Virus record (IMG/VR): IMGVR_UViG_3300035701_000001
Length of the DNA stretch: 64,000 bases
Source: a virus
Strand: one strand, 5' to 3'
Part shown: positions 1 through 64,000 of the stretch, one piece after another
Layout of the letters: every line of letters starts with the position of its first letter
Numbering within the stretch: the first letter of the stretch is position 1
Made by a program: the position numbers and the translations under genes
Notes under the pieces: model-generated
Databases searched by the model: none
What the model was told of the DNA's origin: nothing
What the model saw: only the letters and a program-made list of their open reading frames with translations

Positions 1-118
1 GTGTCCAGCCGGACTACCCCCACTGCATGTTCAAGCTGGGAGACGGAGCAGCCTGCGATGCCCAACCCGGAGAGAATGACTGGTTCGTGTGGAAGGCAGG
101 ACAGGAGGAGGTGAGGTG

Positions 119-475
119 ATGGCGGATTTCGAATGTGTCAGGAAAGAAGGTATGAACCTTGTCATCTGGTGGACGTCCAATGCCGAGGCAGATCTCATCG
201 GAGAAGACCCGGAGACAGTGAAGGGCTTTCCCCTGTACCTACGGGATCAGTTCCAGAGCCGACTCGGCCGCAACGGCCGGGGCCGACTCTGGATTCCCCC
301 GCAATTCAGCCAGGAAATCAAGGGGATACCCTGGCCCGAAGGCAAAGACGAAACCCCTCTCGTCCGGTACTGTGCCAAGGCAGCAGGCATCGTCCTCGAC
401 GTGCACGATGTCCCAGTCCTGCTAGGGTTTCCAGGTGTCGTGACGGACCTTTCCCTCCATCAGTGGCTACCCTGA
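119..475 (+). CDS. hypothetical protein
   Basis: GGAGGTGAGG SD before ATG 119; open frame. Confidence 0.65.
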   Translation: MADFECVRKEGMNLVIWWTSNAEADLIGEDPETVKGFPLYLRDQFQSRLGRNGRGRLWIPPQFSQEIKGIPWPEGKDETPLVRYCAKAAGIVLDVHDVPVLLGFPGVVTDLSLHQWLP

Positions 476-530
476 CCTCACCGATGGGAAAGTACGGGTT
501 CGACAGGGTCGATGGACAAAGGAATTTTGG

Positions 531-818
531 ATGGATTGGCTCATTTCGTTCTTTCTCGTTCCCGTGGTCCTCACGTTCCTGGTCCTCTATGGCTGGGCCT
601 TCATCCAACTGGGGTTGCCCCTGTTCGCCTGGATGGGTCGTACCTGGAGTCGGCTTGTCGCTCCGATCACCCATGTCCTGGAGTACGGGGTGCAGACCCG
701 GAGAGAAAAGGCAGTCGTCTGGACCCTCCTCGTAGTATCCCTTGCCTTGGTTTGGTTCTGCATGGCCTCGGGCATCCACGCTTCTCTCTACGAGCCCCCG
801 GCGACAGTCCCTCCATGA
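531..818 (+). CDS. small membrane protein
   Basis: Two or three hydrophobic stretches. Confidence 0.7.
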   Translation: MDWLISFFLVPVVLTFLVLYGWAFIQLGLPLFAWMGRTWSRLVAPITHVLEYGVQTRREKAVVWTLLVVSLALVWFCMASGIHASLYEPPATVPP

Positions 819-832
819 ACGGAGGAATCAGT

Positions 833-861
833 TTGACACAACCTGTATCATAAGATAGAAG
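833..861 (+). promoter_or_regulatory. sigma70-like promoter P1 with operator TGACACA-ACC-TGTATCA
   Basis: TTGACA-17-TAGAAG; palindrome 834-850 with 1 mismatch. Confidence 0.8.
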
Positions 862-866
862 AGACC

Positions 867-1367
867 ATGGCACTCTCCCTCCTCGACATCACGGACACCT
901 CGACGTTTTCCATCTACCTGCTCGTCGCGACGTCCTTTGGCGTCATCGGGGGGGCCATCCTGTTTTTCTCTGTCGTCTTCGCAGGGATGTCCTCGTCCTT
1001 CCATGACTCGGATCGGAGGATTTTCTGGTCCCAGGTACGGTGGGGAGTTGGAACGCTCCTCATGGGGGTCTTCTGGCCTCTGCTCCCGCTTGTTCCCCTC
1101 TACTGGATTCTTCGAGGCTTCCTGCGTATCTCCGGAGTGAGCCCAACGATCGGAACCTGGTGGTACCACCGTCAATTCCAGGCGGAGAAGAGGAAGGAAC
1201 AGCAACAGCGGGAACACCAGGAGCGACAGCGGCAGGAACGGCTGGAACGGAAACGCAAGGAGATCCGGATGGACGGAGCCCTGTCTCTCCCCCAGGAAGA
1301 ACAGGGAATGTTGAGCCTGTGTGACGGGAAAAGACCGACAAAAACAAGCCTCTTGGCAGAGGGGTAG
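867..1367 (+). CDS. membrane protein with charged coiled-coil tail
   Basis: Hydrophobic N-half, QERQRQER-rich C-half; directly after P1. Confidence 0.75.
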   Translation: MALSLLDITDTSTFSIYLLVATSFGVIGGAILFFSVVFAGMSSSFHDSDRRIFWSQVRWGVGTLLMGVFWPLLPLVPLYWILRGFLRISGVSPTIGTWWYHRQFQAEKRKEQQQREHQERQRQERLERKRKEIRMDGALSLPQEEQGMLSLCDGKRPTKTSLLAEG

Positions 1368-1371
1368 GTAG

Positions 1372-1548
1372 ATGGTCGACATCGTGGGAATGCGGGCCTG
1401 GTGTGACAGCGTGGAAGAGATATTCCAGCCACGAGAGAGATTGCCAAAGGGGGAGATACCCCGGCAAATCCCGGAGACATTCCTGGCTGCAACCCTCCGC
1501 TTTCTCCGCTGCTGCTGTGACGAGATGGAAAAGGAAAAAAGGTCATGA
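1372..1548 (+). CDS. small hypothetical protein (58 aa)
   Basis: Translated by hand; TGA overlaps ATG 1545. Confidence 0.5.
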   Translation: MVDIVGMRAWCDSVEEIFQPRERLPKGEIPRQIPETFLAATLRFLRCCCDEMEKEKRS

Positions 1549-1913
1549 GCTTCGTACCCGATCCAGAAGAAGTCGACGCTGCAGTTCTCCGAGGTGACGT
1601 TCAGTGGCTCAAAGATGCTTTTGAGACCGCCAACGAAGAACGGACGAGCCTGATGCACGAGTTGAGTCGGATGCGCCACGACCCAAAAGCACAGGCAGCC
1701 CATCTGCCTCCGATACCGGTCCTCCTCCGGTATGCCGATGGATCGACCGTCGAGCGCCGAATTGTCCCAGAACACACCTGGTACGGAATTCCAGGGGGAA
1801 ATCCACTGGAATGGCAGGGGGAATGCCAGTGGGCCCTCTATGCATGGGACGTGGATCGAAAGGAATATGTTCACCTTTTACTGAAGTGTATGTTGATGAC
1901 CCCGGACCGTTGA
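1545..1913 (+). CDS. hypothetical protein
   Basis: ATGA-coupled ORF. Confidence 0.7.
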   Translation: MSFVPDPEEVDAAVLRGDVQWLKDAFETANEERTSLMHELSRMRHDPKAQAAHLPPIPVLLRYADGSTVERRIVPEHTWYGIPGGNPLEWQGECQWALYAWDVDRKEYVHLLLKCMLMTPDR

Positions 1914-1945
1914 CCTATGAGACCGAGCTTCAGAAGGAACAAATC

Positions 1946-2134
1946 ATGAAAATTTACCAACGAGTCGAAGTTGTGAAGACAGGCAATGTCCCGATAGACA
2001 CCGTACTTCCAAGCGGAGACCCCTACGGAAAGTTGATCGGGATGCGGGGCGTTGTCGTGGGACTGAGCAAAGACTGCAACGGTGGGTGGATTGTTCAGTT
2101 TGATCATGGCAATGTCTATACGCTGTACGACTAG
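1946..2134 (+). CDS. small hypothetical protein
   Basis: AAGGA SD before ATG 1946. Confidence 0.6.
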   Translation: MKIYQRVEVVKTGNVPIDTVLPSGDPYGKLIGMRGVVVGLSKDCNGGWIVQFDHGNVYTLYD

Positions 2135-2140
2135 CATCTC

Positions 2141-2527
2141 ATGGCAATCGAGGAGGAAAAGGCTTCGATTCCACCTGATAAGAAACGGAAGCCCGTCGGC
2201 TACGTCAACATCGAATCGGGTTCCCTGGCCATCTTGGATCAACGGGCAGTGGGTCTGTGTGCCCGGAGCCATGCCACAGATGTCTCCCCGCTCATGGATG
2301 GGGAAGTGAACATCGGAAAACACCTCTACTACGCAGGAACTCGCACGCATATACCGATGGCGGTCCTGCTCTTCGAGGCCCTCGGAGGAGATGGCTGCTT
2401 CCCTGTCTACGTCGAGCGGAGAGAAGACGAGTTCGGGCACGTCATCCACCGAATCCTCATCGAGGTCGAGCACGGCCCCAAGGACGAGGATGAGTGGCAA
2501 AAGCGTGTGAAGGGAGAGATTCCATGA
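2141..2527 (+). CDS. hypothetical protein
   Basis: Open frame in gene chain. Confidence 0.7.
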   Translation: MAIEEEKASIPPDKKRKPVGYVNIESGSLAILDQRAVGLCARSHATDVSPLMDGEVNIGKHLYYAGTRTHIPMAVLLFEALGGDGCFPVYVERREDEFGHVIHRILIEVEHGPKDEDEWQKRVKGEIP

Positions 2528-2805
2528 ACGGGTATGAGCCCTGGACCTACGACGAGCGCCAGCGGTGGTGGACGGCCCTGTACGGCGGCCTGCCCGCCGC
2601 AGTTGTATGGATGGAGGCGTTCCAGCATTGGACCGTCGGGTTCAACGGCAAACCCTTGACCTCCTTCTACACCGACAAGGATGACGAACCGATTGCCGAT
2701 CGGACTCACTTCGAGGATCCCATCGAGGCCATCGTTGCCGTCAACCGGGTCGTCTCGGCACTCGGATTCGAGACCCTTCCCGTTCCCAAGAAAGAAGGTT
2801 TGTGA
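2524..2805 (+). CDS. hypothetical protein
   Basis: ATGA overlaps at both ends. Confidence 0.7.
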   Translation: MNGYEPWTYDERQRWWTALYGGLPAAVVWMEAFQHWTVGFNGKPLTSFYTDKDDEPIADRTHFEDPIEAIVAVNRVVSALGFETLPVPKKEGL

Positions 2806-3683
2806 TGGGCCTCTACGATGTGGACTACCCACTGCCTGACTTGAGCGATCCCCCTTCTGACCGGAAGGAAATGGTGCGGCAGATCATGGAGGAGGGGCTC
2901 TTCCAACCGGTCGATTTCACCTCCTGGATCTGGGAGCGGACGCTATTGACTGGCGATCCCCAGTGGTTCCTGGAGACCTCTCCGCTCCCCGACCTCCCCC
3001 TCTCCGCGATCCTCCTCGTCGCGGAGTCCGCCGTGAACGCGGAAACGGACCCCGAGAAGGCACTCGTTCTGCTCTGGCGCTACCGGGGAAGGAAAAAAGA
3101 GACGATGCGCGCCCTTGAAAAAATCGAAAAGGGTTTCGGACCCAGTACCCCATTGCAGGAGGGGAAGAGCCGGACCTCCACCGAAATTGTCCGCCTCACC
3201 CGTCGCTGTGACGATCTCATGGGCTGGCTCGACCGTGCGCTGCAGGCCCTCGATGCGATCCACCGGGCCCATACATCGGGCGGATGCTGTGATCCGGCCT
3301 GTGCCTGCTGCCTCGAAGAAGACGAGGACTGCGACTGCGGATACTGCGATGCTTCCGAAGATGTGGCAGCCTACGCAGGCAATGTCCGTGAAACCCTTCT
3401 GCACGAGAGGTTGCAGGAACCCCGGAAGCTCACCTGGGTCTGGACCGATGGGACCTGTGGTTCCCAGGCCGACAACGGGGTCCGTGTCAAAGGTAAGGAC
3501 ACGAAAGGATGGTCCGTCCTGTACGGGAACTGTCTGATCGTCGCCTTCGCGACGACCCGTACAGCCGCCAAGCTCTGTGCGGAGGAGATGGGGTTCAAAG
3601 AAATTTGGAAGAAATCACGGGAACTGGAACACAACCCCCTCGGGGACTTGTGCCATGGGTTCGGACAGGACGACGAGGAGTGA
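2802..3683 (+). CDS. hypothetical protein with Cys-rich segment
   Basis: CCDPACACC...CDCGYCD cluster; coupled start. Confidence 0.7.
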   Translation: MMGLYDVDYPLPDLSDPPSDRKEMVRQIMEEGLFQPVDFTSWIWERTLLTGDPQWFLETSPLPDLPLSAILLVAESAVNAETDPEKALVLLWRYRGRKKETMRALEKIEKGFGPSTPLQEGKSRTSTEIVRLTRRCDDLMGWLDRALQALDAIHRAHTSGGCCDPACACCLEEDEDCDCGYCDASEDVAAYAGNVRETLLHERLQEPRKLTWVWTDGTCGSQADNGVRVKGKDTKGWSVLYGNCLIVAFATTRTAAKLCAEEMGFKEIWKKSRELEHNPLGDLCHGFGQDDEE

Positions 3684-3725
3684 TCCTGTCCCTTTTCACA
3701 GCAACATTTTCCTGCGAGGTTCTCC

Positions 3726-3989
3726 ATGCAAAAACGGCCTGACATCGAAGCGTTCCAGAAAACGATGTACCGTTCGAACGAACTGTTCCCCCACACGAAG
3801 ATCACCAAGGACATCTTGGAGATCCTCGCCTACCTGAAGTCTGTGGAACAACAACGCGATGAAGCCCTGATCGCCGTGCGAGAGGATGGATGCCAGGGCT
3901 ATCCTCATGTCTGCGAAGAATGCACGTACAACAACCCTTGCAAGCAGCGAAATGTCCTGGCTGCCGAAGACGAGAGGAACAAGCCATGA
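3726..3989 (+). CDS. hypothetical protein (RPDIE motif, related to 26096 gene)
   Basis: N-terminus MQKRPDIE resembles MVQRPDIEEIRERA at 26096. Confidence 0.7.
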   Translation: MQKRPDIEAFQKTMYRSNELFPHTKITKDILEILAYLKSVEQQRDEALIAVREDGCQGYPHVCEECTYNNPCKQRNVLAAEDERNKP

Positions 3990-4603
3990 ACGGACCGGAA
4001 GCCGATACCCTCGTCGGGCTGGAGAAGCTGTTCGAAAGGGTAGAACGAGAGCGCGACGATGCCTTGGCCATCGTGGCGGAGTACAAAGCCGCACGAGAGG
4101 ATGCACTCAACCTCCGTGAGGAAGCCCGTCGGGAACGCGATGATCTCCAGGCAAAGCTCACGGAGATATCCGGACTTTTCCGTTCCGAGGGGGCTCTCCG
4201 TATCCTGGAAGAACGGAATCGCCAGGTGACTGCCGAGGGCTGGACCCCAGAACATGACGACGGACATGTCCACGGAGAACTCGCCATCCGTGCCGCCGAA
4301 CTGGCGGTGGACGGTACGGATGCCTGGGTAGACGACCCGAACTGTGACAAGGATCCCTGGGGACTTGTCCAGAAACACGGTCACTGCAGTAAAAACGGAG
4401 ATCGCAAGCGGGCACTTGCCATTGCAGGGGCACTGCTGGCGGCGGAACTGGACCGCGTTCTTCGCAAAAATATCCATGCAAAAGCCGAGTTCCTCCACGA
4501 GGAGTACGGTGTGCCCGTGGAACATGCTGTCGGGATGCTCACGGGGAAGAAGCCCATCGGTACTTCCGATGAAGAGAGCGGATCGGGGGAAACCTCCCGA
4601 TGA
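3986..4603 (+). CDS. coiled-coil protein with conserved phage ERxRQxxxEGWTxEHDDxHxxGEL domain
   Basis: Motif EERNRQVTAEGWTPEHDDGHVHGELA...AGALLAAELDR; function not known to me. Confidence 0.8.
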   Translation: MNGPEADTLVGLEKLFERVERERDDALAIVAEYKAAREDALNLREEARRERDDLQAKLTEISGLFRSEGALRILEERNRQVTAEGWTPEHDDGHVHGELAIRAAELAVDGTDAWVDDPNCDKDPWGLVQKHGHCSKNGDRKRALAIAGALLAAELDRVLRKNIHAKAEFLHEEYGVPVEHAVGMLTGKKPIGTSDEESGSGETSR

Positions 4604-4992
4604 CTCGTTTTTTCTGGATGGCGGGCTTCCTGACCCTGTGGCTACTGATTCCACAGGTCTGGACCCTGGGATTCGAAGCAGTGTGGTTGTGGCGTATCTA
4701 CAAGAAGAACGGGAGGAAAGCGTTCTGGTCCGCCCTGGATGCCTTCCTGCACTATTTGGACAACTACCGGCAGGACTTCGGACTGACCGCTGCACGGCTC
4801 GTCGAGCAGGGCCAGATCGTTCGGCCCGCAACGTTTCTTCCCGATATCACCCCCCTTCACATGCTCCTCTGGCCCCTATACTGGCCCTACGATGTCGCAA
4901 CGATTCGCTTCGTCCAGACCGTCTTGCTCGTTGTGCTGGACGAAAATTCTCGAAACAATGAAAACACTCCAACCCATGGAAAATATCCATGA
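4600..4992 (+). CDS. membrane protein
   Basis: Hydrophobic N-terminus and LLWPLYWPY segment. Confidence 0.7.
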   Translation: MTRFFWMAGFLTLWLLIPQVWTLGFEAVWLWRIYKKNGRKAFWSALDAFLHYLDNYRQDFGLTAARLVEQGQIVRPATFLPDITPLHMLLWPLYWPYDVATIRFVQTVLLVVLDENSRNNENTPTHGKYP

Positions 4993-5372
4993 GAACGATC
5001 ACGACACACCACGATAGACACGGGATCAACGACGAGACCGTCATCGAGGTCGATGACAAGGATCCGAACGCGGGGGGAGCCAGCCATCACTACGAGTTGT
5101 CCCGTCCTGTTCCTGGGTGGGGAACCACCAAGACCCACGCTCTCATCGACTTCCAGCATGGTCCCCGCCTGGACTTGAACAGCACTCCCGGCATCCTCGA
5201 TGGGGCCATCCTCGCCGTCCTCATCGACCGCTACGAGTGCTTCCAGGCAGGCCCGTTCGCCTGCCGGGAGAACGCCCTCATCCTCACGAAGCTCCAGGAG
5301 GCGATGCACTGGATGAAGCATCGGGCCGATGAGCGCGCCCAGCGCAACGTGCTTGGCAAAAACGAGAAGTAA
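4989..5372 (+). CDS. tad1: Tad1-family (Acb2/Tad1 hairpin) anti-defence signal sponge
   Basis: GGASHHY, IDFQHGPR, DRYECFQAGPFACRENALILTKLQEAMHWM, RNVLGKNEK match Tad1 motifs as I recall them ([43 protein letters not shown]). Confidence 0.88.
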   Translation: MRTITTHHDRHGINDETVIEVDDKDPNAGGASHHYELSRPVPGWGTTKTHALIDFQHGPRLDLNSTPGILDGAILAVLIDRYECFQAGPFACRENALILTKLQEAMHWMKHRADERAQRNVLGKNEK

Positions 5373-5561
5373 GACATGAACCCGATCTGTGAAAAAAGCG
5401 GCTGTTTCCTGTTCTCCGATGGCACCCCCGAGCGGAAGGAATGCGAGGGCAACTGTTAACTCGAAGGACACGTATATCCGGTTCTTTTGCCCGAATCTCT
5501 CTGCTTCTTTCCGAATCTACTCCGCGAAGACGTTTCACTCGATATACCCAAGGAGAAGGTA

Positions 5562-5795
5562 ATGAAGATCACCTCTCAAGACAAGATCTCCAATCTCATC
5601 GCAGTCAAAGACAACAAGATCCTTGGCTATCTACTGGAAATCGATCTGCGTACGTTCCATTATGTTCAACAAATTCCTACCGAAGGAAAAACCATGGAAG
5701 AGGCAGAGATCCGGAGAGGAGTCGCAGACTTTGTTCTCATTGGAGATCGGAAAAAGGCCAACAAGTTTTTCTTGAAGCATTTCAAGGAAAAATGA
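5562..5795 (+). CDS. hypothetical protein (AT-rich gene)
   Basis: AAGGAGAAGG SD before ATG 5562. Confidence 0.6.
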   Translation: MKITSQDKISNLIAVKDNKILGYLLEIDLRTFHYVQQIPTEGKTMEEAEIRRGVADFVLIGDRKKANKFFLKHFKEK

Positions 5796-5868
5796 GGATG
5801 AACTCAATATATTCTCTTAGAGTACCGATGTTGGAAAACAAGTTATCCACATACCAAAGGACAAGTCA

Positions 5869-6360
5869 ATGCCCGATCAACGAGAAGGAGCCTGGGGATG
5901 GGTCGAGGTGGTCGAACGACGGGTCGTCTTCCCCTCGAACTGGGAAAAAATCTGGTTGCCCGACGGAGAGGTTGTCTCCGTCGCGTACATCAACCAAGAC
6001 ACCGAGGAAATCCACTTCGAAGGATCCAGCCTGGGAAGCCTCCGCCAGAGTTGTACCTGCGATGGGCTCTACCTTTCGAAGGACGGGTCCGGACAGGATG
6101 GATACCGACTCGAACTGGATACCCCCGAGAATCCCATCGGGCACCGGTTCTGGTCCGTCCACAGGGGGGAAAAGACCATTCCCGTGCAGAAAGCCCCTCC
6201 CATACAGGAAGGACTTCCTCCGGACTGCCAGGTTCTCACCCCGGAGGGATGTCGTCTCCTGAACACCCTGCAGCCGGGAGACAAGGTACTCGTCTGGAAC
6301 GATTCCCTCGGAAAATTGGTCGAACGGAACCTTCTGTCCTTCTCCCGGAACGGATCCTAG
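5869..6360 (+). CDS. hypothetical protein ending in a Hint/intein block-A-like fragment
   Basis: C-terminal GLPPDCQVLTPEG...LQPGDKVLVWN. Confidence 0.65.
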   Translation: MPDQREGAWGWVEVVERRVVFPSNWEKIWLPDGEVVSVAYINQDTEEIHFEGSSLGSLRQSCTCDGLYLSKDGSGQDGYRLELDTPENPIGHRFWSVHRGEKTIPVQKAPPIQEGLPPDCQVLTPEGCRLLNTLQPGDKVLVWNDSLGKLVERNLLSFSRNGS

Positions 6361-6382
6361 AAGTTCCAAAGGAGATACGAAG

Positions 6383-6691
6383 ATGACAAGGACAGGATTC
6401 CTCCTCCTTTATGCCTCGGTGACAGGCATGCTTTTCCTGTTCGCGTTCGGATGGATGGTCCAGGTCTTCTACCGTCTCGGAACCTCTGGATTCACCTTCG
6501 GCCCTGCCTGGGACTACGAGATGGACAAAGCCAGGGAAGGACTCCGCTGGGCTGGATGGACAGCCTTCCTCGGCTTGTTCTGGCCGATGGCCCTGGTTGC
6601 CGCTTTCTTGTTCCTCGTCTGGCAGATTGCAGTTCCTTGCTGGACGGGGCTCGAACGATTCTACCAGACATGGCAGGAGCCTCACCGATGA
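6383..6691 (+). CDS. membrane protein
   Basis: Hydrophobic helices, GLFWPM motif similar to gene 867. Confidence 0.72.
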   Translation: MTRTGFLLLYASVTGMLFLFAFGWMVQVFYRLGTSGFTFGPAWDYEMDKAREGLRWAGWTAFLGLFWPMALVAAFLFLVWQIAVPCWTGLERFYQTWQEPHR

Positions 6692-6918
6692 AATTCACCG
6701 CCCGGTTCACCTTGGGTGCCCTCGTTCGCGGTACCGTCCGGCAGAAGCTGAAAGGTTACCTCGCGGGAATCGAGGGAATCTCTTACGACCTGGATGAGGA
6801 CAAGGGATTCCTGGAATCCGACTTCCTGCTCACCGTGAGCGGAGACGACGAACAGATCGTGGAGCGGGTCAAGGCGGACATCCGGGACTACTTCGATCGG
6901 GCAAGGAGGGCCGGATGA
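6688..6918 (+). CDS. small hypothetical protein
   Basis: ATGA overlaps at both ends. Confidence 0.7.
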   Translation: MKFTARFTLGALVRGTVRQKLKGYLAGIEGISYDLDEDKGFLESDFLLTVSGDDEQIVERVKADIRDYFDRARRAG

Positions 6919-7235
6919 ACAACAGCATTCGACAGGGCTCTGACCTCGCACGATTCCAGAGAGAAATCTACGACAACAAGGTCAAAAAGGGCTTCAACGT
7001 CACGGACATTTACCTGGAGTTTTGTTATCTCCACGGAGAAGTGACGGAAGCCTTCGAAAGCTACCTGAAACAAAAACCGAACCAGGGAGAGGAACTCGCT
7101 GATATCGCAATCTTCCTCTTTGGACTCGCAGAGATCCTCCATGTGGATCTCGAAGCTGAGATCCTACGGAAGATGGAGAAGAACAGGAATCGCACCTACG
7201 AAAAAGTGGGAGACGGCTTTGTCAAAAACGAGTGA
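6915..7235 (+). CDS. MazG-like nucleotide pyrophosphohydrolase
   Basis: LHGEVTEAFE...GEELADIAIFLFGLAEILHVDLEAEILRKMEKNRNR: ExxE...ExxD all-alpha NTP-PPase pattern. Confidence 0.85.
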   Translation: MNNSIRQGSDLARFQREIYDNKVKKGFNVTDIYLEFCYLHGEVTEAFESYLKQKPNQGEELADIAIFLFGLAEILHVDLEAEILRKMEKNRNRTYEKVGDGFVKNE

Positions 7236-7257
7236 ATCCGAACCCGAAAAGATGGGG

Positions 7258-7425
7258 ATGAAGAAGAAGGAACCCAACCAGCCGACTTCCCGGTACGGTC
7301 CCTGTCCTGAATGTGGGGATGAATCCTCCCTCATCGTATGGGGCTGGCACGGCATCTACTATGATTTGCAGTGTAAGAACGGCCACGATTGGACCTACAC
7401 ATTTCCAAATAAACAGGAAGGATGA
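7258..7425 (+). CDS. zinc-ribbon protein
   Basis: CPECG...CKNGH. Confidence 0.6.
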   Translation: MKKKEPNQPTSRYGPCPECGDESSLIVWGWHGIYYDLQCKNGHDWTYTFPNKQEG

Positions 7426-7451
7426 TTCCGATGGAGACCAGAGGATAAAAG

Positions 7452-8042
7452 ATGAAAAAACACCTTACCTGGGCCGAAATCGCACACAGAGCAGAAAGTC
7501 CCGTTCCAGAAGAAGGGCCGATCCGAACGATCTTCTGGCACTTCTATGGCCAGACGGGGGGTTTCCCGCGCATCCACTCCTGTCCTGCCTTTCTCGCCAC
7601 AGGTGTCATCGACTACGTCCGACAGCGGCATGGCCTGGAGCCAGTCGAAGTCCTCTGCAACGAGTCGCTTACGATGGATCCAGGAGGAACGCTCTGGGGA
7701 GCGGACCATCCTCACCGCACGGCAAGTTTCGGGGAAGGAGAACAGTCTTACCCCCTTTCCATCCACCCCTACCATGCAGAGACTCTGCTTTCCTGGATCC
7801 CTCAATGCCTGGGCGAACCTGAATACCGGAGAATCTTCGAAGGGGTCCCCTGCCTGAGGGTACCGTCCTTCCCGGCGCAGATCACGGTGTTTCCCCTTTC
7901 GGACTGTGAGGCAATCCTCGCCTTTCTCGATACGCTCCTCCCGGAACACGATGCCATCTGCAAAGAAGCCAAGCATCCTACCCAACGTCTGGGGGGGCCG
8001 AAGATGGAACCACGAATCCAGATGCGGAACCGGAGACCCTGA
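7452..8042 (+). CDS. hypothetical protein
   Basis: GAGGA SD; 196-aa open frame. Confidence 0.7.
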   Translation: MKKHLTWAEIAHRAESPVPEEGPIRTIFWHFYGQTGGFPRIHSCPAFLATGVIDYVRQRHGLEPVEVLCNESLTMDPGGTLWGADHPHRTASFGEGEQSYPLSIHPYHAETLLSWIPQCLGEPEYRRIFEGVPCLRVPSFPAQITVFPLSDCEAILAFLDTLLPEHDAICKEAKHPTQRLGGPKMEPRIQMRNRRP

Positions 8043-8043
8043 A

Positions 8044-8919
8044 ATGCACCCGTACGACCAGAGTCCTTTCGTCGTCCCCCTCTCCCAGGATGACCTCTCT
8101 ACCCTCGCACTCCCCCAGGGAAACTACGGAAATGGAGTGCACATCTCCCGCATGAACGGGAAGTGGCACCTCGAACCGGGAACGAATGAATGGAGGCCCC
8201 CTCGCAGGAAACGGAAGAGGGAATCCACCGTCCGGACCCTTGGGAGCCTGATGCGGGACATGCGGTCCGACCCCCAACCCATTCCCCTCGACTTGGACGA
8301 GGTTGTCCTCTCCCCGCACCCGGCGGATCGCTGGGAGGTGGTCGGGCACTGGAACTTGGCAGGAGCCTGGAGAATCCGGGGAACGGAGGACTGGCCATTC
8401 GGCGGACAGAAGAAGACCTGGGAAGAAGTCCAGGAAGAACCAAGTCCCAAACTCGTGGCCTGCCTGCCGGACGGAACGGTCTTCGTCCCACGCATCCCCT
8501 CTTTCCAGGAGGCCGAAGCCTGGGTCATCGCCCAGGACCTGTCCGTTCCGGAAACCCAGTGCGACTGCGGAAAGGTCCACTGGGGAGCGGGCAAGGTCGT
8601 TGGACTTCTCGTGAGTAACCTCGGATTCCCTGGCAAGCTGCCGATCCCGAACGTGAACCTGATCGTACAGGAACACTGCCGCAAGAACTTCCATGGCAAG
8701 TGCCCCGAGATGGTCCTGGACTTGCGGATTTGCGCATGGCTCCACTGCGTGGAACCCGGAGGGATGAGCCCCCTCGAATGGATGCGGACACGGGGAGATG
8801 AAGAAGCGCGTACGGAGGCGGAGCGGATCCTCGAAGCAACCCGGAAGGCACAAGAGGAAAACGAGGCACAGTGGGCTCTTTTGCGCGCCCGACTTTCAAA
8901 TGGGAAACCCCTGGCATGA
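8044..8919 (+). CDS. hypothetical protein
   Basis: ATG 2 nt after previous stop; about 290 aa. Confidence 0.7.
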   Translation: MHPYDQSPFVVPLSQDDLSTLALPQGNYGNGVHISRMNGKWHLEPGTNEWRPPRRKRKRESTVRTLGSLMRDMRSDPQPIPLDLDEVVLSPHPADRWEVVGHWNLAGAWRIRGTEDWPFGGQKKTWEEVQEEPSPKLVACLPDGTVFVPRIPSFQEAEAWVIAQDLSVPETQCDCGKVHWGAGKVVGLLVSNLGFPGKLPIPNVNLIVQEHCRKNFHGKCPEMVLDLRICAWLHCVEPGGMSPLEWMRTRGDEEARTEAERILEATRKAQEENEAQWALLRARLSNGKPLA

Positions 8920-9203
8920 ACAGGCCAAACTTCTCGGACTCCGCGTCCTCCGCGTCCTCTGCGGTGGAAAAGAAGGGCAGGATCACCACGAAGAACACGA
9001 AGAACACGAAGGATCGGTCCGAACTCCGCGTTCTCCGCGTTCTCTGCGGTGGAAAAGAAGGGCAGAATCACCACGAAGAACACGAAGAACACGAAGGATC
9101 GGACGGACCAAACTCCGCGTTCTCCGCGTCCTCTGCGGTGGAAAAGAAGGGCAGGATCACCACGAAGAACACGAAGAACACGAAGAAGGAAACCAAGGCA
9201 TGA
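8916..9203 (+). CDS. ORF made almost entirely of the palindromic repeat cluster
   Basis: ATG overlaps TGA 8919 and its TGA overlaps ATG 9200; coding status uncertain. Confidence 0.35.
   Translation: MNRPNFSDSASSASSAVEKKGRITTKNTKNTKDRSELRVLRVLCGGKEGQNHHEEHEEHEGSDGPNSAFSASSAVEKKGRITTKNTKNTKKETKA
8939..9185. repeat. Repeat cluster R1: three 73-bp imperfect palindromes (27-19-27)
   Basis: CTCCGCGTYCTCCGCGTYCTCTGCGGT-N19-ACCACGAAGAACACGAAGAACACGAAG at 8939, 9024, 9113. Confidence 0.95.
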
Positions 9204-9637
9204 ACGACCTGGAACGACGTGGCAATTTTTGCCGGATCTATCAGTGCTCATCCTGTGGTACGGTACTGGCGGATGGCCCCATCGAAGAAACGTACTGGCT
9301 GACGCGAAAACGGAGAATCCAGGCGTGGGTATTTGGGTTGATCTCCTTCGGAGTCCTGCTTCTTCCTCTTTTTGAAAGAAATCCGAATGGAAAACCTCCC
9401 AAATTCGACAGGCCCCCCTCCTTCTTGATCTGCCCTCGGTGCGGAGCCGACAACGACAAGCTGGAGATGAAGTTCGCGGCTTGGGTCTCGACCTCCCACT
9501 GGTTTCTGCCCTGGACCTGGGGACGGGGATCCTGGCTCTTGCGGGAGGATTTCCAGAGGCTTCTGACCGGAGAAGACGAGAAGCCGGAAGGAGGAGAACT
9601 GACCTTGATGAAGGGAGGGAAGAGAAAGTCTGTTTGA
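9200..9637 (+). CDS. membrane protein with two CxxC motifs
   Basis: CSSCG, TM segment, CPRCG; stop TGA lies inside the TTGACA of P2. Confidence 0.7.
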   Translation: MNDLERRGNFCRIYQCSSCGTVLADGPIEETYWLTRKRRIQAWVFGLISFGVLLLPLFERNPNGKPPKFDRPPSFLICPRCGADNDKLEMKFAAWVSTSHWFLPWTWGRGSWLLREDFQRLLTGEDEKPEGGELTLMKGGKRKSV

Positions 9638-9662
9638 CACAGGCCGTGTCATCCAGTAGATT
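9634..9662 (+). promoter_or_regulatory. sigma70-like promoter P2 with operator TGACACA-GGC-CGTGTCA
   Basis: TTGACA-17-TAGATT; palindrome 9635-9651. Confidence 0.85.
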
Positions 9663-9679
9663 TCCCCTCGGAGGTTCCC

Positions 9680-10018
9680 ATGAAGATGCAGCGCTTCATC
9701 ATCCGATTCGTCTCCGAATGCGAGATGACCGTCTACGCCCCCGAGGGGACCGATGCGGAGGACATCGAGGAGATCGCCACAGAAATCGCCCAGTCTCCCT
9801 CCATCCATGGCTGGGATTTCCCCGAGTTCCAAGTGGACGTCCATCCACGGGACCTCGTCGATCTTTCCGAGTCCGACCGGCTACGGTCGGAACCGAACGC
9901 CCACGGGTTCCGAGCCGTCCTGTCCGGCCCTCTCGCGGACAAAGACACCGTGGTCCTTTCGGATGGGAAAGACGATCTCGTGGCGCCGGAAGACGCCACG
10001 TGGTGGGAAGCACCATGA
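9680..10018 (+). CDS. acidic hypothetical protein
   Basis: GGAGG SD; first gene after P2. Confidence 0.75.
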   Translation: MKMQRFIIRFVSECEMTVYAPEGTDAEDIEEIATEIAQSPSIHGWDFPEFQVDVHPRDLVDLSESDRLRSEPNAHGFRAVLSGPLADKDTVVLSDGKDDLVAPEDATWWEAP

Positions 10019-10248
10019 AGTGGAAGAAAGTCCAACGGGAAGAGTCCAAGCTCGTCCTGCCCGCTCGGGTCTATAAAGCAGGACAGTGGATGGCCATTGT
10101 TGGCTTCCTCCTCCTCGCCTTTTCTTCTTGGATTGGACCCTTCCTCGACTCCTGGCTTCCCCGCTGGACTGCCCTCCTTCCCTCTCTCCTTCTCTTCGTT
10201 GGGCTCGGTGTCCACTTCCTCTGCGTTCCCGAGGAGAAGGAACCATGA
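10015..10248 (+). CDS. small two-TM membrane protein
   Basis: ATGA-coupled; hydrophobic. Confidence 0.7.
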   Translation: MKWKKVQREESKLVLPARVYKAGQWMAIVGFLLLAFSSWIGPFLDSWLPRWTALLPSLLLFVGLGVHFLCVPEEKEP

Positions 10249-10481
10249 AAAAAGGGGATTGGATGTGGAACAAGCCCTGGAGACTCGGGCTCATGGTTCT
10301 CACCTTCGGACTCTTGTTCGGAGGATGGGGGTGCATCTACCTCGTTCTTCTCCCAATCAAAGGAGGAGAGGGAGAAGCCGTCGCGTTCGTCGGCTGGCTT
10401 CTCCTCTGCTCTGCCCTCGGGAATGGACTGGCCCGGTTCGGAGAACGAAAGGGGCTAGACGGAGAAAAGGAGGAGCCCTGA
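10245..10481 (+). CDS. small two-TM membrane protein
   Basis: ATGA-coupled; hydrophobic. Confidence 0.7.
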   Translation: MKKGDWMWNKPWRLGLMVLTFGLLFGGWGCIYLVLLPIKGGEGEAVAFVGWLLLCSALGNGLARFGERKGLDGEKEEP

Positions 10482-10714
10482 TACCCGGAAAACCCATCCT
10501 CTCCCCCTGGAGAATCCTCCTCACGTTCCTGTTCTACGGATCGGTTCTCGTCCTGTTCGGGCTCGTCCTCTTCACCAACTTCCTCGCGGATTCAGAAACA
10601 GGAAGGCTCGGGTGGATCCTCCTGGTCTTCTACGGGTGCGGCTTTCTCATCCAGAGACTCATCCGACTCGGAAGACGGATGGGATTCGAGGAAGAAGAAG
10701 GAGTGGAATCCTGA
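10478..10714 (+). CDS. small two-TM membrane protein (CTG start inferred)
   Basis: AGGAGG SD, CTGA overlap, similarity to the preceding gene. Confidence 0.6.
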   Translation: MIPGKPILSPWRILLTFLFYGSVLVLFGLVLFTNFLADSETGRLGWILLVFYGCGFLIQRLIRLGRRMGFEEEEGVES

Positions 10715-10802
10715 TGCCTGCACGAATGCCCGGAAGGGACTGCCTTCGAAGACCTTCTGGTTGTCTGTCTAGTACAAAGTCGTCCATCCGGAGGATAGGC
10801 AC

Positions 10803-11087
10803 ATGCTGGAAGTAATCTCTTGGATGTTGGAAAACCCAAACTGCGTGGTCAAAGTTCTGGTGCAAGGAACAACAGTTAAGATCGAACTCCCCGTTCTCGA
10901 CTTGGGGGTGTGGGTCCGAAACGGTGTCCTAACCCATCCGGGAAGCCACCAGTTCACGCACAGCGGTGAAGAGGAACTCGTGCTGTTCAGATGGGATGAA
11001 AGTGCTCATCCTACGTTTGCCCGCGAGTTCGCTACCCTTTGCTGTGTGAACGGCATCTTTCAGTTCTGTCCCCCTATGAACGGGTGA
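10803..11087 (+). CDS. hypothetical protein
   Basis: GGAGG SD. Confidence 0.65.
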   Translation: MLEVISWMLENPNCVVKVLVQGTTVKIELPVLDLGVWVRNGVLTHPGSHQFTHSGEEELVLFRWDESAHPTFAREFATLCCVNGIFQFCPPMNG

Positions 11088-11184
11088 TGGAGACCGCACA
11101 CGACGTCCTCTTCGCAGGTGGACAACAGGAAGACGACCGGGGCAGAAACCTGGAACTCGACGGAGAAAAAGAGGTGAAATCCTG

Positions 11185-11349
11185 ATGCCTGCACGCTGGA
11201 AATCTTCAGAACGGTGGTTCTTCGCGGCCGTCATCGCCATCGTCATCCTGGGGTCCACCCTCGTCCACTGGATCGACCAGGCCTGGCCCGATCCACCTCC
11301 CTGTGACTGTTCCTGCGAAGAGTTGGCCCCCGGAGCGACCTCCCCATGA
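11185..11349 (+). CDS. small single-TM protein
   Basis: MPARWKSSERWFFAAVIAIVILG; TGA overlaps ATG 11346. Confidence 0.55.
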   Translation: MPARWKSSERWFFAAVIAIVILGSTLVHWIDQAWPDPPPCDCSCEELAPGATSP

Positions 11350-11756
11350 TGGCCGAGCTTGCCCTGGCCGCAGGATGGGGACTCCTCCTCGGGGTCCTGG
11401 TGGGCCACTTCTGGCCCCGCCACAAGGATCCATACAACCCATTGCACCCTCCGGTTTGCATCGGACAGGTCTGGAGGGATGCTGAGGGCAACGAGGGTGC
11501 CGTGTACGAGTTCGACTTCGACGATGTCCTGGTGGAATGGAAGAACCCCTCTGACTGGGGGACTTCTGTCAGCCCCTATTCCCCCATGACTCGTCGCAAG
11601 GGGAAACCTGCATCCCTGCGGGGACTATGTACACTCGCACGGGATGAACGGGGAAACGAGCCCGAGTTCCATCGGATGGAGAAAGCTTTACCAGGGGCTG
11701 GTGATCTCACACTCCTCCAGAATCCCGAGAAGAAAAAGCTCCGCGAGGTGCGATGA
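11346..11756 (+). CDS. hypothetical protein with N-terminal TM
   Basis: ATGA-coupled. Confidence 0.7.
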   Translation: MMAELALAAGWGLLLGVLVGHFWPRHKDPYNPLHPPVCIGQVWRDAEGNEGAVYEFDFDDVLVEWKNPSDWGTSVSPYSPMTRRKGKPASLRGLCTLARDERGNEPEFHRMEKALPGAGDLTLLQNPEKKKLREVR

Positions 11757-12091
11757 TGAATTCCCGTTCTCCCGGCGTCGGAAATCCGCTCACGTTCTGC
11801 TGCTGGAACTGCCGACGGAACAACCGAAAATTCGAGAACCCCATTCCGGATGGCCGAATCGACCAGGTCCTGATCATCGGCAAGACCCGGAAGAACCATG
11901 CCCTCCTCGGTCGAGAAGCCTCTTCCCCAAGGATGCGGAAAATCCGGGTCCAATACCGCTGCCTGGACTGTGGGCATGTCGGATGGTCTGCGCATGTCGA
12001 CCTCGTGAACCGGTTCGAGCAATGGCAGGCAACAATTCCCCAGGAATCCATCCCCTTTCCGAAAAAAGAAGAGAGGAACGAAACTTTATGA
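11753..12091 (+). CDS. zinc-binding hypothetical protein
   Basis: CWNC and CLDCGH motifs. Confidence 0.7.
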   Translation: MMNSRSPGVGNPLTFCCWNCRRNNRKFENPIPDGRIDQVLIIGKTRKNHALLGREASSPRMRKIRVQYRCLDCGHVGWSAHVDLVNRFEQWQATIPQESIPFPKKEERNETL

Positions 12092-12369
12092 GCCATGAAC
12101 CGCCGAGTGATCTGGACCGTCTGCAGGCATCCCTCCAGGGCATCGAGGAGGCAATCCAGGATCAGACAAAGGTAATTTCAGAGCTTCATCATGGATTCCA
12201 TACCGCTCTTGCCGAGGAATACCTGGAACGTGCGGTGAGTGCCGAAAGGAAGTGGAAGGAACTCGATGCCAAGCTGCGGAACCTGGCCGGGAAGTGGAAG
12301 AAAGCAAACTGCAACACATCCTTCGATGTCTGTGCTTGTGAATTGCTCTCCTTGTTGGACAAGTCATGA
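12088..12369 (+). CDS. coiled-coil hypothetical protein
   Basis: ATGA overlaps at both ends. Confidence 0.7.
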   Translation: MSHEPPSDLDRLQASLQGIEEAIQDQTKVISELHHGFHTALAEEYLERAVSAERKWKELDAKLRNLAGKWKKANCNTSFDVCACELLSLLDKS

Positions 12370-12662
12370 CCTGTGAAAACTGGACCCCAAGCCTCTGGCG
12401 TACTCTCATCGGCGAATACCTGGAGGTCAAGCCAAGTCTCGTCGCAAACCGGATGACACCCAACGACATGACGGCACGGCAACAGGTGGGCCTCTACCTC
12501 AAGTCCTTCGGAGGCAACGCCCTCGTGACGTTTCGCTCCCTGCCTCGTGACGTGCAACGGGGATACCAGAAGCAGTGGCCCGAGTTCGAGGGGCTCCTGG
12601 AGCAGTGCATCCAGGAAGGACCCGGAAATCCGATGCCGCCTCCTGTCGATTCGGAGATCTGA
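12366..12662 (+). CDS. hypothetical protein
   Basis: ATGA-coupled. Confidence 0.7.
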   Translation: MTCENWTPSLWRTLIGEYLEVKPSLVANRMTPNDMTARQQVGLYLKSFGGNALVTFRSLPRDVQRGYQKQWPEFEGLLEQCIQEGPGNPMPPPVDSEI

Positions 12663-12695
12663 CAGAGAGATTCACAAAAATGCAAGCAGAACATC

Positions 12696-12724
12696 TTGAA
12701 ACCGGACGTGTCCTCGGGTAGAGG
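12696..12724 (+). promoter_or_regulatory. possible promoter with degenerate operator
   Basis: TTGAAA-17-TAGAGG with half-site CGTGTCC in the same position as in P1-P8. Confidence 0.45.
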
Positions 12725-12759
12725 AGGGTGGAAACGCAACTTCCACGGAGGAACAGGCC

Positions 12760-13062
12760 ATGTACAGACCCGGATGCGTGAGACAGGCTCCGATGATGCC
12801 CGCGATAGGCATGGGGGACTCGATGAAGAGTGCCAACCTCGCGAAGGTCGAGAACGGCTTCATCGTGACCCTCTGCTACCCGAAGAAGTTCGAGCCTTCT
12901 GCCGAAGAGCGAAAGCTGATGGAGAAGTACGCCGGATCATGCGAGGGGCCTCCGCTCGGACTCGGAGAACTCGACTTCGGAAACCAGATGGTCGAAGAGA
13001 CCCATGTGGCCAAGACCTGGGACGAGGCGGTGCAGATCCTGGCCACCTGCATGGCCACCTGA
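12760..13062 (+). CDS. hypothetical protein (KVENGFIV motif)
   Basis: Open frame; true start may be further downstream. Confidence 0.7.
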   Translation: MYRPGCVRQAPMMPAIGMGDSMKSANLAKVENGFIVTLCYPKKFEPSAEERKLMEKYAGSCEGPPLGLGELDFGNQMVEETHVAKTWDEAVQILATCMAT

Positions 13063-13076
13063 CAAGGCGAGCCGAT

Positions 13077-13334
13077 CTCCGCGTTTTCCGCGTTCTTTGC
13101 GGTAGAAAAGAACGGAGGGATCACCACGAAGAACACGAAGAACACGAAGGATCGGATGGGCCGGACTCCGCGTTCTCCGCGTTCTCAGCAGTAGATTTCC
13201 TCTCCGGATTTCTACCACGAAGAACACGAAGGACATGAAGGAAGACGGAGGACCCTCTGATCTCCGCGTTCTCCGCGTTCTCAGCGGTAGAAAAGACTGA
13301 AAGAACCACCACGGAGGACGCGGAGGACACGGAG
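13077..13334. repeat. Repeat cluster R2: three imperfect palindromes
   Basis: Units at 13077 (loop 19), 13166 (loop 21), 13262 (loop 19); same arms as R1. Confidence 0.95.
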
Positions 13335-13381
13335 AGCACACCAGTCCAAACGGTTTCTCGACCTCTTGCCCATGAAACGGT

Positions 13382-13410
13382 TCGACACAGCCTGTGTCAC
13401 AGGGTAGAAG
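13382..13410 (+). promoter_or_regulatory. sigma70-like promoter P3 with operator CGACACA-GCC-TGTGTCA, heading the paralogue array
   Basis: TCGACA-17-TAGAAG. Confidence 0.8.
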
Positions 13411-13430
13411 AGGGGAGAGGTTTCTCTCCA

Positions 13431-14000
13431 ATGTCCAAAACGAAGGACAAGACCCAGAAAAACAAGGTCCGAAAGGACAAGACCCGGTTCGTCTCCGTGC
13501 TCTTGCACCCTCCCAAGGGAGATCCACAGGGACTCTTGAGGGAAGGACCACTCGGGGCTCGGCCCCCCATGGCCTGGCTCTCGAAGACGAGCGAACGAAA
13601 GCACGAGGAGTGCCTGGATTGCGATCCCTGCTTCGAACTGCACCGGGAAGGCTATAGCCATTGCACGGTGTGTGAAGAGGAATGGCCGTGCAGCCAGGTG
13701 GGTAAGGTCGAGGTTCCTGCAAGCAAACAGTGGAAGCCCTGCGAGGGGTGCCCCCCCGAGAAAGAACGGTGGAGACCCTGTGGAGGGTGCCGGGGAGATG
13801 CCATCGTGCTTGCCTGGGAAGGCCAGGTCATCGAGGGGGGCTGTACGTGGCTCACCATGAGATACCCATCGAGAATGTTCAGCACCCTTTACGTAGATGT
13901 TGTCTTCATGCTCAAAGAGCAAACCGATTTCAGTTCCCTTCGCGCGGTGGGAGAGGTTGTCCTGCTCGATGCGAACGGCAAGGAGGTGTTCGGTGACTGA
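13431..14000 (+). CDS. Array A paralogue A1 (GARPP/ALVLAWEG family), Cys-rich insert
   Basis: LLREGPLGARPP...AIVLAWEG...GEVVLLDANGKEV. Confidence 0.85.
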   Translation: MSKTKDKTQKNKVRKDKTRFVSVLLHPPKGDPQGLLREGPLGARPPMAWLSKTSERKHEECLDCDPCFELHREGYSHCTVCEEEWPCSQVGKVEVPASKQWKPCEGCPPEKERWRPCGGCRGDAIVLAWEGQVIEGGCTWLTMRYPSRMFSTLYVDVVFMLKEQTDFSSLRAVGEVVLLDANGKEVFGD

Positions 14001-14415
14001 CCCCTCCGCCATCCTGCTCGTTGCCACATCCGAACACGGCAAAGCCCTGTTGCGAGAGGGGCCGTGTGGAGCACGCCCCCCGATGGTCGTGCTGGGAGGG
14101 AAGGGCCGAGACGGTCCGGCACGGTGGCTTCCACGCGACCAGGCAGACTGGACAACGACCAATCGGAGATGTCCCATGTTGGGGCGGGATTTCGGCGGGG
14201 GCCATCGTGCCGTTACCGCTCTTGTTCTCGCCTGGGAGGGGGAAAACGTCCCCGAAGGCTGGGACCGCCTCACCCGTGTCGCGCCGAAGGTCTATCTGTC
14301 CCGTCTGAACTTCTTTCCCGACGGTGCGCTCGCCTGTGCGCGTGCGTACGAACGGGCCGGATTCGGGACCGTCGTCTGCCTGGGAACGGACGGCAAGGAG
14401 ATGTCCGATGGCTGA
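13993..14415 (+). CDS. Array A paralogue A2
   Basis: GTG start overlapping A1 stop; LLREGPCGARPP...ALVLAWEG...GTVVCLGTDGKEM. Confidence 0.85.
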   Translation: MTDPSAILLVATSEHGKALLREGPCGARPPMVVLGGKGRDGPARWLPRDQADWTTTNRRCPMLGRDFGGGHRAVTALVLAWEGENVPEGWDRLTRVAPKVYLSRLNFFPDGALACARAYERAGFGTVVCLGTDGKEMSDG

Positions 14416-14941
14416 CCCCTCCGCCATCCTGCTCGTCCCTACACCCGAGTATACCGAGGTTCTCTTCCGTACTGGCCCCTGTGGAGCCCGACCTCCACTG
14501 GTCGGTCGCTTTGCGGTCGCAGGGACCGCGAAGTGCCCTCACTGCCAGAAAACGCTTCGCTACAGCCCCCCTCCAACCGAGCAGACCTCCGATCTCTGGT
14601 GTTGCGATTCCTGCGACCAGTCGTGGTACGAACGGCAGATCTACGACTTCTCGGAGCATCGCTGGGAAACCTACCGGGGCTGGAAACCGGTTCCCATGCA
14701 GTGGGATCGCTGTGCACTGGTCCTTGCCTGGGAAGGCAAACCGTTGGAAGAAGGCCTTTTCCGTGCAGTCCGTGCACTGGGAAAGGACCATGGAAGGCTC
14801 GAACGGATCCAGGCGTACCTGAACTGCATCGAAATGAGGGGGATTCCCGATCTCCTGGAAACCTGCCAGTACCATAGGCTTGATACGTTGGGCACGTTGA
14901 TCCACCTCGACGCGGAAGGCAAGGAGGTCTCCGGTGGCTGA
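14408..14941 (+). CDS. Array A paralogue A3, zinc-ribbon insert
   Basis: MADPSAILLVP...GPCGARPP...CPHC...CDSC...ALVLAWEG...LDAEGKEV. Confidence 0.85.
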   Translation: MADPSAILLVPTPEYTEVLFRTGPCGARPPLVGRFAVAGTAKCPHCQKTLRYSPPPTEQTSDLWCCDSCDQSWYERQIYDFSEHRWETYRGWKPVPMQWDRCALVLAWEGKPLEEGLFRAVRALGKDHGRLERIQAYLNCIEMRGIPDLLETCQYHRLDTLGTLIHLDAEGKEVSGG

Positions 14942-15359
14942 CGTCCATGCCCTCTTGCTCGTCCCCCCCAAGAGAGATCCGAAGGGCCTGCTCCGCGAAG
15001 GACCCTGCGGGGCAAGGCCTCCCAATGTCCACTGGACGACCTGTCCGGTGCACGGGCGCAGTGCCCTGGTCTCCAACGACAAACTTCCACCCGCACCTTG
15101 CCCTGAGTACGCCTGCGGACCCATCCACACCCACGAGGCCCTCGTGCTTGCGTGGGACGGACAGCCGGTGGACGAGGGAATCGACCGGGCCGTCCGGGTT
15201 TTGGGTTTTCACCGGAGCCATGTCTACAAGATCGTGATGGCCCATCTGGGACTGCTGAAAGGCCCCGAGAACCTGCTGCGCTGGTTGCGGGACGATTCGG
15301 TGAATCTCGGTACGCTCATCCGGCTCGACGAAGATGGAAAGGAGATCTCCGATAGCTGA
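14934..15359 (+). CDS. Array A paralogue A4
   Basis: GTG start; LLREGPCGARPP...CPVHG...ALVLAWDG...LDEDGKEI. Confidence 0.85.
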   Translation: MADVHALLLVPPKRDPKGLLREGPCGARPPNVHWTTCPVHGRSALVSNDKLPPAPCPEYACGPIHTHEALVLAWDGQPVDEGIDRAVRVLGFHRSHVYKIVMAHLGLLKGPENLLRWLRDDSVNLGTLIRLDEDGKEISDS

Positions 15360-15768
15360 CCCCTTCGCCGTCCTGTTCGTTCCCACCGAAGAACATCGGG
15401 AAGCCCTGCTGCACCGTGGCCCGTGCGGAGCCCGGCCGCCGATGGCACAAATCAACTCTCTTCTCGTTGGTGACAAATGGGTGCCGATCTGGGTCGAGGT
15501 GACGTATGAGTATAGACCTGGATTCGCACTCGTTCTTGCCTGGGAAGACAAGTCCGTTCTCGAAGGGCTGGAACGACTGCACCACCATGCAACGGAGTTC
15601 TCCCTCGCTGAGAAATGCCGATGGAAATGGAACCTGAAGGCCCCTTCGGACTGGATGGTCCCTGACCAGGTTTTCGAAGTCGTACAAGTCGCCCGGCTTG
15701 CCGAGGAAATGGGGCTTGGAACCGTTGTCTGCCTCGATGCGGAAGGCAAGGAGATCTCCCATGGCTGA
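15352..15768 (+). CDS. Array A paralogue A5 (ATA at the homologous start position)
   Basis: IADPFAVLFVP...GPCGARPP...ALVLAWED...LDAEGKEI; alternative ATG at 15334. Confidence 0.75.
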   Translation: MADPFAVLFVPTEEHREALLHRGPCGARPPMAQINSLLVGDKWVPIWVEVTYEYRPGFALVLAWEDKSVLEGLERLHHHATEFSLAEKCRWKWNLKAPSDWMVPDQVFEVVQVARLAEEMGLGTVVCLDAEGKEISHG

Positions 15769-16195
15769 TCTCTTCGCCGTCCTGCTCGTCCCCTCTCCCG
15801 AGCACCTGGAACTCACGCTCGATGGTCCCTACGGAGCCCGGCCCCCAACGGCCCGTGCCTTCACGTGCCCCGTGCACGGTCGGGGCCCCTGGTACGTCCA
15901 CAACTACGCGCTGAGCACACGCTGCTGCAGTTCCGTGAAGGCAGATTCCACCTGTACGAAAGATTGTCCTCCCACCGTCGGCCTCGTGCTGGCCTGGGAC
16001 GGAAAACCCATCGAGATGGGCATGTTCTATGCAGTACGCGCTCTCGAAAAAGCCATCGGTAGACGCCACGAAATTTTTGTGTCCTGGCACTGTGTCGACA
16101 TGGACAACGTGAGGAATCTGCGACATGACTGCCTTGGCCATGAACTTGGAAAGTTCCTCAGTCTAAACGCCGATGGACGGGAGATGAACCCATGA
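15761..16195 (+). CDS. Array A paralogue A6
   Basis: MADLFAVLLVP...GPYGARPP...CPVHG...GLVLAWDG...LNADGREM. Confidence 0.85.
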   Translation: MADLFAVLLVPSPEHLELTLDGPYGARPPTARAFTCPVHGRGPWYVHNYALSTRCCSSVKADSTCTKDCPPTVGLVLAWDGKPIEMGMFYAVRALEKAIGRRHEIFVSWHCVDMDNVRNLRHDCLGHELGKFLSLNADGREMNP

Positions 16196-17262
16196 GCGAT
16201 GTGGGAACTCCCATTCTACTGACGCGAGACGCCTTCCGAACTGCCGTGTTCGAGCGGGACCAGTACCGGTGTGTGCTCTGCGAAAAACCAGCCGCCGATG
16301 CCCATCATATCCTCGACCGTCGTCTCTGGCCCGACGAGGGCTACTACCTGGAAAACGGGGCCTCGGTCTGCCCCGAGCACCACATCCTATGTGAACAGAC
16401 CGTAGTCTCCTGCGAGGAACTCCGGGAACGGTGTGGTATTACCCACGCCATCCTTCCTCCGCACCTCTACGATGACGGGGACTCCCACTATGACAAGTGG
16501 GGCAACCCGATCCTCTCGAACGGAATGCGGATGCGGGGGGAACTGTTCTTCGACGAGTCCGTCCAGAAAGTCCTCGTGGAAGGAAGGGTTCTCGGCCTCT
16601 TCACCCAGTACGTGAAATATCCGAGGACGTACCACCTCCCCTGGAGTCCTGGAGTCACAAAAGACGACCGGGTGCAGACCGATCTTTCGGCCTTCAAGGG
16701 GCAGGAGGTGGTGGCAACCGTCAAGATGGACGGGGAAAACACGACTTTTTACCGGAACTATATCCACGCCCGGTCCCTGGAGTACCGGCCACGGGTAGAC
16801 CGCGACCGGGTGAAAGCCCTCCATGCGGTCCTTTCCCACGAGATCCCTTATGGATGGCGCATTTGCGGCGAAAACCTCTGGGCAGAGCACAGCATCCGCT
16901 ACGAGCACCTTCCGTCCATCTTTCAGGTCTTCTCGGTCTGGGACGATCAAAACCACTGCCTTCCGTGGGACGAAACGGTGGAATGGGTAGCCATGCTCGA
17001 TCTACATATGGTTCCAGTGCTGTACCGAGGCCCTTGGGATGAAGCCCGTGTCCGGTCGCTCTATGTCCCGACGTTTCAAGACGAAGCGTGCGAGGGGTTC
17101 GTGATTCGAGTCACTGCAGGGTTCCGCTATGGGGAATTCCGCCGGAAAGTCGCCAAGTACGTCCGGGAGGGGCATGTCCGGACACAGGCCCATTGGACCC
17201 GTTCCATCCGACCCAATGGTCTTCGGATCGATACTGAAGGAAAGGAGACTCCCCATGTCTGA
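16192..17262 (+). CDS. HNH-like domain fused to an ATP-dependent RNA ligase
   Basis: N-term RDQYRCVLC...AHHI...NGASVCPEHH; ligase motifs YPRTYHLPWSPG, KMDGEN (I), ICGE (III), FQVF (IIIa), EGFV (IV), VAKYV (V). Confidence 0.9.
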   Translation: MSDVGTPILLTRDAFRTAVFERDQYRCVLCEKPAADAHHILDRRLWPDEGYYLENGASVCPEHHILCEQTVVSCEELRERCGITHAILPPHLYDDGDSHYDKWGNPILSNGMRMRGELFFDESVQKVLVEGRVLGLFTQYVKYPRTYHLPWSPGVTKDDRVQTDLSAFKGQEVVATVKMDGENTTFYRNYIHARSLEYRPRVDRDRVKALHAVLSHEIPYGWRICGENLWAEHSIRYEHLPSIFQVFSVWDDQNHCLPWDETVEWVAMLDLHMVPVLYRGPWDEARVRSLYVPTFQDEACEGFVIRVTAGFRYGEFRRKVAKYVREGHVRTQAHWTRSIRPNGLRIDTEGKETPHV

Positions 17263-17650
17263 TGTGTGGACCATCCTGCTCATTCCAAAGAAAGAGGACC
17301 CGTTTGGAATCCTTCGGAGAGGACCGTTCGGAGCCCAGCCCCCGACTCTGATGAACTTCTCATCCAACCCGACCTCGAACAAGTCGGGGAGATGGGACTG
17401 CTCGGTTCACATTCCAGATCAGCCAGGTTGGAAATCTCCACCGGAAGCACTCGTCCTCGCCCACGAAAGGGGTGTGGTCGAGGAGGGGGTTGTCTGGCTC
17501 GCAATGCGGTGTCCACCGATTGTCTACGGAAACCTGTACGGCCCGATCTTCGGCATGCTCAAGGAAGGATGGGTGTACGAACCGCTTGAGGAGGTGGGTA
17601 CGGTCCTCCTGCTCGACCGGGAAGGGAAGGAGATCCAGCCGAGAACATGA
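17255..17650 (+). CDS. Array A paralogue A7
   Basis: MSDVWTILLIP...GPFGAQPP...ALVLAHERG...GTVLLLDREGKEI. Confidence 0.85.
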   Translation: MSDVWTILLIPKKEDPFGILRRGPFGAQPPTLMNFSSNPTSNKSGRWDCSVHIPDQPGWKSPPEALVLAHERGVVEEGVVWLAMRCPPIVYGNLYGPIFGMLKEGWVYEPLEEVGTVLLLDREGKEIQPRT

Positions 17651-17687
17651 AACGGGAGATCCTGTTCGAATTCTTGGGAGGTGTCCG

Positions 17688-18185
17688 ATGGGTGACGGGA
17701 AGGCGATTCTGCTGATTCCAGCCAAGGGAGACCCGTTGGATCTGCTGGCAGAAGAGGGACCCTGTGGGGCTCTTCCGCCCAGAGCATGGTGCCACCGGAC
17801 TCCTGCTCGGGTCCACGAAGCATGCCAGGACTGCGATGATCTGCGTGATCTGCACCAGGGAGAGGACGGAGACTGGTGCTTCCACTGCACGGAGTGCCAC
17901 GAGCGATGGCCCTGTCTGGAGGCTGGTAAGGAGGTCGAGCCTCCCTCCGAGACATGGGAACCGGGTGGACGGTTTCCCGATGCCCTCGTGCTGGCCTGGG
18001 ATGGAAAAACACTGGGTTACGGCTGCCTGTGGCTCGCAGAAAGAGCCGGTCACGTGGTGCCTGGCTTGATCCGAGGCAAGGTTGACTTCCTGCTCTCAGG
18101 TATCGGAGACATGCCGGGATTCCTCGGGGAGTACGGAACCGTCGTCCTACTGGATGTGGAAGGCAAGGAGGTTTCCCGTGGTTGA
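17688..18185 (+). CDS. Array A paralogue A8, insert related to A1
   Basis: AILLIP...EGPCGALPP...CTECHERWPC...ALVLAWDG...LDVEGKEV. Confidence 0.85.
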   Translation: MGDGKAILLIPAKGDPLDLLAEEGPCGALPPRAWCHRTPARVHEACQDCDDLRDLHQGEDGDWCFHCTECHERWPCLEAGKEVEPPSETWEPGGRFPDALVLAWDGKTLGYGCLWLAERAGHVVPGLIRGKVDFLLSGIGDMPGFLGEYGTVVLLDVEGKEVSRG

Positions 18186-18609
18186 TGTGCACTCGGTCCT
18201 GCTTGTTCCGTCTCCCGAGCATGTCAAAGCACTACTGTGCTGTGGACCTTGCGGAGCCCGTCCTCCAATGGCACACCGTGCTGTACGCCCCATGGGTGCA
18301 GACTTCGAAATGTTCTGGTGTGGAGCACAACTCACTGAGACTCCGTGGGGAACTGGATTTGTTCTTGTCCTTGCATGGGAAGGGGAGACGGTTCCCGAAG
18401 GAATGGATCGTGTGACTCGCTGCGTTGAAAAGAAGGGACAAATGGTGGATTCAGAGCACGAAAAGCACAACAACCTTTTTGCTGCAAACTGGATACATCA
18501 AGCGAATTTTTCGGATTTGAACAACAAGAAAAGCGGTGTACCTGCATTATTGCTCCAGTTTGGAACCCTCGTCTTTCTCGATGCGAACGGCAAGGAGATT
18601 CAGCCATGA
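18178..18609 (+). CDS. Array A paralogue A9
   Basis: GTG start; GPCGARPP...VLVLAWEG...LDANGKEI. Confidence 0.85.
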   Translation: MVDVHSVLLVPSPEHVKALLCCGPCGARPPMAHRAVRPMGADFEMFWCGAQLTETPWGTGFVLVLAWEGETVPEGMDRVTRCVEKKGQMVDSEHEKHNNLFAANWIHQANFSDLNNKKSGVPALLLQFGTLVFLDANGKEIQP

Positions 18610-19016
18610 CGAAACGGCTTCTCTGTGCCATTCTGCTGATTCCCGCCCTGGAAGATCCGCTGGGACTTCTCCAGGAAGGCCCCTGTGGAGCCAGGCCTCC
18701 CCTGGCAATGAAGCCGGACTGCGAAATCCACGGGGCCCAGTGGATCCTCGGCAAGGAAGTTCCCTGCTGCCAGAACGCAGGACACAGCATTCTCATGGGA
18801 AACTGCGTGGAGGCCCTTGTACTCGTCTGGGACGGCAAACCGGTCCGCGAAGGGTGCGGGAAGCTGGAAGAAGCCTGGATGCCCTATGTGGCCGTCCGCT
18901 GGATTGACCAGGTTCTCCTGGAGATCCTGCAGGGAACCTCACGCAAGTCTCTCGGGGAAGATTGCCCCGGAACGCTCGTGTTCCTCGATGCCGAAAGGCG
19001 GGAGATCACTCCATGA
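18606..19016 (+). CDS. Array A paralogue A10
   Basis: LLQEGPCGARPP...CEIHG...ALVLVWDG...LDAERREI. Confidence 0.85.
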   Translation: MTKRLLCAILLIPALEDPLGLLQEGPCGARPPLAMKPDCEIHGAQWILGKEVPCCQNAGHSILMGNCVEALVLVWDGKPVREGCGKLEEAWMPYVAVRWIDQVLLEILQGTSRKSLGEDCPGTLVFLDAERREITP

Positions 19017-19423
19017 CTACTACTCCTGTCCACGCCGTTCTGCTCACCCCGGAGAAGGGGGACCCTCTCGGCCTGCTCCACGGGGAACCGTGCGGAGCCA
19101 AACCCCCCATCGCGTTTCGCGTGGACTGCAAGATCCACGGGGTTGGATGGTTCGCGGCCAACGAGAAACCCTGCTGCCTGAACGCGGGAATCCACCTCAT
19201 GGCAGGAGAGTCCACGGAAGCTCTGGTCCTCGTCTGGAAGGGAGAACCCGTTCCGATGGGGATGGACCGGGTACGTCGCTGTGGGCTCGACATCGAGGAC
19301 GACGAGGTCCTTCGGAACGCAGAAGATTGGGCGACCATCGGAATCATGGAGGGGACCGTCGTTCTGCTCGATGTACGGGGGACCAAAGGCCCTCCCACTC
19401 ACTGCAGCCGAACAGAACCGTAG
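19013..19423 (+). CDS. Array A paralogue A11
   Basis: LLHGEPCGAKPP...CKIHG...ALVLVWKG...GTVVLLD. Confidence 0.85.
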   Translation: MTTTPVHAVLLTPEKGDPLGLLHGEPCGAKPPIAFRVDCKIHGVGWFAANEKPCCLNAGIHLMAGESTEALVLVWKGEPVPMGMDRVRRCGLDIEDDEVLRNAEDWATIGIMEGTVVLLDVRGTKGPPTHCSRTEP

Positions 19424-19435
19424 AAGGTAAATTCC

Positions 19436-19903
19436 ATGAAGAAGACCTCTGCTTCGACAATGAAACGGTCCGCTCTCCTCCTGGTCCCGGATCCGGGCTT
19501 TCCCGAAGGCCTGCTCCGGGAAGGACCCTGTGGGGCAAAGCCACCCGTCCTCGCCCGTGCGGAAGGCCTTGCCCTCAAGGAATGGGTCGATACGGGCTGG
19601 GGGCCGGACTTTACCGACCTCGGACCAGGATTCCGCAACCTCCAGCGGGCGCTCGTCCTCGTCTGGGAAGGAGAACCCGTTCCCGAAGGGATGCACCGGC
19701 TGGCGGATTGCCTGACTTCCCTGCTGGAAAAAAATCCGAACATGACCCCCTTTACGTTCCTGACACAGGGGATGTCCGGCCCGATGGTGCTCGGCAAGTG
19801 CGCCGAGCAGGCGGGGCTCGGAACCCTGGTGCTCCTCGACGAGGAAGGCAAGGAAATTCCGAGAACTGCTGACCTGGAAAGGATGGAAAGGGTGGTTTCA
19901 TGA
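19436..19903 (+). CDS. Array A paralogue A12
   Basis: LLREGPCGAKPP...ALVLVWEG...GTLVLLDEEGKEI. Confidence 0.85.
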   Translation: MKKTSASTMKRSALLLVPDPGFPEGLLREGPCGAKPPVLARAEGLALKEWVDTGWGPDFTDLGPGFRNLQRALVLVWEGEPVPEGMHRLADCLTSLLEKNPNMTPFTFLTQGMSGPMVLGKCAEQAGLGTLVLLDEEGKEIPRTADLERMERVVS

Positions 19904-20181
19904 AGGATAACCCAGCCTGGATCGCAGCCATCCTGGCGAGCATTCCCCCGGCAGGGATCGTGGCCAACACCGAATACCCGATTCGTATAGGAGAGACGGA
20001 AGCCGTTCCTCCGCCGGACCCGACTCTTCCTCTGGACTTCTCGACCGCTGCCACGCCAAGACCCCGAAAGGGGTCCTTCCATCGGCCCGGCTTTGACGAA
20101 AAGGCCTTCTGGGAGAAGGTCGAGCACCGCCGGAAGAAGAACAAGGTGGCTCGCAAGGCCCGCAGGAAAAACAAGAAGTAA
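19900..20181 (+). CDS. hypothetical protein with basic C-terminus
   Basis: ATGA-coupled; RRKKNKVARKARRKNKK tail. Confidence 0.7.
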   Translation: MKDNPAWIAAILASIPPAGIVANTEYPIRIGETEAVPPPDPTLPLDFSTAATPRPRKGSFHRPGFDEKAFWEKVEHRRKKNKVARKARRKNKK

Positions 20182-20194
20182 CGGGAGAAACACC

Positions 20195-20608
20195 ATGCCT
20201 ATTGACCAGGCAGTCCTCGACGAAGCTATTGCAGCATTCCATGGAGCCAAGAACGCCAAAAAGGAAGCGGACGATGCGTTGTGTCTTGCACGGAAGCGCA
20301 TTGACCTGGCCTACCAGGAAGTACAGCAAGCTCGCATCCGATGGTGCGAGGCCATAAAAGGATCTGGACAAGAAGCCGCTTTCCTCGTTCCATGGGAACA
20401 CATTGCCTGGAGTGATTCCAAGAAACAGTGGCAACCCATGGGAGGTTCCCACTGCATGCAGGCCATCGAGGAATTCGTCCTGCTCGCAGGCGTTCTCGGA
20501 ACCTCCGTTTCCTTCGAGTTCAACGGAACGGTACTGTCCGTGGACTCTGGTTCGAACCCGAGCAGGATCGAGGTTATCTACTGGGAAAAACGGGGTGTGT
20601 CATGGTGA
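20195..20608 (+). CDS. hypothetical protein
   Basis: GGGAG SD before ATG 20195. Confidence 0.7.
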   Translation: MPIDQAVLDEAIAAFHGAKNAKKEADDALCLARKRIDLAYQEVQQARIRWCEAIKGSGQEAAFLVPWEHIAWSDSKKQWQPMGGSHCMQAIEEFVLLAGVLGTSVSFEFNGTVLSVDSGSNPSRIEVIYWEKRGVSW

Positions 20609-21129
20609 TGACCGACCTCTCTTCTCTTCCCGATCTCACGGAAGAGGAAAAGGACCTGGCCTCCGTTTCCCCCATTCGGGCCATCAAGGCGGTTCGAGCA
20701 CGGACAAATCTCAGCCTCTGGGAATCGAAGCGCCGCATCGACACCTACCTGGATTCCAGGAAATGCCTTCAGCAAGAGTTTCCACTCTTGTTCTTCAACG
20801 GACAGACCTACAACCTGCGGGAGTTGGAGGTCCAACTCCAGGTATTGCGGCGGCTTGTCGAGGCCGATTCCGTCCGGTGTCCTTCAATCGGACTCCCTGT
20901 GTGGGAACGCTACCACTACGATGGAGACTTCACCGGAATACTCGCTGAGGGATGGAAGTTCGGGAACGTCTTGTATACGAGTCAGGAATGGCCCCATCCT
21001 CCCCCCAGCATTCTCATCCAGATCGTGGTTCTCGACCTCTCCCAGTTCTTCCCCGTCACCGTGAACAGCCCCGAAGACCTCGATCTCCGGGCGCTCCATG
21101 CCGTCGCCTTGCACCGGATTGCCTCGTGA
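20602..21129 (+). CDS. protein with a ribosomal L7/L12 C-terminal-like motif
   Basis: PIRAIKAVRARTNLSLWESKRRID resembles IxAIKxVRxxTxLxLxEAKxxVD. Confidence 0.6.
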   Translation: MVMTDLSSLPDLTEEEKDLASVSPIRAIKAVRARTNLSLWESKRRIDTYLDSRKCLQQEFPLLFFNGQTYNLRELEVQLQVLRRLVEADSVRCPSIGLPVWERYHYDGDFTGILAEGWKFGNVLYTSQEWPHPPPSILIQIVVLDLSQFFPVTVNSPEDLDLRALHAVALHRIAS

Positions 21130-21611
21130 ATCCGACCCCCCACAGGGAATGGTTCTTGGAGAGGGTCCTCGGTCCCCTGTTCGAACCAATCCTCCTCTCT
21201 CTCGTCGACTGGGAAGAAGAAGTGGACAAGGCCACCTCAATTCTCCTGGTTGCGACCCTTCGATTCCTTGCAAAGGTACAGAGGGAGTACCTCGATGCGC
21301 GGCGCAAGGAGGCTCTCTTACCGGATCAGACGACGATGACCTTCTGTTGGAAGGAGGACAAACCGGGACTCGTCTACCTGGAAAGCGTCCAGAAGGCTCC
21401 GATGATTGCAGAGAACGTCGTCTGGATTTCGAAGCGGACTTCCCATATGGCCAACCCGGTAAACTTGCAAGACCTGATCCATTCCGAAGTCGAAGTCCAC
21501 TGTTCCTTCCTCCTCCTGCTCCCCACCGTCCAGGAGAAGGTGGAGAGGTCGGTGTACAAATTGATCCGTCACAAGCTCGATTACCCTCATGTGCTGGAGT
21601 CGATTTCATGA
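21126..21611 (+). CDS. hypothetical protein
   Basis: GTGA/ATGA overlaps. Confidence 0.65.
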   Translation: MNPTPHREWFLERVLGPLFEPILLSLVDWEEEVDKATSILLVATLRFLAKVQREYLDARRKEALLPDQTTMTFCWKEDKPGLVYLESVQKAPMIAENVVWISKRTSHMANPVNLQDLIHSEVEVHCSFLLLLPTVQEKVERSVYKLIRHKLDYPHVLESIS

Positions 21612-21916
21612 GCCATGCAAGCGATGTTGCGACGTGGATCCGGGAGACAGAGAAGCTGCGCGTCGTGTCCTGGACTCCTTCTCTCGAAGCCGAACGTCTC
21701 ATCGGTATCTACGAAGTTGCCAAGCGCAGGATTCTCGCAGGGCGGTTCAACGGAGGCAACCTCTCGACAGATCAGCAGACGGGAAGCCTGCTTGTCATCT
21801 ACGGACCCAACGCCCTTGCCGCGCTGGATTTGCAGCCCGAGTCCCTCCGGAAGACGGGGGAACGGCAATGGCCTGGCCTGCGGGAACGGATTGTGAAGGC
21901 CTTGAAGGAAACGTGA
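21608..21916 (+). CDS. hypothetical protein
   Basis: ATGA-coupled. Confidence 0.7.
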   Translation: MSHASDVATWIRETEKLRVVSWTPSLEAERLIGIYEVAKRRILAGRFNGGNLSTDQQTGSLLVIYGPNALAALDLQPESLRKTGERQWPGLRERIVKALKET

Positions 21917-21950
21917 TGAGTTTACGGGATTTTTCCCGAGGGAGAAGGGC

Positions 21951-22556
21951 ATGAATCTGAACATCGAAAAGACACAGGTCATCGAGAATGCACGGGTTCT
22001 CCAGGGGTTGTTGGAAAGAGCCCATGAAGCTGGATTCGGCCGATGGGTTTCCCATGCCGAGAACCAGGTTTTCCAGGATGAAACAGAGTGGATTCCCGAC
22101 ATCCTCTCGTTCACCTACCGGGGAACACAGTTCTTCGCTCGGGTCGAAGAAACCGAGGTGGTCGTGGAGCACGCCGATGAAAACCGCCAGCATCCCGAGG
22201 TAGGACGAGTGGTCTTCTCCTCCCAAGAACCCCTGGACATCGTGAATGTCGTCCTTCGGATCCAGGCCCTGCTGAACCCACTCATCCCCTTGGACATCTG
22301 TCTCACAAAAGAGGGGGATACCCTCGGGTTCCGGTACGACAAAGGGGCGGATACGGAGCCGATCCGCACCGAGTATCCCTATACACTCCACGTTTTTGCA
22401 TTCCACAGAGTCTGCGGCGGTGAGGTTTTCGCGTGCCGTACGTCTCCGACCCACATCGCGATGTGCTGCAAGGCCTGCTACCTGCGTGTCGTCCTTCCGG
22501 ACACAGTCTTGACATTGGGGGACTTGAGGGCATGGGCAGTTAGGAACAGTTCATGA
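21951..22556 (+). CDS. hypothetical protein with C-terminal CxxC pairs
   Basis: HRVCGG...CCKAC. Confidence 0.72.
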   Translation: MNLNIEKTQVIENARVLQGLLERAHEAGFGRWVSHAENQVFQDETEWIPDILSFTYRGTQFFARVEETEVVVEHADENRQHPEVGRVVFSSQEPLDIVNVVLRIQALLNPLIPLDICLTKEGDTLGFRYDKGADTEPIRTEYPYTLHVFAFHRVCGGEVFACRTSPTHIAMCCKACYLRVVLPDTVLTLGDLRAWAVRNSS

Positions 22557-23056
22557 CAAAAGCCAATCCCATCGACGGGGTCTGGTTCATCCTGGCTCAC
22601 CTGGGCAAGGGACCCCTTCTGCCTGAGGACATTCCCCAGGATTACTACCTCGTCTGCACGACGATTCTCGATGGGAACTGGCCCGTCGCCCTGTGGTTCC
22701 CTCAAACGGTACGAACCTGTCCGAACGATTTGAACACCCGCAATCAGACCGACCGTTGGGCATCGGAATGCCTGGAATGGTGGAACCGGGGAACGCAGAG
22801 CGGAAAACCCTTCGATCAATGGGTTGAAACTCCACCTCACAACTTCCTTTTCGCGGATTCCAACCTTCCGGGAAACGTGTTCTCCTTTGACAAAGAAGGA
22901 AGTTTGGACCTGAAACTCATCCAGAAGATCTCCGTGCACTTCGTCTGCCTGTTGCGGAGTGTATGGCCTACGTGGTGCATCTGGGGAGATGCCGAGGGAA
23001 TTCCCGTGCACCCAAGCTGGAAGACTGCCACGTTCCATGAGGAGGACATCGAATGA
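22553..23056 (+). CDS. hypothetical protein
   Basis: ATGA overlaps at both ends. Confidence 0.7.
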   Translation: MTKANPIDGVWFILAHLGKGPLLPEDIPQDYYLVCTTILDGNWPVALWFPQTVRTCPNDLNTRNQTDRWASECLEWWNRGTQSGKPFDQWVETPPHNFLFADSNLPGNVFSFDKEGSLDLKLIQKISVHFVCLLRSVWPTWCIWGDAEGIPVHPSWKTATFHEEDIE

Positions 23057-23277
23057 AAACGCGCGAATCCCTGCAGATCACCGACTCCGAAGTCATCGAT
23101 CTCCTCGATGAAATCCACGAAGAAGCACGGCTGGGCGTGCAGTTCCTCCAGGCTAAGATCGATGTGTTGGAGTCCGTGCTGTCCGAGGACGTGTTCCAAG
23201 GTCTTTCGAACGCCCAAGCCAACCTGGACCGGATCGAACGCGCCTCGAAGCGCGGAGAGAGGAAGAAGACGAGATGA
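23053..23277 (+). CDS. small coiled-coil protein
   Basis: ATGA overlaps at both ends. Confidence 0.7.
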   Translation: MKTRESLQITDSEVIDLLDEIHEEARLGVQFLQAKIDVLESVLSEDVFQGLSNAQANLDRIERASKRGERKKTR

Positions 23278-23825
23278 CAACCCCAGATCTGACCCTTCCG
23301 GGGACGATTCCTAACCTGTTGCACCGCACAAGCCCGGTCGTGCTTGATTTCGACGGCAAGCTCGTACTCGGTGTCATCGTCGGGACGGACGACCGCCCGG
23401 AGAATCAGCGAGTGGGCCCGTGGCTGGTGGCGACGGTCGAGGACTGGCCGGACTTTCCCCTCGAAGTCGAGGACATGACTCGCTCGTGCAGCGAAGCCGA
23501 GCTTTCCTTGGACCTCACCCACGAGACCGGACGGGCACACGCACGGAAATGGCTGGCAAGGCGTTTTAACTTGCCCACCGAACAAGGAACGCGGTGGCGA
23601 CAGCATAGGAGAGAGTATATCGAGGACCCCAGGTGGGTCATCGAAGGAAGTAACGCCAATTCCTCTCAGGATTTCGGGTGGCCGAAGTTCGGAAACCTGC
23701 TTGTTCCATCCCTTGCCGGTCTCGACCCTGACGATCCTCGAACACTGACCGATGGCTCCAAGTGGGTCGATGTCGAAGCTCTCCACCGAGTGTGCCTGCA
23801 GGTTGCAAGTCTGGAGACCCCATGA
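23274..23825 (+). CDS. hypothetical protein
   Basis: ATGA-coupled; 183 aa. Confidence 0.75.
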   Translation: MTTPDLTLPGTIPNLLHRTSPVVLDFDGKLVLGVIVGTDDRPENQRVGPWLVATVEDWPDFPLEVEDMTRSCSEAELSLDLTHETGRAHARKWLARRFNLPTEQGTRWRQHRREYIEDPRWVIEGSNANSSQDFGWPKFGNLLVPSLAGLDPDDPRTLTDGSKWVDVEALHRVCLQVASLETP

Positions 23826-24772
23826 TGTGTTGCAAGTCTGGAGACCACGAAATGACAACGCTTTTTCCATGGTGTGACCGACGTATCTCCGGGATCAGCC
23901 AGGGGAAGTACATCCAGCGGTTTGACTCGGCCGGAGGTGGACACCTGGTTGTCTGTATTCCCATTGAACTGAAGCACCTGCAGCCACTCATCGACCAGGA
24001 ATTGCAGACAGCCGGGTTTCAAGTCGAAGAGCCCGTCGAGAAGGAAAACGATTCTCCAGCCCCTGCCGGACAGAAGGTCTTGTACGGACAGGAGTACAAC
24101 GACGCAATGCTCCGTGGGTGTCCGAAGTGTCATGCAGCCCCTGGACAACTGTGTGCGGATCGGGGTGGGAGATTCCTGCAGCGAAGCGTTTTCCACGAAG
24201 AACGCGCACTCCCTTCCAAACCAGATCCTGTCTTTCGGACATCGGAAACCCCCTCTCCTCTGTCGAGCGTGATATGTCCCACATGCAAGGCCAAGCCCGG
24301 AGAACCCTGCTGGGAACAAGACATTCCTGGCATCACAGGACGTAGGGCCCTGACCTTGTTTCATACGGCTCGTTACGAGACAGCATGTCGTGCGGCTCGT
24401 CATCCCATGCCAGAACCGAAAACAGGCAAGGGAATATCGAAGGAAGAGGATACAGGGATCTGTATCCGGTCCCTTCCCGATGACTTGCGGGCTGATGGAT
24501 GGTCCGTCGCCGTGCACAACGACTATCACCAGGATGGCAAATGCTTCACGTTCTGGTTGTTCACAAAGGGCAACCGGGCTGTGAAAGGAGAAGGGTTCAC
24601 CGATGCGGAAGCCCTGGACCAGGTTCGCAAGGGGGTGGTCATTCTCTCGATGTCCTGTCCCGCATGCCATTCTCTTCCCGGAGTCCCCTGCTACGCGGAC
24701 ATGGATTATCCACCCGGAAGTATCCATCCCGAGCGCACCGAAGCCTACTGGAAACGGCCTGTTGGACCATGA
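23822..24772 (+). CDS. multi-domain protein with three CPxCxAxxGxxC...HxxR zinc fingers
   Basis: Three finger copies plus GWSVAVHNDY...TFWLFTKG...KGEGFTDAEAL domain. Confidence 0.78.
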   Translation: MMCCKSGDHEMTTLFPWCDRRISGISQGKYIQRFDSAGGGHLVVCIPIELKHLQPLIDQELQTAGFQVEEPVEKENDSPAPAGQKVLYGQEYNDAMLRGCPKCHAAPGQLCADRGGRFLQRSVFHEERALPSKPDPVFRTSETPSPLSSVICPTCKAKPGEPCWEQDIPGITGRRALTLFHTARYETACRAARHPMPEPKTGKGISKEEDTGICIRSLPDDLRADGWSVAVHNDYHQDGKCFTFWLFTKGNRAVKGEGFTDAEALDQVRKGVVILSMSCPACHSLPGVPCYADMDYPPGSIHPERTEAYWKRPVGP

Positions 24773-25026
24773 CCTGTTCCCCCCGGTTTACAGGCTTCGT
24801 CGTCTGCCTTCACCATGCCCACGACGACCGTCGGGGTCCCGGTGGGGTCTCTTTGGGCTCGGGAGTGCTGAGAAAATGGCCCTGCGCAGGCGGGGAGGTT
24901 CCCTGGGAACATCGGCAGACGGACCCCTCGTGGAAAATGGCCCGCTGGCCCTGTATCCATCGGCCGGATGAACCCCCTCGGGAAACCTGTCCTGCCTTCC
25001 TACGAGAAGAAGACTTCAAACCCTGA
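24769..25026 (+). CDS. hypothetical protein
   Basis: ATGA-coupled; last gene before P4. Confidence 0.5.
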   Translation: MTCSPRFTGFVVCLHHAHDDRRGPGGVSLGSGVLRKWPCAGGEVPWEHRQTDPSWKMARWPCIHRPDEPPRETCPAFLREEDFKP

Positions 25027-25150
25027 TCTTCACGTGAAGACGCATCAAGAGCCCAAGAAAAACCAGAGACCGAGACCAGGACCTCACCGAGGGAAACCTC
25101 TGTTGAAACGCCTAGAAACAGAGTGGATATCCAATCTTGAATAAAATTGT

Positions 25151-25179
25151 TTGACACAGCTTGTGTCATCGAGTAGAAG
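25151..25179 (+). promoter_or_regulatory. sigma70-like promoter P4 with perfect operator TGACACA-GCT-TGTGTCA
   Basis: TTGACA-17-TAGAAG; AT-rich upstream tract. Confidence 0.88.
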
Positions 25180-25211
25180 GAAGAGGCTGGTTCTCATCCA
25201 GGGAGAAGACC

Positions 25212-25823
25212 ATGGCCTCGAAGATCGTTCCCGCCGAAGAAGGAAAAAACCTGGAACCTGGCTGGTACTGGGTCCATTGGAAGGATGGTCACGATGCCTG
25301 TGCTGTCGTGAGCATCGGATCGGATGGGACTCGCTTCATCGTTCCAGAGGATTGGTGCAAACCCAGGACCGACTTCGACTGGCAGAGAGACATCGAGTCC
25401 ATGGAGTTTCTTGACTTCGAATCTCGTGGAGAGGACGGGCTCGTCCCGCACGACATCGGAGTGATCCTCACCGACGAGTGCGAGTTCATCGTGAACCGGG
25501 ACATCGAGCCAACGACTCCTCTGGAGAAGGCGGTCGTGAAGCTCATCGACGAACGGGACAGCCTCCACACGAACATCGAGAACATCCGGCGTGATCTGAG
25601 ACAGGCCAACGAGACACGAGGGGTGCTGGCCGCAGAAGCTGCCAACCTCCTCCGCGAAAACAAGGTTCTCCAGGAGCGATGGAAGGAGGCGGTCGAACTG
25701 CTGCGGGAATGGCACGATGACGCCAACAACTGCCCTCAGGCCCTCTGCGAGGGGTGTCCCCTTTTCGCGTGGTGTGAAAAGGTGGAAACCTTTCTCGATG
25801 CCGTTGACAAAAAGCAGGGATGA
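25212..25823 (+). CDS. hypothetical protein with coiled coil
   Basis: GGGAG SD; first gene after P4. Confidence 0.75.
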   Translation: MASKIVPAEEGKNLEPGWYWVHWKDGHDACAVVSIGSDGTRFIVPEDWCKPRTDFDWQRDIESMEFLDFESRGEDGLVPHDIGVILTDECEFIVNRDIEPTTPLEKAVVKLIDERDSLHTNIENIRRDLRQANETRGVLAAEAANLLRENKVLQERWKEAVELLREWHDDANNCPQALCEGCPLFAWCEKVETFLDAVDKKQG

Positions 25824-25826
25824 ACC

Positions 25827-26096
25827 ATGAAAGTCCGCTGTCCCTTCTGCTCTGCGATGTTCAATGCTCCAAAGGAGGCCTTGGACAAGGACAAGCTCAT
25901 GGTTCACTTGCAGATGGAGTGGAAGAAAAAGTGGGACAACCGCTTCGAACAGGCAAGCCATACGCCGAACTACCGGGAAGCCTACATGGATGGGGCTCTC
26001 GACATCTTTGAGGTCTTGCTGACCTTCGAAGAGGACTTGCAGCTTCTTGATTCCATGACGGCTCTCCTGGAAACCATGAAACGAGGGGAAGGCTGA
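25827..26096 (+). CDS. C2H2-like hypothetical protein
   Basis: CPFC...HLQMEW. Confidence 0.7.
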   Translation: MKVRCPFCSAMFNAPKEALDKDKLMVHLQMEWKKKWDNRFEQASHTPNYREAYMDGALDIFEVLLTFEEDLQLLDSMTALLETMKRGEG

Positions 26097-26521
26097 TGGT
26101 TCAACGGCCGGACATCGAGGAAATCCGCGAACGCGCTCAATCCTGGAGGAAGCATCCGGTGGATACCGACCGGGACATCGGAATCCGCTATCTCTGTACG
26201 GACTGCCTCTCGCTTTGCGACTACCTCGAATTCCTTGAAGGTGAACTCAAAAAAACACGTGAGAATGTCGGAGAGTTGACCATTGCACTTCTGGGGGTCA
26301 AGGAAGGGCACGAACAGAAATCAGAAGTCGTCCTGGCCCACGTCGACCTCCACTGTGAACACCGGGCCTGCTTTCCTCCCTTCGATGAGGTCAAGGCACG
26401 CTCCATGACGGCAGACCAGGTACGAGAGGCCTACCCCCGGTTCGTCGGGGTCTGCCCTACCTGCGGGGAAAACGTCATCGCGTATGCGTCCATGAACCAC
26501 TACCATAGGGGAGACTGGTGA
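26096..26521 (+). CDS. hypothetical protein (RPDIEEIRERA N-terminus)
   Basis: TGATG overlap; CEH...CPTCG. Confidence 0.72.
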   Translation: MVQRPDIEEIRERAQSWRKHPVDTDRDIGIRYLCTDCLSLCDYLEFLEGELKKTRENVGELTIALLGVKEGHEQKSEVVLAHVDLHCEHRACFPPFDEVKARSMTADQVREAYPRFVGVCPTCGENVIAYASMNHYHRGDW

Positions 26522-27225
26522 TGGGCTATGACCTTGCCATCCGGACTCTTCCCCTGCGGGACGACTCAATCATTCCCGTCGACTTCTTCAACGATTCCCA
26601 CAGGACTCTCCTTGAGATTCTCGGCCGTACGCTCCCTTTTGAACCGGTCGAGCATGAGGATACTGTGTGGAGATGCACCGAGTGCGGACGCACCCGTCGT
26701 TTTTCTGTCTCCGTCCTGGCCTACACCCAAAAAGAGTTCTGGTTCCGGCCGAATGCAAACGACAAGGACCTTGCCTGCAACAACGTCGTCTTTCTGCAAA
26801 CCTGGGAACACGATGGTCAAGCCCATTGGGACCGTTGGGGTTGGACAACACCCCGTGTGCGGAGCGCCGAGCATGGGCCCCGCTGGACCCCACCTGCGAA
26901 GGCAAAGCTGTTGCGCGAAGTTCCCGGATGCTGCCCTGGTACGACCTGGGACTGGCCCGAGGCGGACCGGGCCGCCGAACAGGTGGCTTTCCTCGCACTC
27001 CTGCCGTTCTGGGTCGAGGCCTACCGGGCGTTGCAGCAGGGGATCCAACAGGAACCGAATGGTTGGACACAGGGAGGACTTCCCTTCCCTTCCGAATGGA
27101 TGAGGGACTCCCTCGCACCCATCGTGCTCTACCATCGCCTCCAGCGCCTGGAGCATGCGATGGCCGAGGTGGTCAACAAGATGAACCAGGCCGGGCATTC
27201 CCTCTCGTTCGGAACCCAGAGGTAG
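26518..27225 (+). CDS. hypothetical protein
   Basis: Coupled start; CTECG. Confidence 0.72.
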   Translation: MMGYDLAIRTLPLRDDSIIPVDFFNDSHRTLLEILGRTLPFEPVEHEDTVWRCTECGRTRRFSVSVLAYTQKEFWFRPNANDKDLACNNVVFLQTWEHDGQAHWDRWGWTTPRVRSAEHGPRWTPPAKAKLLREVPGCCPGTTWDWPEADRAAEQVAFLALLPFWVEAYRALQQGIQQEPNGWTQGGLPFPSEWMRDSLAPIVLYHRLQRLEHAMAEVVNKMNQAGHSLSFGTQR

Positions 27226-27228
27226 ACC

Positions 27229-27582
27229 ATGAAAGCAACGGGACTCGAACTCAAGCAATTCTACCAGGACTGGCCTCCTGGCAAGGACTTCTATATCGAC
27301 GAATCCGGGTTCGAAGACGAAAACGGGAACTGGATCCTGGAGCCGGACACGATCTACGAGATCAAGAACCTCGGATTTCTCGGCTGGCAAGGACAGGGTG
27401 GCTGGAAGAACGAACCGAAAGACGAACGCCTGTACACCCTCGAATACTGGTTTGAGAAATGGAAGGTTGGCCACGTCGATACGATGCTCACCGTGACCCT
27501 GCCGGACGACGAAGTCGAAGCGTTCCGCATCCTCTGTGTGGAACACGGATGGAAGGTGTCCGGATGGAAGGTGTCGGAATGA
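27229..27582 (+). CDS. hypothetical protein
   Basis: GAGG SD. Confidence 0.75.
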   Translation: MKATGLELKQFYQDWPPGKDFYIDESGFEDENGNWILEPDTIYEIKNLGFLGWQGQGGWKNEPKDERLYTLEYWFEKWKVGHVDTMLTVTLPDDEVEAFRILCVEHGWKVSGWKVSE

Positions 27583-27884
27583 GCTACGAAGTCCGCCGCT
27601 GCTGCGAACCCAACTGCACCGCCACCCAGGTGGGGGGCTCCTACAAGAACAAGGACTGGTACCGCGTGTTCAGCGGATTCATGCGGCACGCCTGCCCCGA
27701 GCATGCCGAGAAATGGCGGGCAAACGACCAGGCCATCTGCGCCTACGAAAAAGAACGCGACAAGGCCTACGACACCTTCATGGACGACGCCAGTGACCGT
27801 TTCCACGCGCAGTACGAGGCCGAACACGGCAAACGCCCGGAGACATTGCCCGCCCAGAACAGCATAGTCGAGAGGAAACCATGA
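27579..27884 (+). CDS. hypothetical protein
   Basis: ATGA overlaps; CCEPNC...HACPEH. Confidence 0.7.
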   Translation: MSYEVRRCCEPNCTATQVGGSYKNKDWYRVFSGFMRHACPEHAEKWRANDQAICAYEKERDKAYDTFMDDASDRFHAQYEAEHGKRPETLPAQNSIVERKP

Positions 27885-28297
27885 GTTCAAACGAGGAAAA
27901 ACCAGAGTCTTCTTCCACGACGGACTACCCAGGGTATCCGCTGCGGCTGGGGGATCTACCCATCGGAATTCCGTTCGAGATGCTCAACTACGACGGGATG
28001 TACAAAAGGGTCCAGACCCAGCAACACCTCCAGACCTACAGCGAGCACCGGGGGACGAAGATTCTTCCGTTCAATGACGACGGATACCACGTTCCCATCG
28101 TCGAAGAGAAAACGGGAAACCTGATCTGGATGTCCAAGATCAAGCCCTGCCGAAAGCCTGTGAATCGCTGGGAGTTCGAGGTGTCCCCCGAGTGGGAGGG
28201 GTACAACACGAAACAACCGGCTGGAGAGGGTTGGACCCCGTTTGCCCTGATCGGATCGCGCATGGTCTGGCGGCGTTGTACCGGAGGAACCCCATGA
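27881..28297 (+). CDS. hypothetical protein
   Basis: ATGA overlaps. Confidence 0.72.
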   Translation: MSSNEEKPESSSTTDYPGYPLRLGDLPIGIPFEMLNYDGMYKRVQTQQHLQTYSEHRGTKILPFNDDGYHVPIVEEKTGNLIWMSKIKPCRKPVNRWEFEVSPEWEGYNTKQPAGEGWTPFALIGSRMVWRRCTGGTP

Positions 28298-28926
28298 ACC
28301 ACGTCTTCTTCTCCCCTGTGGATCTACAAGCACTCGGTGGACGTATCGAGGGAGACCCGTTCGAGGTGCGAGCCTGCGATGTGGTCGAGGTCGGATGCCG
28401 GGATTGCCCTGCCTCCACGGTTTGTGATGGGGATTTCTCGGGGACTCTCTCCCCCCTGGTGCTGCCTGAGAGCGGGGCACTCGTTCTGCGCGTGTTGTGG
28501 CGAAGAATGCAGTTCCCGCAACCGTCAGATCCGATGTATGTACCTGAATTCAAACAAACCAAGCGGTACCCAGAGGGAAGTAATTGGTGTCTAAAATATC
28601 ACGGTGAAACAACCCCTTTCTGGGTAGAAGGATCTGTTCTCGACCCCTGCGAAGCTCTCGCGGCGGTACTGCATGACGAAGCCGAGAAAGCAAGGAAGGA
28701 CCCACACAAAGAAGATTTATCCGACTCGAAGAAGACCCATCCCGAGCGCGCGGGGAATCCCTGCCCCCACTGCAGTACTCCCATCACCCTGCAGCAAGGA
28801 ATGTTTGCCTGGAAAGGGAAGACCTTCAGCGGGCTCGTCTGCACAACCTGCAACGCGCTGTGGGACAACCCCGAAGACAGCTTCCTGCAGACGGCCATGA
28901 AAAACCCGATGGGGGCAGAGCCATGA
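28294..28926 (+). CDS. hypothetical protein with zinc ribbons
   Basis: CRDC...; CPHC...CTTC. Confidence 0.7.
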   Translation: MNHVFFSPVDLQALGGRIEGDPFEVRACDVVEVGCRDCPASTVCDGDFSGTLSPLVLPESGALVLRVLWRRMQFPQPSDPMYVPEFKQTKRYPEGSNWCLKYHGETTPFWVEGSVLDPCEALAAVLHDEAEKARKDPHKEDLSDSKKTHPERAGNPCPHCSTPITLQQGMFAWKGKTFSGLVCTTCNALWDNPEDSFLQTAMKNPMGAEP

Positions 28927-29759
28927 ACCGAGACTCGGAAATCGAGCGCATCGCGAAGCTCTTGCACAAAATCCGCGAGGCCTGGTGCTTTGCCACCTGC
29001 GATGAGTACGTTGCGCGAGACTGGGAGACAACTTCCGAACCCCATCGCGCTGAGTTCCGTGACCTCGCGGTGCAATTCCTGCCACAGGTGAACCAGGACC
29101 TGGAAATCGAGCGCATCGCGAGGCTTCTACACGAAATCCGAGAGGAATGGACCTTCGATTTCTCGGATGAACACATCGTGCGGAGTTGGGAAACGATCTC
29201 CGAGTCCCGTCGCGCAGAGTTCCGAGACCTTACGGCGCAGTTTCTTCCACAGGAAAGTCCAAGTACACCGGTACGGGTAGAAGTTGTCTACCCATGGGAT
29301 GTGTCCTGTCCTACTTGTGGGGCTGTGAAAAGAAGACCCTGCATTGATGTTTTCCATCACATGTCGATGCCGACGTTCCATCCTTCTCGTATACAAGCTG
29401 CACTCGACAAATCCAAGGGAAGTACCCAGGAAAAACCCTCGAAATCCCGTGTCCCGTCCTTCGCAGAAAGAGAGGGTGGAATCGAGCACTGTCCGGTGTG
29501 CGGGAAGCCGTCCGATCATGCGGTCATCAAGACCACTATCGGTGGAAAAACCGAATACCTGTGTTTTTCGCCCTGGAGAGAGGGGGAGCCAACCGAGGAT
29601 GTCGACGAGGCATTGGTCTGGAAGGGAAATGAAGCCGTGGTTGCGTGGAAAGTAGGGTGCAACTGGAGCTACAACGACGAATATACTCCGGAACCATGGA
29701 CTCCCGGCTGGTCTTGGAAACCACTACCCCCTCCCCCCACACTGGATGAAGAGGAATAG
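28923..29759 (+). CDS. mosaic protein: duplicated 55-aa domain, zinc finger, DUF551-like C-terminus (B0)
   Basis: EIERIA...AEFRDL x2; CPTCGA...C...HPSR; WREGEP...PWTPGWSWKPLPPPP. Confidence 0.78.
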   Translation: MNRDSEIERIAKLLHKIREAWCFATCDEYVARDWETTSEPHRAEFRDLAVQFLPQVNQDLEIERIARLLHEIREEWTFDFSDEHIVRSWETISESRRAEFRDLTAQFLPQESPSTPVRVEVVYPWDVSCPTCGAVKRRPCIDVFHHMSMPTFHPSRIQAALDKSKGSTQEKPSKSRVPSFAEREGGIEHCPVCGKPSDHAVIKTTIGGKTEYLCFSPWREGEPTEDVDEALVWKGNEAVVAWKVGCNWSYNDEYTPEPWTPGWSWKPLPPPPTLDEEE

Positions 29760-29764
29760 TCCCC

Positions 29765-30079
29765 ATGTCCGTCCAAGACGAAATCAATGCCAAGTACGAT
29801 GCAAAGTGGTGGGTGATCGCCCTCGAACTCTCCACGGACTGCACCCGTGTCCTGGCTCTGCGGACAGGGACGATGAGGGAATACAAGAAGCTTTCCGAAG
29901 CCCAGCGTGCTCATGTCATCCCTGTGGTCAACTGGATCGGTACGGACGTCACCGAGTCCCGCAAGGAAGCCAATGCACAAATCCGAAAGAACTTCCCCGG
30001 TCTGCTTCGTCTGATCGAACATCCGATGCTGGATCCGTTCACGACAGATCCAGAAAAAACGGAAGGGACCTCTCCATGA
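29765..30079 (+). CDS. hypothetical protein
   Basis: GAGGA SD. Confidence 0.7.
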   Translation: MSVQDEINAKYDAKWWVIALELSTDCTRVLALRTGTMREYKKLSEAQRAHVIPVVNWIGTDVTESRKEANAQIRKNFPGLLRLIEHPMLDPFTTDPEKTEGTSP

Positions 30080-30312
30080 TCGACTCGGAAAAAGAGAACA
30101 CCGTCCGCGTGAGCTTTTACTGCACGGCCGAGCAACTGCGCGTCATCCAGAAGGCCGCGTCCCTCATGGGCATCCCCTACCAGTCCTACATCAAGCTCCT
30201 GGCCTATCGGATGGCCATGGGTGAACTTCTCGCGGCCAAGAACGTTCATTCCCTCGAAGAAAACATCGAACATCCCCCCGAAATTCCTCTGATTCCAGAA
30301 GGTCCGAAATGA
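30076..30312 (+). CDS. ribbon-helix-helix (CopG-like) DNA-binding protein
   Basis: TVRVSFYCTAEQLRVIQKAASLMGIPYQSYIK: beta-strand plus two helices. Confidence 0.7.
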   Translation: MIDSEKENTVRVSFYCTAEQLRVIQKAASLMGIPYQSYIKLLAYRMAMGELLAAKNVHSLEENIEHPPEIPLIPEGPK

Positions 30313-30545
30313 GCCTGCAGCCAGGAGAACTCATCGAGATCCTCGATCCCCTCCGCAAGGAATGGATCCGGGGGAAGACGACGAGACGGCTCTCCATCCG
30401 TGACGTTCGCCTCGACCATTCCCCCCGTATCGTCTGGGAGGTCTTCGTTCTCTACAACGGGTTCTCGGAGTTGTGGAGCGTGGAGGAAGACGACACGTCG
30501 AACTGGCGCAGACCTCCAAGCGAAGAGAAGGATGGAGAACCATGA
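30309..30545 (+). CDS. hypothetical protein
   Basis: ATGA overlaps. Confidence 0.7.
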   Translation: MSLQPGELIEILDPLRKEWIRGKTTRRLSIRDVRLDHSPRIVWEVFVLYNGFSELWSVEEDDTSNWRRPPSEEKDGEP

Positions 30546-30817
30546 AAGATTGGAAAAACTTGGCTTTTTACATGGTCATTTCCCTTGTCATGGTAGGACT
30601 TTCCGCAGGGGTCTGGTCCCTGGTCCTGTCCTTCGCAGAGATGGTGAGATCCTCCGAACACGACTGTAGGAGCCAGGTCATGGTCATGGCAGTCACTGAG
30701 CACAGCAAGAGTGCCTGGACAGGATGTGAAGTGAACAAGACGCTGACCGTCGAAACGCTCCCGGATGGGTCGTCCGTACTCGTGCAATGCCTCTGTCCAA
30801 CGGGAGGAACCCCATGA
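30542..30817 (+). CDS. membrane protein
   Basis: N-terminal TM helix. Confidence 0.7.
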   Translation: MKDWKNLAFYMVISLVMVGLSAGVWSLVLSFAEMVRSSEHDCRSQVMVMAVTEHSKSAWTGCEVNKTLTVETLPDGSSVLVQCLCPTGGTP

Positions 30818-31080
30818 CCGAACCCGAAGACAAGCCCCTCCTGTCCGTCCATCTGCATAACGAGGACCTTGTGCTCAAGATCCAGTATCTCTGGGTCGAA
30901 CCCGAGGTCTGGGGCATCGCGCTCGCAGACATCCTGCGGAACGTCGCGGTCGCTTACGCAGGTGAAGACATCGTAAAACGCGAGAAAATCGAGGCAGTCA
31001 TCTGGAAGATGATGCGGTCCGAAATGCACCGGCAGACGAGTGCCCTGCACGTGCTTTCTCCGAAAGTGGAAGAACAATGA
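30814..31080 (+). CDS. hypothetical protein, possibly DUF5076-like
   Basis: WVEPEVWGIALADILRNVAVAY resembles WxDPxxWGxxLADxxRxxAxAY. Confidence 0.55.
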   Translation: MTEPEDKPLLSVHLHNEDLVLKIQYLWVEPEVWGIALADILRNVAVAYAGEDIVKREKIEAVIWKMMRSEMHRQTSALHVLSPKVEEQ

Positions 31081-31523
31081 CGGATCAAGGATATCCAAGG
31101 CTGAACCTCGAAGAGGTCAAGGTCATCGTGTTCGTTCCCCAGGAGGGGGACCCGTTGGGCCTGGTGAAGGATGGGGAACATGGAGACCGGCCACCTCGAA
31201 TGTCGAGGTTGATCTTCGGTGGAAGGGAGGACAAGACCGTCCAATGGAGGTCAGTCGGGGCTAGAGACCTGGTCCTCAGCTACGAACCTCCCAAAGTCAA
31301 TTCGTACTACTCCATCCTGGGGCTCCTCCTCCTGTATAAGGGCATTCCCGTCCAAATGGGGCTGTGGATCCTCACAGCGACGATAGCCTGCAAGGACAGG
31401 CCCGAGTTGCTTTCCGTCTACTCGAAGAAGCAGGCGAATCAGATCGCACAACTGGCCCAGACTTGTGGAATGGGAACCGTGGTCTACCTCGACGCCGAGA
31501 ACAGGGAGATCGAGTCGACATGA
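31077..31523 (+). CDS. Orphan Array A family member (A13)
   Basis: VIVFVPQEGDPLGLVKDGEHGDRPP...DLVLSY...GMGTVVYLDAENREI. Confidence 0.78.
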   Translation: MTDQGYPRLNLEEVKVIVFVPQEGDPLGLVKDGEHGDRPPRMSRLIFGGREDKTVQWRSVGARDLVLSYEPPKVNSYYSILGLLLLYKGIPVQMGLWILTATIACKDRPELLSVYSKKQANQIAQLAQTCGMGTVVYLDAENREIEST

Positions 31524-32212
31524 ACGATTCACCCGACAGCAAGGTTCATGAATGGGCATGGCGTTTCAACGTGATGAATGACAGACGCATCACGCTGTAC
31601 TGCGGCGATATCATGCGCGGCTGGATTGACTGGTATTGGAAGGACTGGGACTGCGGGGAATACGAGCCGACCCAAGGCATCCTCCGCTGGCAGGCCGTGC
31701 TACTGAACGAGAACGGCTTGATGCACCCGCTGAACACAGGCACCGAGAAACGCGTATTCGACACGGCCTTCACGGCTGCGTGTGCCCTGGAAGTGGCATT
31801 GAACCTTCCCGGCATCTCGTACGAAGGCGCCTACGAAGCCTGGAGGAACGACTTCGAGGCGACCCTTGCTATGCGGCGTGCAAAGGTTGCCTGGGAGAAG
31901 GATCATCCCAAGCCCGAGAAGAAGGTAGAACCTGAGTCCAAGCAATCCGCGCCTATCTTCCATCGCCACTGCTCTCACGTCCTCGTCTGCAAGCACATCA
32001 CCGTCGCCGGGTGCCCGGCAGACTGCGAACGATACCTGGACGAGTGCAAGGTCACCTCGACTCCTCTGCCTGCCAGTCTGCCCCACGTCTGCCCCCTCTG
32101 CCACGGAGAGGGCACGCGTACCATTCGATATGGCTTTGCGTTCGATGGCGTGCCGTGTCGTCCATGCAACGGGACGGGGATCGTCTGGTCCCCGAGGGAG
32201 GTAAAGCCATGA
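31520..32212 (+). CDS. hypothetical protein with DnaJ-like CxxCxGxG finger
   Basis: CPLCHGEG...CRPCNGTG. Confidence 0.72.
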   Translation: MNDSPDSKVHEWAWRFNVMNDRRITLYCGDIMRGWIDWYWKDWDCGEYEPTQGILRWQAVLLNENGLMHPLNTGTEKRVFDTAFTAACALEVALNLPGISYEGAYEAWRNDFEATLAMRRAKVAWEKDHPKPEKKVEPESKQSAPIFHRHCSHVLVCKHITVAGCPADCERYLDECKVTSTPLPASLPHVCPLCHGEGTRTIRYGFAFDGVPCRPCNGTGIVWSPREVKP

Positions 32213-32511
32213 ACGATGTCATCCGCATCACAGATGATCGTCTTGACAAGTTGCGAGTTGCGTTTGCTCACTATCAATACCATGTAGTATTCTCGTCCAA
32301 GCATGACGGATACACGCAGGTCTTCGGCTTCTGTTGCGGCATTCCGGTAGATGGAAAGATCGTAGTCAATCGCATCTTCTGCTTGGAACTGGAATGGGGC
32401 GAGTGGAAGGCACTTGACAGTGGGCTGGCGAACTGGCTCAAGGCCACAGGGCGTGCGCTTCTGGTGGAACAACTGCGAGAAAGCCTCGCCGCTCTGGAGG
32501 TGAGACCGTGA
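32209..32511 (+). CDS. hypothetical protein
   Basis: ATGA/GTGA overlaps. Confidence 0.7.
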   Translation: MNDVIRITDDRLDKLRVAFAHYQYHVVFSSKHDGYTQVFGFCCGIPVDGKIVVNRIFCLELEWGEWKALDSGLANWLKATGRALLVEQLRESLAALEVRP

Positions 32512-32873
32512 GCGCCTTTCTCGTCTGCGACGGCTGGTGCAGCTTGGTCGGAGTGGACAAGGAGCATGACCCTCCCTACCTACCTGTCGCCACCAATCCC
32601 AACGCCGCCTACGCCGCAGGCTGGGAACCGATGGTCCATGCAAGTGCCGTTCCTTCCATCGCCCGACAGGTACTCCTCAATGCACATCCAGCAGAAGAAG
32701 CGTGGTGCGATTTCTGCCCTGCATGCCAGGAACGGGCCAAGGCAGAGGGGTACGTTACGGGCTCGTCGGAGGTCATCAGGAAGCTGAAGGCGTGGTGGCT
32801 GTTCGCGGTCGTGTTCACGTCGTTCTGGCCGCTGCACATGTTCTTCCGCTGGATGGAGGGAGGATGGCCCTGA
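32508..32873 (+). CDS. hypothetical protein with C-terminal TM
   Basis: GTGA overlap. Confidence 0.65.
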   Translation: MSAFLVCDGWCSLVGVDKEHDPPYLPVATNPNAAYAAGWEPMVHASAVPSIARQVLLNAHPAEEAWCDFCPACQERAKAEGYVTGSSEVIRKLKAWWLFAVVFTSFWPLHMFFRWMEGGWP

Positions 32874-32903
32874 TCTCGACAACGGCATTCGTCTGAGAAC
32901 GGT

Positions 32904-32932
32904 TTGACACAATGTGTGTCATGAGATAGTCT
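32904..32932 (+). promoter_or_regulatory. sigma70-like promoter P5 with perfect operator TGACACA-ATG-TGTGTCA
   Basis: TTGACA-17-TAGTCT. Confidence 0.88.
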
Positions 32933-32951
32933 GACGAGAGGAAGGTGGGGA

Positions 32952-33215
32952 GTGGATCGAGGTCGCAGCAATGACTATCCACCCGACAACGGGGCCCCGT
33001 ACTGGCACTGGAAGTGGAACTGGGTATGCCTGGACTGCAGGACCCATGCCCGCAGAACGGTGTTCGATGGGATTCCCACGTGTCCGAAGTGTCGGAAACC
33101 CATGGTCTCGATGCCCCGCCGGATGAGAATGCCGAAGAGAAACGACCCGATGTGGGGGAAGGCCTGTGTCCAATATGGAATGGTCTTCTGGCCCTGGAAC
33201 AGGAGAAGCCGATGA
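32952..33215 (+). CDS. zinc-ribbon protein
   Basis: CLDC...CPKC; first gene after P5. Confidence 0.7.
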   Translation: MDRGRSNDYPPDNGAPYWHWKWNWVCLDCRTHARRTVFDGIPTCPKCRKPMVSMPRRMRMPKRNDPMWGKACVQYGMVFWPWNRRSR

Positions 33216-33655
33216 GCTACCGTGACGAGCATTGGTGGTTGAGAAACGGCGGAGATCCTTGTAACGACGGAAGCATCCGCATCGACACGGGCGAAGGGGA
33301 ATTCGGAACCACCATCGTGTGGTTGAAGAACACCTACGGGGTGAATGGCTGCAAGGATGGCTGGGAGGAGAAGAAGACCGTTGCCCGCTACATCTGCGAG
33401 GCGGTCAACGCGTATCAGAAGACAGGAAACGGGGCACAACCGGACCAAGAACTCGACGTGGTCGTCGTAGGACACGATCCACTCCTCCGCAAGAAGGTGA
33501 CGTGCCCAAAGTGCGGAGCGATTCTCTCCTACCTGCCAAAAGCCGTGAAGAACACCCGGATCACGATCAACAGTACGGGTGGATACACAGGAGAAAATGC
33601 AGTCTGTCCCTTTGTTCCATGCCCTTGTGGACACCCCGTCATGGTGAAAATATGA
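33212..33655 (+). CDS. hypothetical protein with zinc ribbon
   Basis: CPKCG...CPCG. Confidence 0.7.
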   Translation: MSYRDEHWWLRNGGDPCNDGSIRIDTGEGEFGTTIVWLKNTYGVNGCKDGWEEKKTVARYICEAVNAYQKTGNGAQPDQELDVVVVGHDPLLRKKVTCPKCGAILSYLPKAVKNTRITINSTGGYTGENAVCPFVPCPCGHPVMVKI

Positions 33656-33966
33656 GAAGTCCCCTCCTGGACACCCTGGACCTTTTGACGATGCAGTCCA
33701 TCCGGGAAACCGTGAAGAAGGCCCTGCCTACCGACCTCTATACCCAGAAGAAAACAGAGGCTTGCAAGTCGTTCCGCCTTGTCCTGGCACACTTGCCCAC
33801 GTTGAATCGCCTGCAAGTCGTCCAGAAGGTCGCGAGCCACGCTGCGGCCCGGCCAAACATCGACGAATCCACCGTGGCTTTGATCCTTGCCACCGGACTC
33901 GATTGGATTGAGGAGGAAAATAAGGAATGTCCACAACATCCAAGTACAACGGTAGATACCCCATGA
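33652..33966 (+). CDS. hypothetical protein
   Basis: ATGA-coupled. Confidence 0.68.
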   Translation: MRSPLLDTLDLLTMQSIRETVKKALPTDLYTQKKTEACKSFRLVLAHLPTLNRLQVVQKVASHAAARPNIDESTVALILATGLDWIEEENKECPQHPSTTVDTP

Positions 33967-33976
33967 CGGTGAAGCC

Positions 33977-34222
33977 ATGATTCCCCATTTCGAACGGGTC
34001 CAACTGCGGGCGCTCCTGACCAAGGACGAGAAGGGAGAATGCTTCTACAACGGCTACTGTGTGCTTCCAGACAAGCACAAGGGGCCATGCGTGGACTTGG
34101 AAGAAGTCGCCCTTCGCCTGCTCGACGCACTGGACGAGGCCGACCCCATCCTGCCTTCGAACCCCATCACCAGCCTGTACGCGAATGCGAAACCGAAATC
34201 CGAGGAGGGAGAAACCCGATGA
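33977..34222 (+). CDS. hypothetical protein
   Basis: CVLPDKHKGPC...RLLDALDEA resembles the N-half of gene 36506. Confidence 0.68.
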   Translation: MIPHFERVQLRALLTKDEKGECFYNGYCVLPDKHKGPCVDLEEVALRLLDALDEADPILPSNPITSLYANAKPKSEEGETR

Positions 34223-34875
34223 GCCAGCCCACGACCCCTGCCACGGTCTCCGAACGCCTGGCCGCCGAGATGCACACCCTCTGGGCTCAATGGGCCCGGC
34301 ACATGCTCGGTGTGCTGGCCCCCGTCCTGGAAGACGGACTCGGACTCCATCTCCCCGGAGAACCGATGCTTGGGGGGAAGAGAACCCCTGGCATGGATAC
34401 GGCACAGGAAACCTTCCTGCTCTGGAAGCGCCAGATCGATACCCCCTACACGGATCTCTCCGAGGCGGAGAAGAACCCTCACCGGGCCCTCGCCAACCGC
34501 GTTTTCGATCTCCTCGACAGAACGAAGGCTGTCGACCTGGAAAAGGTCGCGGCGACTCTCGGTGCCGAGCACCTGTCCACCACTGAACTGGCGCTGGACC
34601 GGATGAACCTCATGAACCGGCTGGCACGGGCCGAAGGGCTGCTGGCCGAACGGCAGGAATGGAACAAGGGAGAACCACCCAAGGGGACGGACGAGGTGCT
34701 GATTGCAAAAATCAGATCTGAAGGCAGCCGTTATCCACCGCATCCACTCGTCGTTTGGCGTGATGGAAACGCAATGAATGGAATGTATTGGCGTGGAAGA
34801 GACTTCGCGGATCGGTGGAATTCCGACTGGTTTTGGAAGCCCGTTCCCCCGCCTCCTACGGAGAAAGAAAAGTAG
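34219..34875 (+). CDS. Array B member B1: RyR-like N-domain plus DUF551-like C-domain
   Basis: ERLAAEMHTLWAQW...RQIDTPYTDLSEAEK; WNKGEPPKGTDEVL...WNSDWFWKPVPPPP. Confidence 0.8.
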   Translation: MSQPTTPATVSERLAAEMHTLWAQWARHMLGVLAPVLEDGLGLHLPGEPMLGGKRTPGMDTAQETFLLWKRQIDTPYTDLSEAEKNPHRALANRVFDLLDRTKAVDLEKVAATLGAEHLSTTELALDRMNLMNRLARAEGLLAERQEWNKGEPPKGTDEVLIAKIRSEGSRYPPHPLVVWRDGNAMNGMYWRGRDFADRWNSDWFWKPVPPPPTEKEK

Positions 34876-35331
34876 ATGGAAACGAACACGGTCATCGAGC
34901 GCCTTGCCGATGAGATGCACTCCATCTGGGCGAACTGGACGACGTACCTGGTCTGCAAGCTGAAGCCCAAGCTTACCACGGTCCGACTCCCAGAGGACTT
35001 CGAAGCGATGCCCGAAGCTGATGCCTGCCTGCAGCGATGGGCACGGCAGATCCGGACCCCGTATGCGGACCTCTCCGAGAAGGAAAAGGACTCCGACCGA
35101 GAAATCGCTCGCCGTATCCTGCACGCGATGGGATGGGAGTGGAGAGAGGGGGAGCCGCCCGAAGGCTTCGACCGAGTGCTGGTGTGGATGGAGTCCCATG
35201 GAGTCGTGATGGGAAGGCACAAAGAAGACTGGGTGATCGCAGAAGCTCCCCTGGTGAAGGAATCCCCCTGGTCCCCTGACTGGCTCTGGATGTCCCTGCC
35301 CCCGCCTCCCATACCGAAGAAAGAGGGGTAG
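34876..35331 (+). CDS. Array B member B2: RyR-like plus DUF551-like
   Basis: ERLADEMHSIWANW...TPYADLSEKEKDSDR; WREGEPPEGFDRVL...WSPDWLWMSLPPPP. Confidence 0.82.
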   Translation: METNTVIERLADEMHSIWANWTTYLVCKLKPKLTTVRLPEDFEAMPEADACLQRWARQIRTPYADLSEKEKDSDREIARRILHAMGWEWREGEPPEGFDRVLVWMESHGVVMGRHKEDWVIAEAPLVKESPWSPDWLWMSLPPPPIPKKEG

Positions 35332-35336
35332 TCACC

Positions 35337-35570
35337 ATGTCCATCCACGCGACCTACACCCAAGACCCCGACAAGGCCGTCTGTGGCGTGCGGATCAGCG
35401 GTAAGGAAGGCCAACAGGCTGCAACCGTCTTGGCCGACCTGACCTGTGACCGGTGCATCCTGCGTGTGCTGCGGACCCTACAGAAGCTCGATCCAACCTT
35501 CGATGCATCGAAGTTCGCGGAAGTCTCCTGGCCCGCCGGACTGGGTGGGGTTCCGGGGGTGTCGTGGTGA
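35337..35570 (+). CDS. small zinc-binding hypothetical protein
   Basis: HATY...VCG...TCDRC. Confidence 0.65.
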   Translation: MSIHATYTQDPDKAVCGVRISGKEGQQAATVLADLTCDRCILRVLRTLQKLDPTFDASKFAEVSWPAGLGGVPGVSW

Positions 35571-36003
35571 ATCCCCGTGAGGAACACACCGCGTGGTACG
35601 AGGATCGTCCTCGGCATCTCTGGGACAGCCCCATGAACCCAACCTCCTCGTTGTTCTCTCTCGGAACTAGGAGGACTTGTCCTCGCGCGAGTCTCCGGAG
35701 TGGTTCCAGTTTGCATCCGAGATGCCATGGCATGGTCCACCGGGTTCATATGCCTCGGCAAGGGTACCGGTCCAGTCCCCACTGGAATCCGTCTTGGAAT
35801 CGTCTTTGGAATCGAACTTGTCGTCTTTGGAATCGGGGTCGGACATTGGGTTCTCCTGTTGCGCTGGAAATACCCAGCGGGAATCTGCTAACCAGGACAC
35901 AACTCCGGACTCATCTTTTCCGAAAACCAACCAGAAATCACAGGGACATCCGGCAAGATTTCCTTGGTTTTTCTCATACGGCAGTCCAACGGGAAGCAAC
36001 TCC

Positions 36004-36519
36004 ATGACCGTCACACCTGAAGAGCGGGCTCAATGGCGCGAACTGCTGACCTACAAGGTCCTGGCTGTCGCCTGTCCCGACTGCGGGGCGGCATCGCACG
36101 TACCTTGCACTCCTTGTCATGGAACCAAGTTCGAACGCGAGTACCTTGAAATGGGTTCTTCCCATGAAAAACGGATCCACGCATCCTTCTTGATGTCCCC
36201 GAACTGGGCTGACGTGGCAAAGAGATTGCTCGATGCGATGGACGAGGCAGACACATGGCAATCCGGGGAACCGCCCCAGGACATCCACGAGATACTGGTC
36301 GCTGAACCCCACAAGATCTACGGCAGAGGCCACCGTGTCCACTACGAATGGTCCACGGATGGCCTGGGTTCGTACAAAATCTACGGCAGGGGCCACCGTG
36401 TCGATTGCGAATGGTCCGTGGATGGCCTGGGTCCGTACCCCTGGTCCCCCGACTGGCTCTGGATGTCCTTGCCCCCGCCACCCGATGGGAAAAAGGAAGG
36501 TCCTGATGGGAATCAGTGA
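36004..36519 (+). CDS. Array B member B3: zinc finger plus DUF551-like with 21-aa duplication
   Basis: WQSGEPP...WSPDWLWMSLPPPP. Confidence 0.8.
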   Translation: MTVTPEERAQWRELLTYKVLAVACPDCGAASHVPCTPCHGTKFEREYLEMGSSHEKRIHASFLMSPNWADVAKRLLDAMDEADTWQSGEPPQDIHEILVAEPHKIYGRGHRVHYEWSTDGLGSYKIYGRGHRVDCEWSVDGLGPYPWSPDWLWMSLPPPPDGKKEGPDGNQ

Positions 36520-36895
36520 GGAGGAGATCAGGCGCTGGCAGCAGCTTATGGGGTCCATTGAACTCTGCGGAAAGCCCATCAACACCCCCTGTTATTCGGT
36601 TGGCTTTCTCTGTAACAAGGACAAGGGACACGAGGATGCCTGTGGGGTCGTTGCAAACTGGCGTACGTTCGCCTCCCGTTTGTTGGAGGCATGGAACGAG
36701 GCCAATACGTGGCGGTCCGGAGAACCGCCCGAGGGCAAGGACCGGGTACTTGTGTGCTGGAAAAGCTGTCTTCCAACTGGTAAACGTGTAGATATTTTAT
36801 TTCGCGCACCGTGGAACCAGTGGGATGACGGTCATCGTTCCTATGACTGGAACCCCAACTGGCATTGGATGCCCCTGCCTTCACCCCCTGTTTGA
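36506..36895 (+). CDS. Array B member B4
   Basis: WRSGEPPEGKDRVL...WNPNWHWMPLPSPP. Confidence 0.8.
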   Translation: MGISEEEIRRWQQLMGSIELCGKPINTPCYSVGFLCNKDKGHEDACGVVANWRTFASRLLEAWNEANTWRSGEPPEGKDRVLVCWKSCLPTGKRVDILFRAPWNQWDDGHRSYDWNPNWHWMPLPSPPV

Positions 36896-36906
36896 AAGGA
36901 AAACTC

Positions 36907-37284
36907 ATGCTCTACACGGATATCCTTCGCATTTTTCTCGACTGGCTTGGAAGCAAAAGCTACCAACTCATCCTTCTCGACAAGCACGGGGAAGCCGAGG
37001 AGACAATGGACCCAGAAGATGCCATCCTTGCTTTCTTGCACGACGTTTCGGACAATGGATGGAAATCCGGGGAACCGCCCGAGGACATAGACAAGGTACT
37101 GGCGTTCGGAGTCGCTTGGGACACCGGAGAGCCCCTCCTGGAAGTCCTGCGCCGCCACAAACAAGACTGGACCGCCCACAAGGGGCTGACCGTCGGGTCG
37201 TCGTTGATCCGGAAATGGCAATCCGATTGGCTCTGGATGCCACTGCCTGAGATTCCATCTAAAACGGAGGACAAGAAGTCATGA
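36907..37284 (+). CDS. Array B member B5
   Basis: WKSGEPPEDIDKVL...WQSDWLWMPLPEIP. Confidence 0.8.
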   Translation: MLYTDILRIFLDWLGSKSYQLILLDKHGEAEETMDPEDAILAFLHDVSDNGWKSGEPPEDIDKVLAFGVAWDTGEPLLEVLRRHKQDWTAHKGLTVGSSLIRKWQSDWLWMPLPEIPSKTEDKKS

Positions 37285-37628
37285 ACCCCACTCAAATCGC
37301 ACTCACCTTCCTCCACTGGCTGGAAACCAAGGAGTACGTTTTCATCGCGCTCGACGCGGACAAAGCCAAGGATGCGCGGATGACGACCGAGGAACTCCTC
37401 GATGCGTTCCGTATGGAACATCCCGAGGCCCATGACGACTGGCAGTCCGGTGTTCCTCCCCTGGGTATCAACATCGTGCTGCTATGGGGTCCCCACGAGA
37501 GCAACCCGATGATCGCGAAACGACGGGAAGGCCGATGGTGGCGGCCCGAGTACAGGGACTGGCTCACAGACTGGGAGTCCGGTTGGTACTGGATGCCCTT
37601 GCCCCTGCCACCGGAGGTGTCCAAATGA
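37281..37628 (+). CDS. Array B member B6
   Basis: WQSGVPPLGINIVL...WESGWYWMPLPLPP. Confidence 0.8.
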   Translation: MNPTQIALTFLHWLETKEYVFIALDADKAKDARMTTEELLDAFRMEHPEAHDDWQSGVPPLGINIVLLWGPHESNPMIAKRREGRWWRPEYRDWLTDWESGWYWMPLPLPPEVSK

Positions 37629-37993
37629 ATTGGGTCGCTGACATCGAAGAAGTCGAAGAGATGCTTCGCAACAAAGAGTTCGAACAAGTTGTAGAGACGT
37701 ACCGGTACGTGCTCTACAACCTGACAGGCAGAGACAAGTACGAAAGCTTCCCAGGATCGGAAGAACGATACGCAGCCCTCTTACGGTCTTCATGGAGAAC
37801 CGGAGAACCGCCCGAGGGCACAAACTGGGTGTTGATCTGGAAAGTGAAAGTTGGTTGTTACGAATTTTCGGAAAGAGACAAGTGGGACGCCACCGGTCTA
37901 TGGAAGACAGGCAACGAAGAGGACCCGGCAGGTCCTTGGAATCCCGACTGGTACTGGATGCCCCTGCCCCCGCCTCCCGTGAAGAAAGGCTGA
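37625..37993 (+). CDS. Array B member B7
   Basis: WRTGEPPEGTNWVL...WNPDWYWMPLPPPP. Confidence 0.8.
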   Translation: MNWVADIEEVEEMLRNKEFEQVVETYRYVLYNLTGRDKYESFPGSEERYAALLRSSWRTGEPPEGTNWVLIWKVKVGCYEFSERDKWDATGLWKTGNEEDPAGPWNPDWYWMPLPPPPVKKG

Positions 37994-37996
37994 CCC

Positions 37997-38359
37997 ATGG
38001 GCACCTGGACCACCGACGAAGCCGGACTTATCCGCATCGAAGCCTGGATCCGGGACGGAGAGAACCTGGCTCGCTCCGCCATCCAGGCGGACGGGCAGAG
38101 GGATCTGTTCGGCTACGCACTGCGTGCCTGCAAGGAGGTCATCCCCACCCTCCTCACCGCGTTACGCGAAGCACGGTCGTGGAGAGAAGGGGAACCCCCG
38201 GACGGGATCAACGAGGTCCTCATGAACAGCAGAGGGAACCTCGGAATTGCCTGGCGGGATTCCAAGGGATGGTTCGGTTCCATTTCCTGGGATCCGGACT
38301 GGCGCTGGGCTCCCATCCCGGAAGGGCGTTGGGCTTCCATCCCGGAGACGAAGCCATGA
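37997..38359 (+). CDS. Array B member B8
   Basis: WREGEPPDGINEVL...WDPDWRWAPIP. Confidence 0.8.
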   Translation: MGTWTTDEAGLIRIEAWIRDGENLARSAIQADGQRDLFGYALRACKEVIPTLLTALREARSWREGEPPDGINEVLMNSRGNLGIAWRDSKGWFGSISWDPDWRWAPIPEGRWASIPETKP

Positions 38360-38559
38360 CCGGTTGGAAGACAGGGGAACCACCGAACGGCACGGACCAG
38401 GTCCTGGTCTATGACGGACAGGGGGAGTTCTTTGTCGCAACCTGTGTCGGACACGAACTCTGGATCGGAAACGGGCTGCGTAACTGGCCGTCTGGCTGGT
38501 ACTGGATGACCCTGCCTGTGCCCCCCAAGGACGATACGACGAATGGAGAAAAGAAATGA
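38356..38559 (+). CDS. Array B member B9 (stand-alone DUF551-like module, 67 aa)
   Basis: MTGWKTGEPPNGTDQVL...WPSGWYWMTLPVPP. Confidence 0.78.
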   Translation: MTGWKTGEPPNGTDQVLVYDGQGEFFVATCVGHELWIGNGLRNWPSGWYWMTLPVPPKDDTTNGEKK

Positions 38560-38765
38560 AGATCTACCTCCAGTTCTACCAGGAAGGAGACCGGTTGGTC
38601 ATCTCAGGACTGGGACCCGAAGACCCGGTTCCGAACATCGGAGATCGCATCGAACGAAACGAGGGCCTGTACCGGGTGGCAGGACGGGTCTTCAAACCGT
38701 ATTGCGACCAGATCCTCCTCCTCATCGACCGTACCTCCATCCGCGTGGAAGGAGGGATATTGTGA
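38556..38765 (+). CDS. small hypothetical protein
   Basis: ATGA/GTGA overlaps. Confidence 0.68.
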   Translation: MKIYLQFYQEGDRLVISGLGPEDPVPNIGDRIERNEGLYRVAGRVFKPYCDQILLLIDRTSIRVEGGIL

Positions 38766-39022
38766 GCATTTCCGAGAAAGCCGAGGAGAAGGCAACGCTG
38801 TTGCGGAGCCTGCTCGTGATCGAGATGCGGAAGTCCGGGCTCGGACAGGTCGAGATCGCAAAACGGGCAGGGACCTCGCAGTCCACCGTCGCCCGCCTGT
38901 GGGCAGGACAGGCCATGCCCGGCCTTGCAGAATTCATCGCGTATTGCTGGGTGCTCGGCCTCAACCCGACTGAGGTACTGCAGAGCGTAGACACCCGACT
39001 CCCCAAGGAGACACCTTCGTGA
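38762..39022 (+). CDS. XRE-family helix-turn-helix protein
   Basis: MRKSGLGQVEIAKRAGTSQSTVARLWAGQAMPGL. Confidence 0.8.
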   Translation: MSISEKAEEKATLLRSLLVIEMRKSGLGQVEIAKRAGTSQSTVARLWAGQAMPGLAEFIAYCWVLGLNPTEVLQSVDTRLPKETPS

Positions 39023-39399
39023 ACCGAATCGACCAGCACCTTCTGCTCGACCGGGCCGTGCTCGTTTTGCAGCAATTCGATACCCTCACCGAGGAAGAAC
39101 AGGACTACCTGTCCGATCTGCGGGAAGCTCTCTGGAAGCAGATGGACGGCAAACAAGCCGAAGAGTTGGAAGCCCGATGGAGGGGGCTGCAGACATCGGT
39201 TGGGTGGAGGAAGGGGGAACCGCCCGAGGGAACGGATCATGTGATGTGTTGGAGGGATACACGCATTTCGATTCTACACAAGATGAACAGGTTCAAAGGT
39301 GAGAAGTTCGCATATTGGGAGGGGGGGAGAAGTGCAACGGCATGGAATCCCGACTGGTTCTGGATGCCCCTGCCTTCTTCTCCGGAGAAAAAATCGTGA
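39019..39399 (+). CDS. Array B member B10
   Basis: WRKGEPPEGTDHVM...WNPDWFWMPLPSSP. Confidence 0.8.
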   Translation: MNRIDQHLLLDRAVLVLQQFDTLTEEEQDYLSDLREALWKQMDGKQAEELEARWRGLQTSVGWRKGEPPEGTDHVMCWRDTRISILHKMNRFKGEKFAYWEGGRSATAWNPDWFWMPLPSSPEKKS

Positions 39400-39776
39400 A
39401 ACTGCCCAAGACACTGTACTGGGTACGGCCCAATGCCTTCTCCCTTGTCGAGAGGCTGCCGGAAGACATCCTTGCAAAAGCAGATCCCACCGTGGATCCA
39501 AGCTGGCATCGCTGGATGAAGGTCGAGTTCGACGAGGGCAGTGTCGAGTACTTCTGCGGGGATTTCCAGTGTCAAGGAGCATGCCATCTTCCCAAACTGG
39601 TAGCGCACGTCGAGGAACGGAACGGAGACCTTGTCGTTTCCCATCGAACCATGTGCTCTGCTTTATGTGGAATCGAACAGGCGTTTGGAAGGCCTCTTCC
39701 TGATTCCTGGAAGGGAGAAGTCCGTGAATATCCCGTGGAAGCCTGGGAACACCTCAGGAAGTTCTGGTGGGTCTGA
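39396..39776 (+). CDS. hypothetical protein
   Basis: GTGA overlap. Confidence 0.68.
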   Translation: MKLPKTLYWVRPNAFSLVERLPEDILAKADPTVDPSWHRWMKVEFDEGSVEYFCGDFQCQGACHLPKLVAHVEERNGDLVVSHRTMCSALCGIEQAFGRPLPDSWKGEVREYPVEAWEHLRKFWWV

Positions 39777-40270
39777 TGATCACCTTGCCAAAAAGCTGGA
39801 AATCCATGCCCCAACCGAATGAGGACTCGCGAGAATATCGTCTGCCCACAAGGGGCTGGACAACGGACGTGGGAGAGTACACACGGGCCTGGGACCGTCT
39901 GGTTCAGGCAGGAGCCCGTATTCTGGACCTCGAACCCCTGGGGTGTGATCCGGGCGTCTGTTTTCACACAGGGGTCGGCGCTCATCCGGTTGCGGGGTTG
40001 TCCCCCCAGACCATCGAACGGCTCATTGAACTGGAATCCCGAGCAGCCCCTTCTCACTCCCCGCTCGAAGTGACTGCGGACGAAGAACGTGACCGCATCG
40101 TGGCCTTCCTGAACAAGAGAGGAGACAAGCTGGCCCGTGAGGGGGAACACGACCGGGCATTGGCCCTTCGCAATGCAGCCCATCTTCTCTCTCGAAATGG
40201 CCACAGGACTGCATCCCAATCCGCTCTCGAATCCTCGACCCCTCCCCTCGATGGAGAGTTCAAACCATGA
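39776..40270 (+). CDS. hypothetical protein
   Basis: TGATG overlap. Confidence 0.68.
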   Translation: MITLPKSWKSMPQPNEDSREYRLPTRGWTTDVGEYTRAWDRLVQAGARILDLEPLGCDPGVCFHTGVGAHPVAGLSPQTIERLIELESRAAPSHSPLEVTADEERDRIVAFLNKRGDKLAREGEHDRALALRNAAHLLSRNGHRTASQSALESSTPPLDGEFKP

Positions 40271-40884
40271 CCTCCACACCCGAACGTCTGGCGCTTCTGC
40301 GCGCCGCCTACACCCGCCACCATCTGCCCCTGCGGGGGGTCCAGACACTGGGTGGCTGGTTCTGTACCCAGGTTGACGTGGCAAACTCCGTGTGGGTTCA
40401 CGAACTCCGGAGCGGAGCGCGCTACCTCGCAACGGTACTCATGAAGACGAGTTCCGAGGTCACGAGCATCTTCGGTCCGACTGGACTGGCTGGGGTACGT
40501 CACGGTTCCGATGGTTCCCTTGCTCCGATGGGAGAATGGGAAGGGGAACTCGATGACCCACGCAAGGCGTTGCTCGATGGAGATCTCCTGCCCGACCTCT
40601 CCGACCCGCTGACCTTCCACCTGGCTTTGCGCGAGCTTGCCGAGGCAGACGGCGTTCCCAACCGGCCGCACAGCCCCAACATCGGGTTTGGCTGGACACA
40701 GGGATCCGCCGATCAGCGCGCTGAAAGGAGCGACGAACGGGGAGAATGTCCCCCGTTCTGGACGCTCGTCGTGATGGATCCCAATGGCTGGACCTCACGG
40801 CACTACTTTCACATCGACACGGACGATCCCATCGACGCCCTGCTCCAAACCCGCATCCAGGTACACGAGGAATCAAAGAAATGA
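40267..40884 (+). CDS. hypothetical protein, paralogue of 42691
   Basis: RLALLRAAY...TLGGWFC...LLPDLSDP...TDDPIDALL. Confidence 0.78.
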   Translation: MTSTPERLALLRAAYTRHHLPLRGVQTLGGWFCTQVDVANSVWVHELRSGARYLATVLMKTSSEVTSIFGPTGLAGVRHGSDGSLAPMGEWEGELDDPRKALLDGDLLPDLSDPLTFHLALRELAEADGVPNRPHSPNIGFGWTQGSADQRAERSDERGECPPFWTLVVMDPNGWTSRHYFHIDTDDPIDALLQTRIQVHEESKK

Positions 40885-41720
40885 CCTTGCCTCGGGTCGA
40901 AAGCTGCACCGTGATGAGCGGCAGGAATCCCCACCGAGTCCTGTCCGGAGACCTCCGGGGTTGGATGGCATACCAGGGAGACTTGCGCCTGACGGCATGG
41001 ATCGAGGTGGACGCAAGAAAGGCACGGCTCACCGCTTCCAATATGGAGGCCAACGTGCTGCAGCGTTGCGACTTGTCCGAAGCGGATCTGTCCGGTTCCT
41101 CGCTTCGCGGGGCGGCGTTCCTCGACTGCACCCTGAAAAAAACCACCTGGAAAGGTGCTGAAATTACATCGGCCACCTTCATCGGATGTGATCTCTCGGG
41201 ATCCGATTTCGTGGGCGCGGACCTGGAGTGGACAACCCTGTACGACTGCGACCTATCCTTCGTCTCTTTCTGGCGCTGTGGCCTGAAGGACACGCACCTC
41301 TACTCCTGCCATGGCCCGGCCCTCTACCTGCGGTCGGACCTGGAACTGCTGCGGGAAGTCTCGGGAGGACGACTTCGGGCCTACAGGTGGGAAACCCCAG
41401 AGGGTGCCTGGCGTTCTCCTCCCTATGAAGTCGGGAAAACTTACCACGCTGCTCTCAACCGCAACCGTCGACTCGGCTGTGCTCCCGGCATCCATGCTGC
41501 AACTCTCGACTGGTGTATCGACATTGCGATGCGAGAAACCCACTGGAACGGAACCGGAGAAGCCCCGTTCCGCATCCTGGAAGTCTCGGCTTCTCCCGCC
41601 GAAGTCATCGTTCCCTTCACGCGAGCACGACTGCGGTGCTCGGACCTTACCGTGGAACGAATCGTACCCCAGGAAGAATGGCTGCATTCCCTCGAAACTT
41701 CAGACGAGGCGACTCCATGA
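40881..41720 (+). CDS. pentapeptide-repeat protein with C-terminal YEVGKTY...CxxGIH domain
   Basis: CDLSEADLSGSSLRGAAFLDCTLKKTTWKGAEITSATFIGCDLSGSDFVGADLE. Confidence 0.85.
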   Translation: MTLPRVESCTVMSGRNPHRVLSGDLRGWMAYQGDLRLTAWIEVDARKARLTASNMEANVLQRCDLSEADLSGSSLRGAAFLDCTLKKTTWKGAEITSATFIGCDLSGSDFVGADLEWTTLYDCDLSFVSFWRCGLKDTHLYSCHGPALYLRSDLELLREVSGGRLRAYRWETPEGAWRSPPYEVGKTYHAALNRNRRLGCAPGIHAATLDWCIDIAMRETHWNGTGEAPFRILEVSASPAEVIVPFTRARLRCSDLTVERIVPQEEWLHSLETSDEATP

Positions 41721-42694
41721 CCTACCCCCCACCCTCTTGTCTACAAGGCTCTGTCAAACCAATTCCTGAACACCCCCCCATCGTATCGGACAAGCCCCTG
41801 CTCCGGATGAAGCTCGAACTGGTACGGGGCTGCCCGTATACGTGTGGTGCCTGCAATCCGCCGAAGGACTGGCTTCCTATGTCCACCGAGAAGGTCTATG
41901 CAGCCGTCCGGTCCTTTGAGATGGCCCGGATGACGCAAGAAGATGTCTTTCCAATGCTTCACTTGCACGGATGGGGAGAACCCTCCCTTCGTCCAGATCT
42001 GGTTGACGTCGTTGCCAGGATTCGGGACATGACCCCGGCCCTCCTGGTGCTAAGCACCAATGGCGCGGTTCCCGAACGCATTGCAACCCTCCCTGTGGAT
42101 CGCCTTGTTCTTGGCCTGGACTCTCTCGACCCGACCATGCATCGAAAGACCCGTGGCTGGTCCCTCGACAACACCCTGCGTCTGCTTTCGGTCGTAGATC
42201 TCTCTCACGTCACCCTCACATCCCTGGTTCACAGGGAAAACACAGCAGATATCCTTCGGATCTCGGACCTTTTCTCCACTTCGATCCGGCATGTGGTGCG
42301 ACGATACGACGAGGATTTGATTGGGGGAACAGGGAACTACACAGGGCCGGACGTCGCGGACCCGTCATTCTTGAAAAAGTTCTGGAAGTGCCTAGAAGAG
42401 CGTGGATATGACGTTTCCGAAATCGGTTCCTCGGACGGAGAGGCCCGCCGGGGGGAATGCACGGTCGGCTACGATGGCCAAGTCTATCGGTGCCTTTCCC
42501 ACTGGTCGACGACAAGCCCCGTGGACATCCCGGTGTACGATGCCCTCACTCTCGGAATGCCCACGGGGTGTACACGTTGCTTCTGCTGTAAACCCCGGTT
42601 GGCCGTTCGGCCAACTGCCCGAGAACCGAAGCCGTGGGATGGAGAACCCGTAAAGAAAATGGACTTTGATACGAAGGAGTTGAAAAGACAATGA
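41717..42694 (+). CDS. radical SAM protein with Cys-rich (SPASM/twitch-like) C-terminus
   Basis: CPYTCGAC (CxxxCxxC), GWGEPSL, STNG, GLDSLD; CTVGYDGQVYRC...CTRCFCC. Confidence 0.85.
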   Translation: MTYPPPSCLQGSVKPIPEHPPIVSDKPLLRMKLELVRGCPYTCGACNPPKDWLPMSTEKVYAAVRSFEMARMTQEDVFPMLHLHGWGEPSLRPDLVDVVARIRDMTPALLVLSTNGAVPERIATLPVDRLVLGLDSLDPTMHRKTRGWSLDNTLRLLSVVDLSHVTLTSLVHRENTADILRISDLFSTSIRHVVRRYDEDLIGGTGNYTGPDVADPSFLKKFWKCLEERGYDVSEIGSSDGEARRGECTVGYDGQVYRCLSHWSTTSPVDIPVYDALTLGMPTGCTRCFCCKPRLAVRPTAREPKPWDGEPVKKMDFDTKELKRQ

Positions 42695-43569
42695 CCCATG
42701 AAGGAGTTCACGTCTCCATGACCACACCCACTTCCCAACGCCTCGCTCTGCTGCGCGCCGCCTACCCCGAAGGGTACCTCGCCCAGGAAGGAGCCAAGAC
42801 CCTGCGCGGCTGGCGTTGTTCGGATCCGAAACCGCCTGCCCATTTTCTCATGGAGACGATGTTCCTGCCGCCCGGTGCGTGTTGGCTCACCCGCGACACG
42901 CACACGTTCACGACAAGTCTGCAAGGTTGGAGCCCGGCCGACATGGAGACCGGACTGTTGCCAGATTTGACCGATCCCGCCACCTGGGCACTCGCACTGC
43001 TCGACCTCGCGAATGCATTGGAGTGGAAAGAACCCTGCAACCTGACATGGCGCTGTGCACAGAAGAAGGACGGCTTGTTCACCTGGGCAATCACCAGCCA
43101 TCCCTCTGACATGACAGCGATACTGACCCGGTTCCTGTCGGCCTGCTTCACCGCAGACGACAAGGGGCTGAAGGCACTACAGGACGTGGAGTCCTGCCGG
43201 GGATTCGATCTCGGTACCGATGACCCCCTCGACGCCCTGTTGGCTGCACGGGCTTCCCTGTATGAAAAGGAAATTCCAAAGGGTATTCCCGATGTCTCGA
43301 CCCAGACCATGTCCTCCAAAACCTCGGCCAACGGCTATGACCAGAAACCAAAAAACGAAGCCGACCGTATCCTTCTCGCCATCCTGCGGGGGGAACGAGA
43401 GGATCACGACGAGTCTTTTCTGCACGTAGACCTTGCCAACCTGAAGGCCAGAGGCATCACGCCGACGATCAACCCCTTCTGCAAGTTCTGCGGATCCTAC
43501 GACGTGCTCGGACACGGAGGGGCCTGCAAGCCTTGCGTTCGGAAACGACATCCCACGGAGATTCCATGA
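42691..43569 (+). CDS. hypothetical protein, paralogue of 40267
   Basis: RLALLRAAY...TLRGWRC...LLPDLTDP...TDDPLDALL. Confidence 0.78.
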   Translation: MTHEGVHVSMTTPTSQRLALLRAAYPEGYLAQEGAKTLRGWRCSDPKPPAHFLMETMFLPPGACWLTRDTHTFTTSLQGWSPADMETGLLPDLTDPATWALALLDLANALEWKEPCNLTWRCAQKKDGLFTWAITSHPSDMTAILTRFLSACFTADDKGLKALQDVESCRGFDLGTDDPLDALLAARASLYEKEIPKGIPDVSTQTMSSKTSANGYDQKPKNEADRILLAILRGEREDHDESFLHVDLANLKARGITPTINPFCKFCGSYDVLGHGGACKPCVRKRHPTEIP

Positions 43570-43970
43570 ACAAGCTCACGAAGGAAAACCGCAAGGAACT
43601 CGACCTGGCCCGTGACACCCTGCAACAAGCCGAGGCAGATGTCGCAGCCGCTGTCGAGGAATACAACGCCGCCCTTGCCCTTGCCTGGACAGAGGTAGAA
43701 GTAGCTCTGGAGAAGCTCTACGAAGCCCGAGGAGATGCCTCCTCGGTGATCTCGTCCTTCGTCCAGCAGATGGAGGACTACGCCTCGGAACGCTCCGAGC
43801 GGTGGCAGGAAGGGGAGGCCGGGCAGTCCTACGAAGCGTGGAAGAACAGCTTCGAGGAAATCACGATGGATCTCGAAGCAGACCCTGTGGAAGTCCCAAC
43901 GCCCCTCGATGTGGGAGATTGGCTGGAGGGCTACGAAGCGATGAGCGGTCTCTCGGACAGCCCGGAGTAG
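43566..43970 (+). CDS. acidic helical phage protein
   Basis: YASERSERWQEGEAGQSYEAW motif. Confidence 0.75.
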   Translation: MNKLTKENRKELDLARDTLQQAEADVAAAVEEYNAALALAWTEVEVALEKLYEARGDASSVISSFVQQMEDYASERSERWQEGEAGQSYEAWKNSFEEITMDLEADPVEVPTPLDVGDWLEGYEAMSGLSDSPE

Positions 43971-43986
43971 AGACAGGAGGCCCCTC

Positions 43987-44658
43987 ATGCGGCGTGGAAC
44001 CCTCTCCCTTCTCCTCGGAGCCCACCAGGTCGTCCTGCATCCGGTGTGCGTGGCCATGGCCTGGCATCGGATCCATGGACAATGGCCTCGTTGGGAGGAA
44101 GCCATCGCCATCCTCGTGCACGACTGGGGCTATCTCGGATGCCGGATGATGGATGGTCCCGATGGAGAACGGCATCCCGAAGCCGGGGCAAAGATTGCGA
44201 AGAAGATCGTCGGCTGGCTGGGAGGAGAAGAACGAGGACTCCAGGCTGAGACACTGGTCCGAGGCCATTCCAGGACCTATGCGAAACTCACTGGAATTCC
44301 CCCTTCGAAGCTCATGGCTCCGGACAAGCTGGCCCTGTGCTACGTCCCCTCCTGGATCTACGTCCCCGGAGCGCGATGGACGGGAGAAATGGCGGAATAC
44401 CGAGACAACTGCACGGCCTACTACGAGCGGACCGGGGATGGAGTCCCTCGGACTGCCTCGGACTGGGAATGGTTTGCCTGGGGCTGCGACTACATGGAAC
44501 GCGCGGCACAGGGGAAAGCCAGTCTCGTCACAAACAGGTCTTGCTCCGCAATCTCCGCGTCCTCTGCGGTGAAGAAAGACGAGGGACTTGTCACGGAGGA
44601 CACGGAGGACACAGAGAAAACGGAAAGTCCGCAGAACGGACTTGTAAAAACGGATTGA
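43987..44658 (+). CDS. HD-superfamily-like hydrolase
   Basis: GAHQVVLHP...ILVHDWGY...HPEAGA...GHSR...PDKLA; C-terminus runs through repeat R3. Confidence 0.7.
   Translation: MRRGTLSLLLGAHQVVLHPVCVAMAWHRIHGQWPRWEEAIAILVHDWGYLGCRMMDGPDGERHPEAGAKIAKKIVGWLGGEERGLQAETLVRGHSRTYAKLTGIPPSKLMAPDKLALCYVPSWIYVPGARWTGEMAEYRDNCTAYYERTGDGVPRTASDWEWFAWGCDYMERAAQGKASLVTNRSCSAISASSAVKKDEGLVTEDTEDTEKTESPQNGLVKTD
44544..44616. repeat. Repeat R3: single 27-19-27 palindrome
   Basis: CTCCGCAATCTCCGCGTCCTCTGCGGT-N19-GTCACGGAGGACACGGAGGACACAGAG. Confidence 0.9.
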
Positions 44659-44683
44659 CACACTGTGTGGCACAAGGCATCCT
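44655..44683 (+). promoter_or_regulatory. sigma70-like promoter P6 with operator TGACACA-CTG-TGTGGCA
   Basis: TTGACA-17-CATCCT. Confidence 0.75.
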
Positions 44684-44710
44684 TGTGACGCTCTCCGGAG
44701 GGATTGCCCC

Positions 44711-45691
44711 ATGACCGACAAGCACAAAACCCTGCAGGCCTGGGAGAAGAACCGGGGACGGGGGACCTCGGGCCTGTACTGGCAGCGGTGTGACGACGTC
44801 GGGCACATCGTCGTCCGGATCCCCGTCGAGATGGAGGATCTGCGCGGAGCCCTCGACGGGGTGCTTCCTTCCTTCCAATTCGAGGTGAACGACCCGGTTC
44901 CAAATGTCTGGAGTGGACGATGGACCCAGGCTCCCATCGAGTCCGGACAAGACAACCACCGATGTGGTCTCTGTGGGAAAAGAAGGGAAGAGGTGAGGAA
45001 ATTCTTCGTGGAGAACGACCAGTGCGTCATCGGGGTGTGCGACGAGTGCGTCCGGTTCATCTACGAGAACCTGCTGGAGCCGGGCGACAAGACCCATCCC
45101 CGTGAAACGAACGCCCAAGAAGAAGGACTTCCGAAGGAGAAGGAAGCGCCCGCCACAGAGCCCCCGCCGCAGCCGTTCCCACCCTGCTCCTGCTGCCTGC
45201 GGCTGAGCTATTGCAAGCACAAACCCCCGGAACACTGCATCGCGTACCTCTGTGCCCTGGACCCCGTCGCGTTCGATCCGTTGAGCGTTCCCTGTTCTCA
45301 GCACCTGTGTGGTGCAAAGAAGGGAGAGTCCTGTACTGAACTGGTGCCCATGGACTCGGAGGTCGGATGTGTTCTGACCTCGAAGACCCGCGAAACTCCC
45401 CATGCTTCTCGCATCCAGAAAGCCAAGGAAAAAAGGCGGGGAGATATCGAAGAAACCATTCATAGAATGGGAGCACTGTCTCCGCATACCACGATTCATG
45501 GGGTATTCGACCCGCATACGGCCGAGCCCTACAAAAAATCAAGAACTCCAGAAAAGACAGAGAAGCGTCCCTTCGCCTGTCCCATCTGCGAGGGGACCGG
45601 CCATTTCGGTTACGAGCCCACGACGGTGCCGATGCCGAGTCTTTGCCGGTCTTGTGATGGGACAGGAATCGTCTGGGGGCCTCCTCGATGA
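44711..45691 (+). CDS. mosaic multi-zinc-finger protein
   Basis: ClpX-like CGLCG...ICDEC-type finger, CxxxxCGAKKGESC...H..R finger, CPICEGTG...CDGTG. Confidence 0.75.
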   Translation: MTDKHKTLQAWEKNRGRGTSGLYWQRCDDVGHIVVRIPVEMEDLRGALDGVLPSFQFEVNDPVPNVWSGRWTQAPIESGQDNHRCGLCGKRREEVRKFFVENDQCVIGVCDECVRFIYENLLEPGDKTHPRETNAQEEGLPKEKEAPATEPPPQPFPPCSCCLRLSYCKHKPPEHCIAYLCALDPVAFDPLSVPCSQHLCGAKKGESCTELVPMDSEVGCVLTSKTRETPHASRIQKAKEKRRGDIEETIHRMGALSPHTTIHGVFDPHTAEPYKKSRTPEKTEKRPFACPICEGTGHFGYEPTTVPMPSLCRSCDGTGIVWGPPR

Positions 45692-45888
45692 TCCATCACA
45701 TCCGACTGACCCCCGAAGAAGTCCAGGAGGCCATCAAGCTCTACCTGGCTTCGATGAAGGGATTTTCCTGCAGAACTGCCGAGATCACGTTCTGTCAGCG
45801 GAGCCGGTCCACAGGAGATCCACGAGATCCGGACTTTTCAGTGTTTGACGGAGCGGAGGCCGTCGTGGCAGAGCGAGAAAAGGAATGA
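45688..45888 (+). CDS. small hypothetical protein
   Basis: ATGA overlaps. Confidence 0.68.
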   Translation: MIHHIRLTPEEVQEAIKLYLASMKGFSCRTAEITFCQRSRSTGDPRDPDFSVFDGAEAVVAEREKE

Positions 45889-46094
45889 CCGAAGAAATAA
45901 AAACCAGGTTCGACCGGAACGGGTTCCCGGTCTTCGATGACTTCGAGTACAAGAAGCCAAAGGGCGGTCAGTGGCAGAAGTGCAAGGATTGTGGTGGAAC
46001 GGGTCGAAAATACGAGTTCATGGACGACTGCTATCGCAATTGCTCGGTCTGTCATGGCACCGGTACGGTCTTCAACCGAGGGTCCAAGACATGA
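45885..46094 (+). CDS. DnaJ-like zinc-finger mini-protein
   Basis: CKDCGGTG...CSVCHGTG. Confidence 0.7.
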   Translation: MTEEIKTRFDRNGFPVFDDFEYKKPKGGQWQKCKDCGGTGRKYEFMDDCYRNCSVCHGTGTVFNRGSKT

Positions 46095-46456
46095 AACCGG
46101 ATGGAGAACGACATCGTTGTCCCAGCAAGAGAAAGAAGCAGGATGGGGAACGCTGGCGGGCTCCCAACAAGAGACGGCCCGCTCAACCCGTGCCTGTCTG
46201 GCAGAACGTCCTTCGCAACGTCCGGAGACAGGCAGAGGAATCCAACGGGTTCTTCCAGGATGTCCCATGGTTCTGGATGACTTCGAACGGGAACCCACGT
46301 TGTGTGCGGTGCGGAACGCGCCTCACGTCCGAACAGGCGAGGAACTTGTTCTCCGCTGGGGTTTACCTGCGGGTCGGGGCTTGTTCGGATTGCCTGGCAG
46401 AGGTTCTCGAAGAACTTGAAAAGGAGAATCAGGAGTCAGTAGAAAAAGTACTGTAG
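46091..46456 (+). CDS. Cys-containing hypothetical protein
   Basis: ATGA-coupled; CVRCG...CSDC. Confidence 0.65.
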   Translation: MKPDGERHRCPSKRKKQDGERWRAPNKRRPAQPVPVWQNVLRNVRRQAEESNGFFQDVPWFWMTSNGNPRCVRCGTRLTSEQARNLFSAGVYLRVGACSDCLAEVLEELEKENQESVEKVL

Positions 46457-46497
46457 AACGCCTGGTTTTGATTTCATAAAAAAACGCTCGAAACCGT

Positions 46498-46526
46498 TTG
46501 ACACAAGATGTGTCATCCGATAGGCT
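46498..46526 (+). promoter_or_regulatory. sigma70-like promoter P7 with perfect operator TGACACA-AGA-TGTGTCA
   Basis: TTGACA-17-TAGGCT; A-tract upstream. Confidence 0.88.
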
Positions 46527-46532
46527 TGGATC

Positions 46533-48254
46533 ATGAGTCCGCAGGAGGACCCCATGAGCGAGATGCCCGCCGTCGAGTTCGAAGTCGAGAAGACCGCGCC
46601 CCGGAAGTACTGGGTCCGCTGCACGAAGGCAGACGGCGAGGTCTACCTGGCCTATCAGGGTGTCATCGGAGAAGGATGGACCTTCGAGAAGGCGAATCAG
46701 GAAGCGAATGCCTACCTGCAGCAGTGGCCCGAACTCTCCTGCGAGGTCGTCGAGATCGACGAGGCGGGCCACGTCATCGAGCCGAGCCAGGAAGAGGAGG
46801 GACCAACCGCCTCCTTCACGGTCGCCCGTGTCCACCTCGGTCAGGTCCAGGGAAAGGCCATGGAACTCGGTGTGGACGTCGACGTCCAGCCCATGGACCC
46901 CGCCCGCCTGCACGTCCTGTGGAGCCGGGGTTCCAGCCGTTTCGTACCCTGGCAGAGACTCCAGGATTCCGACCCGAAAAAGGCCGAACGCGTGCGCCTC
47001 GCGGCCGAGGGGTACGCCGAGATCACCCTGCGCGCTCCTGCCATCGAGGACCGGGTCATCGGAGTTGCGACCCTCGAAGGGGCCGATGACCAGAACAAGC
47101 CCCTCATCCGGTTCGTGGGCGTGCCGGGAGAGGAGAACATCTGGGGCGGAGATCGCATCCGGGACTTCACGTTCGCACGCTGTGACGTCTGCGGAGCCAA
47201 GCACCACCGCCACAAGGTGTTCCTGGTCCAGCACAAGGACACGGGGGCCATCCGCCAGATCGGTGGGGTGTGTGCCTCGAACCTGGACCTCGCCAAGAAG
47301 CTCTCGAAGATCCTGAAGGCCCTGAAACAGTTCGAAGCCTGGCTGCGGGACATGGGCAGTGAGTTCGAGGGCGGGCGTTGTTCGAGCTTCCACCCTGGCT
47401 GGGACGTCTACGAAGTCCTCGTGCTCGCAGAAATGGCCCTCACCCGGCATGGATACGTCTCGGGCAAAGCGGCGTACGAGAACTCGGGCCTTGTCTCGAC
47501 CAAAGAGACCGTGGCCGAGTGGACGGGCATCCTGCACCCGGTGGGACAGCTCACCCGTGAGAAGATCCGGGCTCGGGACGAACTGCAGGCCGAGGTCGAG
47601 GCCTTCGCCACAAAGGACGTCCAGAAGTTCTACGACGAGGCGAAGGCCTTCGTGGATGCCAAGTTCACAGAAGACCCCACAAACGAGTTCGCCTCGAACC
47701 TCCGCACGGCCTTCTACACCGGCTCGATCAAGATGCTCGGGTTCCTTGTCTGGATCCCGGCCGGACTCGCGAAGATCCGCTCCCAGCAGGCTGTGAGGAA
47801 AAGCGGTCCCTGGACCCCGTCCGTCCCGAAGACCGGAGCCGAGTTCGAGGCCTACTGCCAGGAGTGGGACAAGGAGACGGTTCTCGCATCCCTCGGAATC
47901 GACGAGAAGAAGGCTGCCAAGGAGATGGCCCGTGCCGAGATCACGAAAGGACTCTTCTCCAAGATCGAGAAGCACGTCCCCGGCATTTGGAAGGTCTGCC
48001 GCATCGGGCATTACGAAGGCCAGTTCGGGACGACCTACTTCTTTTCGCTCGTGCGCGAGCAGGATGGAGCGGAGATCACCTGGAAGTCTTCCCGTGGCTC
48101 GACCGAAGACGGCGGGGCCATCCGTGAGAATGACCGCCTCCTCATCGACTCGGCCACGGTAGGTGAGATTCCACCGCCCCGCACCGGTCACAACGGAAAG
48201 ACCTACCAGGACGGCCGGCTCATCCAGCGGGCCAGGGTCCACACCACTCTCTAG
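46533..48254 (+). CDS. large conserved phage protein of unknown function (573 aa)
   Basis: CDVCG...QIGGVC zinc motif; GQFGTTYFF...WKSS C-terminal segment; host-like GC3 bias. Confidence 0.85.
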   Translation: MSPQEDPMSEMPAVEFEVEKTAPRKYWVRCTKADGEVYLAYQGVIGEGWTFEKANQEANAYLQQWPELSCEVVEIDEAGHVIEPSQEEEGPTASFTVARVHLGQVQGKAMELGVDVDVQPMDPARLHVLWSRGSSRFVPWQRLQDSDPKKAERVRLAAEGYAEITLRAPAIEDRVIGVATLEGADDQNKPLIRFVGVPGEENIWGGDRIRDFTFARCDVCGAKHHRHKVFLVQHKDTGAIRQIGGVCASNLDLAKKLSKILKALKQFEAWLRDMGSEFEGGRCSSFHPGWDVYEVLVLAEMALTRHGYVSGKAAYENSGLVSTKETVAEWTGILHPVGQLTREKIRARDELQAEVEAFATKDVQKFYDEAKAFVDAKFTEDPTNEFASNLRTAFYTGSIKMLGFLVWIPAGLAKIRSQQAVRKSGPWTPSVPKTGAEFEAYCQEWDKETVLASLGIDEKKAAKEMARAEITKGLFSKIEKHVPGIWKVCRIGHYEGQFGTTYFFSLVREQDGAEITWKSSRGSTEDGGAIRENDRLLIDSATVGEIPPPRTGHNGKTYQDGRLIQRARVHTTL

Positions 48255-48264
48255 GAGACAGCCC

Positions 48265-48537
48265 ATGACCCAGTCCTTTCTTCCCTTCGATGCGTCCAAC
48301 CGCGTGGGTACCTGTCGCTGGTGCGGAGACCGACTGCAGGACGGAGGATTCGCGGAAGACAACTGCTTCTGCACGATGGAATGCGGTTACCTCTTCGGCC
48401 TCACCCATGCACAACAGGGCCATTTCCTGTGCCGTACCCCCGTTCCGAATCCCGAACCCACGGAATCCGACGAGGGGAAGGTCGACCAGCCCCAGGAGGA
48501 GTCGGAAGACGTCGCATCGGACAGGGACACAGAATGA
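48265..48537 (+). CDS. TRASH-like zinc hypothetical protein
   Basis: CRWCG...FCTMECG. Confidence 0.65.
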   Translation: MTQSFLPFDASNRVGTCRWCGDRLQDGGFAEDNCFCTMECGYLFGLTHAQQGHFLCRTPVPNPEPTESDEGKVDQPQEESEDVASDRDTE

Positions 48538-48854
48538 CCCTGGTTCTCTCGAACCGGCGAAGGCTCCTGCTCGCATTGCGCCGTCGTGTGCAGGCTTATC
48601 GCCACTTCGACGTCCTCGACTTGGAAGAGGGACGAGTCCAGTTGACGTGCCGTACCTGCGGAGCCGTGACCACCGAGACACCGGGAGACGGAACGAAGAC
48701 CGGTTCCGTGGAAGGACCCGGTGCCCGGTTGCTTGCCCACTGGTGGGCCACGGGAAATGGAGTCTCGGGAGTCTGCAAGGCCTGTACGGAGGCAGAGCGT
48801 GACGAGCGGTATCCACTTCCTCTCCTCGACAAAAACCCGAGGAAACGCCCCTGA
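48534..48854 (+). CDS. hypothetical protein
   Basis: CRTCG...CKAC. Confidence 0.68.
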   Translation: MTLVLSNRRRLLLALRRRVQAYRHFDVLDLEEGRVQLTCRTCGAVTTETPGDGTKTGSVEGPGARLLAHWWATGNGVSGVCKACTEAERDERYPLPLLDKNPRKRP

Positions 48855-48884
48855 ACTCCAACCAGATTCCCTGGAGGACATCGC

Positions 48885-49160
48885 ATGCATGACAAGAAGA
48901 TCTTCCCGACCACGTTGGCCTTCTCGACCTCCCAAGCCGAAATTCGCGTGGACTATCAACCCCAGCGCACCTGCAGGTACCAGGCCCTCTTGCGGTCCAA
49001 GACCTCCGACGAAGAGTCCGACGACCCCAGGACACCCCTGATCTCGGTACGAGGGGACAGCCCGCTACAGGTGCTCCAGATGCTGCAACATGAACTGGAC
49101 GAAGTCCGAGTCACGTGCGACGAAGCGATGGCCTTCGTCAAACCCCTCATGAACAAATAA
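48885..49160 (+). CDS. hypothetical protein
   Basis: GGAGG SD. Confidence 0.7.
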   Translation: MHDKKIFPTTLAFSTSQAEIRVDYQPQRTCRYQALLRSKTSDEESDDPRTPLISVRGDSPLQVLQMLQHELDEVRVTCDEAMAFVKPLMNK

Positions 49161-49170
49161 CGAGGCCCCC

Positions 49171-49446
49171 ATGCGCTCCTACGATCCCCAACGACGCGGA
49201 GTCGTCCGTTCGAACGTGCTTACCCGTGTCCGTGCTCCTGCCCCTGGCCTCTGCCGAAGCTGCAACGAGGAGACCTATCTGCGGGAACGCGGAACGGATG
49301 CCCCTTTCTGCTCCCTGCTCTGCCGGAATCAATTCTGGGCACGGCGCGGGGAGAACCCCAGAGAGCTTCCGCTGCGCTCGGGGGACATCCTGACCCTCTC
49401 TCCGGGCGGAATGGTGATGAGAGCGCAGGAGAGATGTTTCTCATGA
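49171..49446 (+). CDS. hypothetical protein
   Basis: CRSC...FCSLLC. Confidence 0.62.
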   Translation: MRSYDPQRRGVVRSNVLTRVRAPAPGLCRSCNEETYLRERGTDAPFCSLLCRNQFWARRGENPRELPLRSGDILTLSPGGMVMRAQERCFS

Positions 49447-49964
49447 GAAAAGAGGAAATGGAAAAAACAAAGGAAGAAACCACCCTCATATACGAACTTC
49501 AGCGGAAGATCTGCGGACGTCCTGGATGGAAATGGGAGGAGGGCATGCACGCCGAGCATCCAGGGCTCGGGCGATTCCTCGTCCACGACGTCATCCAGGA
49601 TGTCTCGACTCATCCACCCATCTACGGACTGATGTGCTGCCCGTCGAACAACTCGATCCCGTATTGGGTCAAAGGAGAGGAGTGCATCCCCGTCTTCACC
49701 CCGAACACGCTCGGCTGCCTTGCCCATCAAGTCGAGTGCGCCTGGAAGGAAAACCTCGGGGTCGACGGGGTGCACGTCGAGATCAAACGAATCTTCGATC
49801 CCACGAACGCCCTGGGGATTTCCTTTGCCTGGATGCTCGTGAACGGGATCGGAGAACCCCTCCCTCTCTCTCTCCCTCTCCACCCTTCCTACCCAAGCAA
49901 AGAACAGATGCTTGTCGAGGCCCTGATCTACGCGACCGAGTTCCCCCAGGAGGAGGCTTCGTGA
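49434..49964 (+). CDS. hypothetical protein
   Basis: WKWEEGM...TLGCLAHQVECAW. Confidence 0.72.
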   Translation: MFLMRKEEMEKTKEETTLIYELQRKICGRPGWKWEEGMHAEHPGLGRFLVHDVIQDVSTHPPIYGLMCCPSNNSIPYWVKGEECIPVFTPNTLGCLAHQVECAWKENLGVDGVHVEIKRIFDPTNALGISFAWMLVNGIGEPLPLSLPLHPSYPSKEQMLVEALIYATEFPQEEAS

Positions 49965-50212
49965 AAGTCCCTCTTCCCAAGGTCGGACGCGCCTGGATCT
50001 GGAAAAAGGGCATGCCGGACGAAAAAGTCCTGCTGCTCACCGGGATCCGCGTCGTCGACACGGAAGACCCGTCCTCCCCTTCCTTCTGGGCCCACTGGGG
50101 AGATGGTTCCAAGGATCTCTATGGAGGACCCTATGGAAGTCGATGGCCCCCGAGGGGAGCCAAACTCCAGCCTCTGCATCTCCCTCCGCGTTCGAAAGGA
50201 AAGTCCCCATGA
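49961..50212 (+). CDS. hypothetical protein
   Basis: AGGAGG SD, GTGA overlap. Confidence 0.65.
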   Translation: MKVPLPKVGRAWIWKKGMPDEKVLLLTGIRVVDTEDPSSPSFWAHWGDGSKDLYGGPYGSRWPPRGAKLQPLHLPPRSKGKSP

Positions 50213-50816
50213 CCACCAAAGAGAAGGATCTCGACTCCATTCGGACCCCCGTGACCGAAGCCCAGCACTCCGACATCTGCGACAACGTCCGCCTGCGGAC
50301 GATCTTCGACTTGCTCGACCGCATCACCGGATTTCCCGATGAAGTCGGACATGTACGAGACGAAGTGGCTCACCTCCTCACCGCCTCGTGGAAGAAAGTG
50401 GATGGGCACCTGTACGGGACGGAGGGGTACGGGGACTTGGTTTCGAGGACGTCGAGGCCTACCGCCGGGCCTATGAGGAACGTGACAAGGAGTTTCCGGA
50501 GGACCGCGATTGCATCTCCTGGGAGAAAAACCCGGTCATGACCTGTTTCGTGCTCTCTGATCCAGTCGTCGTCCTCTCGTGGAAAAAGCCGAATGGACAG
50601 TACGTGTCCAGTTCCTTTGTCCTGGACAACGTGGAGTTCGAGAAGAAAGACGGCAAGCGGATGTACTCGGAGACACTGCTGCCGAAGTCCGAACCAAGAA
50701 TGCTCATCTCCTGGGAACAACTGGGCCTATGGGTCAAGAGGAAAGATCCAGAGGCTCCAGAAGAATCGGACCCGGAAGAATCGACCCCAGAAGAATCGGA
50801 TCCGGAACCCAAGTAA
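50209..50816 (+). CDS. hypothetical protein split over two frames (possible frameshift near 50430-50445)
   Basis: ORF 50209-50541 overlaps ORF 50388-50816, which ends in (PEES D/T)x3. Confidence 0.45.
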
Positions 50817-50820
50817 TCGT

Positions 50821-50849
50821 TTGACACAGCGTGTGTCACGCGGTAGCTT
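50821..50849 (+). promoter_or_regulatory. sigma70-like promoter P8 with perfect operator TGACACA-GCG-TGTGTCA
   Basis: TTGACA-17-TAGCTT; directly upstream of HTH gene. Confidence 0.88.
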
Positions 50850-50876
50850 ACTCCAGGACTTGGACCTGGAGGCTCG

Positions 50877-51176
50877 ATGACCCACGAGACGATCAAGACC
50901 CTGCGGGAATTCCTGGGACTTTCCCAGGATCAGTTCGCCCGGCTTCTCGGGGTGCACCCGATGACCGTGAGTAAGTGGGAGCGCAACGTGGCCTTCCCAC
51001 CCGACTACAACATCCAGCAGATGGAAGCGCTTCGCGAGGCCTGTTCTGACCTCCGGACACGGGAGATGGACGCATTCCATACCCTCGTCCAGCGGGGATT
51101 GTATGTCCAGGCGCTTGGAATCCTCGTCACGAAGGGAATCCAGAACACGTTGCACGGAAAAGGGAAAACTCGATGA
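50877..51176 (+). CDS. XRE-family HTH regulator (candidate operator-binding repressor)
   Basis: IKTLREFLGLSQDQFARLLGVHPMTVSKWERNVAFP. Confidence 0.88.
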   Translation: MTHETIKTLREFLGLSQDQFARLLGVHPMTVSKWERNVAFPPDYNIQQMEALREACSDLRTREMDAFHTLVQRGLYVQALGILVTKGIQNTLHGKGKTR

Positions 51177-51460
51177 GCACCCGTGATTCCCTCCGCAACT
51201 ACGGTCTTCCCAACGTCACCCCCATCGGGAAACCGACCTGGAAGAAGGCAGTTCCTCTGGGAGGTCACGACCCCCTCTGTCCGAACTGCGGGGCCTGGCT
51301 CTGCGAGATCGAAGTCCTCGTGAAGACCCCCCTCGTGAGAGGAGGGGAAGGGCTCTGCCGCTACCTCGGATGCCCGGCTTGCCCATTTGCTTCTCCATCG
51401 GTCACGACCTCGATGCCTACGGTGTCCATGAAACCAGAAGTAGAGCAAAAACCGAGATGA
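51173..51460 (+). CDS. zinc-ribbon protein
   Basis: CPNCG...GCPACPF. Confidence 0.72.
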   Translation: MSTRDSLRNYGLPNVTPIGKPTWKKAVPLGGHDPLCPNCGAWLCEIEVLVKTPLVRGGEGLCRYLGCPACPFASPSVTTSMPTVSMKPEVEQKPR

Positions 51461-51996
51461 CCTCCAAGAAAACGATTTTCAAGAAACTATCGGATATCCA
51501 AATGCCGGATATCGAGAAAATCCGTGAAAGGGCAAGGTATACGATTGATTCAGCAAATCGTCAAATGAATGAGGGAACTTCTCCCTACATTGTCTTCTTC
51601 ATGAAACAAATCATCCAGGCAAACCTGGATGTCTGTGAAGACATCAAAAAAGCTTTTGATATGAAAGATGAGATTGAACGTCGTATGGGCGAACATGATG
51701 ACCTGTGCAAGGACATCATCAAGCAATTAGAAACTACAAAAGGTCCCAAACTACAGTACGACATTCAACGAGTGTTCAAACTTCACGATGAATTGATCAA
51801 ACAAACCAGTATCGTGGAAGAACTGCTTTCAGACAAAAAGATATCGAGAATCAACGAGTTGAACTCGCTCTACTTCGAACTGCAGAAACAGAACGGGGTG
51901 ATGGATCAGGATGAACTTGAAGAAAACTGGAAGTCGGCTATGGAGGGATGGGATCGGATGATGGAAAGAAAAAAGGAGAGAATGTCAGAATCGTGA
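51457..51996 (+). CDS. AT-rich helical hypothetical protein
   Basis: ATGA-coupled; PDIEKIRERA motif. Confidence 0.72.
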   Translation: MTSKKTIFKKLSDIQMPDIEKIRERARYTIDSANRQMNEGTSPYIVFFMKQIIQANLDVCEDIKKAFDMKDEIERRMGEHDDLCKDIIKQLETTKGPKLQYDIQRVFKLHDELIKQTSIVEELLSDKKISRINELNSLYFELQKQNGVMDQDELEENWKSAMEGWDRMMERKKERMSES

Positions 51997-52084
51997 TTGG
52001 ATCCGATGAGGGTGAAGCCTGTCGAGAAGCCCAAGGGACTTCACGGGGGTAAGGATACAGAAACCCCGTAACAAGGAGTTACCC

Positions 52085-52882
52085 ATGAGCACCCCTCCGA
52101 CAATCCACAAGGGAGACACCGGTTCCGACGTCCGGCTCTGCCAGGAACGTCTCGTCGTGTACGGCTACTCCGTCACCGTGGACGGTGTCTTCGGCTCCAA
52201 CACGGAAACCAAGGTGAAGGAGTTCCAGAAAGCCAAGGGACTCACGGCGGATGGCATCGTGGGGACAAACACATGGAACGCACTGCTTGCGGACCCGGTG
52301 GAGAAACCCATGCCTGAATACGACCAACTCACCGACCTCGACCGCCGGATGCTGTGCGAAATCGCACAGTACGTGGGATGGGACTATGCGAAGGGAACCC
52401 CTTCCCTCGTCGCACAGCCCTCTCGGCTTGTTCCCAGCAACGTGGTCTGGGCTCCTGGCAAGAAAACGGACACCGTCTGCTGCGTGTTCATCGGAGGCAT
52501 CGCGGGTCGTGTCTATGACAAGACGGCAAAATGGAGTCAGAACGCCTGGGCCCACTTCATGGTGCCTGCGGACGATCCCTGGGGGATGGTCGAGGAGTCC
52601 CTCACCGCAGGAATCGGCAAGGCATACACGGGCACCCCCCAGGATGGACGATGGTATATCGTCCAGAAATGGACAAACCTCGTGGATGGGAAGGTCGTCG
52701 AGGGAGTCTCGCACGGTCACCAGTGGTTCCAATGGGGACCCAACTGGATCATCGAAGCCAACTCCTGTTCGGACGAAGATGCCAATGGCTCCTCCACGGA
52801 TGAAGGGGCCGTCGCCTGGCGGCACCACGCCTGGAACCAGGATCCGAAGAATGTCCGGGTCGTGGAACTCTTCACGCCCTGA
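52085..52882 (+). CDS. putative endolysin: N-terminal peptidoglycan-binding domain plus Cys/His-type catalytic domain
   Basis: KGDTGSDVRLCQERL...VDGVFGSNTETKVKEFQKAKGLTADGIVGTNTWNAL (PG_binding_1); CCVF...GHQW...IEAN. Confidence 0.85.
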   Translation: MSTPPTIHKGDTGSDVRLCQERLVVYGYSVTVDGVFGSNTETKVKEFQKAKGLTADGIVGTNTWNALLADPVEKPMPEYDQLTDLDRRMLCEIAQYVGWDYAKGTPSLVAQPSRLVPSNVVWAPGKKTDTVCCVFIGGIAGRVYDKTAKWSQNAWAHFMVPADDPWGMVEESLTAGIGKAYTGTPQDGRWYIVQKWTNLVDGKVVEGVSHGHQWFQWGPNWIIEANSCSDEDANGSSTDEGAVAWRHHAWNQDPKNVRVVELFTP

Positions 52883-52982
52883 TCCAGGTTTTCCTGACAG
52901 GAGCCGGTGGAAAGGATCGGAGTCCATCCCATTGGAAGGCCCGACGAGATAAAGAGATCTCTCCAGGTTCCAAGGGGTCCCC

Positions 52983-54089
52983 ATGTCGCACATCTACACG
53001 AGCCTCGTCACCATCGGAAACGTCGACATCTACAACGTGACCGCAAACCCCAACGGAGTGCTCCCCGCCTCCCTCGGGTCCCTGGCCCTTCGCAGTGACA
53101 CGGCCGAGGTCTGGCAGAATACGGACGGACTCACCTCCTGGACCCCCATGCTATCGGCCTCTGCCCCGATCCAGGGCATGGTCTTCGTGGACGGCAACTA
53201 CACGGGAGTCACCGAAAATGGCTCCATCACCTGCCCCTTCAAGACCATCGTGGCAGCCCTCGCTTCTGCTCCCATGGCGGGTTCAATTCTCAAGATCTCT
53301 CCGAAGCTCACTCCCTACATCGAGGATGTGACGCTTCCCGACGGCATTTCCTGCGAAGGATATGCGGGAAACGGCGGATATACCCAGATCCAGGGCTTCT
53401 TCGTCGCAGTGGGTCCGAGTTCCATGAGCTTGCGCTACCTGCACTTCGGACGCTCGGGACTCGGTGGATCGGTGACGATCAACTCCGGATGCGACATCCG
53501 AGACTGCTACTCGTCCGTTCCGGTCATCAGCCTGGCGACCAATCCCATCCTGGCGTTCCATCTCGTCGTCAACACGCTGCCGGGAGAGATTCCCCTCAGC
53601 ATCCTTGGAAACGGCATGTGGGAGGATATCTTCTCCCGCTACACGTCGCAGGGGGATGTCCCGGCCGTCGCGCACATGGCGGGAGGAGCGTCCTTCTCGG
53701 ACTGCCAGATGTACGGCAGCCGTCTCGCTCCGGGCTACATCTTCGATTCGACCATCGGATATGCGTCCCTCTTCAACACCCAAGTCGTCAACGCAGGTGG
53801 AGGCCCTGCAATCAACCTTCAGAACGGTGCCTTCGCGAATCCGAACGTCGTGGCCGACGTCATCGCGATAGGAAATATCGACTGCGGCGTCTCCAAGACC
53901 ATTGTGGGTGGACTCACGATGGGTGGAGGGGGTGGTTTGACTGGAAATCCAGCAGCACTCCTGTTCAACGCTTCCTATGCCCCCATCAATCCGCTGAACT
54001 GGGCAGGGAATCCGACCGATGTGCAAAACGCCATCGAGCGCATCGCAACAGCCGTGGTCGCCCTGCAGTTGGGAGCCCCCATCGCGTAG
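52983..54089 (+). CDS. virion-type protein with MSHIYTS N-module and beta-rich C-domain
   Basis: Shared N-terminal ~55 aa; VFVDGNY...GSITCPFKTIVAAL motif (DUF1565-like, typical of beta-helix starts). Confidence 0.8.
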   Translation: MSHIYTSLVTIGNVDIYNVTANPNGVLPASLGSLALRSDTAEVWQNTDGLTSWTPMLSASAPIQGMVFVDGNYTGVTENGSITCPFKTIVAALASAPMAGSILKISPKLTPYIEDVTLPDGISCEGYAGNGGYTQIQGFFVAVGPSSMSLRYLHFGRSGLGGSVTINSGCDIRDCYSSVPVISLATNPILAFHLVVNTLPGEIPLSILGNGMWEDIFSRYTSQGDVPAVAHMAGGASFSDCQMYGSRLAPGYIFDSTIGYASLFNTQVVNAGGGPAINLQNGAFANPNVVADVIAIGNIDCGVSKTIVGGLTMGGGGGLTGNPAALLFNASYAPINPLNWAGNPTDVQNAIERIATAVVALQLGAPIA

Positions 54090-54152
54090 GGGGTTCCCCC
54101 GACCTGAACGCATCTGGGATAAGAAGATCTCTCCAGGACACGAGAGGTCCCC

Positions 54153-55223
54153 ATGTCGCACATCTACACAAGCCTTGTCACAATCGGTGGCATCGACATC
54201 TACAACGTGACGGCCGATCCGAATGGCGTGCTTCCTGCGCTTCTCGGCTCCCTGGCCATCCGCAGCGACGTGCCCGAGGTCTACCAGAACATGGATGGGC
54301 TGACAACCTGGACGTTGCTCTCGGGACGGCAGCCGAGGGTCTTCTGGGTCAACAACAACTACCCGACGCCTCCCGGCAATCCAGATGGAAGCATCAACGC
54401 ACCCTTCCAGACCATTCAAGCGGCACTCGATGCGGCAGGACCCGCGACGAGCCTTGTCGATCAAGTACTTCCGTACATACTCTTCGTGGTTGCAGGGATT
54501 TACGACGAAGCACCCGTGGTACCGGCCTACCGCTCGGTGCAGTTCATCCCACTGGGCATGGTGGTTCTGGGGACAGGAGGAACACGCCAACCGATCACGC
54601 TCACCCTATCCGCACCGAAACCGTTTCCTGGAACCTACGTCTCCTTCACCGTGACCAGCCTCTCACCAGAAGTTGGAACATTCTTCTGCGATCAACTCAT
54701 CGTAGCCAGCACCGTTGCAAAGCTGGAGGTGGAACTAGTCGGCTTCAATGCCTTGGGAATCGCGGGACCGGCCATCGACGCAAGCGGTTGGGCTTCTCCA
54801 CAGACTTGTCGTATCCGAACAGAGCAGTGCGTCTTGCAAAGCCAGGACACAGGAGATGCAGGAGTTCCTGTTCTTTCGGGGACAGCCACCGTCTCACTGA
54901 ACCGGATCTCCGAGTCGAACTTCGAATCGAAGGCCCCGACGCCTGCAAACCGGGTGTGCGTGATTGCAGGGGACTACGGACAAATCAGCCTGTCCAAGTT
55001 CGACGGAGACATCACGTTCCTCAACAACCCCGCCGTCTCCCCCAGCGGATCGGCATGGCCACAGGGATGGTTCGAGTGTTCGTTCGGGAACTGCACCTGG
55101 ACGGGAACGGCAGCCGGAGATTTCCAACTCGACGCGACCAGCAATTACTTCTTCAAACTGGGCGGATTGAACTCGGTCGGCGCTCCCTCGACCAAGACGA
55201 TCCTGTTCGACTCCGTTCCGTAA
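54153..55223 (+). CDS. virion-type protein with MSHIYTS N-module
   Basis: Shared N-module; FWVNNNY...DGSINAPFQTIQAALD. Confidence 0.8.
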   Translation: MSHIYTSLVTIGGIDIYNVTADPNGVLPALLGSLAIRSDVPEVYQNMDGLTTWTLLSGRQPRVFWVNNNYPTPPGNPDGSINAPFQTIQAALDAAGPATSLVDQVLPYILFVVAGIYDEAPVVPAYRSVQFIPLGMVVLGTGGTRQPITLTLSAPKPFPGTYVSFTVTSLSPEVGTFFCDQLIVASTVAKLEVELVGFNALGIAGPAIDASGWASPQTCRIRTEQCVLQSQDTGDAGVPVLSGTATVSLNRISESNFESKAPTPANRVCVIAGDYGQISLSKFDGDITFLNNPAVSPSGSAWPQGWFECSFGNCTWTGTAAGDFQLDATSNYFFKLGGLNSVGAPSTKTILFDSVP

Positions 55224-55377
55224 CTACGAAAGAGAACGTGCAACCAGAAGTATAGTAAAAACGGACTGGATTGTCGACGGAACCGGTCCGGTCCAGGAGG
55301 GCAAGAGCCGGGTTACTCTACCGGAAAGCGGACCGTTCGGGGATTCCTTCCATTGAACCCCGGTAGACAGGGACCTC

Positions 55378-55941
55378 ATGTCACACATCTACACAAGTCT
55401 GGTCACCATCGGGGGCATCGACATCTACCAGGTGTCGTTGAACCCGAGTGGAGTCCTGAGTGCGCGCATCGGTTCTCTCGCTGTCCGAAACGATGTCCCT
55501 GCGCTCTACCAGAACACGGACGGTGCTGTGGCCTGGGTCCTTCTCTCAGGAGGAGCCGGAGGAGCCTCTCCCCTGTTCTTTGGAGCCAATAGCGTCTCGA
55601 ACTCGATGACCCCGCGCTACCTGTACCCGAGCTACGACGGTTTTCTCGCGCAGACGATTCCCATCCAATGGCGGGTTCCCAGACCGGGCGTGTTGCGGTT
55701 CTTCCGGATGCGGCACAACCTGCTGGGAGGCAGTCCCGCTTTCATCGGTTACACGATCCGAGTCAACTCGATTCCGACTGCCCTCTCGGTCCTTCTCGCC
55801 GCCAACGTCACAGACGGATTCGATCTCCTGAACAACGTTCCCGTCGTGGCAGGAGATCTCGTGGACCTCCAGGTCACGAAAGCCGCCGTCCTGGTCGGGG
55901 GCGGTCCCAATGACATCATCGGTAGCCTGGAATTGGGCTGA
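55378..55941 (+). CDS. virion-type protein with MSHIYTS N-module and short beta-sandwich-like C-domain
   Basis: Shared N-module. Confidence 0.8.
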   Translation: MSHIYTSLVTIGGIDIYQVSLNPSGVLSARIGSLAVRNDVPALYQNTDGAVAWVLLSGGAGGASPLFFGANSVSNSMTPRYLYPSYDGFLAQTIPIQWRVPRPGVLRFFRMRHNLLGGSPAFIGYTIRVNSIPTALSVLLAANVTDGFDLLNNVPVVAGDLVDLQVTKAAVLVGGGPNDIIGSLELG

Positions 55942-56642
55942 TGGCGATTCGGACCTACCTCTACCAGGGGTCGGCCGGGATCACGGCCTCGGATCTGATC
56001 CCCCTGCTTGCCCTCGGGGCTGCCCCTGTCGTCCAGGTCCCTTCGCAGTTCGGATTCCTTCCCATCACCGTCGACGATTCCCACAAGATGGACCTCGACG
56101 CGGCGATGGCCGATCTCGGCTACGCGTATGTCGGGGAGTACACGGGCATTGCCCTGCCGGGAACCGTGAAGGACTACGGCTCTCTCTCCTCGAATCCGGG
56201 TTCCCTCCCCCCTTCTGCCGGGGACATCTACTACCATTCCATCCTGCAGATGCGGATGTGCTACGACAGCTTCCGCAGCAAGTGGCTCTCGGTCGAATCC
56301 GATCCCTTTCTGTTCGGCCGAGACGGAGTGACGGCACCCGACCAGTACTACCGTTCGGTCGATGGACGCATCCTGTCCGACTCGGTCGGATGGCGGATGG
56401 GATACCCCGGCACCGTCGTCTCGCTCCAGTACACGAGGACCAACGCCGATCCGATGGTGTTCGACCTCGTAAAGAGCGGTGTCTCCATCGGGACGTTCGC
56501 CTCCCTGGTGACCTCCGGGGGAAACAACCTCATGAACTTCGATTTCGGCGCAGGAGACATCCTGGCCGTGAAGAACCAGGCAGGGGGATCCTCCTCCCAG
56601 AACGTCGTCGCATGGCTGCGCGTGAAGTGGCGTAGCCCCTAG
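55941..56642 (+). CDS. virion-type protein with shared SKWLSVE...AWLxVxWR C-module
   Basis: TGATG overlap; C-module shared with 56687 and 59917. Confidence 0.8.
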   Translation: MAIRTYLYQGSAGITASDLIPLLALGAAPVVQVPSQFGFLPITVDDSHKMDLDAAMADLGYAYVGEYTGIALPGTVKDYGSLSSNPGSLPPSAGDIYYHSILQMRMCYDSFRSKWLSVESDPFLFGRDGVTAPDQYYRSVDGRILSDSVGWRMGYPGTVVSLQYTRTNADPMVFDLVKSGVSIGTFASLVTSGGNNLMNFDFGAGDILAVKNQAGGSSSQNVVAWLRVKWRSP

Positions 56643-56686
56643 AATCTTTTTCCGTTTGAAGCAAGACTCCAGCACAAGAGGACATC

Positions 56687-59600
56687 ATGGCCATTCTCCC
56701 CAAGATCTATGCCGTCAACGTGGGCCCCGGTGGGGGAGCCGCTCCGGCCATTCCCCTTCCCCGACTGGGTCTGACCATCCCCATCGGGTTCGGAAGCACC
56801 CTCGAACTGACCCTCACAGCCTGGATCGAGGAGATCCATGACGAAGAGGCTCTCTACAACGCCATCGTCGCAGGAACTGCCGTCCTGTCCTACGGAGAGG
56901 GCAACCTGTCAAAGGGCGAAAGCCTGAACTTCTTCAACGTCATCAGCCAGCAGGTTCGAGCGAATGTCCGCGCGATGGACACGGCAGGAACGAACTTCGG
57001 AAATCCGCCGTCTGGCAATCTCGGCAACCCCATCGACACCTCGGTGGCCATCGCGGCGAACGACCGGATTCTGCTGACGAACGACCCGAACACCCCGGTG
57101 AACAACGGCCTGTGGGTCGCGCATGCAGGAGCCTGGACCCGTCCCCAGGACTTCAACACGGCCGATGCCGCCTCGGGGGCCATCGTCTACGTCGAGGAAG
57201 GTACGGATCACAAGGAAGAGACCTGGGTCTGTACGGCGATCACCGGTTCCGACCTCATCGGTACGAGCAGCCTGACCTGGGAACAGACGAGTGGATCCGG
57301 AGCGACCACGCTCCAAGAGGCCTACGATGCCGGGAACACCATCGAGACGGCCGGAGGTGTGGACATCGCGTTCACCCTGACCTCCGGCAACTTCACCGTG
57401 GACGACGGTTCCGTGACGTTCGGAGCCACCACGGCACTCGATGACTTCTCCGTGGAAACCGGGACGATGTCCCTGGACAGCACGGACACGACACACCTCA
57501 CGATGTCGGCCAACTCTGCGGGGAACAAGACCCTGACCCTCTCCGCGACGAACTCCGGTGGGGGGACTGGGCTCATCGACCTCTCGTCCACCGGTACGAC
57601 GAACGTCGATGCAGACGGAGGAATCGCACTCGAATCCACAGGTGGAAACCTCGACATCGGGTCGGACTCCGACGACGGCGACATCAATGTCGGCATCGGG
57701 ACCACGGCCGGTCGCGCCATCACCATCGGCAACAAGACCGGAGACACGGGCGTCACCATCGAGGCGACACAGACTGGACAGATCACCCTCGATGCGCCGA
57801 ACACGACCATCACGGGAGACCTGGTCGTCCAAGGCGTGATGACGACCGTCGAGACGGAAGAAGTAAATGTCTGGGACAACTTCTTCTACATGAACGCCAA
57901 CTACACGACGGTCTCCCCGCTGACGGGTGGCCTCGTCATCAACTACCTGCCGACGGTGATTTCCGATACGGTCGCGGCAACGGGATTCCACGCCCATGCC
58001 GGTGCGGCCAATCCCTACGTCAATACGACGGGTGCAGGGACCTTCACGCCCGGCGATTTCATCCAGAACTCCGCTGCCAACAACTCCGAGAACAATGGTC
58101 TCTACCAGGTTCTGACCCACGCAGCAGGCGTGCTCACCGTCTGCGGTCTCGGAGCCTCAGCGGGGACCTTCCAGTTCACCCAGAACGAGTTCGCGACCGA
58201 TCCGACCGTGGCTGGCGTGATCACGAAGGTCAACATCGCGGTCCTCCGGGTGAGCAGCACGGGAGTCTGGCAGATTGCCACGGGATCGAATGCCACGACG
58301 CTCGTATTCCAGGACATCCTGACCGCTGCGAATATCGATCTCCAGACCGCCTACGAGGGGGGAAACACCATCGAAGTGACGGCAGCGGAAGGACCGCTCG
58401 CCATCACACTGACCTCCGACGATTTCACCGTGGACGGTGCGAACGACGTGTCGTTCGGTGGAATCACACCGATTGCCACCTTCAACGTCGACTCGGCCGG
58501 TTCTGTCACCTTCGATGGAGTGGGTACCGCGAACCTCACGACGGACACCGGTACCCTCACCCTGTCCACAACGACCTCGGGCGATGTGGTGGTGAGTGCG
58601 GCCGACAACGTGACCCTCGATGCCGTGAGCGGCTCGTTCAGCCTCGACGGTGTGGTGGCCTCAAATGTCACGGTCACGGGAGATGACCTCACCCTCTCGA
58701 CGCTCTCTTCCGGAGACGTGCTCCTCGATTCCGTAGACGCGGTGAGTATCGACGCCACGACTGCCTCGCACTTCACCGTGACCGGTGCCGCCGATCTCAC
58801 CCTTTCCTCCTCGGCTGGTTCCGTGGTCGTGGACGGGGGAGAAGCGGCAGCAGATGCCATCTACCTCCATGCGTCCAACGCAGCGGGTGGTGTCACCATC
58901 GACGCCGGAACGGTGGGTGCGGGCACGTTCGATGTGAACGTCGGCTCGGGAGGAATCACCCTCGATTCGACCGGAGCCATCTCCCTCGATGGCGTCGGAG
59001 CCTCGAATTTCACGACCACGACCGGTGGTATCACCCTCTCGGCGGGTGCCGGGGACGTGAACGTAACCGCGACGACGAACTCAGTCGTCATCACGGGCAA
59101 CGAAGCGATTTCCGATGCGGTGACCATCAACGCGTTGCCCGGTGGCGCAGGCGGTGTGGACATCAATGCCGGGTCGGGTGGAATCACCCTCGATACGGCC
59201 AGCGGTGGGGGTATCAGCCTCGATGCCATCGGTGCGGCCTCGAACTTCACCGTGACAGGGGCCTTCGACCTCACCCTGTCCTCGACACTCGGACGGGCAA
59301 TTCTCCAGAGTGGAAAGGCAGCCGCCGATTCCGTTTATCTCAATGCATCCGGGGTGGCCGGTGGGGTCAAGATCACCTCGGGAACCGAGCGCGTTCTCAT
59401 CGACGGAGTCCACTACTACGGCAAGAGCGCCGGAGTTCCCACTCCCGCACCAACCGGTGGGTACGTGGACGGAGACAAGTACTACGACACAAACTTCCAG
59501 ATGGAGATGCGCTACTACGGAGCCCCGCGCAGCAAGTGGCTCTCGGTCGAGGCCCAATACATCCAGTTTGGCCGAAACGGAGCCTGTGCGTCGGGGCAGT

Positions 59601-59902
59601 ACTACCGGGGTCCGGATGGACGCATCCTGTCGAACACGCTCGGCTTCATTGCCCCTCACAACGGAACCATCGTGGGTCTCGGATTCACAAGGTCGAACGT
59701 CCTCGCAGCCACCTTTGACGTGGTGGAGGGCGGTGTAGTCAAGGCTTCCGTGGCAACGGGGGCTTTGGCGGCACTCGCGGACAACACGCTCAACGGAGAC
59801 TTCTCCGCAAACGGCATTCTCGCGGTGCTCAACAACGCAGGCGGCAACAATACACAAGACGTTGTCGCCTGGCTCAAGGTCCAATGGCGCACGACGCCGT
59901 AG
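56687..59902 (+). CDS. long fibre-like structural protein (1071 aa)
   Basis: RILLTND...NNGLWVAHAGAWTRPQD...GAIVYVEEG fibre motif; LQxAYxxGNTI x2; G/T/S/D-rich beta repeats. Confidence 0.88.
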   Translation: MAILPKIYAVNVGPGGGAAPAIPLPRLGLTIPIGFGSTLELTLTAWIEEIHDEEALYNAIVAGTAVLSYGEGNLSKGESLNFFNVISQQVRANVRAMDTAGTNFGNPPSGNLGNPIDTSVAIAANDRILLTNDPNTPVNNGLWVAHAGAWTRPQDFNTADAASGAIVYVEEGTDHKEETWVCTAITGSDLIGTSSLTWEQTSGSGATTLQEAYDAGNTIETAGGVDIAFTLTSGNFTVDDGSVTFGATTALDDFSVETGTMSLDSTDTTHLTMSANSAGNKTLTLSATNSGGGTGLIDLSSTGTTNVDADGGIALESTGGNLDIGSDSDDGDINVGIGTTAGRAITIGNKTGDTGVTIEATQTGQITLDAPNTTITGDLVVQGVMTTVETEEVNVWDNFFYMNANYTTVSPLTGGLVINYLPTVISDTVAATGFHAHAGAANPYVNTTGAGTFTPGDFIQNSAANNSENNGLYQVLTHAAGVLTVCGLGASAGTFQFTQNEFATDPTVAGVITKVNIAVLRVSSTGVWQIATGSNATTLVFQDILTAANIDLQTAYEGGNTIEVTAAEGPLAITLTSDDFTVDGANDVSFGGITPIATFNVDSAGSVTFDGVGTANLTTDTGTLTLSTTTSGDVVVSAADNVTLDAVSGSFSLDGVVASNVTVTGDDLTLSTLSSGDVLLDSVDAVSIDATTASHFTVTGAADLTLSSSAGSVVVDGGEAAADAIYLHASNAAGGVTIDAGTVGAGTFDVNVGSGGITLDSTGAISLDGVGASNFTTTTGGITLSAGAGDVNVTATTNSVVITGNEAISDAVTINALPGGAGGVDINAGSGGITLDTASGGGISLDAIGAASNFTVTGAFDLTLSSTLGRAILQSGKAAADSVYLNASGVAGGVKITSGTERVLIDGVHYYGKSAGVPTPAPTGGYVDGDKYYDTNFQMEMRYYGAPRSKWLSVEAQYIQFGRNGACASGQYYRGPDGRILSNTLGFIAPHNGTIVGLGFTRSNVLAATFDVVEGGVVKASVATGALAALADNTLNGDFSANGILAVLNNAGGNNTQDVVAWLKVQWRTTP

Positions 59903-59916
59903 AAAGGGAGTAGCGG

Positions 59917-60720
59917 GTGGCCCTGCCCATCGTCATCGCGAAGAACCAGACCGCAGTTCCCATCGGGCTCACCCGGTTGGGAGTCACCGTTCCTGCGTTC
60001 GGGACCGTGAATCTCACTGACTTCGCCTACATCCACGAAATTGGGTCGGACGAAACGCTGAACACAGCGGTGGTCTCGGGCAACATCGTGATCAACGATG
60101 GAACCAGCGATCTTTCCCCTGCAGAGGGAGACGGCTACCTCGACACGACCGGCAACCTGAATGGCCCGGTGACAGGGATGGCACAGGGAAAATTGGTTCG
60201 CCTGAAGGATACGACCGGGCGCTACACGGAAGCCGTGGATGTCAAGGTCTACGATCCGTCCGCCGTCGATCCGGTGGCGCCCGTTCCGGCCGACGGCGAC
60301 ATCTATTTCAACACCGTGCTCGAAGTCCTCATGGCCTGGGACGCGGCACGGGGAAAGTGGCTGGCGGTGGGGGAAGGAGCCTCCTTCCAGGTGGGCCATC
60401 AAGGAACAATTCCCGTGGGGACCTACTTCCGGGGCATAGACGGCAAGACGCTCGGAGCCACGCTCGGATATGTTGCGCCATGGAACGGGACCGTCGTGGG
60501 CATGTCCTTCAGTCGAACGAACGTGGACGCAACAACCTTCCAGGTCACGGCCGATGGTGCCACCATCGAGTCCGTCGCTACGGGAGCCAACATCTCAGGA
60601 CTTGACAACAGCCTGGACGGGGATTTCAACCAGGGAGACATCCTTGCCGTGCGGAACGCCTCAGGCGGAGACAAGACAATGGATACACAAGTATGGGTCC
60701 GCATGAAGTGGAGGGTCTAG
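59917..60720 (+). CDS. virion-type protein with IAKNQT N-module and shared C-module
   Basis: GTG start with SD; both modules visible. Confidence 0.8.
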   Translation: MALPIVIAKNQTAVPIGLTRLGVTVPAFGTVNLTDFAYIHEIGSDETLNTAVVSGNIVINDGTSDLSPAEGDGYLDTTGNLNGPVTGMAQGKLVRLKDTTGRYTEAVDVKVYDPSAVDPVAPVPADGDIYFNTVLEVLMAWDAARGKWLAVGEGASFQVGHQGTIPVGTYFRGIDGKTLGATLGYVAPWNGTVVGMSFSRTNVDATTFQVTADGATIESVATGANISGLDNSLDGDFNQGDILAVRNASGGDKTMDTQVWVRMKWRV

Positions 60721-60723
60721 GGT

Positions 60724-61494
60724 ATGGCCCTCATCATCCTCATCGCCAAGAACCAGACGGGATCTCCGGTCCCGCTGACACAGCTTCTCGTACCCGATGC
60801 AGAGATTCCGGCACTCGGACAGGTGACACTGACCACCTACAACACGGTCGAGCAGATTCTTTCGGATACGGAACTGCTCGGTCTCATCGACGGAGATTCC
60901 GTTTATCTCAACGTGGCCGGGGTCGATCTAACGAAGGCACAGTCGATTGCCTTCTTGGATGCGCCCACGGTCGGGAAAAAGTCAAACTACACCTCTGCGA
61001 ACACCCCAACCGTCAACGACGATGCCGCGCAGGGATACTCGGTCGGATCGCTCTGGATCACGACAAGTGGGATAGCCTATCTCTGTGTGGATGCAACCAC
61101 CGGAGCAGCGGTATGGAAGTTTGCCATTGCCAACACGGGCGTCGTTCCGATTCCCATGCAGTTTTTGGCAGACGGCTACTTCCGGACAGCAACGGGGATC
61201 GATATCCAAGAATCCCAGGTTGCTTTCACGGCATCCAGCGTGGTCCTCAGGCGTGAAAAGGCGGGGATCAGTGGGACGACGCTCATCGACATCCTACTCA
61301 ATGGAACCTCGCTTTGGGCTACGAACCCTGGAAATAGGCCGAGCATCTCAGCAGCAGCCGGTGATGGGACTCGGGTGGTATCGGGAGCCCTCGACACGAC
61401 GGCCATTCCTGTTGGCGGGCGGTTGGAGATGGTGATCGTCACGGCTGAAACTGGAAATCCACAGGATCTCGTTGCTTTCCTTCGGGGTGCATGA
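60724..61494 (+). CDS. virion-type protein with IAKNQT N-module
   Basis: PTVNDDAAQGYSVGSLWI...YLCVDATTGAAVW fibre-shoulder-like motif. Confidence 0.8.
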   Translation: MALIILIAKNQTGSPVPLTQLLVPDAEIPALGQVTLTTYNTVEQILSDTELLGLIDGDSVYLNVAGVDLTKAQSIAFLDAPTVGKKSNYTSANTPTVNDDAAQGYSVGSLWITTSGIAYLCVDATTGAAVWKFAIANTGVVPIPMQFLADGYFRTATGIDIQESQVAFTASSVVLRREKAGISGTTLIDILLNGTSLWATNPGNRPSISAAAGDGTRVVSGALDTTAIPVGGRLEMVIVTAETGNPQDLVAFLRGA

Positions 61495-62930
61495 TGGCGT
61501 TCTTCGAATATCTGCAAGCTGTCTACGATGCCATCGGCACTCTGTTTAAGCCCATCGGGGGCAGAACGATAGCGTCCTTCGACCCCGACCCGTGGGCAAG
61601 TATCCCGAACTATCCCGACCCAAACGTCGGGGGCATGGCATCGCTAGACAGCGCCGGACACCTCCATGTTCGCGGTCCTGTGATGACGGACGAAGGATCC
61701 AGCCGGGACGATTTCACCGGATCAAGCCTCTACACGAACCTGACCGGAACGCTGACCTTCGGTGCGACAACGACCGTAACGGGAAGTGGAACCGCGTTTC
61801 TCTCCGAGGTGAATCGGGATTGCTACCTTCGATTAAGCACGGATGGAGCGGACAAGTTCGTCAAAGTCGTTGAAGTGGTATCGGATACCGAACTGGAACT
61901 GGAGTCTGCCTACGCAGGGACCGTCGGCTCGGGGACGGGGGTGGTCTCCTATTGGATTCCGAAAGTTACAGGAGCGGCCTCTTGGGCGGTCAGCAGTTCC
62001 AATCTGACCCTCTCGTCCAATACGGCCAGTGGAAACGAGGCTCGCGTCATCAAGGAACTCGACTATCTGCCACTAGTCATCACCTTCCGAGCTTCGGTTT
62101 CCCAGCGGATCGCGAACCAGACGATCTGTTTCGGCATCATGGACGATGTGGATAGCCCGAACGAGTTGGCCTGCGTCGTCTTCGACGGTACGACGAACAC
62201 GACAGCGAAGTTCGTGACCTATGCCTCGGCAGCGGTGGCGGATCAGCAGACGACAACGTTCACGCTGCCGACCGGAAGCACCAGTGACAAGACGGCCATC
62301 TACCAAATCTGTCTCTCGGTGTTCTCCTGTATCTTGCTCGTCAACGGCGAAGAAGTAGCCAAGCACCAGTTCCATACACCGGGCCTCTACACGGTGATGT
62401 TCGCCCGAGTCCGGGTCTACAACACGGGAATTGCTGCGAGCAATACGGATGCGGCGATCGATGGATTCACCTGTTCCAATCAGAATCAGGTGCAGGTCGT
62501 CAACAGCTTTCGAAGCGATCCTATCACGGTCCGAATCGAAGAAGAGGTCCACTATCTCGTCGGAACACTGACGACGACCGCAACGACCGCCGATCAGGTC
62601 ATCGCCTCGACCACGATTCCCACAGGCAAGATCGCGTATCTCCTCGGGTATCAAGTGTCTTGTACAAGTGGAGCCAATGCGGCTCCGATCAAGATCGGAC
62701 GCAATCCGCCCATGACGATTCCCGCATCTCCGGGAAGTGTAGATCCTGCGATCTTGGAGGCGTTCGACATGATCACCGTGACGCAGAGTCCTCCGGATCG
62801 GGAGCAGTCGGATTTCAGCGCGAATCCCCGTCGGATTGCGGGAGGTGGAGATGTATTGGCCATGACGGTCACTCCGTCTGCTGCCACGTCTACCGTCTGG
62901 CGGGCGACCCTCTATTACGTCCTGAGGTAA
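61491..62930 (+). CDS. virion-type protein (fibre/baseplate-like)
   Basis: GTLTFGATTTVTGSGTAFLSEV...VVEVVSDTELELESAYAG motif typical of tail-fibre N-domains. Confidence 0.8.
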   Translation: MMAFFEYLQAVYDAIGTLFKPIGGRTIASFDPDPWASIPNYPDPNVGGMASLDSAGHLHVRGPVMTDEGSSRDDFTGSSLYTNLTGTLTFGATTTVTGSGTAFLSEVNRDCYLRLSTDGADKFVKVVEVVSDTELELESAYAGTVGSGTGVVSYWIPKVTGAASWAVSSSNLTLSSNTASGNEARVIKELDYLPLVITFRASVSQRIANQTICFGIMDDVDSPNELACVVFDGTTNTTAKFVTYASAAVADQQTTTFTLPTGSTSDKTAIYQICLSVFSCILLVNGEEVAKHQFHTPGLYTVMFARVRVYNTGIAASNTDAAIDGFTCSNQNQVQVVNSFRSDPITVRIEEEVHYLVGTLTTTATTADQVIASTTIPTGKIAYLLGYQVSCTSGANAAPIKIGRNPPMTIPASPGSVDPAILEAFDMITVTQSPPDREQSDFSANPRRIAGGGDVLAMTVTPSAATSTVWRATLYYVLR

Positions 62931-62942
62931 CGGGAGTTTCTC

Positions 62943-64000
62943 ATGATCATCGTGTCCTATTCGATCTTGAAGAGTCGCAGGACAGACCTGAACTTGGGGG
63001 TGTTCCATATCGAACTGCTGGCGGCGGATGGCGTGACGGTACGTGGGTACGTTGTCTTCGCAGCGGTCACCGGGTACTACCTCAAGACAGAAGTACAGGC
63101 TGGAAGTGGAGATTTCGACGATTTCGTAGAGAACCTCCTCTCTTCTTCGACTCCGGTCCAGTCCGACTCTGAAGTTCTGGCTCAAAACTCCATACCGCAA
63201 GCCGTGGACAATGAGGGAAGCCAGAAGATTGTCCAACTCCCCTCTCCGGGCAAAGAAAAAAACTTCTATGCTCCGAACCTATGCGATCCCTGCTGCTGGT
63301 ATGCAGGATCGGCCACGGAGACGGACGAGGTTCTGACCGACTCGGGCGACCACACGACCTACACAAGCGACCACACGTTCTGGATCGATCTGAAGCACGG
63401 CAGACTGTTCAAGGAGAACGCGGTGTTGGCGGAGGACCCCACTCTCGCCGTGAAGGTCGAGGTCCAGTACGGTGGATCCGGCCCCTGGGTCGAGGTCGCA
63501 GAGAACCCCTGGGGCACCACGGATGGCGACTACGAGGTAAACTACGAGACGGGGACCGTGACCTTCAACGAGGTCCTCATCGCGGCCGACAACGTGCGGG
63601 CCTCCTACCACAAGAAGGACACCTACGCGTTCTACGTCGAACCTTCGGCAGGCAAGCTCCTCAAAATCATCTACGCAGAAGTACAGTACTGCACGGACAT
63701 CCACTTCGACCGGGGTGTGAGCTTCACGCTACAAGCCTACAACCCGGCTCCTCCTCCCACTCGGGTCCCCGTGTTCGGCTATACGTTCAAGACCCTGGAG
63801 GACTTCTACGTCGAGTCCACCGGCCCATTCCCTGTCATCCCTCCCCATGGAGGGGAGTGGGAAACCGTGGAAGTCATTGGGATTGACGAGATCGAAGCCA
63901 AACAAGCACTCGGATATGAAGTGATCGACACCCGATACGACAGTGGAAACTGGATCGCACTGATGCGCGGACAGAAGCCGAACGGCAGGCGGGAGGTCCG
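62943..64000 (+). CDS. probable structural protein, runs off the window end
   Basis: Translated by hand: GGGAG SD, no stop to 64000; DYEVNYETGTVTF motif. Confidence 0.78.
   Translation, partial: MIIVSYSILKSRRTDLNLGVFHIELLAADGVTVRGYVVFAAVTGYYLKTEVQAGSGDFDDFVENLLSSSTPVQSDSEVLAQNSIPQAVDNEGSQKIVQLPSPGKEKNFYAPNLCDPCCWYAGSATETDEVLTDSGDHTTYTSDHTFWIDLKHGRLFKENAVLAEDPTLAVKVEVQYGGSGPWVEVAENPWGTTDGDYEVNYETGTVTFNEVLIAADNVRASYHKKDTYAFYVEPSAGKLLKIIYAEVQYCTDIHFDRGVSFTLQAYNPAPPPTRVPVFGYTFKTLEDFYVESTGPFPVIPPHGGEWETVEVIGIDEIEAKQALGYEVIDTRYDSGNWIALMRGQKPNGRREV

Follow-up and report, generated by a model that had tools for sequence, protein, structure and literature searches.

Organisation of the array and its leader

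The window analysed here, a stretch of viral DNA of 64,000 nucleotides, belongs to an uncultured, phage-like genome of about 204 kb. According to the list of open reading frames and an alignment of the copies, it carries 12 co-directional paralogues on the + strand between positions 13431 and 19903. These genes, the leader that precedes them, a ligase gene lying among them and a dispersed thirteenth copy are the following:

13062..13430, +, leader before the array: intergenic, three repeats of about 90 nt (CTCCGCGTTCTCCGCGTTCT ... GTAGAAA ... CACGAAGAACACGAAG), then the A1 ribosome-binding site
13431..14000, +, A1: 189 aa, Lys-rich N-terminal extension; insert of 77 aa with 10 Cys, a WPC-type ribbon plus additional CxxC pairs
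13993..14415, +, A2: insert of 45 aa with 1 Cys; the homologous start is a GTG, and an upstream ATG at 13969 is likewise open
14408..14941, +, A3: 177 aa; insert of 72 aa with CPHC...CCDSC
14934..15359, +, A4: 141 aa; insert of the CPVHG type
15334..15768, +, A5: 144 aa; insert a 28-aa hairpin without Cys; source of the first structure model
15761..16195, +, A6: 144 aa; CPVHG-type insert with 5 Cys
16192..17262, +, HNH-RNA ligase gene within the array: PF09414 (2e-30), phrog_24030 (1e-128)
17255..17650, +, A7: 131 aa; divergent motifs GPFGAQPP and ALVLAH
17688..18185, +, A8: 165 aa; Cys/His insert of 67 aa, WPC-type, homologous to the A1 insert; second structure model
18178..18609, +, A9: 143 aa
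18606..19016, +, A10: 136 aa; insert with CEIHG...PCC
19013..19423, +, A11: 136 aa; insert with CKIHG...PCC; C-terminus without GKE
19436..19903, +, A12: 155 aa; insert without Cys; closes the array
31077..31523, +, A13: 148 aa, dispersed and divergent, with GEHGDRPP, LLLLYKG and GTVVYLDAENREI; profile positions 5-133, E = 1e-12

The initial annotation had described 12 head-to-tail paralogues sharing three framework blocks, and the reading frames, the alignment and a profile built from the 12 copies all agree with it. This profile matched each array copy with E values of 1e-36 to 1e-46, and in a six-frame search of the window the only match beyond the array was A13. Eight junctions overlap by 4 or 8 nt, as had been stated for most of the genes. 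Counted from the first ATG, A4/A5 and A1/A2 overlap by 26 and 32 nt, the latter value falling to 8 nt if the homologous GTG is taken as the start of A2. At two junctions the genes are separated, by 37 and 12 nt.

The HNH-RNA ligase gene is joined to its neighbours in the same manner, overlapping A6 by 4 nt and A7 by 8 nt. Its product is 52% identical to the ligase of Caulobacter phage CcrSC over residues 9-346 only, and its final ten or so codons (DTEGKETPHV) copy the family junction. Such junctions couple the genes translationally: the codons for Lys and Glu in the terminal GKE make up the ribosome-binding site of the gene that follows (AAGGAG), and the stop and the next start overlap in ATGGCTGA. 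The conserved junctions also allow genes to enter, leave or be exchanged as whole units, and it is in such a slot that the RNA ligase gene lies.

With regard to the leader, the array had been placed right after a promoter, P3; a consensus scan of positions 12000-21000 found no sigma-70-like promoter, and the repeat block lies there instead. This 370-nt block recurs at 8939-9190 (8 matches vs 0.01 expected), and the leader RNA folds strongly (z = -5.8), making the leader a candidate regulatory or transcript-start region.

Framework and predicted fold

The framework blocks comprise the core strands VLLVP, ALVLAW and TVVLLD and the loop GPCGARPP. AlphaFold models were obtained for A5 (pLDDT 85.9, pTM 0.79) and for A8 (pLDDT 82 overall, above 90 in the framework and 60-80 in the insert). 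Each protein is modelled as a compact alpha/beta framework, with three hydrophobic core strands, a rigid GPCGARPP loop and a long helix. In the predicted A5 topology, strands 1 and 4 form an antiparallel hairpin, and an acidic motif lies on the last strand. About 20 positions are near-invariant, several of them acidic and located at strand ends (D21, D/E71, E77, D135, D/E137 and E140), and the family proteins are acidic as a whole, with a median pI of 5.3 and a net charge of -9 for the A8 insert.

Searches for related structures gave a best E value of 0.54 for the framework profile against PDB sequences, 0.79 for Foldseek against the PDB and 0.09 for BFVD, while VIA-align against 48,161 chains reached a best Z of 3.9 for A5 (rmsd 4.0, 84 aligned residues) and 2.9 for A8; such weak or absent matches are no proof of a new fold. 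The VP-EGD and LLD-x-D/E-G-K/R-E motifs prompted a comparison with Toprim domains, in which four strands form a parallel sheet, a conserved Glu follows strand 1 and DxD follows strand 3. Toprim families were absent from the Pfam matches at E <= 1, and Toprim chains from the fold matches.

The first variable module and its insertion site

The segment between GARPP and ALVLAW, hereafter V1, measures 28-77 aa in the window copies, as first annotated. The inserts had also been called unrelated, which does not wholly hold: of 130 family members, 125 retain a Trp within the insert. The Cys/His patterns then listed (CxxC in A1, A3 and A8, CPVHG, and CxIHG...CC) are all present, and 38 of 182 family inserts contain at least four Cys. 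The A3-type insert also occurs in the distant members P0197 and L027, and WPC- and CPxHG-type inserts are likewise found in distant members. For these putative zinc-ribbon or treble-clef metal sites, the HMM matches were all sub-threshold (DUF1451, 0.11; TackOD1, 0.017; FmdB, 0.096).

In members from the contigs L043 and L039, the V1 site is occupied by an RNA polymerase alpha C-terminal domain (RNA_pol_A_CTD, PF03118; E = 3e-11 and 5e-12). It scores 43.2 and 45.8 bits, for a gathering cut-off of 23.8, and lies at residues 57-107, between GARPP and ALVLAW. The scan covered these two members, and L044 and L040 encode near-identical proteins; the domain is absent from the window copies scanned (10 of 13). 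The GARPP-ALVLAW site is a true domain-insertion site, and V1 is a hairpin or inserted domain anchored by the invariant Trp; many members have a Cys/His ribbon there, and some genomes an entire alpha-CTD. The earlier picture of a constant scaffold displaying a variable domain is borne out by the alpha-CTD found at the same site elsewhere and by the higher model confidence of the framework compared with the insert.

Reassortment of two modules and selection

The second exchangeable module, V2, is the helical segment preceding the last strand. Modules were compared in 18,915 pairs among 195 distinct proteins, sharing being defined as at least 80% identity. Recombinants carrying varied combinations were found, V1 being shared without the C-terminal half in 28 pairs and the C-terminal half without V1 in 31, whereas both were shared in only 9 pairs. 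Across the family, the alignment directly shows mosaic proteins whose breakpoints fall at GARPP and at ALVLAWDG. Compared with its ortholog in the related contig L035, A5 has had its insert replaced by an unrelated one between conserved flanks, the rest of the protein being identical, and A6 keeps the N-terminus and insert but differs in V2 at 21 of 34 residues; A11 diverges from its counterpart in L009 beginning at LLD. Across the family, V1 and the C-terminal half reassort independently, with breakpoints at conserved blocks; these blocks act as joints at which recombination brings V1 and V2 modules of different genes and genomes together.

Within this genome, framework identity among the copies is 38-58%, and no recent gene conversion among them was found. 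The proposed shuffling at the framework stands as far as the mosaics and the A5 insert swap are concerned, but the copies present here are old. Some orthologs in related contigs are closely similar (A3 in L023, 95%; A4 in L035, 92%; A8 and A10 in L009, 92% and 99%). The dN/dS of the insert is 0.03-0.09 in A3, A4, A6 and A8 (0.03 in A4), and 0.22-0.27 with all pairs pooled; these low values indicate that the array members are real genes. No positive selection within modules was seen in the dN/dS of ortholog pairs, and the inserts, which had been regarded as a diversified library, are under purifying selection rather than hypervariation.

Distribution, copy number and genomic context

The metagenomic family comprises 861 clusters (50% identity) at E <= 1e-3 and 404 at E <= 1e-10. 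In Pfam, neither 10 window copies nor 130 family members gave matches beyond chance-level Zn-ribbon ones. With PHROGs v4, the window copies had no significant match (best E 0.0086, for the A3 Zn-ribbon insert), and none of the 130 members matched at E <= 0.001. NCBIfam 20 and PADLOC-DB 2 contained no match to the family. The family was not found in cultured phages, and no member turned up when the genomes of 185,579 prokaryote species were scanned for its motif. Judged from these searches, it is an undescribed family of small proteins, apparently restricted to virus-like contigs.

Three related contigs each hold three or four copies, with differing membership. L009 has counterparts of A8-A11 flanked by unrelated genes, L035 has those of A4-A6 and lacks A3 and the ligase, and in L023 the family genes are re-ordered. 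A near-identical contig, obtained in another run, apparently has A9 split into ORFs of 77 and 55 aa, as judged by gene sizes. The suggestion that the array expands and contracts agrees with this varying membership, and with 12 adjacent copies here and different sets in relatives, the locus is a tandem multigene family in the sense of at least three adjacent paralogues of varying membership. Among 17 unrelated loci of at least 10 kb, a single copy is present at 14 and a pair of copies at 3. That homologues might be single-copy elsewhere had been named as an argument against the first interpretation; it is mostly so at unrelated loci, the related contigs with their three or four copies being the exception. 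Since the gene is mostly single-copy elsewhere, the 12-gene array represents an expansion specific to this lineage, made up of copies that are old and diverged.

The family genes lie within blocks of small co-directional genes, and their neighbours across loci include RNA ligase, DNA methylases and an HNH gene; in L043 and L044, a family gene adjoins a DNA polymerase. L004 and L030 each have a copy some 8 kb away from genes for a transglutaminase-fold protein (weak Pfam match) and for a protein of more than 2,400 aa, which form a block. A precomputed match to Acb5, an anti-CBASS nuclease (PMC12265669), is found in L007 two genes downstream of a family member, and the window itself has a weak match to the Acb2/Tad1 hairpin at 4989-5372, below cut-off and 8 kb upstream of the array. 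Such neighbours hint weakly at an anti-defence context, one neighbour annotation not being reproduced with Pfam.

Comparison with known modular and multigene systems

HsdS, the specificity subunit of Type I restriction-modification systems, has two variable recognition regions between conserved regions, where recombination reassorts them. The array family likewise has a constant framework, two variable regions and reassortment in conserved regions. However, it shares no sequence or fold similarity with HsdS, and its proteins are one third the size, viral, acidic and without partner methylase or restriction subunits, while V1 accepts whole foreign domains. Large viruses also carry multigene families, such as the ASFV MGF, the poxvirus gene 'accordions' and the internal-protein paralogues of phiKZ/SPN3US-like phages. 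Tandem diverged paralogues in a large genome, varying in number or membership between related strains, are common to these and to the array, which differs in being unrelated to them, in consisting of old rather than recently amplified copies and in owing its diversity to two-module exchange, not only to duplication and point mutation.

Phage anti-defence neighbourhoods resemble the array in their small acidic orphan proteins within co-directional small-gene blocks, and the Acb5 match, the weak Acb2/Tad1-hairpin match and the RNA-repair ligase inside the array add to the likeness. Nevertheless, the searches revealed no homology between this family and described anti-defence proteins, nor any PADLOC match, and the known Tad1 and Acb2 sponges are not modular two-cassette proteins. 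In bacterial polymorphic toxin systems, tandem immunity genes follow a toxin gene, and each of them presumably neutralises its own variant of a partner. There, too, small diverged paralogues that share one fold stand in a row, but those arrays are bacterial and toxin-linked, whereas no toxin gene is present here and the family has no member in the 185,579 prokaryote genomes.

Possible functions of the array proteins

Given this demonstrated modular architecture, we infer, with a probability of roughly 45%, that the array is an expanded orphan family of acidic, non-enzymatic two-module binders, forming a co-expressed repertoire against host proteins. V1 and V2 would set target specificity, and the 13 copies would act as a co-expressed repertoire whose targets most likely belong to host defence or takeover. 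The substitution of conserved polar positions in many window copies, together with the median pI, points to binders rather than enzymes. Against this reading, the acidic near-invariant positions could form an enzyme metal site, Zn ribbons and alpha-CTDs are typical of nucleic-acid or transcription modules, and a family gene adjoins a DNA polymerase in L043 and L044; the lack of positive selection within modules and the weakness of the anti-defence context also count against it. A single copy, as most genomes have, is explained by a conserved viral function of the housekeeping type no less well than by a repertoire for an arms race.

An unlikely reading, though one that deserves weight, takes the framework for a small enzyme dependent on metal, such as a nuclease or one that modifies nucleotides or nucleic acids, whose V1 and V2 recognise nucleic-acid or protein substrates, much as variable recognition domains direct methyltransferases or homing endonucleases to their targets. 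Conserved acidic residues follow each core strand (EGD after strand 1, W-D/E-G after ALVLA and D-x-D/E-G-K/R-E after the last), Cys31 and Arg34 sit within the invariant loop, the Zn-ribbon and helix-hairpin-helix alpha-CTD inserts are common nucleic-acid-binding modules, and the neighbours include DNA polymerase, methylase, HNH and RNA ligase genes. Yet no polar position is kept in 13 of 13 window copies (Cys to L/Y/F, Arg to K/Q/L, D21 to H/Y/F, E77 to M/Y, D135 to G/N), no enzyme family was matched by HMM or by fold, and the proteins are acidic overall. The alpha-CTD and Zn-ribbon inserts, the location in early-looking gene blocks and next to PolA, and the structured repeats upstream of the array could also speak for regulators of transcription or replication, the scaffold docking on a viral or host polymerase or on DNA, with inserts redirecting or blocking promoter use and each paralogue having its own gene set. 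We regard this as somewhat less likely still, as an acidic pI (5.3, and -9 for the A8 insert) is unusual among DNA binders, the framework matches no helix-turn-helix or other DNA-binding family, and 13 regulators of one family with cassettes swapped between strains are hard to fit with stable circuits.

Giant phages hold paralogous families of internal (inner-body) proteins, and the array products might similarly be co-packaged and delivered with the genome, the framework serving packaging and the variable parts acting in the cell. The copies near the transglutaminase-fold block in L004 and L030 and the equal dose expected from translational coupling would suit such particle-associated proteins, but neither a signal or propeptide nor a conserved cleavage motif was seen, neighbours at most loci are small non-structural or DNA-metabolism genes and PHROG structural families were unmatched, which makes the idea improbable. 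Least probable of all, to the point of being hard to credit, are selfish cassettes that would persist and multiply through conserved ends favouring their duplication or insertion, the phage itself gaining little: the junctions are conserved, the foreign ligase gene bears junction-like ends, and array content varies between strains, with one copy apparently broken in one of them, but frameworks and inserts are under purifying selection, the copies are old and intact, hundreds of clusters conserve the family, mostly as a single copy, and no associated nuclease or integrase is present.

Beyond the preferred interpretation as host-directed binders, we tentatively raise a bolder possibility, which on balance is doubtful: that the family represents a new virus-specific fold acting as a two-slot display scaffold, whose joints (GPCGARPP and ALVLAWDG) double as recombination sites, so that binding specificities are both generated and exchanged combinatorially. 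If so, the V1 slot would take anything from a hairpin to a Zn ribbon to a captured host alpha-CTD, and the V2 slot would hold a swappable helix. Large uncultured phages would then counter defences or take over their hosts by a strategy reminiscent of HsdS or of antibodies, and 13 scaffold proteins would have become fixed in this genome as a co-translated repertoire.

Organisation of the array and its gene junctions

The region 13431-19903 comprises 12 co-directional ORFs of 131 to 189 aa (ORF list), termed A1 to A12 in their order, whose alignment (alignment A1) delineates three common blocks, namely, (A/S)(V/I)LL(V/I)P..(E)GDP.GLL.EGPCGARPP, ALVLAW(D/E)G.PV.EG and GT.V.LD..G(K/R)E(V/I). When a profile derived from the array was run against the window translated in all six frames, each of the 12 copies was recovered with an E value of 1e-36 to 1e-46, along with a single further, divergent copy (A13), which accounts for the 13 copies counted in the initial annotation. 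The other window features referred to below are listed with it.

Features of the window
4989-5372: ORF of 127 aa, 8 kb upstream of the array, with a sub-threshold match to the Acb2/Tad1-hairpin entry PF24729 (E 4.5e-4, 20.8 bits versus a cut-off of 27)
8939-9190 and 13062-13345: repeated intergenic element (8 matches versus 0.01 expected)
16192-17262: HNH-RNA ligase fusion gene between A6 and A7 (PF09414, 2e-30; phrog_24030, 1e-128)
19013-19423: A11, with an abnormal end (LLDVRGTKGPPTHCSRTEP, lacking GKE); ortholog at L009:3408-3845
31077-31523: A13, divergent copy (profile E 1e-12)

The array genes are translationally coupled, with overlaps of 4 or 8 nt at eight junctions. The commonest junction has the form GGCAAGGAG-N-T-N-TCC-N-ATGGCTGA, in which the stop codon lies inside ATGGCTGA, and the codons for Lys-Glu in the C-terminal GKE double as an AAGGAG ribosome-binding site located 7-8 nt before the next start. 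Residues 9-346 of the ligase share 52% identity with the RNA ligase of Caulobacter phage CcrSC. Its C-terminal ten residues, DTEGKETPHV, are outside this homology and reproduce the GKE junction of the family, providing the ribosome-binding site and the overlapping start of A7. In our reading, the ligase is a gene of foreign origin that fills a cassette slot, having either entered by recombination at the junctions or been selected to preserve translational coupling. With regard to A11, its end looks like an array boundary made by recombination at the last block. The gene is followed by a 12-nt gap, and its ortholog on the related contig L009, otherwise identical, diverges exactly after LLD and precedes an unrelated 471-aa ORF at the place where A12 would be expected.

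Upstream of A1, a 370-nt block contains three repeats of about 90 nt, and the element recurs 4 kb upstream of the copy preceding the array. Each unit consists of CTCCGCGTTCTCCGCGTTCT, followed by GTAGAAA or GTGGAAA and then by 9-nt-periodic CACGAAGAA repeats. Before the array, the 9-nt repeat extends into the Lys-rich beginning of the A1 coding sequence. The repeat copy before the array folds far better than shuffled sequences (z -5.8), and a consensus scan found no sigma-70-type promoter. The element could be a promoter, a leader or an insulator of this virus.

Family size, range and genomic context

When 1.84 billion cluster representatives were searched exhaustively with the profile, 861 proteins were retrieved at E<=1e-3 (404 of them at E<=1e-10), mostly of 115-145 aa, all from metagenomes or metagenome bins, in records bearing either no name or just 'hypothetical protein'. 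The contig carrying the window measures 204,502 bp, and the relatives occupy phage-like contigs that reach 171 kb. No significant match to the family was obtained in Pfam, PHROGs, NCBIfam or PADLOC, nor between the family profile and PDB sequences, and a literature search by motif strings found nothing relevant. A tblastn search of 50,697 phage records with a typical member gave no match among cultured phages, and the sole match in a DNA search of phages was the ligase. A protein-seeded scan of GTDB genomes was negative. When LLxxGPCGARPP was back-translated and scanned against 185,579 prokaryote species, each represented by one genome, motif matches occurred at chance level only; within the limits of such a pattern, the family thus appears exclusive to viruses. 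It is new and widespread, and restricted to virus-like contigs. The search for longer fused forms returned one protein of 394 aa with two divergent domain copies and no known partner domain. This protein, P0211, is encoded on a 5.7-kb Logan contig and is the only long relative found; both of its framework copies lack GPCGARPP, and they flank an unknown middle domain.

The family genes occur in stretches of small genes with a common orientation, most of them orphans, with DNA methylases (loci L007, L008 and L016), an HNH gene and PolA among their neighbours. One neighbouring gene in L007 had a precomputed match to Acb5, an anti-CBASS cGAMP-cleaving enzyme (PMC12265669), which was not reproduced with the local Pfam copy. 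In 14 of the retrieved loci (L002, L004, L007, L008, L011, L025, L034, L036, L038, L043 and L046-L049), a gene of a second orphan family lies next to the family gene or close by. This second family carries the motifs ACK.WRWMPGMR, PDLTDPATLGC, PDLTDPATLGCLL.LVREAWG and EAEALVAALEAAP and a variable middle, is present at times in two to three copies (L049), and has a weak match in the window at 49161-49961 and none in Pfam.

Predicted fold and conserved residues

The AlphaFold2 model of A5, built on a 130-sequence alignment (pLDDT 85.9, pTM 0.79), predicts in order a strand (VLFVP), a short helix, a hairpin corresponding to the insert, a strand (ALVLAW), a long helix, two shorter helices and a final strand (TVVCLD). 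The model of A8, whose Cys/His insert measures 67 aa, displays the same framework with a pLDDT above 90 and an insert at 60-80, in agreement with the earlier proposal of a scaffold displaying a variable domain. The predicted fold is confident and has no recognised relative: the best Foldseek match in the PDB had an E value of 0.79, VIA-align of both models against 48,161 chains gave best Z scores of 3.9 and 2.9, and the best E value in BFVD was 0.09, none of which was convincing. The ESM Atlas provided no usable match, its own model being poor. A Toprim-like enzyme was considered and dropped, as neither HMM nor fold matches supported it and the predicted topology differs.

Column statistics of 130 members revealed near-invariant residues in the N-terminal part (L14, L15, P17, D21, L25, L26, G29, P30, C31, G32, A33, R34, P35 and P36) and in the remainder (W49, A65-W70, G72, V75, G78, G129, D135, G138 and E140). 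W49 falls within the 'insert'; the inserts thus elaborate on a conserved hairpin and are not entirely without relationship to one another. The initial annotation was right to place a variable segment between GARPP and ALVLAW, although the unrelatedness that it described is not complete.

Variable segments and module exchange

Among 182 members, the length of the insert (V1) ranges from 4 to 82 aa, with a median of 34; at least four Cys are present in 38 inserts, and none in 64. The insert type shared by A1 and A8 (C..C...WPC...G.V) is also found in P0035, P0009, P0072, P0097, P0086 and P0153, the CP(V/H)HG type of A4 and A6 in P0015 and P0112, and that of A3 in P0197 and L027. In four members (L043:6452-7276, L044:1013-1837, L039:2560-3384 and one in L040), a helix-hairpin-helix domain sits exactly at this site; those of L043 and L039 match RNA_pol_A_CTD above the Pfam cut-off (E 3e-11 and 5e-12, respectively). 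These alpha-CTD-bearing members also have a C-terminal extension of about 85 aa with a C..C/CP.C ribbon and, in L043 and L044, their gene is directly upstream of a UDG-exonuclease-PolA fusion gene. The insertion site accepts whole domains and is a domain-insertion hot spot.

Shuffling at the framework, as suggested previously, is borne out by a comparison of 195 distinct proteins, each split into the insert and the C-terminal remainder. Among the 18,915 pairs, all of which were compared, only 9 were at least 80% identical in both modules, against 28 with an insert at least 80% identical and a remainder of at most 55%, and 31 with a remainder at least 75% identical and an insert of at most 35%. 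In the alignment of mosaic family proteins (alignment A4), P0153 and P0172 show no differences as far as ALVLAWDGEPVAE and no relationship beyond it, one C-half is combined with four different inserts (P0172, P0178, P0179 and P0180), and P0199 shares its N-terminus and insert with P0164 and its C-half with P0184; the breakpoints coincide with the two best-conserved blocks. Comparisons of the window genes with their orthologs on contigs of a related population agree with this picture. A5 and its L035 ortholog have completely different, unalignable inserts (28 versus 33 aa), followed by 80 residues with one difference only and a low dS. A6 and its ortholog are near-identical through the insert, but 21 of the 34 residues that make up the second variable segment (V2) are different. 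The two modules reassort independently at conserved joints. Within modules, purifying selection prevails: the inserts of A3, A4, A6 and A8 have dN/dS values of 0.03-0.09, on which grounds point-mutational hypervariability of inserts was rejected, and pooling gives 0.27 for the framework as against 0.22 for the variable segments.

Turnover and age of the array

Array membership turns over at the strain level. L009 carries orthologs of A8 to A11 (92-99% protein identity) between unrelated genes; in L035, an unrelated 183-aa gene is followed by those of A4 to A6 and then by a gene other than the ligase; and L023 has an A3 ortholog, then A5-like (63%), A2-like (50%) and short copies. Another short contig has a different gene after A4, and at least three of eight consecutive small genes on a 3.3-kb contig are family members. 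A near-identical 38-kb contig (run SRR11719878) keeps the order A3 to A12 with the ligase, and two short ORFs (3809-4042 and 4069-4236; 77 and 55 aa, by gene sizes) at the position of A9 suggest that this copy is broken in that strain. Such differences among these loci and the window support the anticipated expansion and contraction.

Outside the window lineage, the gene is usually single, with one copy in 14 and two copies in 3 of the 17 loci of at least 10 kb, and an array is not characteristic of the family as a whole. The initial annotation, which had listed single-copy homologues elsewhere among the conditions that would refute it, stands largely as regards its structural and evolutionary inference; the related L009, L035 and L023 are multi-copy. 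Framework identity among the window copies (38-58%) is no higher than to outside members (55-68%), and the most similar window pairs contain no 10-codon stretch above about 80% nucleotide identity, on which grounds recent gene conversion or recent duplication within the genome was rejected. A family tree built on 96 usable columns left most forks unresolved as to the monophyly of the window copies. Judging from these divergences, the window copies are old, which makes the array a maintained repertoire rather than a recent amplification.

Possible functions

We propose, with a probability of roughly 45%, that the proteins are binders whose specificity would be set by the two modules, the array forming a co-expressed repertoire directed against host factors or defences. 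This tentative proposal draws on their small size, their acidity (median pI 5.3, median net charge -5) and the lack of a strictly kept polar site, on a modular exchange typical of antagonistic interfaces, and on weak hints from the neighbourhood. Acidic residues at strand ends and nucleic-acid-type inserts would also suit an enzyme with exchangeable targeting modules; however, conserved polar residues are frequently replaced in the window copies (the Cys by L/Y/F, the Arg by K/Q/L, D21 by H/Y/F, E77 by M/Y and D135 by G/N), which argues against a strictly conserved catalytic site. An enzyme is judged unlikely. It is rather doubtful that these proteins regulate transcription or replication, improbable that they are packaged or injected, and highly improbable that they are selfish cassettes.

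HsdS specificity subunits have two variable regions that are reassorted at conserved regions, and they offer the closest likeness in the mode of diversification; as a genome feature, the array resembles the multigene families of large viruses. By any criterion tested, the family is a member of neither.

If the binder reading holds, the alpha-CTD-bearing members suggest the capture of a domain of the host transcription machinery as a decoy or a recruiter, and the window would supply thirteen natural variants ready for screens against defence systems or host proteins. The framework would be a compact natural scaffold, tolerating the insertion of whole domains at one position and the exchange of modules at another, a property relevant to protein engineering and to the viral diversification of binding specificities without hypermutation. 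Should it prove to be an enzyme, it would instead represent a novel catalytic fold whose targeting modules can be exchanged. Under the binder reading, a large protein family of hundreds of clusters, devoid of annotation and of a recognised fold, would occur solely in large environmental viruses belonging to a little-known group.

What the first reader, a model, noticed from the sequence alone, without database searches (positions are those of the whole stretch)
16192..17262. HNH-RNA ligase gene embedded in the array with array-like ends
Seen: the ligase gene is coupled to A6 by ATGA and to A7 by ATGTCTGA. It begins MSDVGTPILL (A7 begins MSDVWTILL) and ends RIDTEGKETPHV (A5 ends CLDAEGKEISHG). 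The junction gatactgaaggaaaggagactccccATGTCTGA matches the consensus gatgcggaaggcaaggagatctcccATGGCTGA. Established: phage RNA ligases such as T4 Rnl1/Rnl2 repair RNA cut by host nucleases. Inference: an unrelated anti-defence gene entered the array through its conserved junction sequence, so the array may work as a cassette-capture platform, and the paralogues may share an anti-defence role.
Basis: partly seen in the sequence, partly recalled or inferred. Interest (0 to 1): 0.78.

Follow-up and report, generated by a model that had tools for sequence, protein, structure and literature searches.

The report
RNA ligase spliced into paralogue array
An ordinary phage RNA-repair gene (an HNH plus RNA ligase fusion) sits inside a row of 12 related small genes and has borrowed its last 11 codons, including the ribosome-binding site for the next gene, from one of them; this shows how phages swap genes at gene borders.

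Summary
The 356-aa ORF at 16192-17262 is an intact HNH + PF09414 RNA ligase. It overlaps A6 by ATGA and A7 by ATGTCTGA.

- **3' end:** homology to more than 7000 relatives stops at ...PNGL(R), residue about 345. The last 11 codons (IDTEGKETPHV) carry the array family's C-terminal signature D-x-E-G-K-E. That signature occurs in 94 of 150 family representatives and in 0 of 119 ligase homologues.
- **Junction DNA:** it is the best non-array match to an array-junction matrix in the window (25.8 bits, next 10.9). With SD, start and stop masked it still ranks 48th of 127,930 positions.
- **5' end:** the N-terminal likeness is weaker. ATGA forces codon 2, LL belongs to the ligase family, and a 97%-identical variant starts MSSEMPP.
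- **Relative:** a related phage carries at least 2.4 kb of other genes between A6 and A8. Homology breaks 7 nt after the ATG and 11 nt before the A8 start.

Best reading: the ligase was spliced in frame into the coupled operon by recombination in a member's 3' end. This is known phage mosaicism at gene borders. A dedicated capture platform and a shared anti-defence role are not shown. Interest is moderate.

The parts
13431..19903 (+). Tandem array of 12 paralogous genes (A1-A12, about 130-190 aa), interrupted by the ligase
   Evidence: ORFs and junctions; alignment A1. The family has 850 representative clusters elsewhere, nearly all ending ...LLDA[ED]G[RK]E[VI]xx.
15761..16195 (+). A6, the array member upstream of the ligase. 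It ends LNADGREMNP with an ATGA overlap.
   Evidence: It is 76% identical to P0128 in relative L006.
16192..17262 (+). HNH + RNA ligase ORF (356 aa)
   Evidence: PF09414 E 2.2e-30 over residues 172-324. PHROG 24030 'RNA ligase' E 1.4e-128 over residues 9-337, plus HNH PHROGs over residues 13-69. 7159 homologues. Catalytic invariants are retained.
16192..16215 (+). First 8 codons (MSDVGTPI), which lie before the ligase-family core and are associated with the junction
   Evidence: The family core starts at LLTRD. Local score against array N-termini is 27, versus mean 12.6 and max 21 for 119 homologues. Residues 3-6 differ in the 97%-identical P0271. Homology with L006 ends at 16199.
16228..16398 (+). 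HNH (beta-beta-alpha-metal) domain, residues 13-69
   Evidence: C27, C30, H38, H39, N55, C60 and H64 are invariant in 40 homologues. HNH PHROG hits.
16705..17163 (+). RNA ligase nucleotidyltransferase domain (PF09414), residues 172-324
   Evidence: Motif I is K178-M-D-G-E-N, motif IV is E301-G-F-V-I-R, and motif V (K322-Y-V-R) lies at its end.
17227..17262 (+). Array-derived tail: codons 346-356 (IDTEGKETPHV) plus the stop
   Evidence: tblastn and profile homology to ligases ends at residues 344-345. D..G[KRQ]E occurs in the last 14 aa of 94/150 family representatives and 0/119 ligase homologues. C-terminal score is 35, versus mean 15.3 and max 25. Matrix score 25.8 bits.
17242..17247 (+). AAGGAG Shine-Dalgarno for A7, encoded by ligase codons K351-E352
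   Evidence: Read from the sequence. It has the same spacing (7 nt to the start) as five array junctions.
17255..17650 (+). A7, the array member downstream. Its start overlaps the ligase stop by 8 nt (ATGTCTGA).
16200..17676 (+). Segment (ligase + A7 + 26 nt of spacer) that is replaced by other genes in the relative L006/L088
   Evidence: blastn breakpoints at window 16199 and 17677. Cargo genes of the relative are listed.
17688..18185 (+). A8, the first gene of the block that is 96.8% identical in the relative

Best explanation
The gene encodes an intact HNH + Rnl2-type RNA ligase, a common phage RNA-repair enzyme. It has been spliced in frame into a translationally coupled operon of paralogous genes.

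Shown:
- Its core (residues about 9-345) belongs to a very large ligase family.
- Its last 11 codons are not ligase sequence. They are the 3' end of an array paralogue and carry that family's C-terminal signature D-x-E-G-K-E.
- In this array that signature also supplies the Shine-Dalgarno and the 8-nt start/stop overlap for the next gene.
- Its start sits exactly on the ATGA overlap with A6.

Inferred:
- A recombination event with a breakpoint at the start of the conserved L/I-D-x-E-G-K-E motif put the ligase in place of the body of an array member, or just upstream of that member's last 33 nt.
- Only products that kept the coupling signal for A7 survived.
- The ligase is therefore made from the array's transcript and hands ribosomes on to A7.
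- The A6-A8 interval is a swap site between related phages, with breakpoints at gene borders. This is ordinary phage mosaicism helped by the short repeated junction, not a dedicated capture system.
- The enzyme's likely role is resealing RNA (for example tRNA) cut by host nucleases. The role of the HNH domain is unknown.
For: - Ligase identity and integrity.
- Homology to ligases ends at PNGL(R): 80 tblastn matches end at residues 335-349, and the PHROG profile ends at 337. The C-terminal part after KYVR is 31 aa, against a median of 24.
- The tail is array-like at protein level (score 35 vs max 25; motif in 94/150 vs 0/119). It is also array-like at DNA level (25.8 bits, top non-array hit; rank 48 of 127,930 after masking SD/start/stop; 20-26/33 identity vs 21-29/33 among members).
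- The 8-nt overlap junction carrying the Shine-Dalgarno motif is array-specific.
- The relative L006/L088 shares flanks at 86-97% identity but holds other genes in the slot. Homology stops 7 nt after the ligase ATG and resumes 11 nt before the A8 ATG.
- A second haplotype breakpoint falls right after the CTCGA (L-D) of the same motif in A11.
- In an unrelated phage (L003), a non-family gene next to a family member is flanked by an exact 20-nt copy of the member's junction.
- Precedents: Island3 gp68 shares 18 C-terminal residues and about 50 bp with the upstream gene (PMC3029335). HNH-Rnl2 fusions occur in jumbo phages (PMC7824862).
Against: - No donor or empty-site genome was found, so the direction and number of events are inferred.
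- The ligase tail is no closer to A6's tail than to others, so a simple recent duplication of the neighbour's end is excluded, and the lost member X is hypothetical.
- GC and GC3 of the ligase equal those of its neighbours, so there is no compositional sign of foreign origin.
- The tail is only 33 nt, and part of it (SD, start, stop) is under selection that could favour convergence.
- The first cargo gene of the relative has only a weak junction likeness, not significant with the matrix.
- Expression, coupling and ligase activity are untested.
Confidence: 0.68

Rival explanations
1. Block transfer. The ligase and A7 moved together as one segment from another array-bearing phage, by homologous recombination in flanking family genes. 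The ligase tail would then have been acquired earlier, in the donor.
For: The segment that differs from the relative is ligase + A7 + spacer (16200-17676), not the ligase alone. The flanks differ in identity (86-89% on the left, 96.8% on the right), as expected after exchange. The ligase + A7 pair recurs in three other assemblies.
Against: A7 belongs to the same subfamily as A1 and A8 of this array (41-46% identity), so it looks native. No donor was found. None of 82 other ligase loci has a family gene nearby. This reading still needs the same in-frame fusion at some earlier time, so it displaces the best explanation rather than replacing it.
Confidence: 0.2
2. Dedicated cassette platform. The conserved junction is a recombination site used again and again to capture and express foreign genes, making the array an integron-like or PeSL-like platform.
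For: The same slot holds different cargo in a relative, with breakpoints at junctions. A second breakpoint lies at the same motif in A11. A junction repeat flanks a foreign gene in L003.
Against: Only one slot and two haplotypes are known. No recombinase appeared among the 30 large window ORFs scanned. No promoter/terminator cassettes lie at the junctions. The other seven family loci examined show one case only. The relative's cargo includes a minus-strand gene and intergenic spacers, so it is not a series of junction-bounded cassettes. The relative's first cargo gene does not score with the junction matrix.
Confidence: 0.15
3. Convergence. The tail arose by point mutations in a ligase C-terminal extension, under selection for a strong ribosome-binding site and coupling to A7, without recombination.
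For: Ligase homologues have variable tails of 0-15 residues. One (P0053/L008) ends AEKETATV with an embedded AAGGAG outside any array. SD, start and stop account for 12 of the 26 matching bases.
Against: Likeness persists when SD, start and stop are masked (rank 48 of 127,930). The D and E-G residues and the reading frame match the family's protein motif, which translation does not require. The 8-nt overlap with this Shine-Dalgarno motif is not the genome's usual solution, which is ATGA. 0 of 119 homologues have the motif.
Confidence: 0.1
4. Homing. The N-terminal HNH domain is a homing nuclease that cut the array and drove insertion of its own gene.
For: HNH genes are frequent mobile elements in phages. 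The insertion lies between conserved paralogues.
Against: The HNH-ligase architecture, with all its invariant residues, is conserved in thousands of proteins at about 50-64% identity in many contexts. That pattern fits a functional domain of the enzyme. No target-site signature was seen.
Confidence: 0.04

Closest known systems
HNH-Rnl2 fusion RNA ligases of jumbo phages (Iyer et al. 2021, Viruses 13:63, PMC7824862; PHROG 24030; Pfam PF09414)
   Same: Same architecture and invariant residues: the HNH CxxC..HH..N..C..H set and ligase motifs KxDGxN, EGxVxR and KxVR. 56-64% identity to many proteins of phage contigs of 100-520 kb.
   Different: It carries an 11-residue C-terminal tail and a few N-terminal residues that come from an unrelated neighbouring gene family. 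It is the only one of 83 loci examined that lies inside an array of that family.
Mycobacteriophage Island3 gene 68 (Pope et al. 2011, PLoS One 6:e16329, PMC3029335)
   Same: An inserted gene whose C-terminal residues and about 50 bp match the 3' end of the neighbouring gene. The authors read this as recombination between short sequences at gene borders.
   Different: Here the shared end is the conserved C-terminal/ribosome-binding motif of a 12-member paralogue array, the inserted gene has a known enzymatic function, and the match is older (26/33 at best rather than near identity).
PeSL regulatory cassettes in hyperplastic regions of T4-type phages (Arbiol et al. 2010, PMC2839356)
   Same: Short repeated sequences between small non-essential genes act as crossover points for insertion, deletion and replacement between close relatives.
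   Different: PeSLs are non-coding promoter plus stem-loop terminator units. Here the repeat is coding sequence plus Shine-Dalgarno plus overlapping start/stop, and no promoter or terminator was found at the junctions.
T4 Rnl1/Rnl2 with Pnkp (tRNA repair against the PrrC anticodon nuclease)
   Same: Same nucleotidyltransferase superfamily. The repair role is the presumed function (my own knowledge; PMC7824862).
   Different: No sequence match to any solved structure at E <= 0.01. No kinase/phosphatase partner was found among 30 large ORFs of the window. The role is inferred only.

Membership tests
ATP-dependent RNA ligase, Pfam PF09414 (Rnl2-like nucleotidyltransferase) | Profile match above the curated cut-off | tested here: met
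   106.5 bits against cut-off 27, residues 172-324, full profile 2-171/171. PHROG 24030 E 1.4e-128.
ATP-dependent RNA ligase, Pfam PF09414 (Rnl2-like nucleotidyltransferase) | Motif I lysine nucleophile (KxDGxN), motif IV (EGxVxK/R) and motif V (KxVK/R) | tested here: met
   K178-M-D-G-E-N, E301-G-F-V-I-R and K322-Y-V-R are present; K178, D180, G181, E182, E301, G302, V304, R306, K322, V324 and R325 are invariant in 40 homologues.
ATP-dependent RNA ligase, Pfam PF09414 (Rnl2-like nucleotidyltransferase) | Adenylylation and RNA end-joining activity | not testable with these tools
   Needs purified protein.
HNH (beta-beta-alpha-metal) nuclease domain | CxxC ... HH ... N ... CxxHH pattern and a profile match | tested here: met
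   C27, C30, H38, H39, N55, C60 and H64 are invariant. Seven HNH PHROGs match with E from 5e-6 to 7e-3 over residues 13-89. Pfam PF01844 is on record for some homologues but was not reported for this protein at E <= 0.1.
Array paralogue family (unnamed; 850 representative clusters) | Whole-protein homology (LLVP..GLL.EGPCGARPP, ALVLAW.G, GT.VLLD blocks) | tested here: not met
   The ligase body is unrelated. Only its last 11 residues and, weakly, its first 8 residues resemble the family.
Array paralogue family (unnamed; 850 representative clusters) | C-terminal signature [LIV]D.[ED]G[KR]E within the last 14 residues, with an 8-nt start/stop overlap to the next gene | tested here: met
   IDTEGKE at residues 346-352 and ATGTCTGA at 17255-17262.
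Integron-type gene-cassette platform | Site-specific recombinase next to the array, and structured attC-like sites bounding each cassette | tested here: inconclusive
   No recombinase family appeared among 30 large ORFs of the window, and the junctions are coding sequence. However, small ORFs and the rest of the 204-kb genome were not scanned.
PeSL-type mobile regulatory cassette | Sigma-70-like promoter plus stem-loop terminator at the swap points | tested here: not met
   0 promoter-like sites in 12500-20500, and terminator-like sites at background level, with none at the ligase junctions.
Free-standing homing endonuclease gene | Nuclease cuts the insertion-free allele; co-conversion of flanks | not testable with these tools
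   No empty-site allele was found. The HNH-ligase fusion is conserved family-wide.

The most novel reading that the evidence does not exclude
The conserved C-terminal motif of this widespread small-protein family (LLDAEG[KR]E + 2-4 residues) doubles as the ribosome-binding site and overlapping start of the next gene. It may serve as a recurrent in-frame crossover point. Arrays of the family would then act as expression-ready docking rows, where foreign genes are swapped in and out and end up carrying a family tail. That would be a coding-sequence counterpart of the PeSL cassettes of T4-type phages.
Probability: 0.18. Interest if true: 0.6.

Novelty: new member of a known kind. Interest (0 to 1): 0.4.

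Why it matters
This is a clean, datable example of how a phage places a useful foreign enzyme into an existing operon without breaking translational coupling. The crossover lies at the start of a short motif that is both a protein signature and the next gene's ribosome-binding site, and the enzyme is left with a borrowed tail. Two practical points follow:
- The terminal residues of phage proteins in coupled operons can be chimeric and should not be read as part of the enzyme.
- The A6-A8 interval of this phage group is a natural swap site and could be followed in metagenome time series.

It does not reveal a new enzyme or a new defence or counter-defence system. It gives no evidence on what the paralogue array does.

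Tried and rejected
- **Whole genome:** not held, so junction statistics are for the 64-kb window only.
- **Metagenome scan with A6:** found only the one relative already known.
- **Viral-contig scan with A7:** found nothing.
- **Array family function:** no Pfam or PHROG match. The AlphaFold model is confident (pLDDT 86, pTM 0.77), but there is no fold match in PDB by Foldseek (best E 0.38), in the wide VIA search (best Z 2.8) or in BFVD (best E 0.17). The absence of a match shows neither novelty nor function.
- **Ligase against solved structures by sequence:** no hit at E <= 0.01.
- **Ligase-array linkage elsewhere:** no family gene in the stretches held (about 4-6 kb each side) of 82 other ligase loci. 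I therefore dropped the idea of a functional pairing.
- **RNA-repair partners (kinase, phosphatase, RtcB) among 30 large window ORFs:** none found.
- **Array-like 3' end on the relative's 73-aa cargo gene:** only the last 18 nt or so look similar, and it does not rank with the junction matrix. I do not count it as evidence.
- **MSDV start as strong evidence:** downgraded.
- **Composition:** GC/GC3 of the ligase equals its neighbours, so it gives no foreign signal.
- **DNA of the ENA contig with the 97% ligase variant and of the 38-kb Logan contig:** could not be fetched.

Full report
**What is there.** The + strand of 13431-19903 carries twelve back-to-back paralogous genes, A1-A12. They share three blocks: LLVP..GLL.EGPCGARPP, ALVLAW.G..V.EG and GT.VLLDAEGKE. 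Between A6 and A7 lies a 356-aa ORF at 16192-17262. Its ATG overlaps the A6 stop (ATGA). Its stop lies inside the first 8 nt of A7 (ATGTCTGA), with AAGGAG 7 nt before the A7 ATG.

**The gene itself.**
- It matches Pfam RNA_ligase PF09414 over the full profile (E 2.2e-30, residues 172-324).
- It matches PHROG 24030 'RNA ligase' over residues 9-337 (E 1.4e-128) and several HNH PHROGs over residues 13-89.
- More than 7000 database proteins are homologous, the best at 64% identity.
- 225 stretches in IMG/VR match, many on contigs of 100-520 kb.
- In an alignment of 40 homologues the HNH residues (C27, C30, H38, H39, N55, C60, H64) and the ligase motifs (K178xDGE, E301GxVxR, K322xVR) are invariant, and all are present here. 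The enzyme looks intact.
- HNH-Rnl2 fusions in jumbo phages have been described. Their proposed role is RNA repair, possibly with a nuclease attack function (PMC7824862).
- The window belongs to a 204.5-kb contig. Earlier notes of this scan call it phage-like.

**The 3' end is array DNA.**
- In 119 homologues the family ends ...HV.T..HW.R....PNGL(R), followed by 0-15 variable residues.
- Of the 80 tblastn matches, 77 stop at query residues 326-349 and three run to 352-356. One of these (L008) ends AEKETATV rather than DxEGKE.
- The stretch after KYVR is 31 residues here, against a median of 24.
- The extra residues, IDTEGKETPHV, reproduce the C-terminal signature of the array family. That family is not an orphan. 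A profile search found 850 representative clusters, and almost all end ...GT.VLLDA[ED]G[RK]E[VI]xx.
- D..G[KRQ]E lies in the last 14 residues of 94 of 150 family representatives and of 0 of 119 ligase homologues.
- In local alignment against array termini, the ligase C-terminus scores 35. The other ligases score mean 15.3, sd 2.7, max 25.
- At DNA level, a matrix from six array junctions gives the ligase end 25.8 bits. This is the best non-array site among 127,930 positions (next 10.9).
- After masking the AAGGAG core, the start and the stop, it still ranks 48th.
- Its 33 nt are 20-26/33 identical to members, which are 21-29/33 identical to each other.
- The motif AAGGAG-N7-NTG-NN-TGA occurs only in the array and here. 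The rest of the window couples genes by ATGA, and the few other 8-nt overlaps between long ORFs lack this Shine-Dalgarno motif.

**The 5' end is weaker evidence.**
- The N-terminal score (27, against max 21) is also an outlier.
- However, LL belongs to the ligase family's LLTRD.
- ATGA forces codon 2 to begin with A, and AGC = Ser is common at starts in this window.
- The Ser codons of the ligase and A7 differ at all three positions.
- A 97%-identical ligase from another assembly starts MSSEMPP, while its tail is identical. Its upstream genes have other sizes and are not A6-like.
- So the first few codons vary with the upstream junction. That fits a breakpoint there, but it does not prove an array origin.

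**A natural comparison.** Two contigs from one sample (L006 and L088) are close relatives.
- L006 carries A4-, A5- and A6-like genes at 86-89% nt identity. L088 carries A8- to A11-like genes at 96.8%.
- After the A6-like gene, at the same ATGA, L006 has a 73-aa gene and then a Cys-rich gene.
- Before the A8-like gene, L088 has a membrane-protein-like gene, a 72-aa gene, a minus-strand gene and an HTH_3 regulator.
- Homology to the window ends at 16199, 7 nt after the ligase ATG. It resumes at 17677, 11 nt before the A8 ATG.
- So the slot between A6 and A8 holds ligase + A7 here and at least 2.4 kb of other genes there, with both breakpoints at gene borders.
- The same block ends at 19371. The two A11 alleles are identical up to the CTCGA (L-D) of the C-terminal motif and unrelated after it. 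That is the same point at which the ligase switches to array sequence (ATCGAT, I-D).
- In an unrelated tailed phage (L003), a single family member is followed by a 96-aa non-family gene. An exact 20-nt copy of the member's junction flanks that gene.

**Reading.** The simplest account is recombination at, or just before, the conserved L-D-x-E-G-K-E motif of an array member. This placed the ligase in frame in front of that member's last 33 nt. Selection then favoured products that kept the ribosome-binding site and overlap needed by A7.
- This is the kind of event described for Island3 gene 68, which shares 18 C-terminal residues and about 50 bp with its neighbour (PMC3029335).
- More generally it resembles recombination at short boundary sequences, such as the PeSLs of T4-type phages (PMC2839356).
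- No promoter- or terminator-like site flanks the ligase, so it is presumably expressed from the array's transcript.
- Its GC and GC3 equal its neighbours', so the acquisition is not compositionally recent.

**What is not supported.**
- *A dedicated capture platform.* Only one slot and two cargo states are known. No recombinase turned up among 30 large ORFs. The relative's cargo is not a series of junction-bounded cassettes, and its first gene does not score with the junction matrix. Only one of seven other family loci shows a neighbour with a family-like tail.
- *A shared anti-defence role.* The array family has no Pfam, PHROG or fold match despite a confident model. None of 82 other ligase loci has a family gene in the stretch held, about 4-6 kb each side.
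- *The ligase's repair role.* It is inferred from its family. No partner kinase or phosphatase was seen in the window.

**Verdict.** This is a known type of enzyme inserted by a known type of phage mosaicism, with an unusually legible chimeric 3' end. Interest is moderate.

Noticed in passing
L003:2744-3107: In an unrelated tailed-phage contig, a single array-family gene is followed by a 96-aa non-family gene. An exact 20-nt direct repeat covering SD, start and stop (2808-2827 and 3088-3107) flanks that gene. The gene also contains an exact 25-nt copy (2852-2876) of a stretch from the family gene (2744-2768), read in another frame. This looks like a gene built or inserted by local duplication and recombination.
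   Followed up: partly
window 13071-13336: The 370-nt gap upstream of A1 holds three copies of a 36-nt unit, spaced about 90 nt apart; copies 1 and 3 align over 76 nt. The unit is GATCTCCGCGTTYTCCGCGTTCT..GCGGTAGA, followed by ACCACGAAGAACACGAAG-type 9-mers. It may be a regulatory region for the array. No sigma-70-like promoter was found there.
   Followed up: partly
window 15334-15359: A5 has no ATG/GTG/TTG at the canonical junction position. The window reads GATAGCTGA (ATA), whereas the relative L006 reads CATGGCTGA. The only in-frame ATG (15334) lies inside A4's GKE motif, upstream of the Shine-Dalgarno. So A5 has either a lost start or a non-canonical one.
   Followed up: no
window 19371-19423 and L088:3766-3845: A11 has an aberrant tail here (VRGTKGPPTHCSRTEP, TAG stop, no coupling). 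In the relative it ends EKKKEIPLEQ... and is followed by a 403-aa gene instead of A12. The alleles diverge exactly after GTVVLLD.
   Followed up: partly
L006:193-763: In the relative, a 183-aa non-family gene precedes the A4-like gene instead of A1-A3. The A4-like gene has a different first 8 residues (MNPNVVTV vs MADVHALL). Homology starts about 20 nt inside the gene, so this is another breakpoint near a gene border.
   Followed up: partly
Logan SRR11719878 contig (no DNA available): A near-identical 38-kb assembly has the same A3-A6, ligase, A7, A8 order. It has two short ORFs (77 and 55 aa) where A9 (143 aa) lies in the window. A9 is also the compositional outlier of the array (GC3 0.49 vs about 0.70).
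   Followed up: no
window 23822-24772, 28923-29759, 35677-36519, 44711-45691: Four ORFs match the Phage_zn_bind_8 zinc-finger family (PF24623), two above and two just below its cut-off. A pentapeptide-repeat protein (40881-41720) sits directly before a radical-SAM protein (41717-42694).
   Followed up: no
L004:8845-10390: The single family member in this 80-kb viral contig lies in a GC-rich patch of about 1.5 kb, surrounded by AT-rich genes. This may be a recent insertion or an assembly chimera.
   Followed up: no
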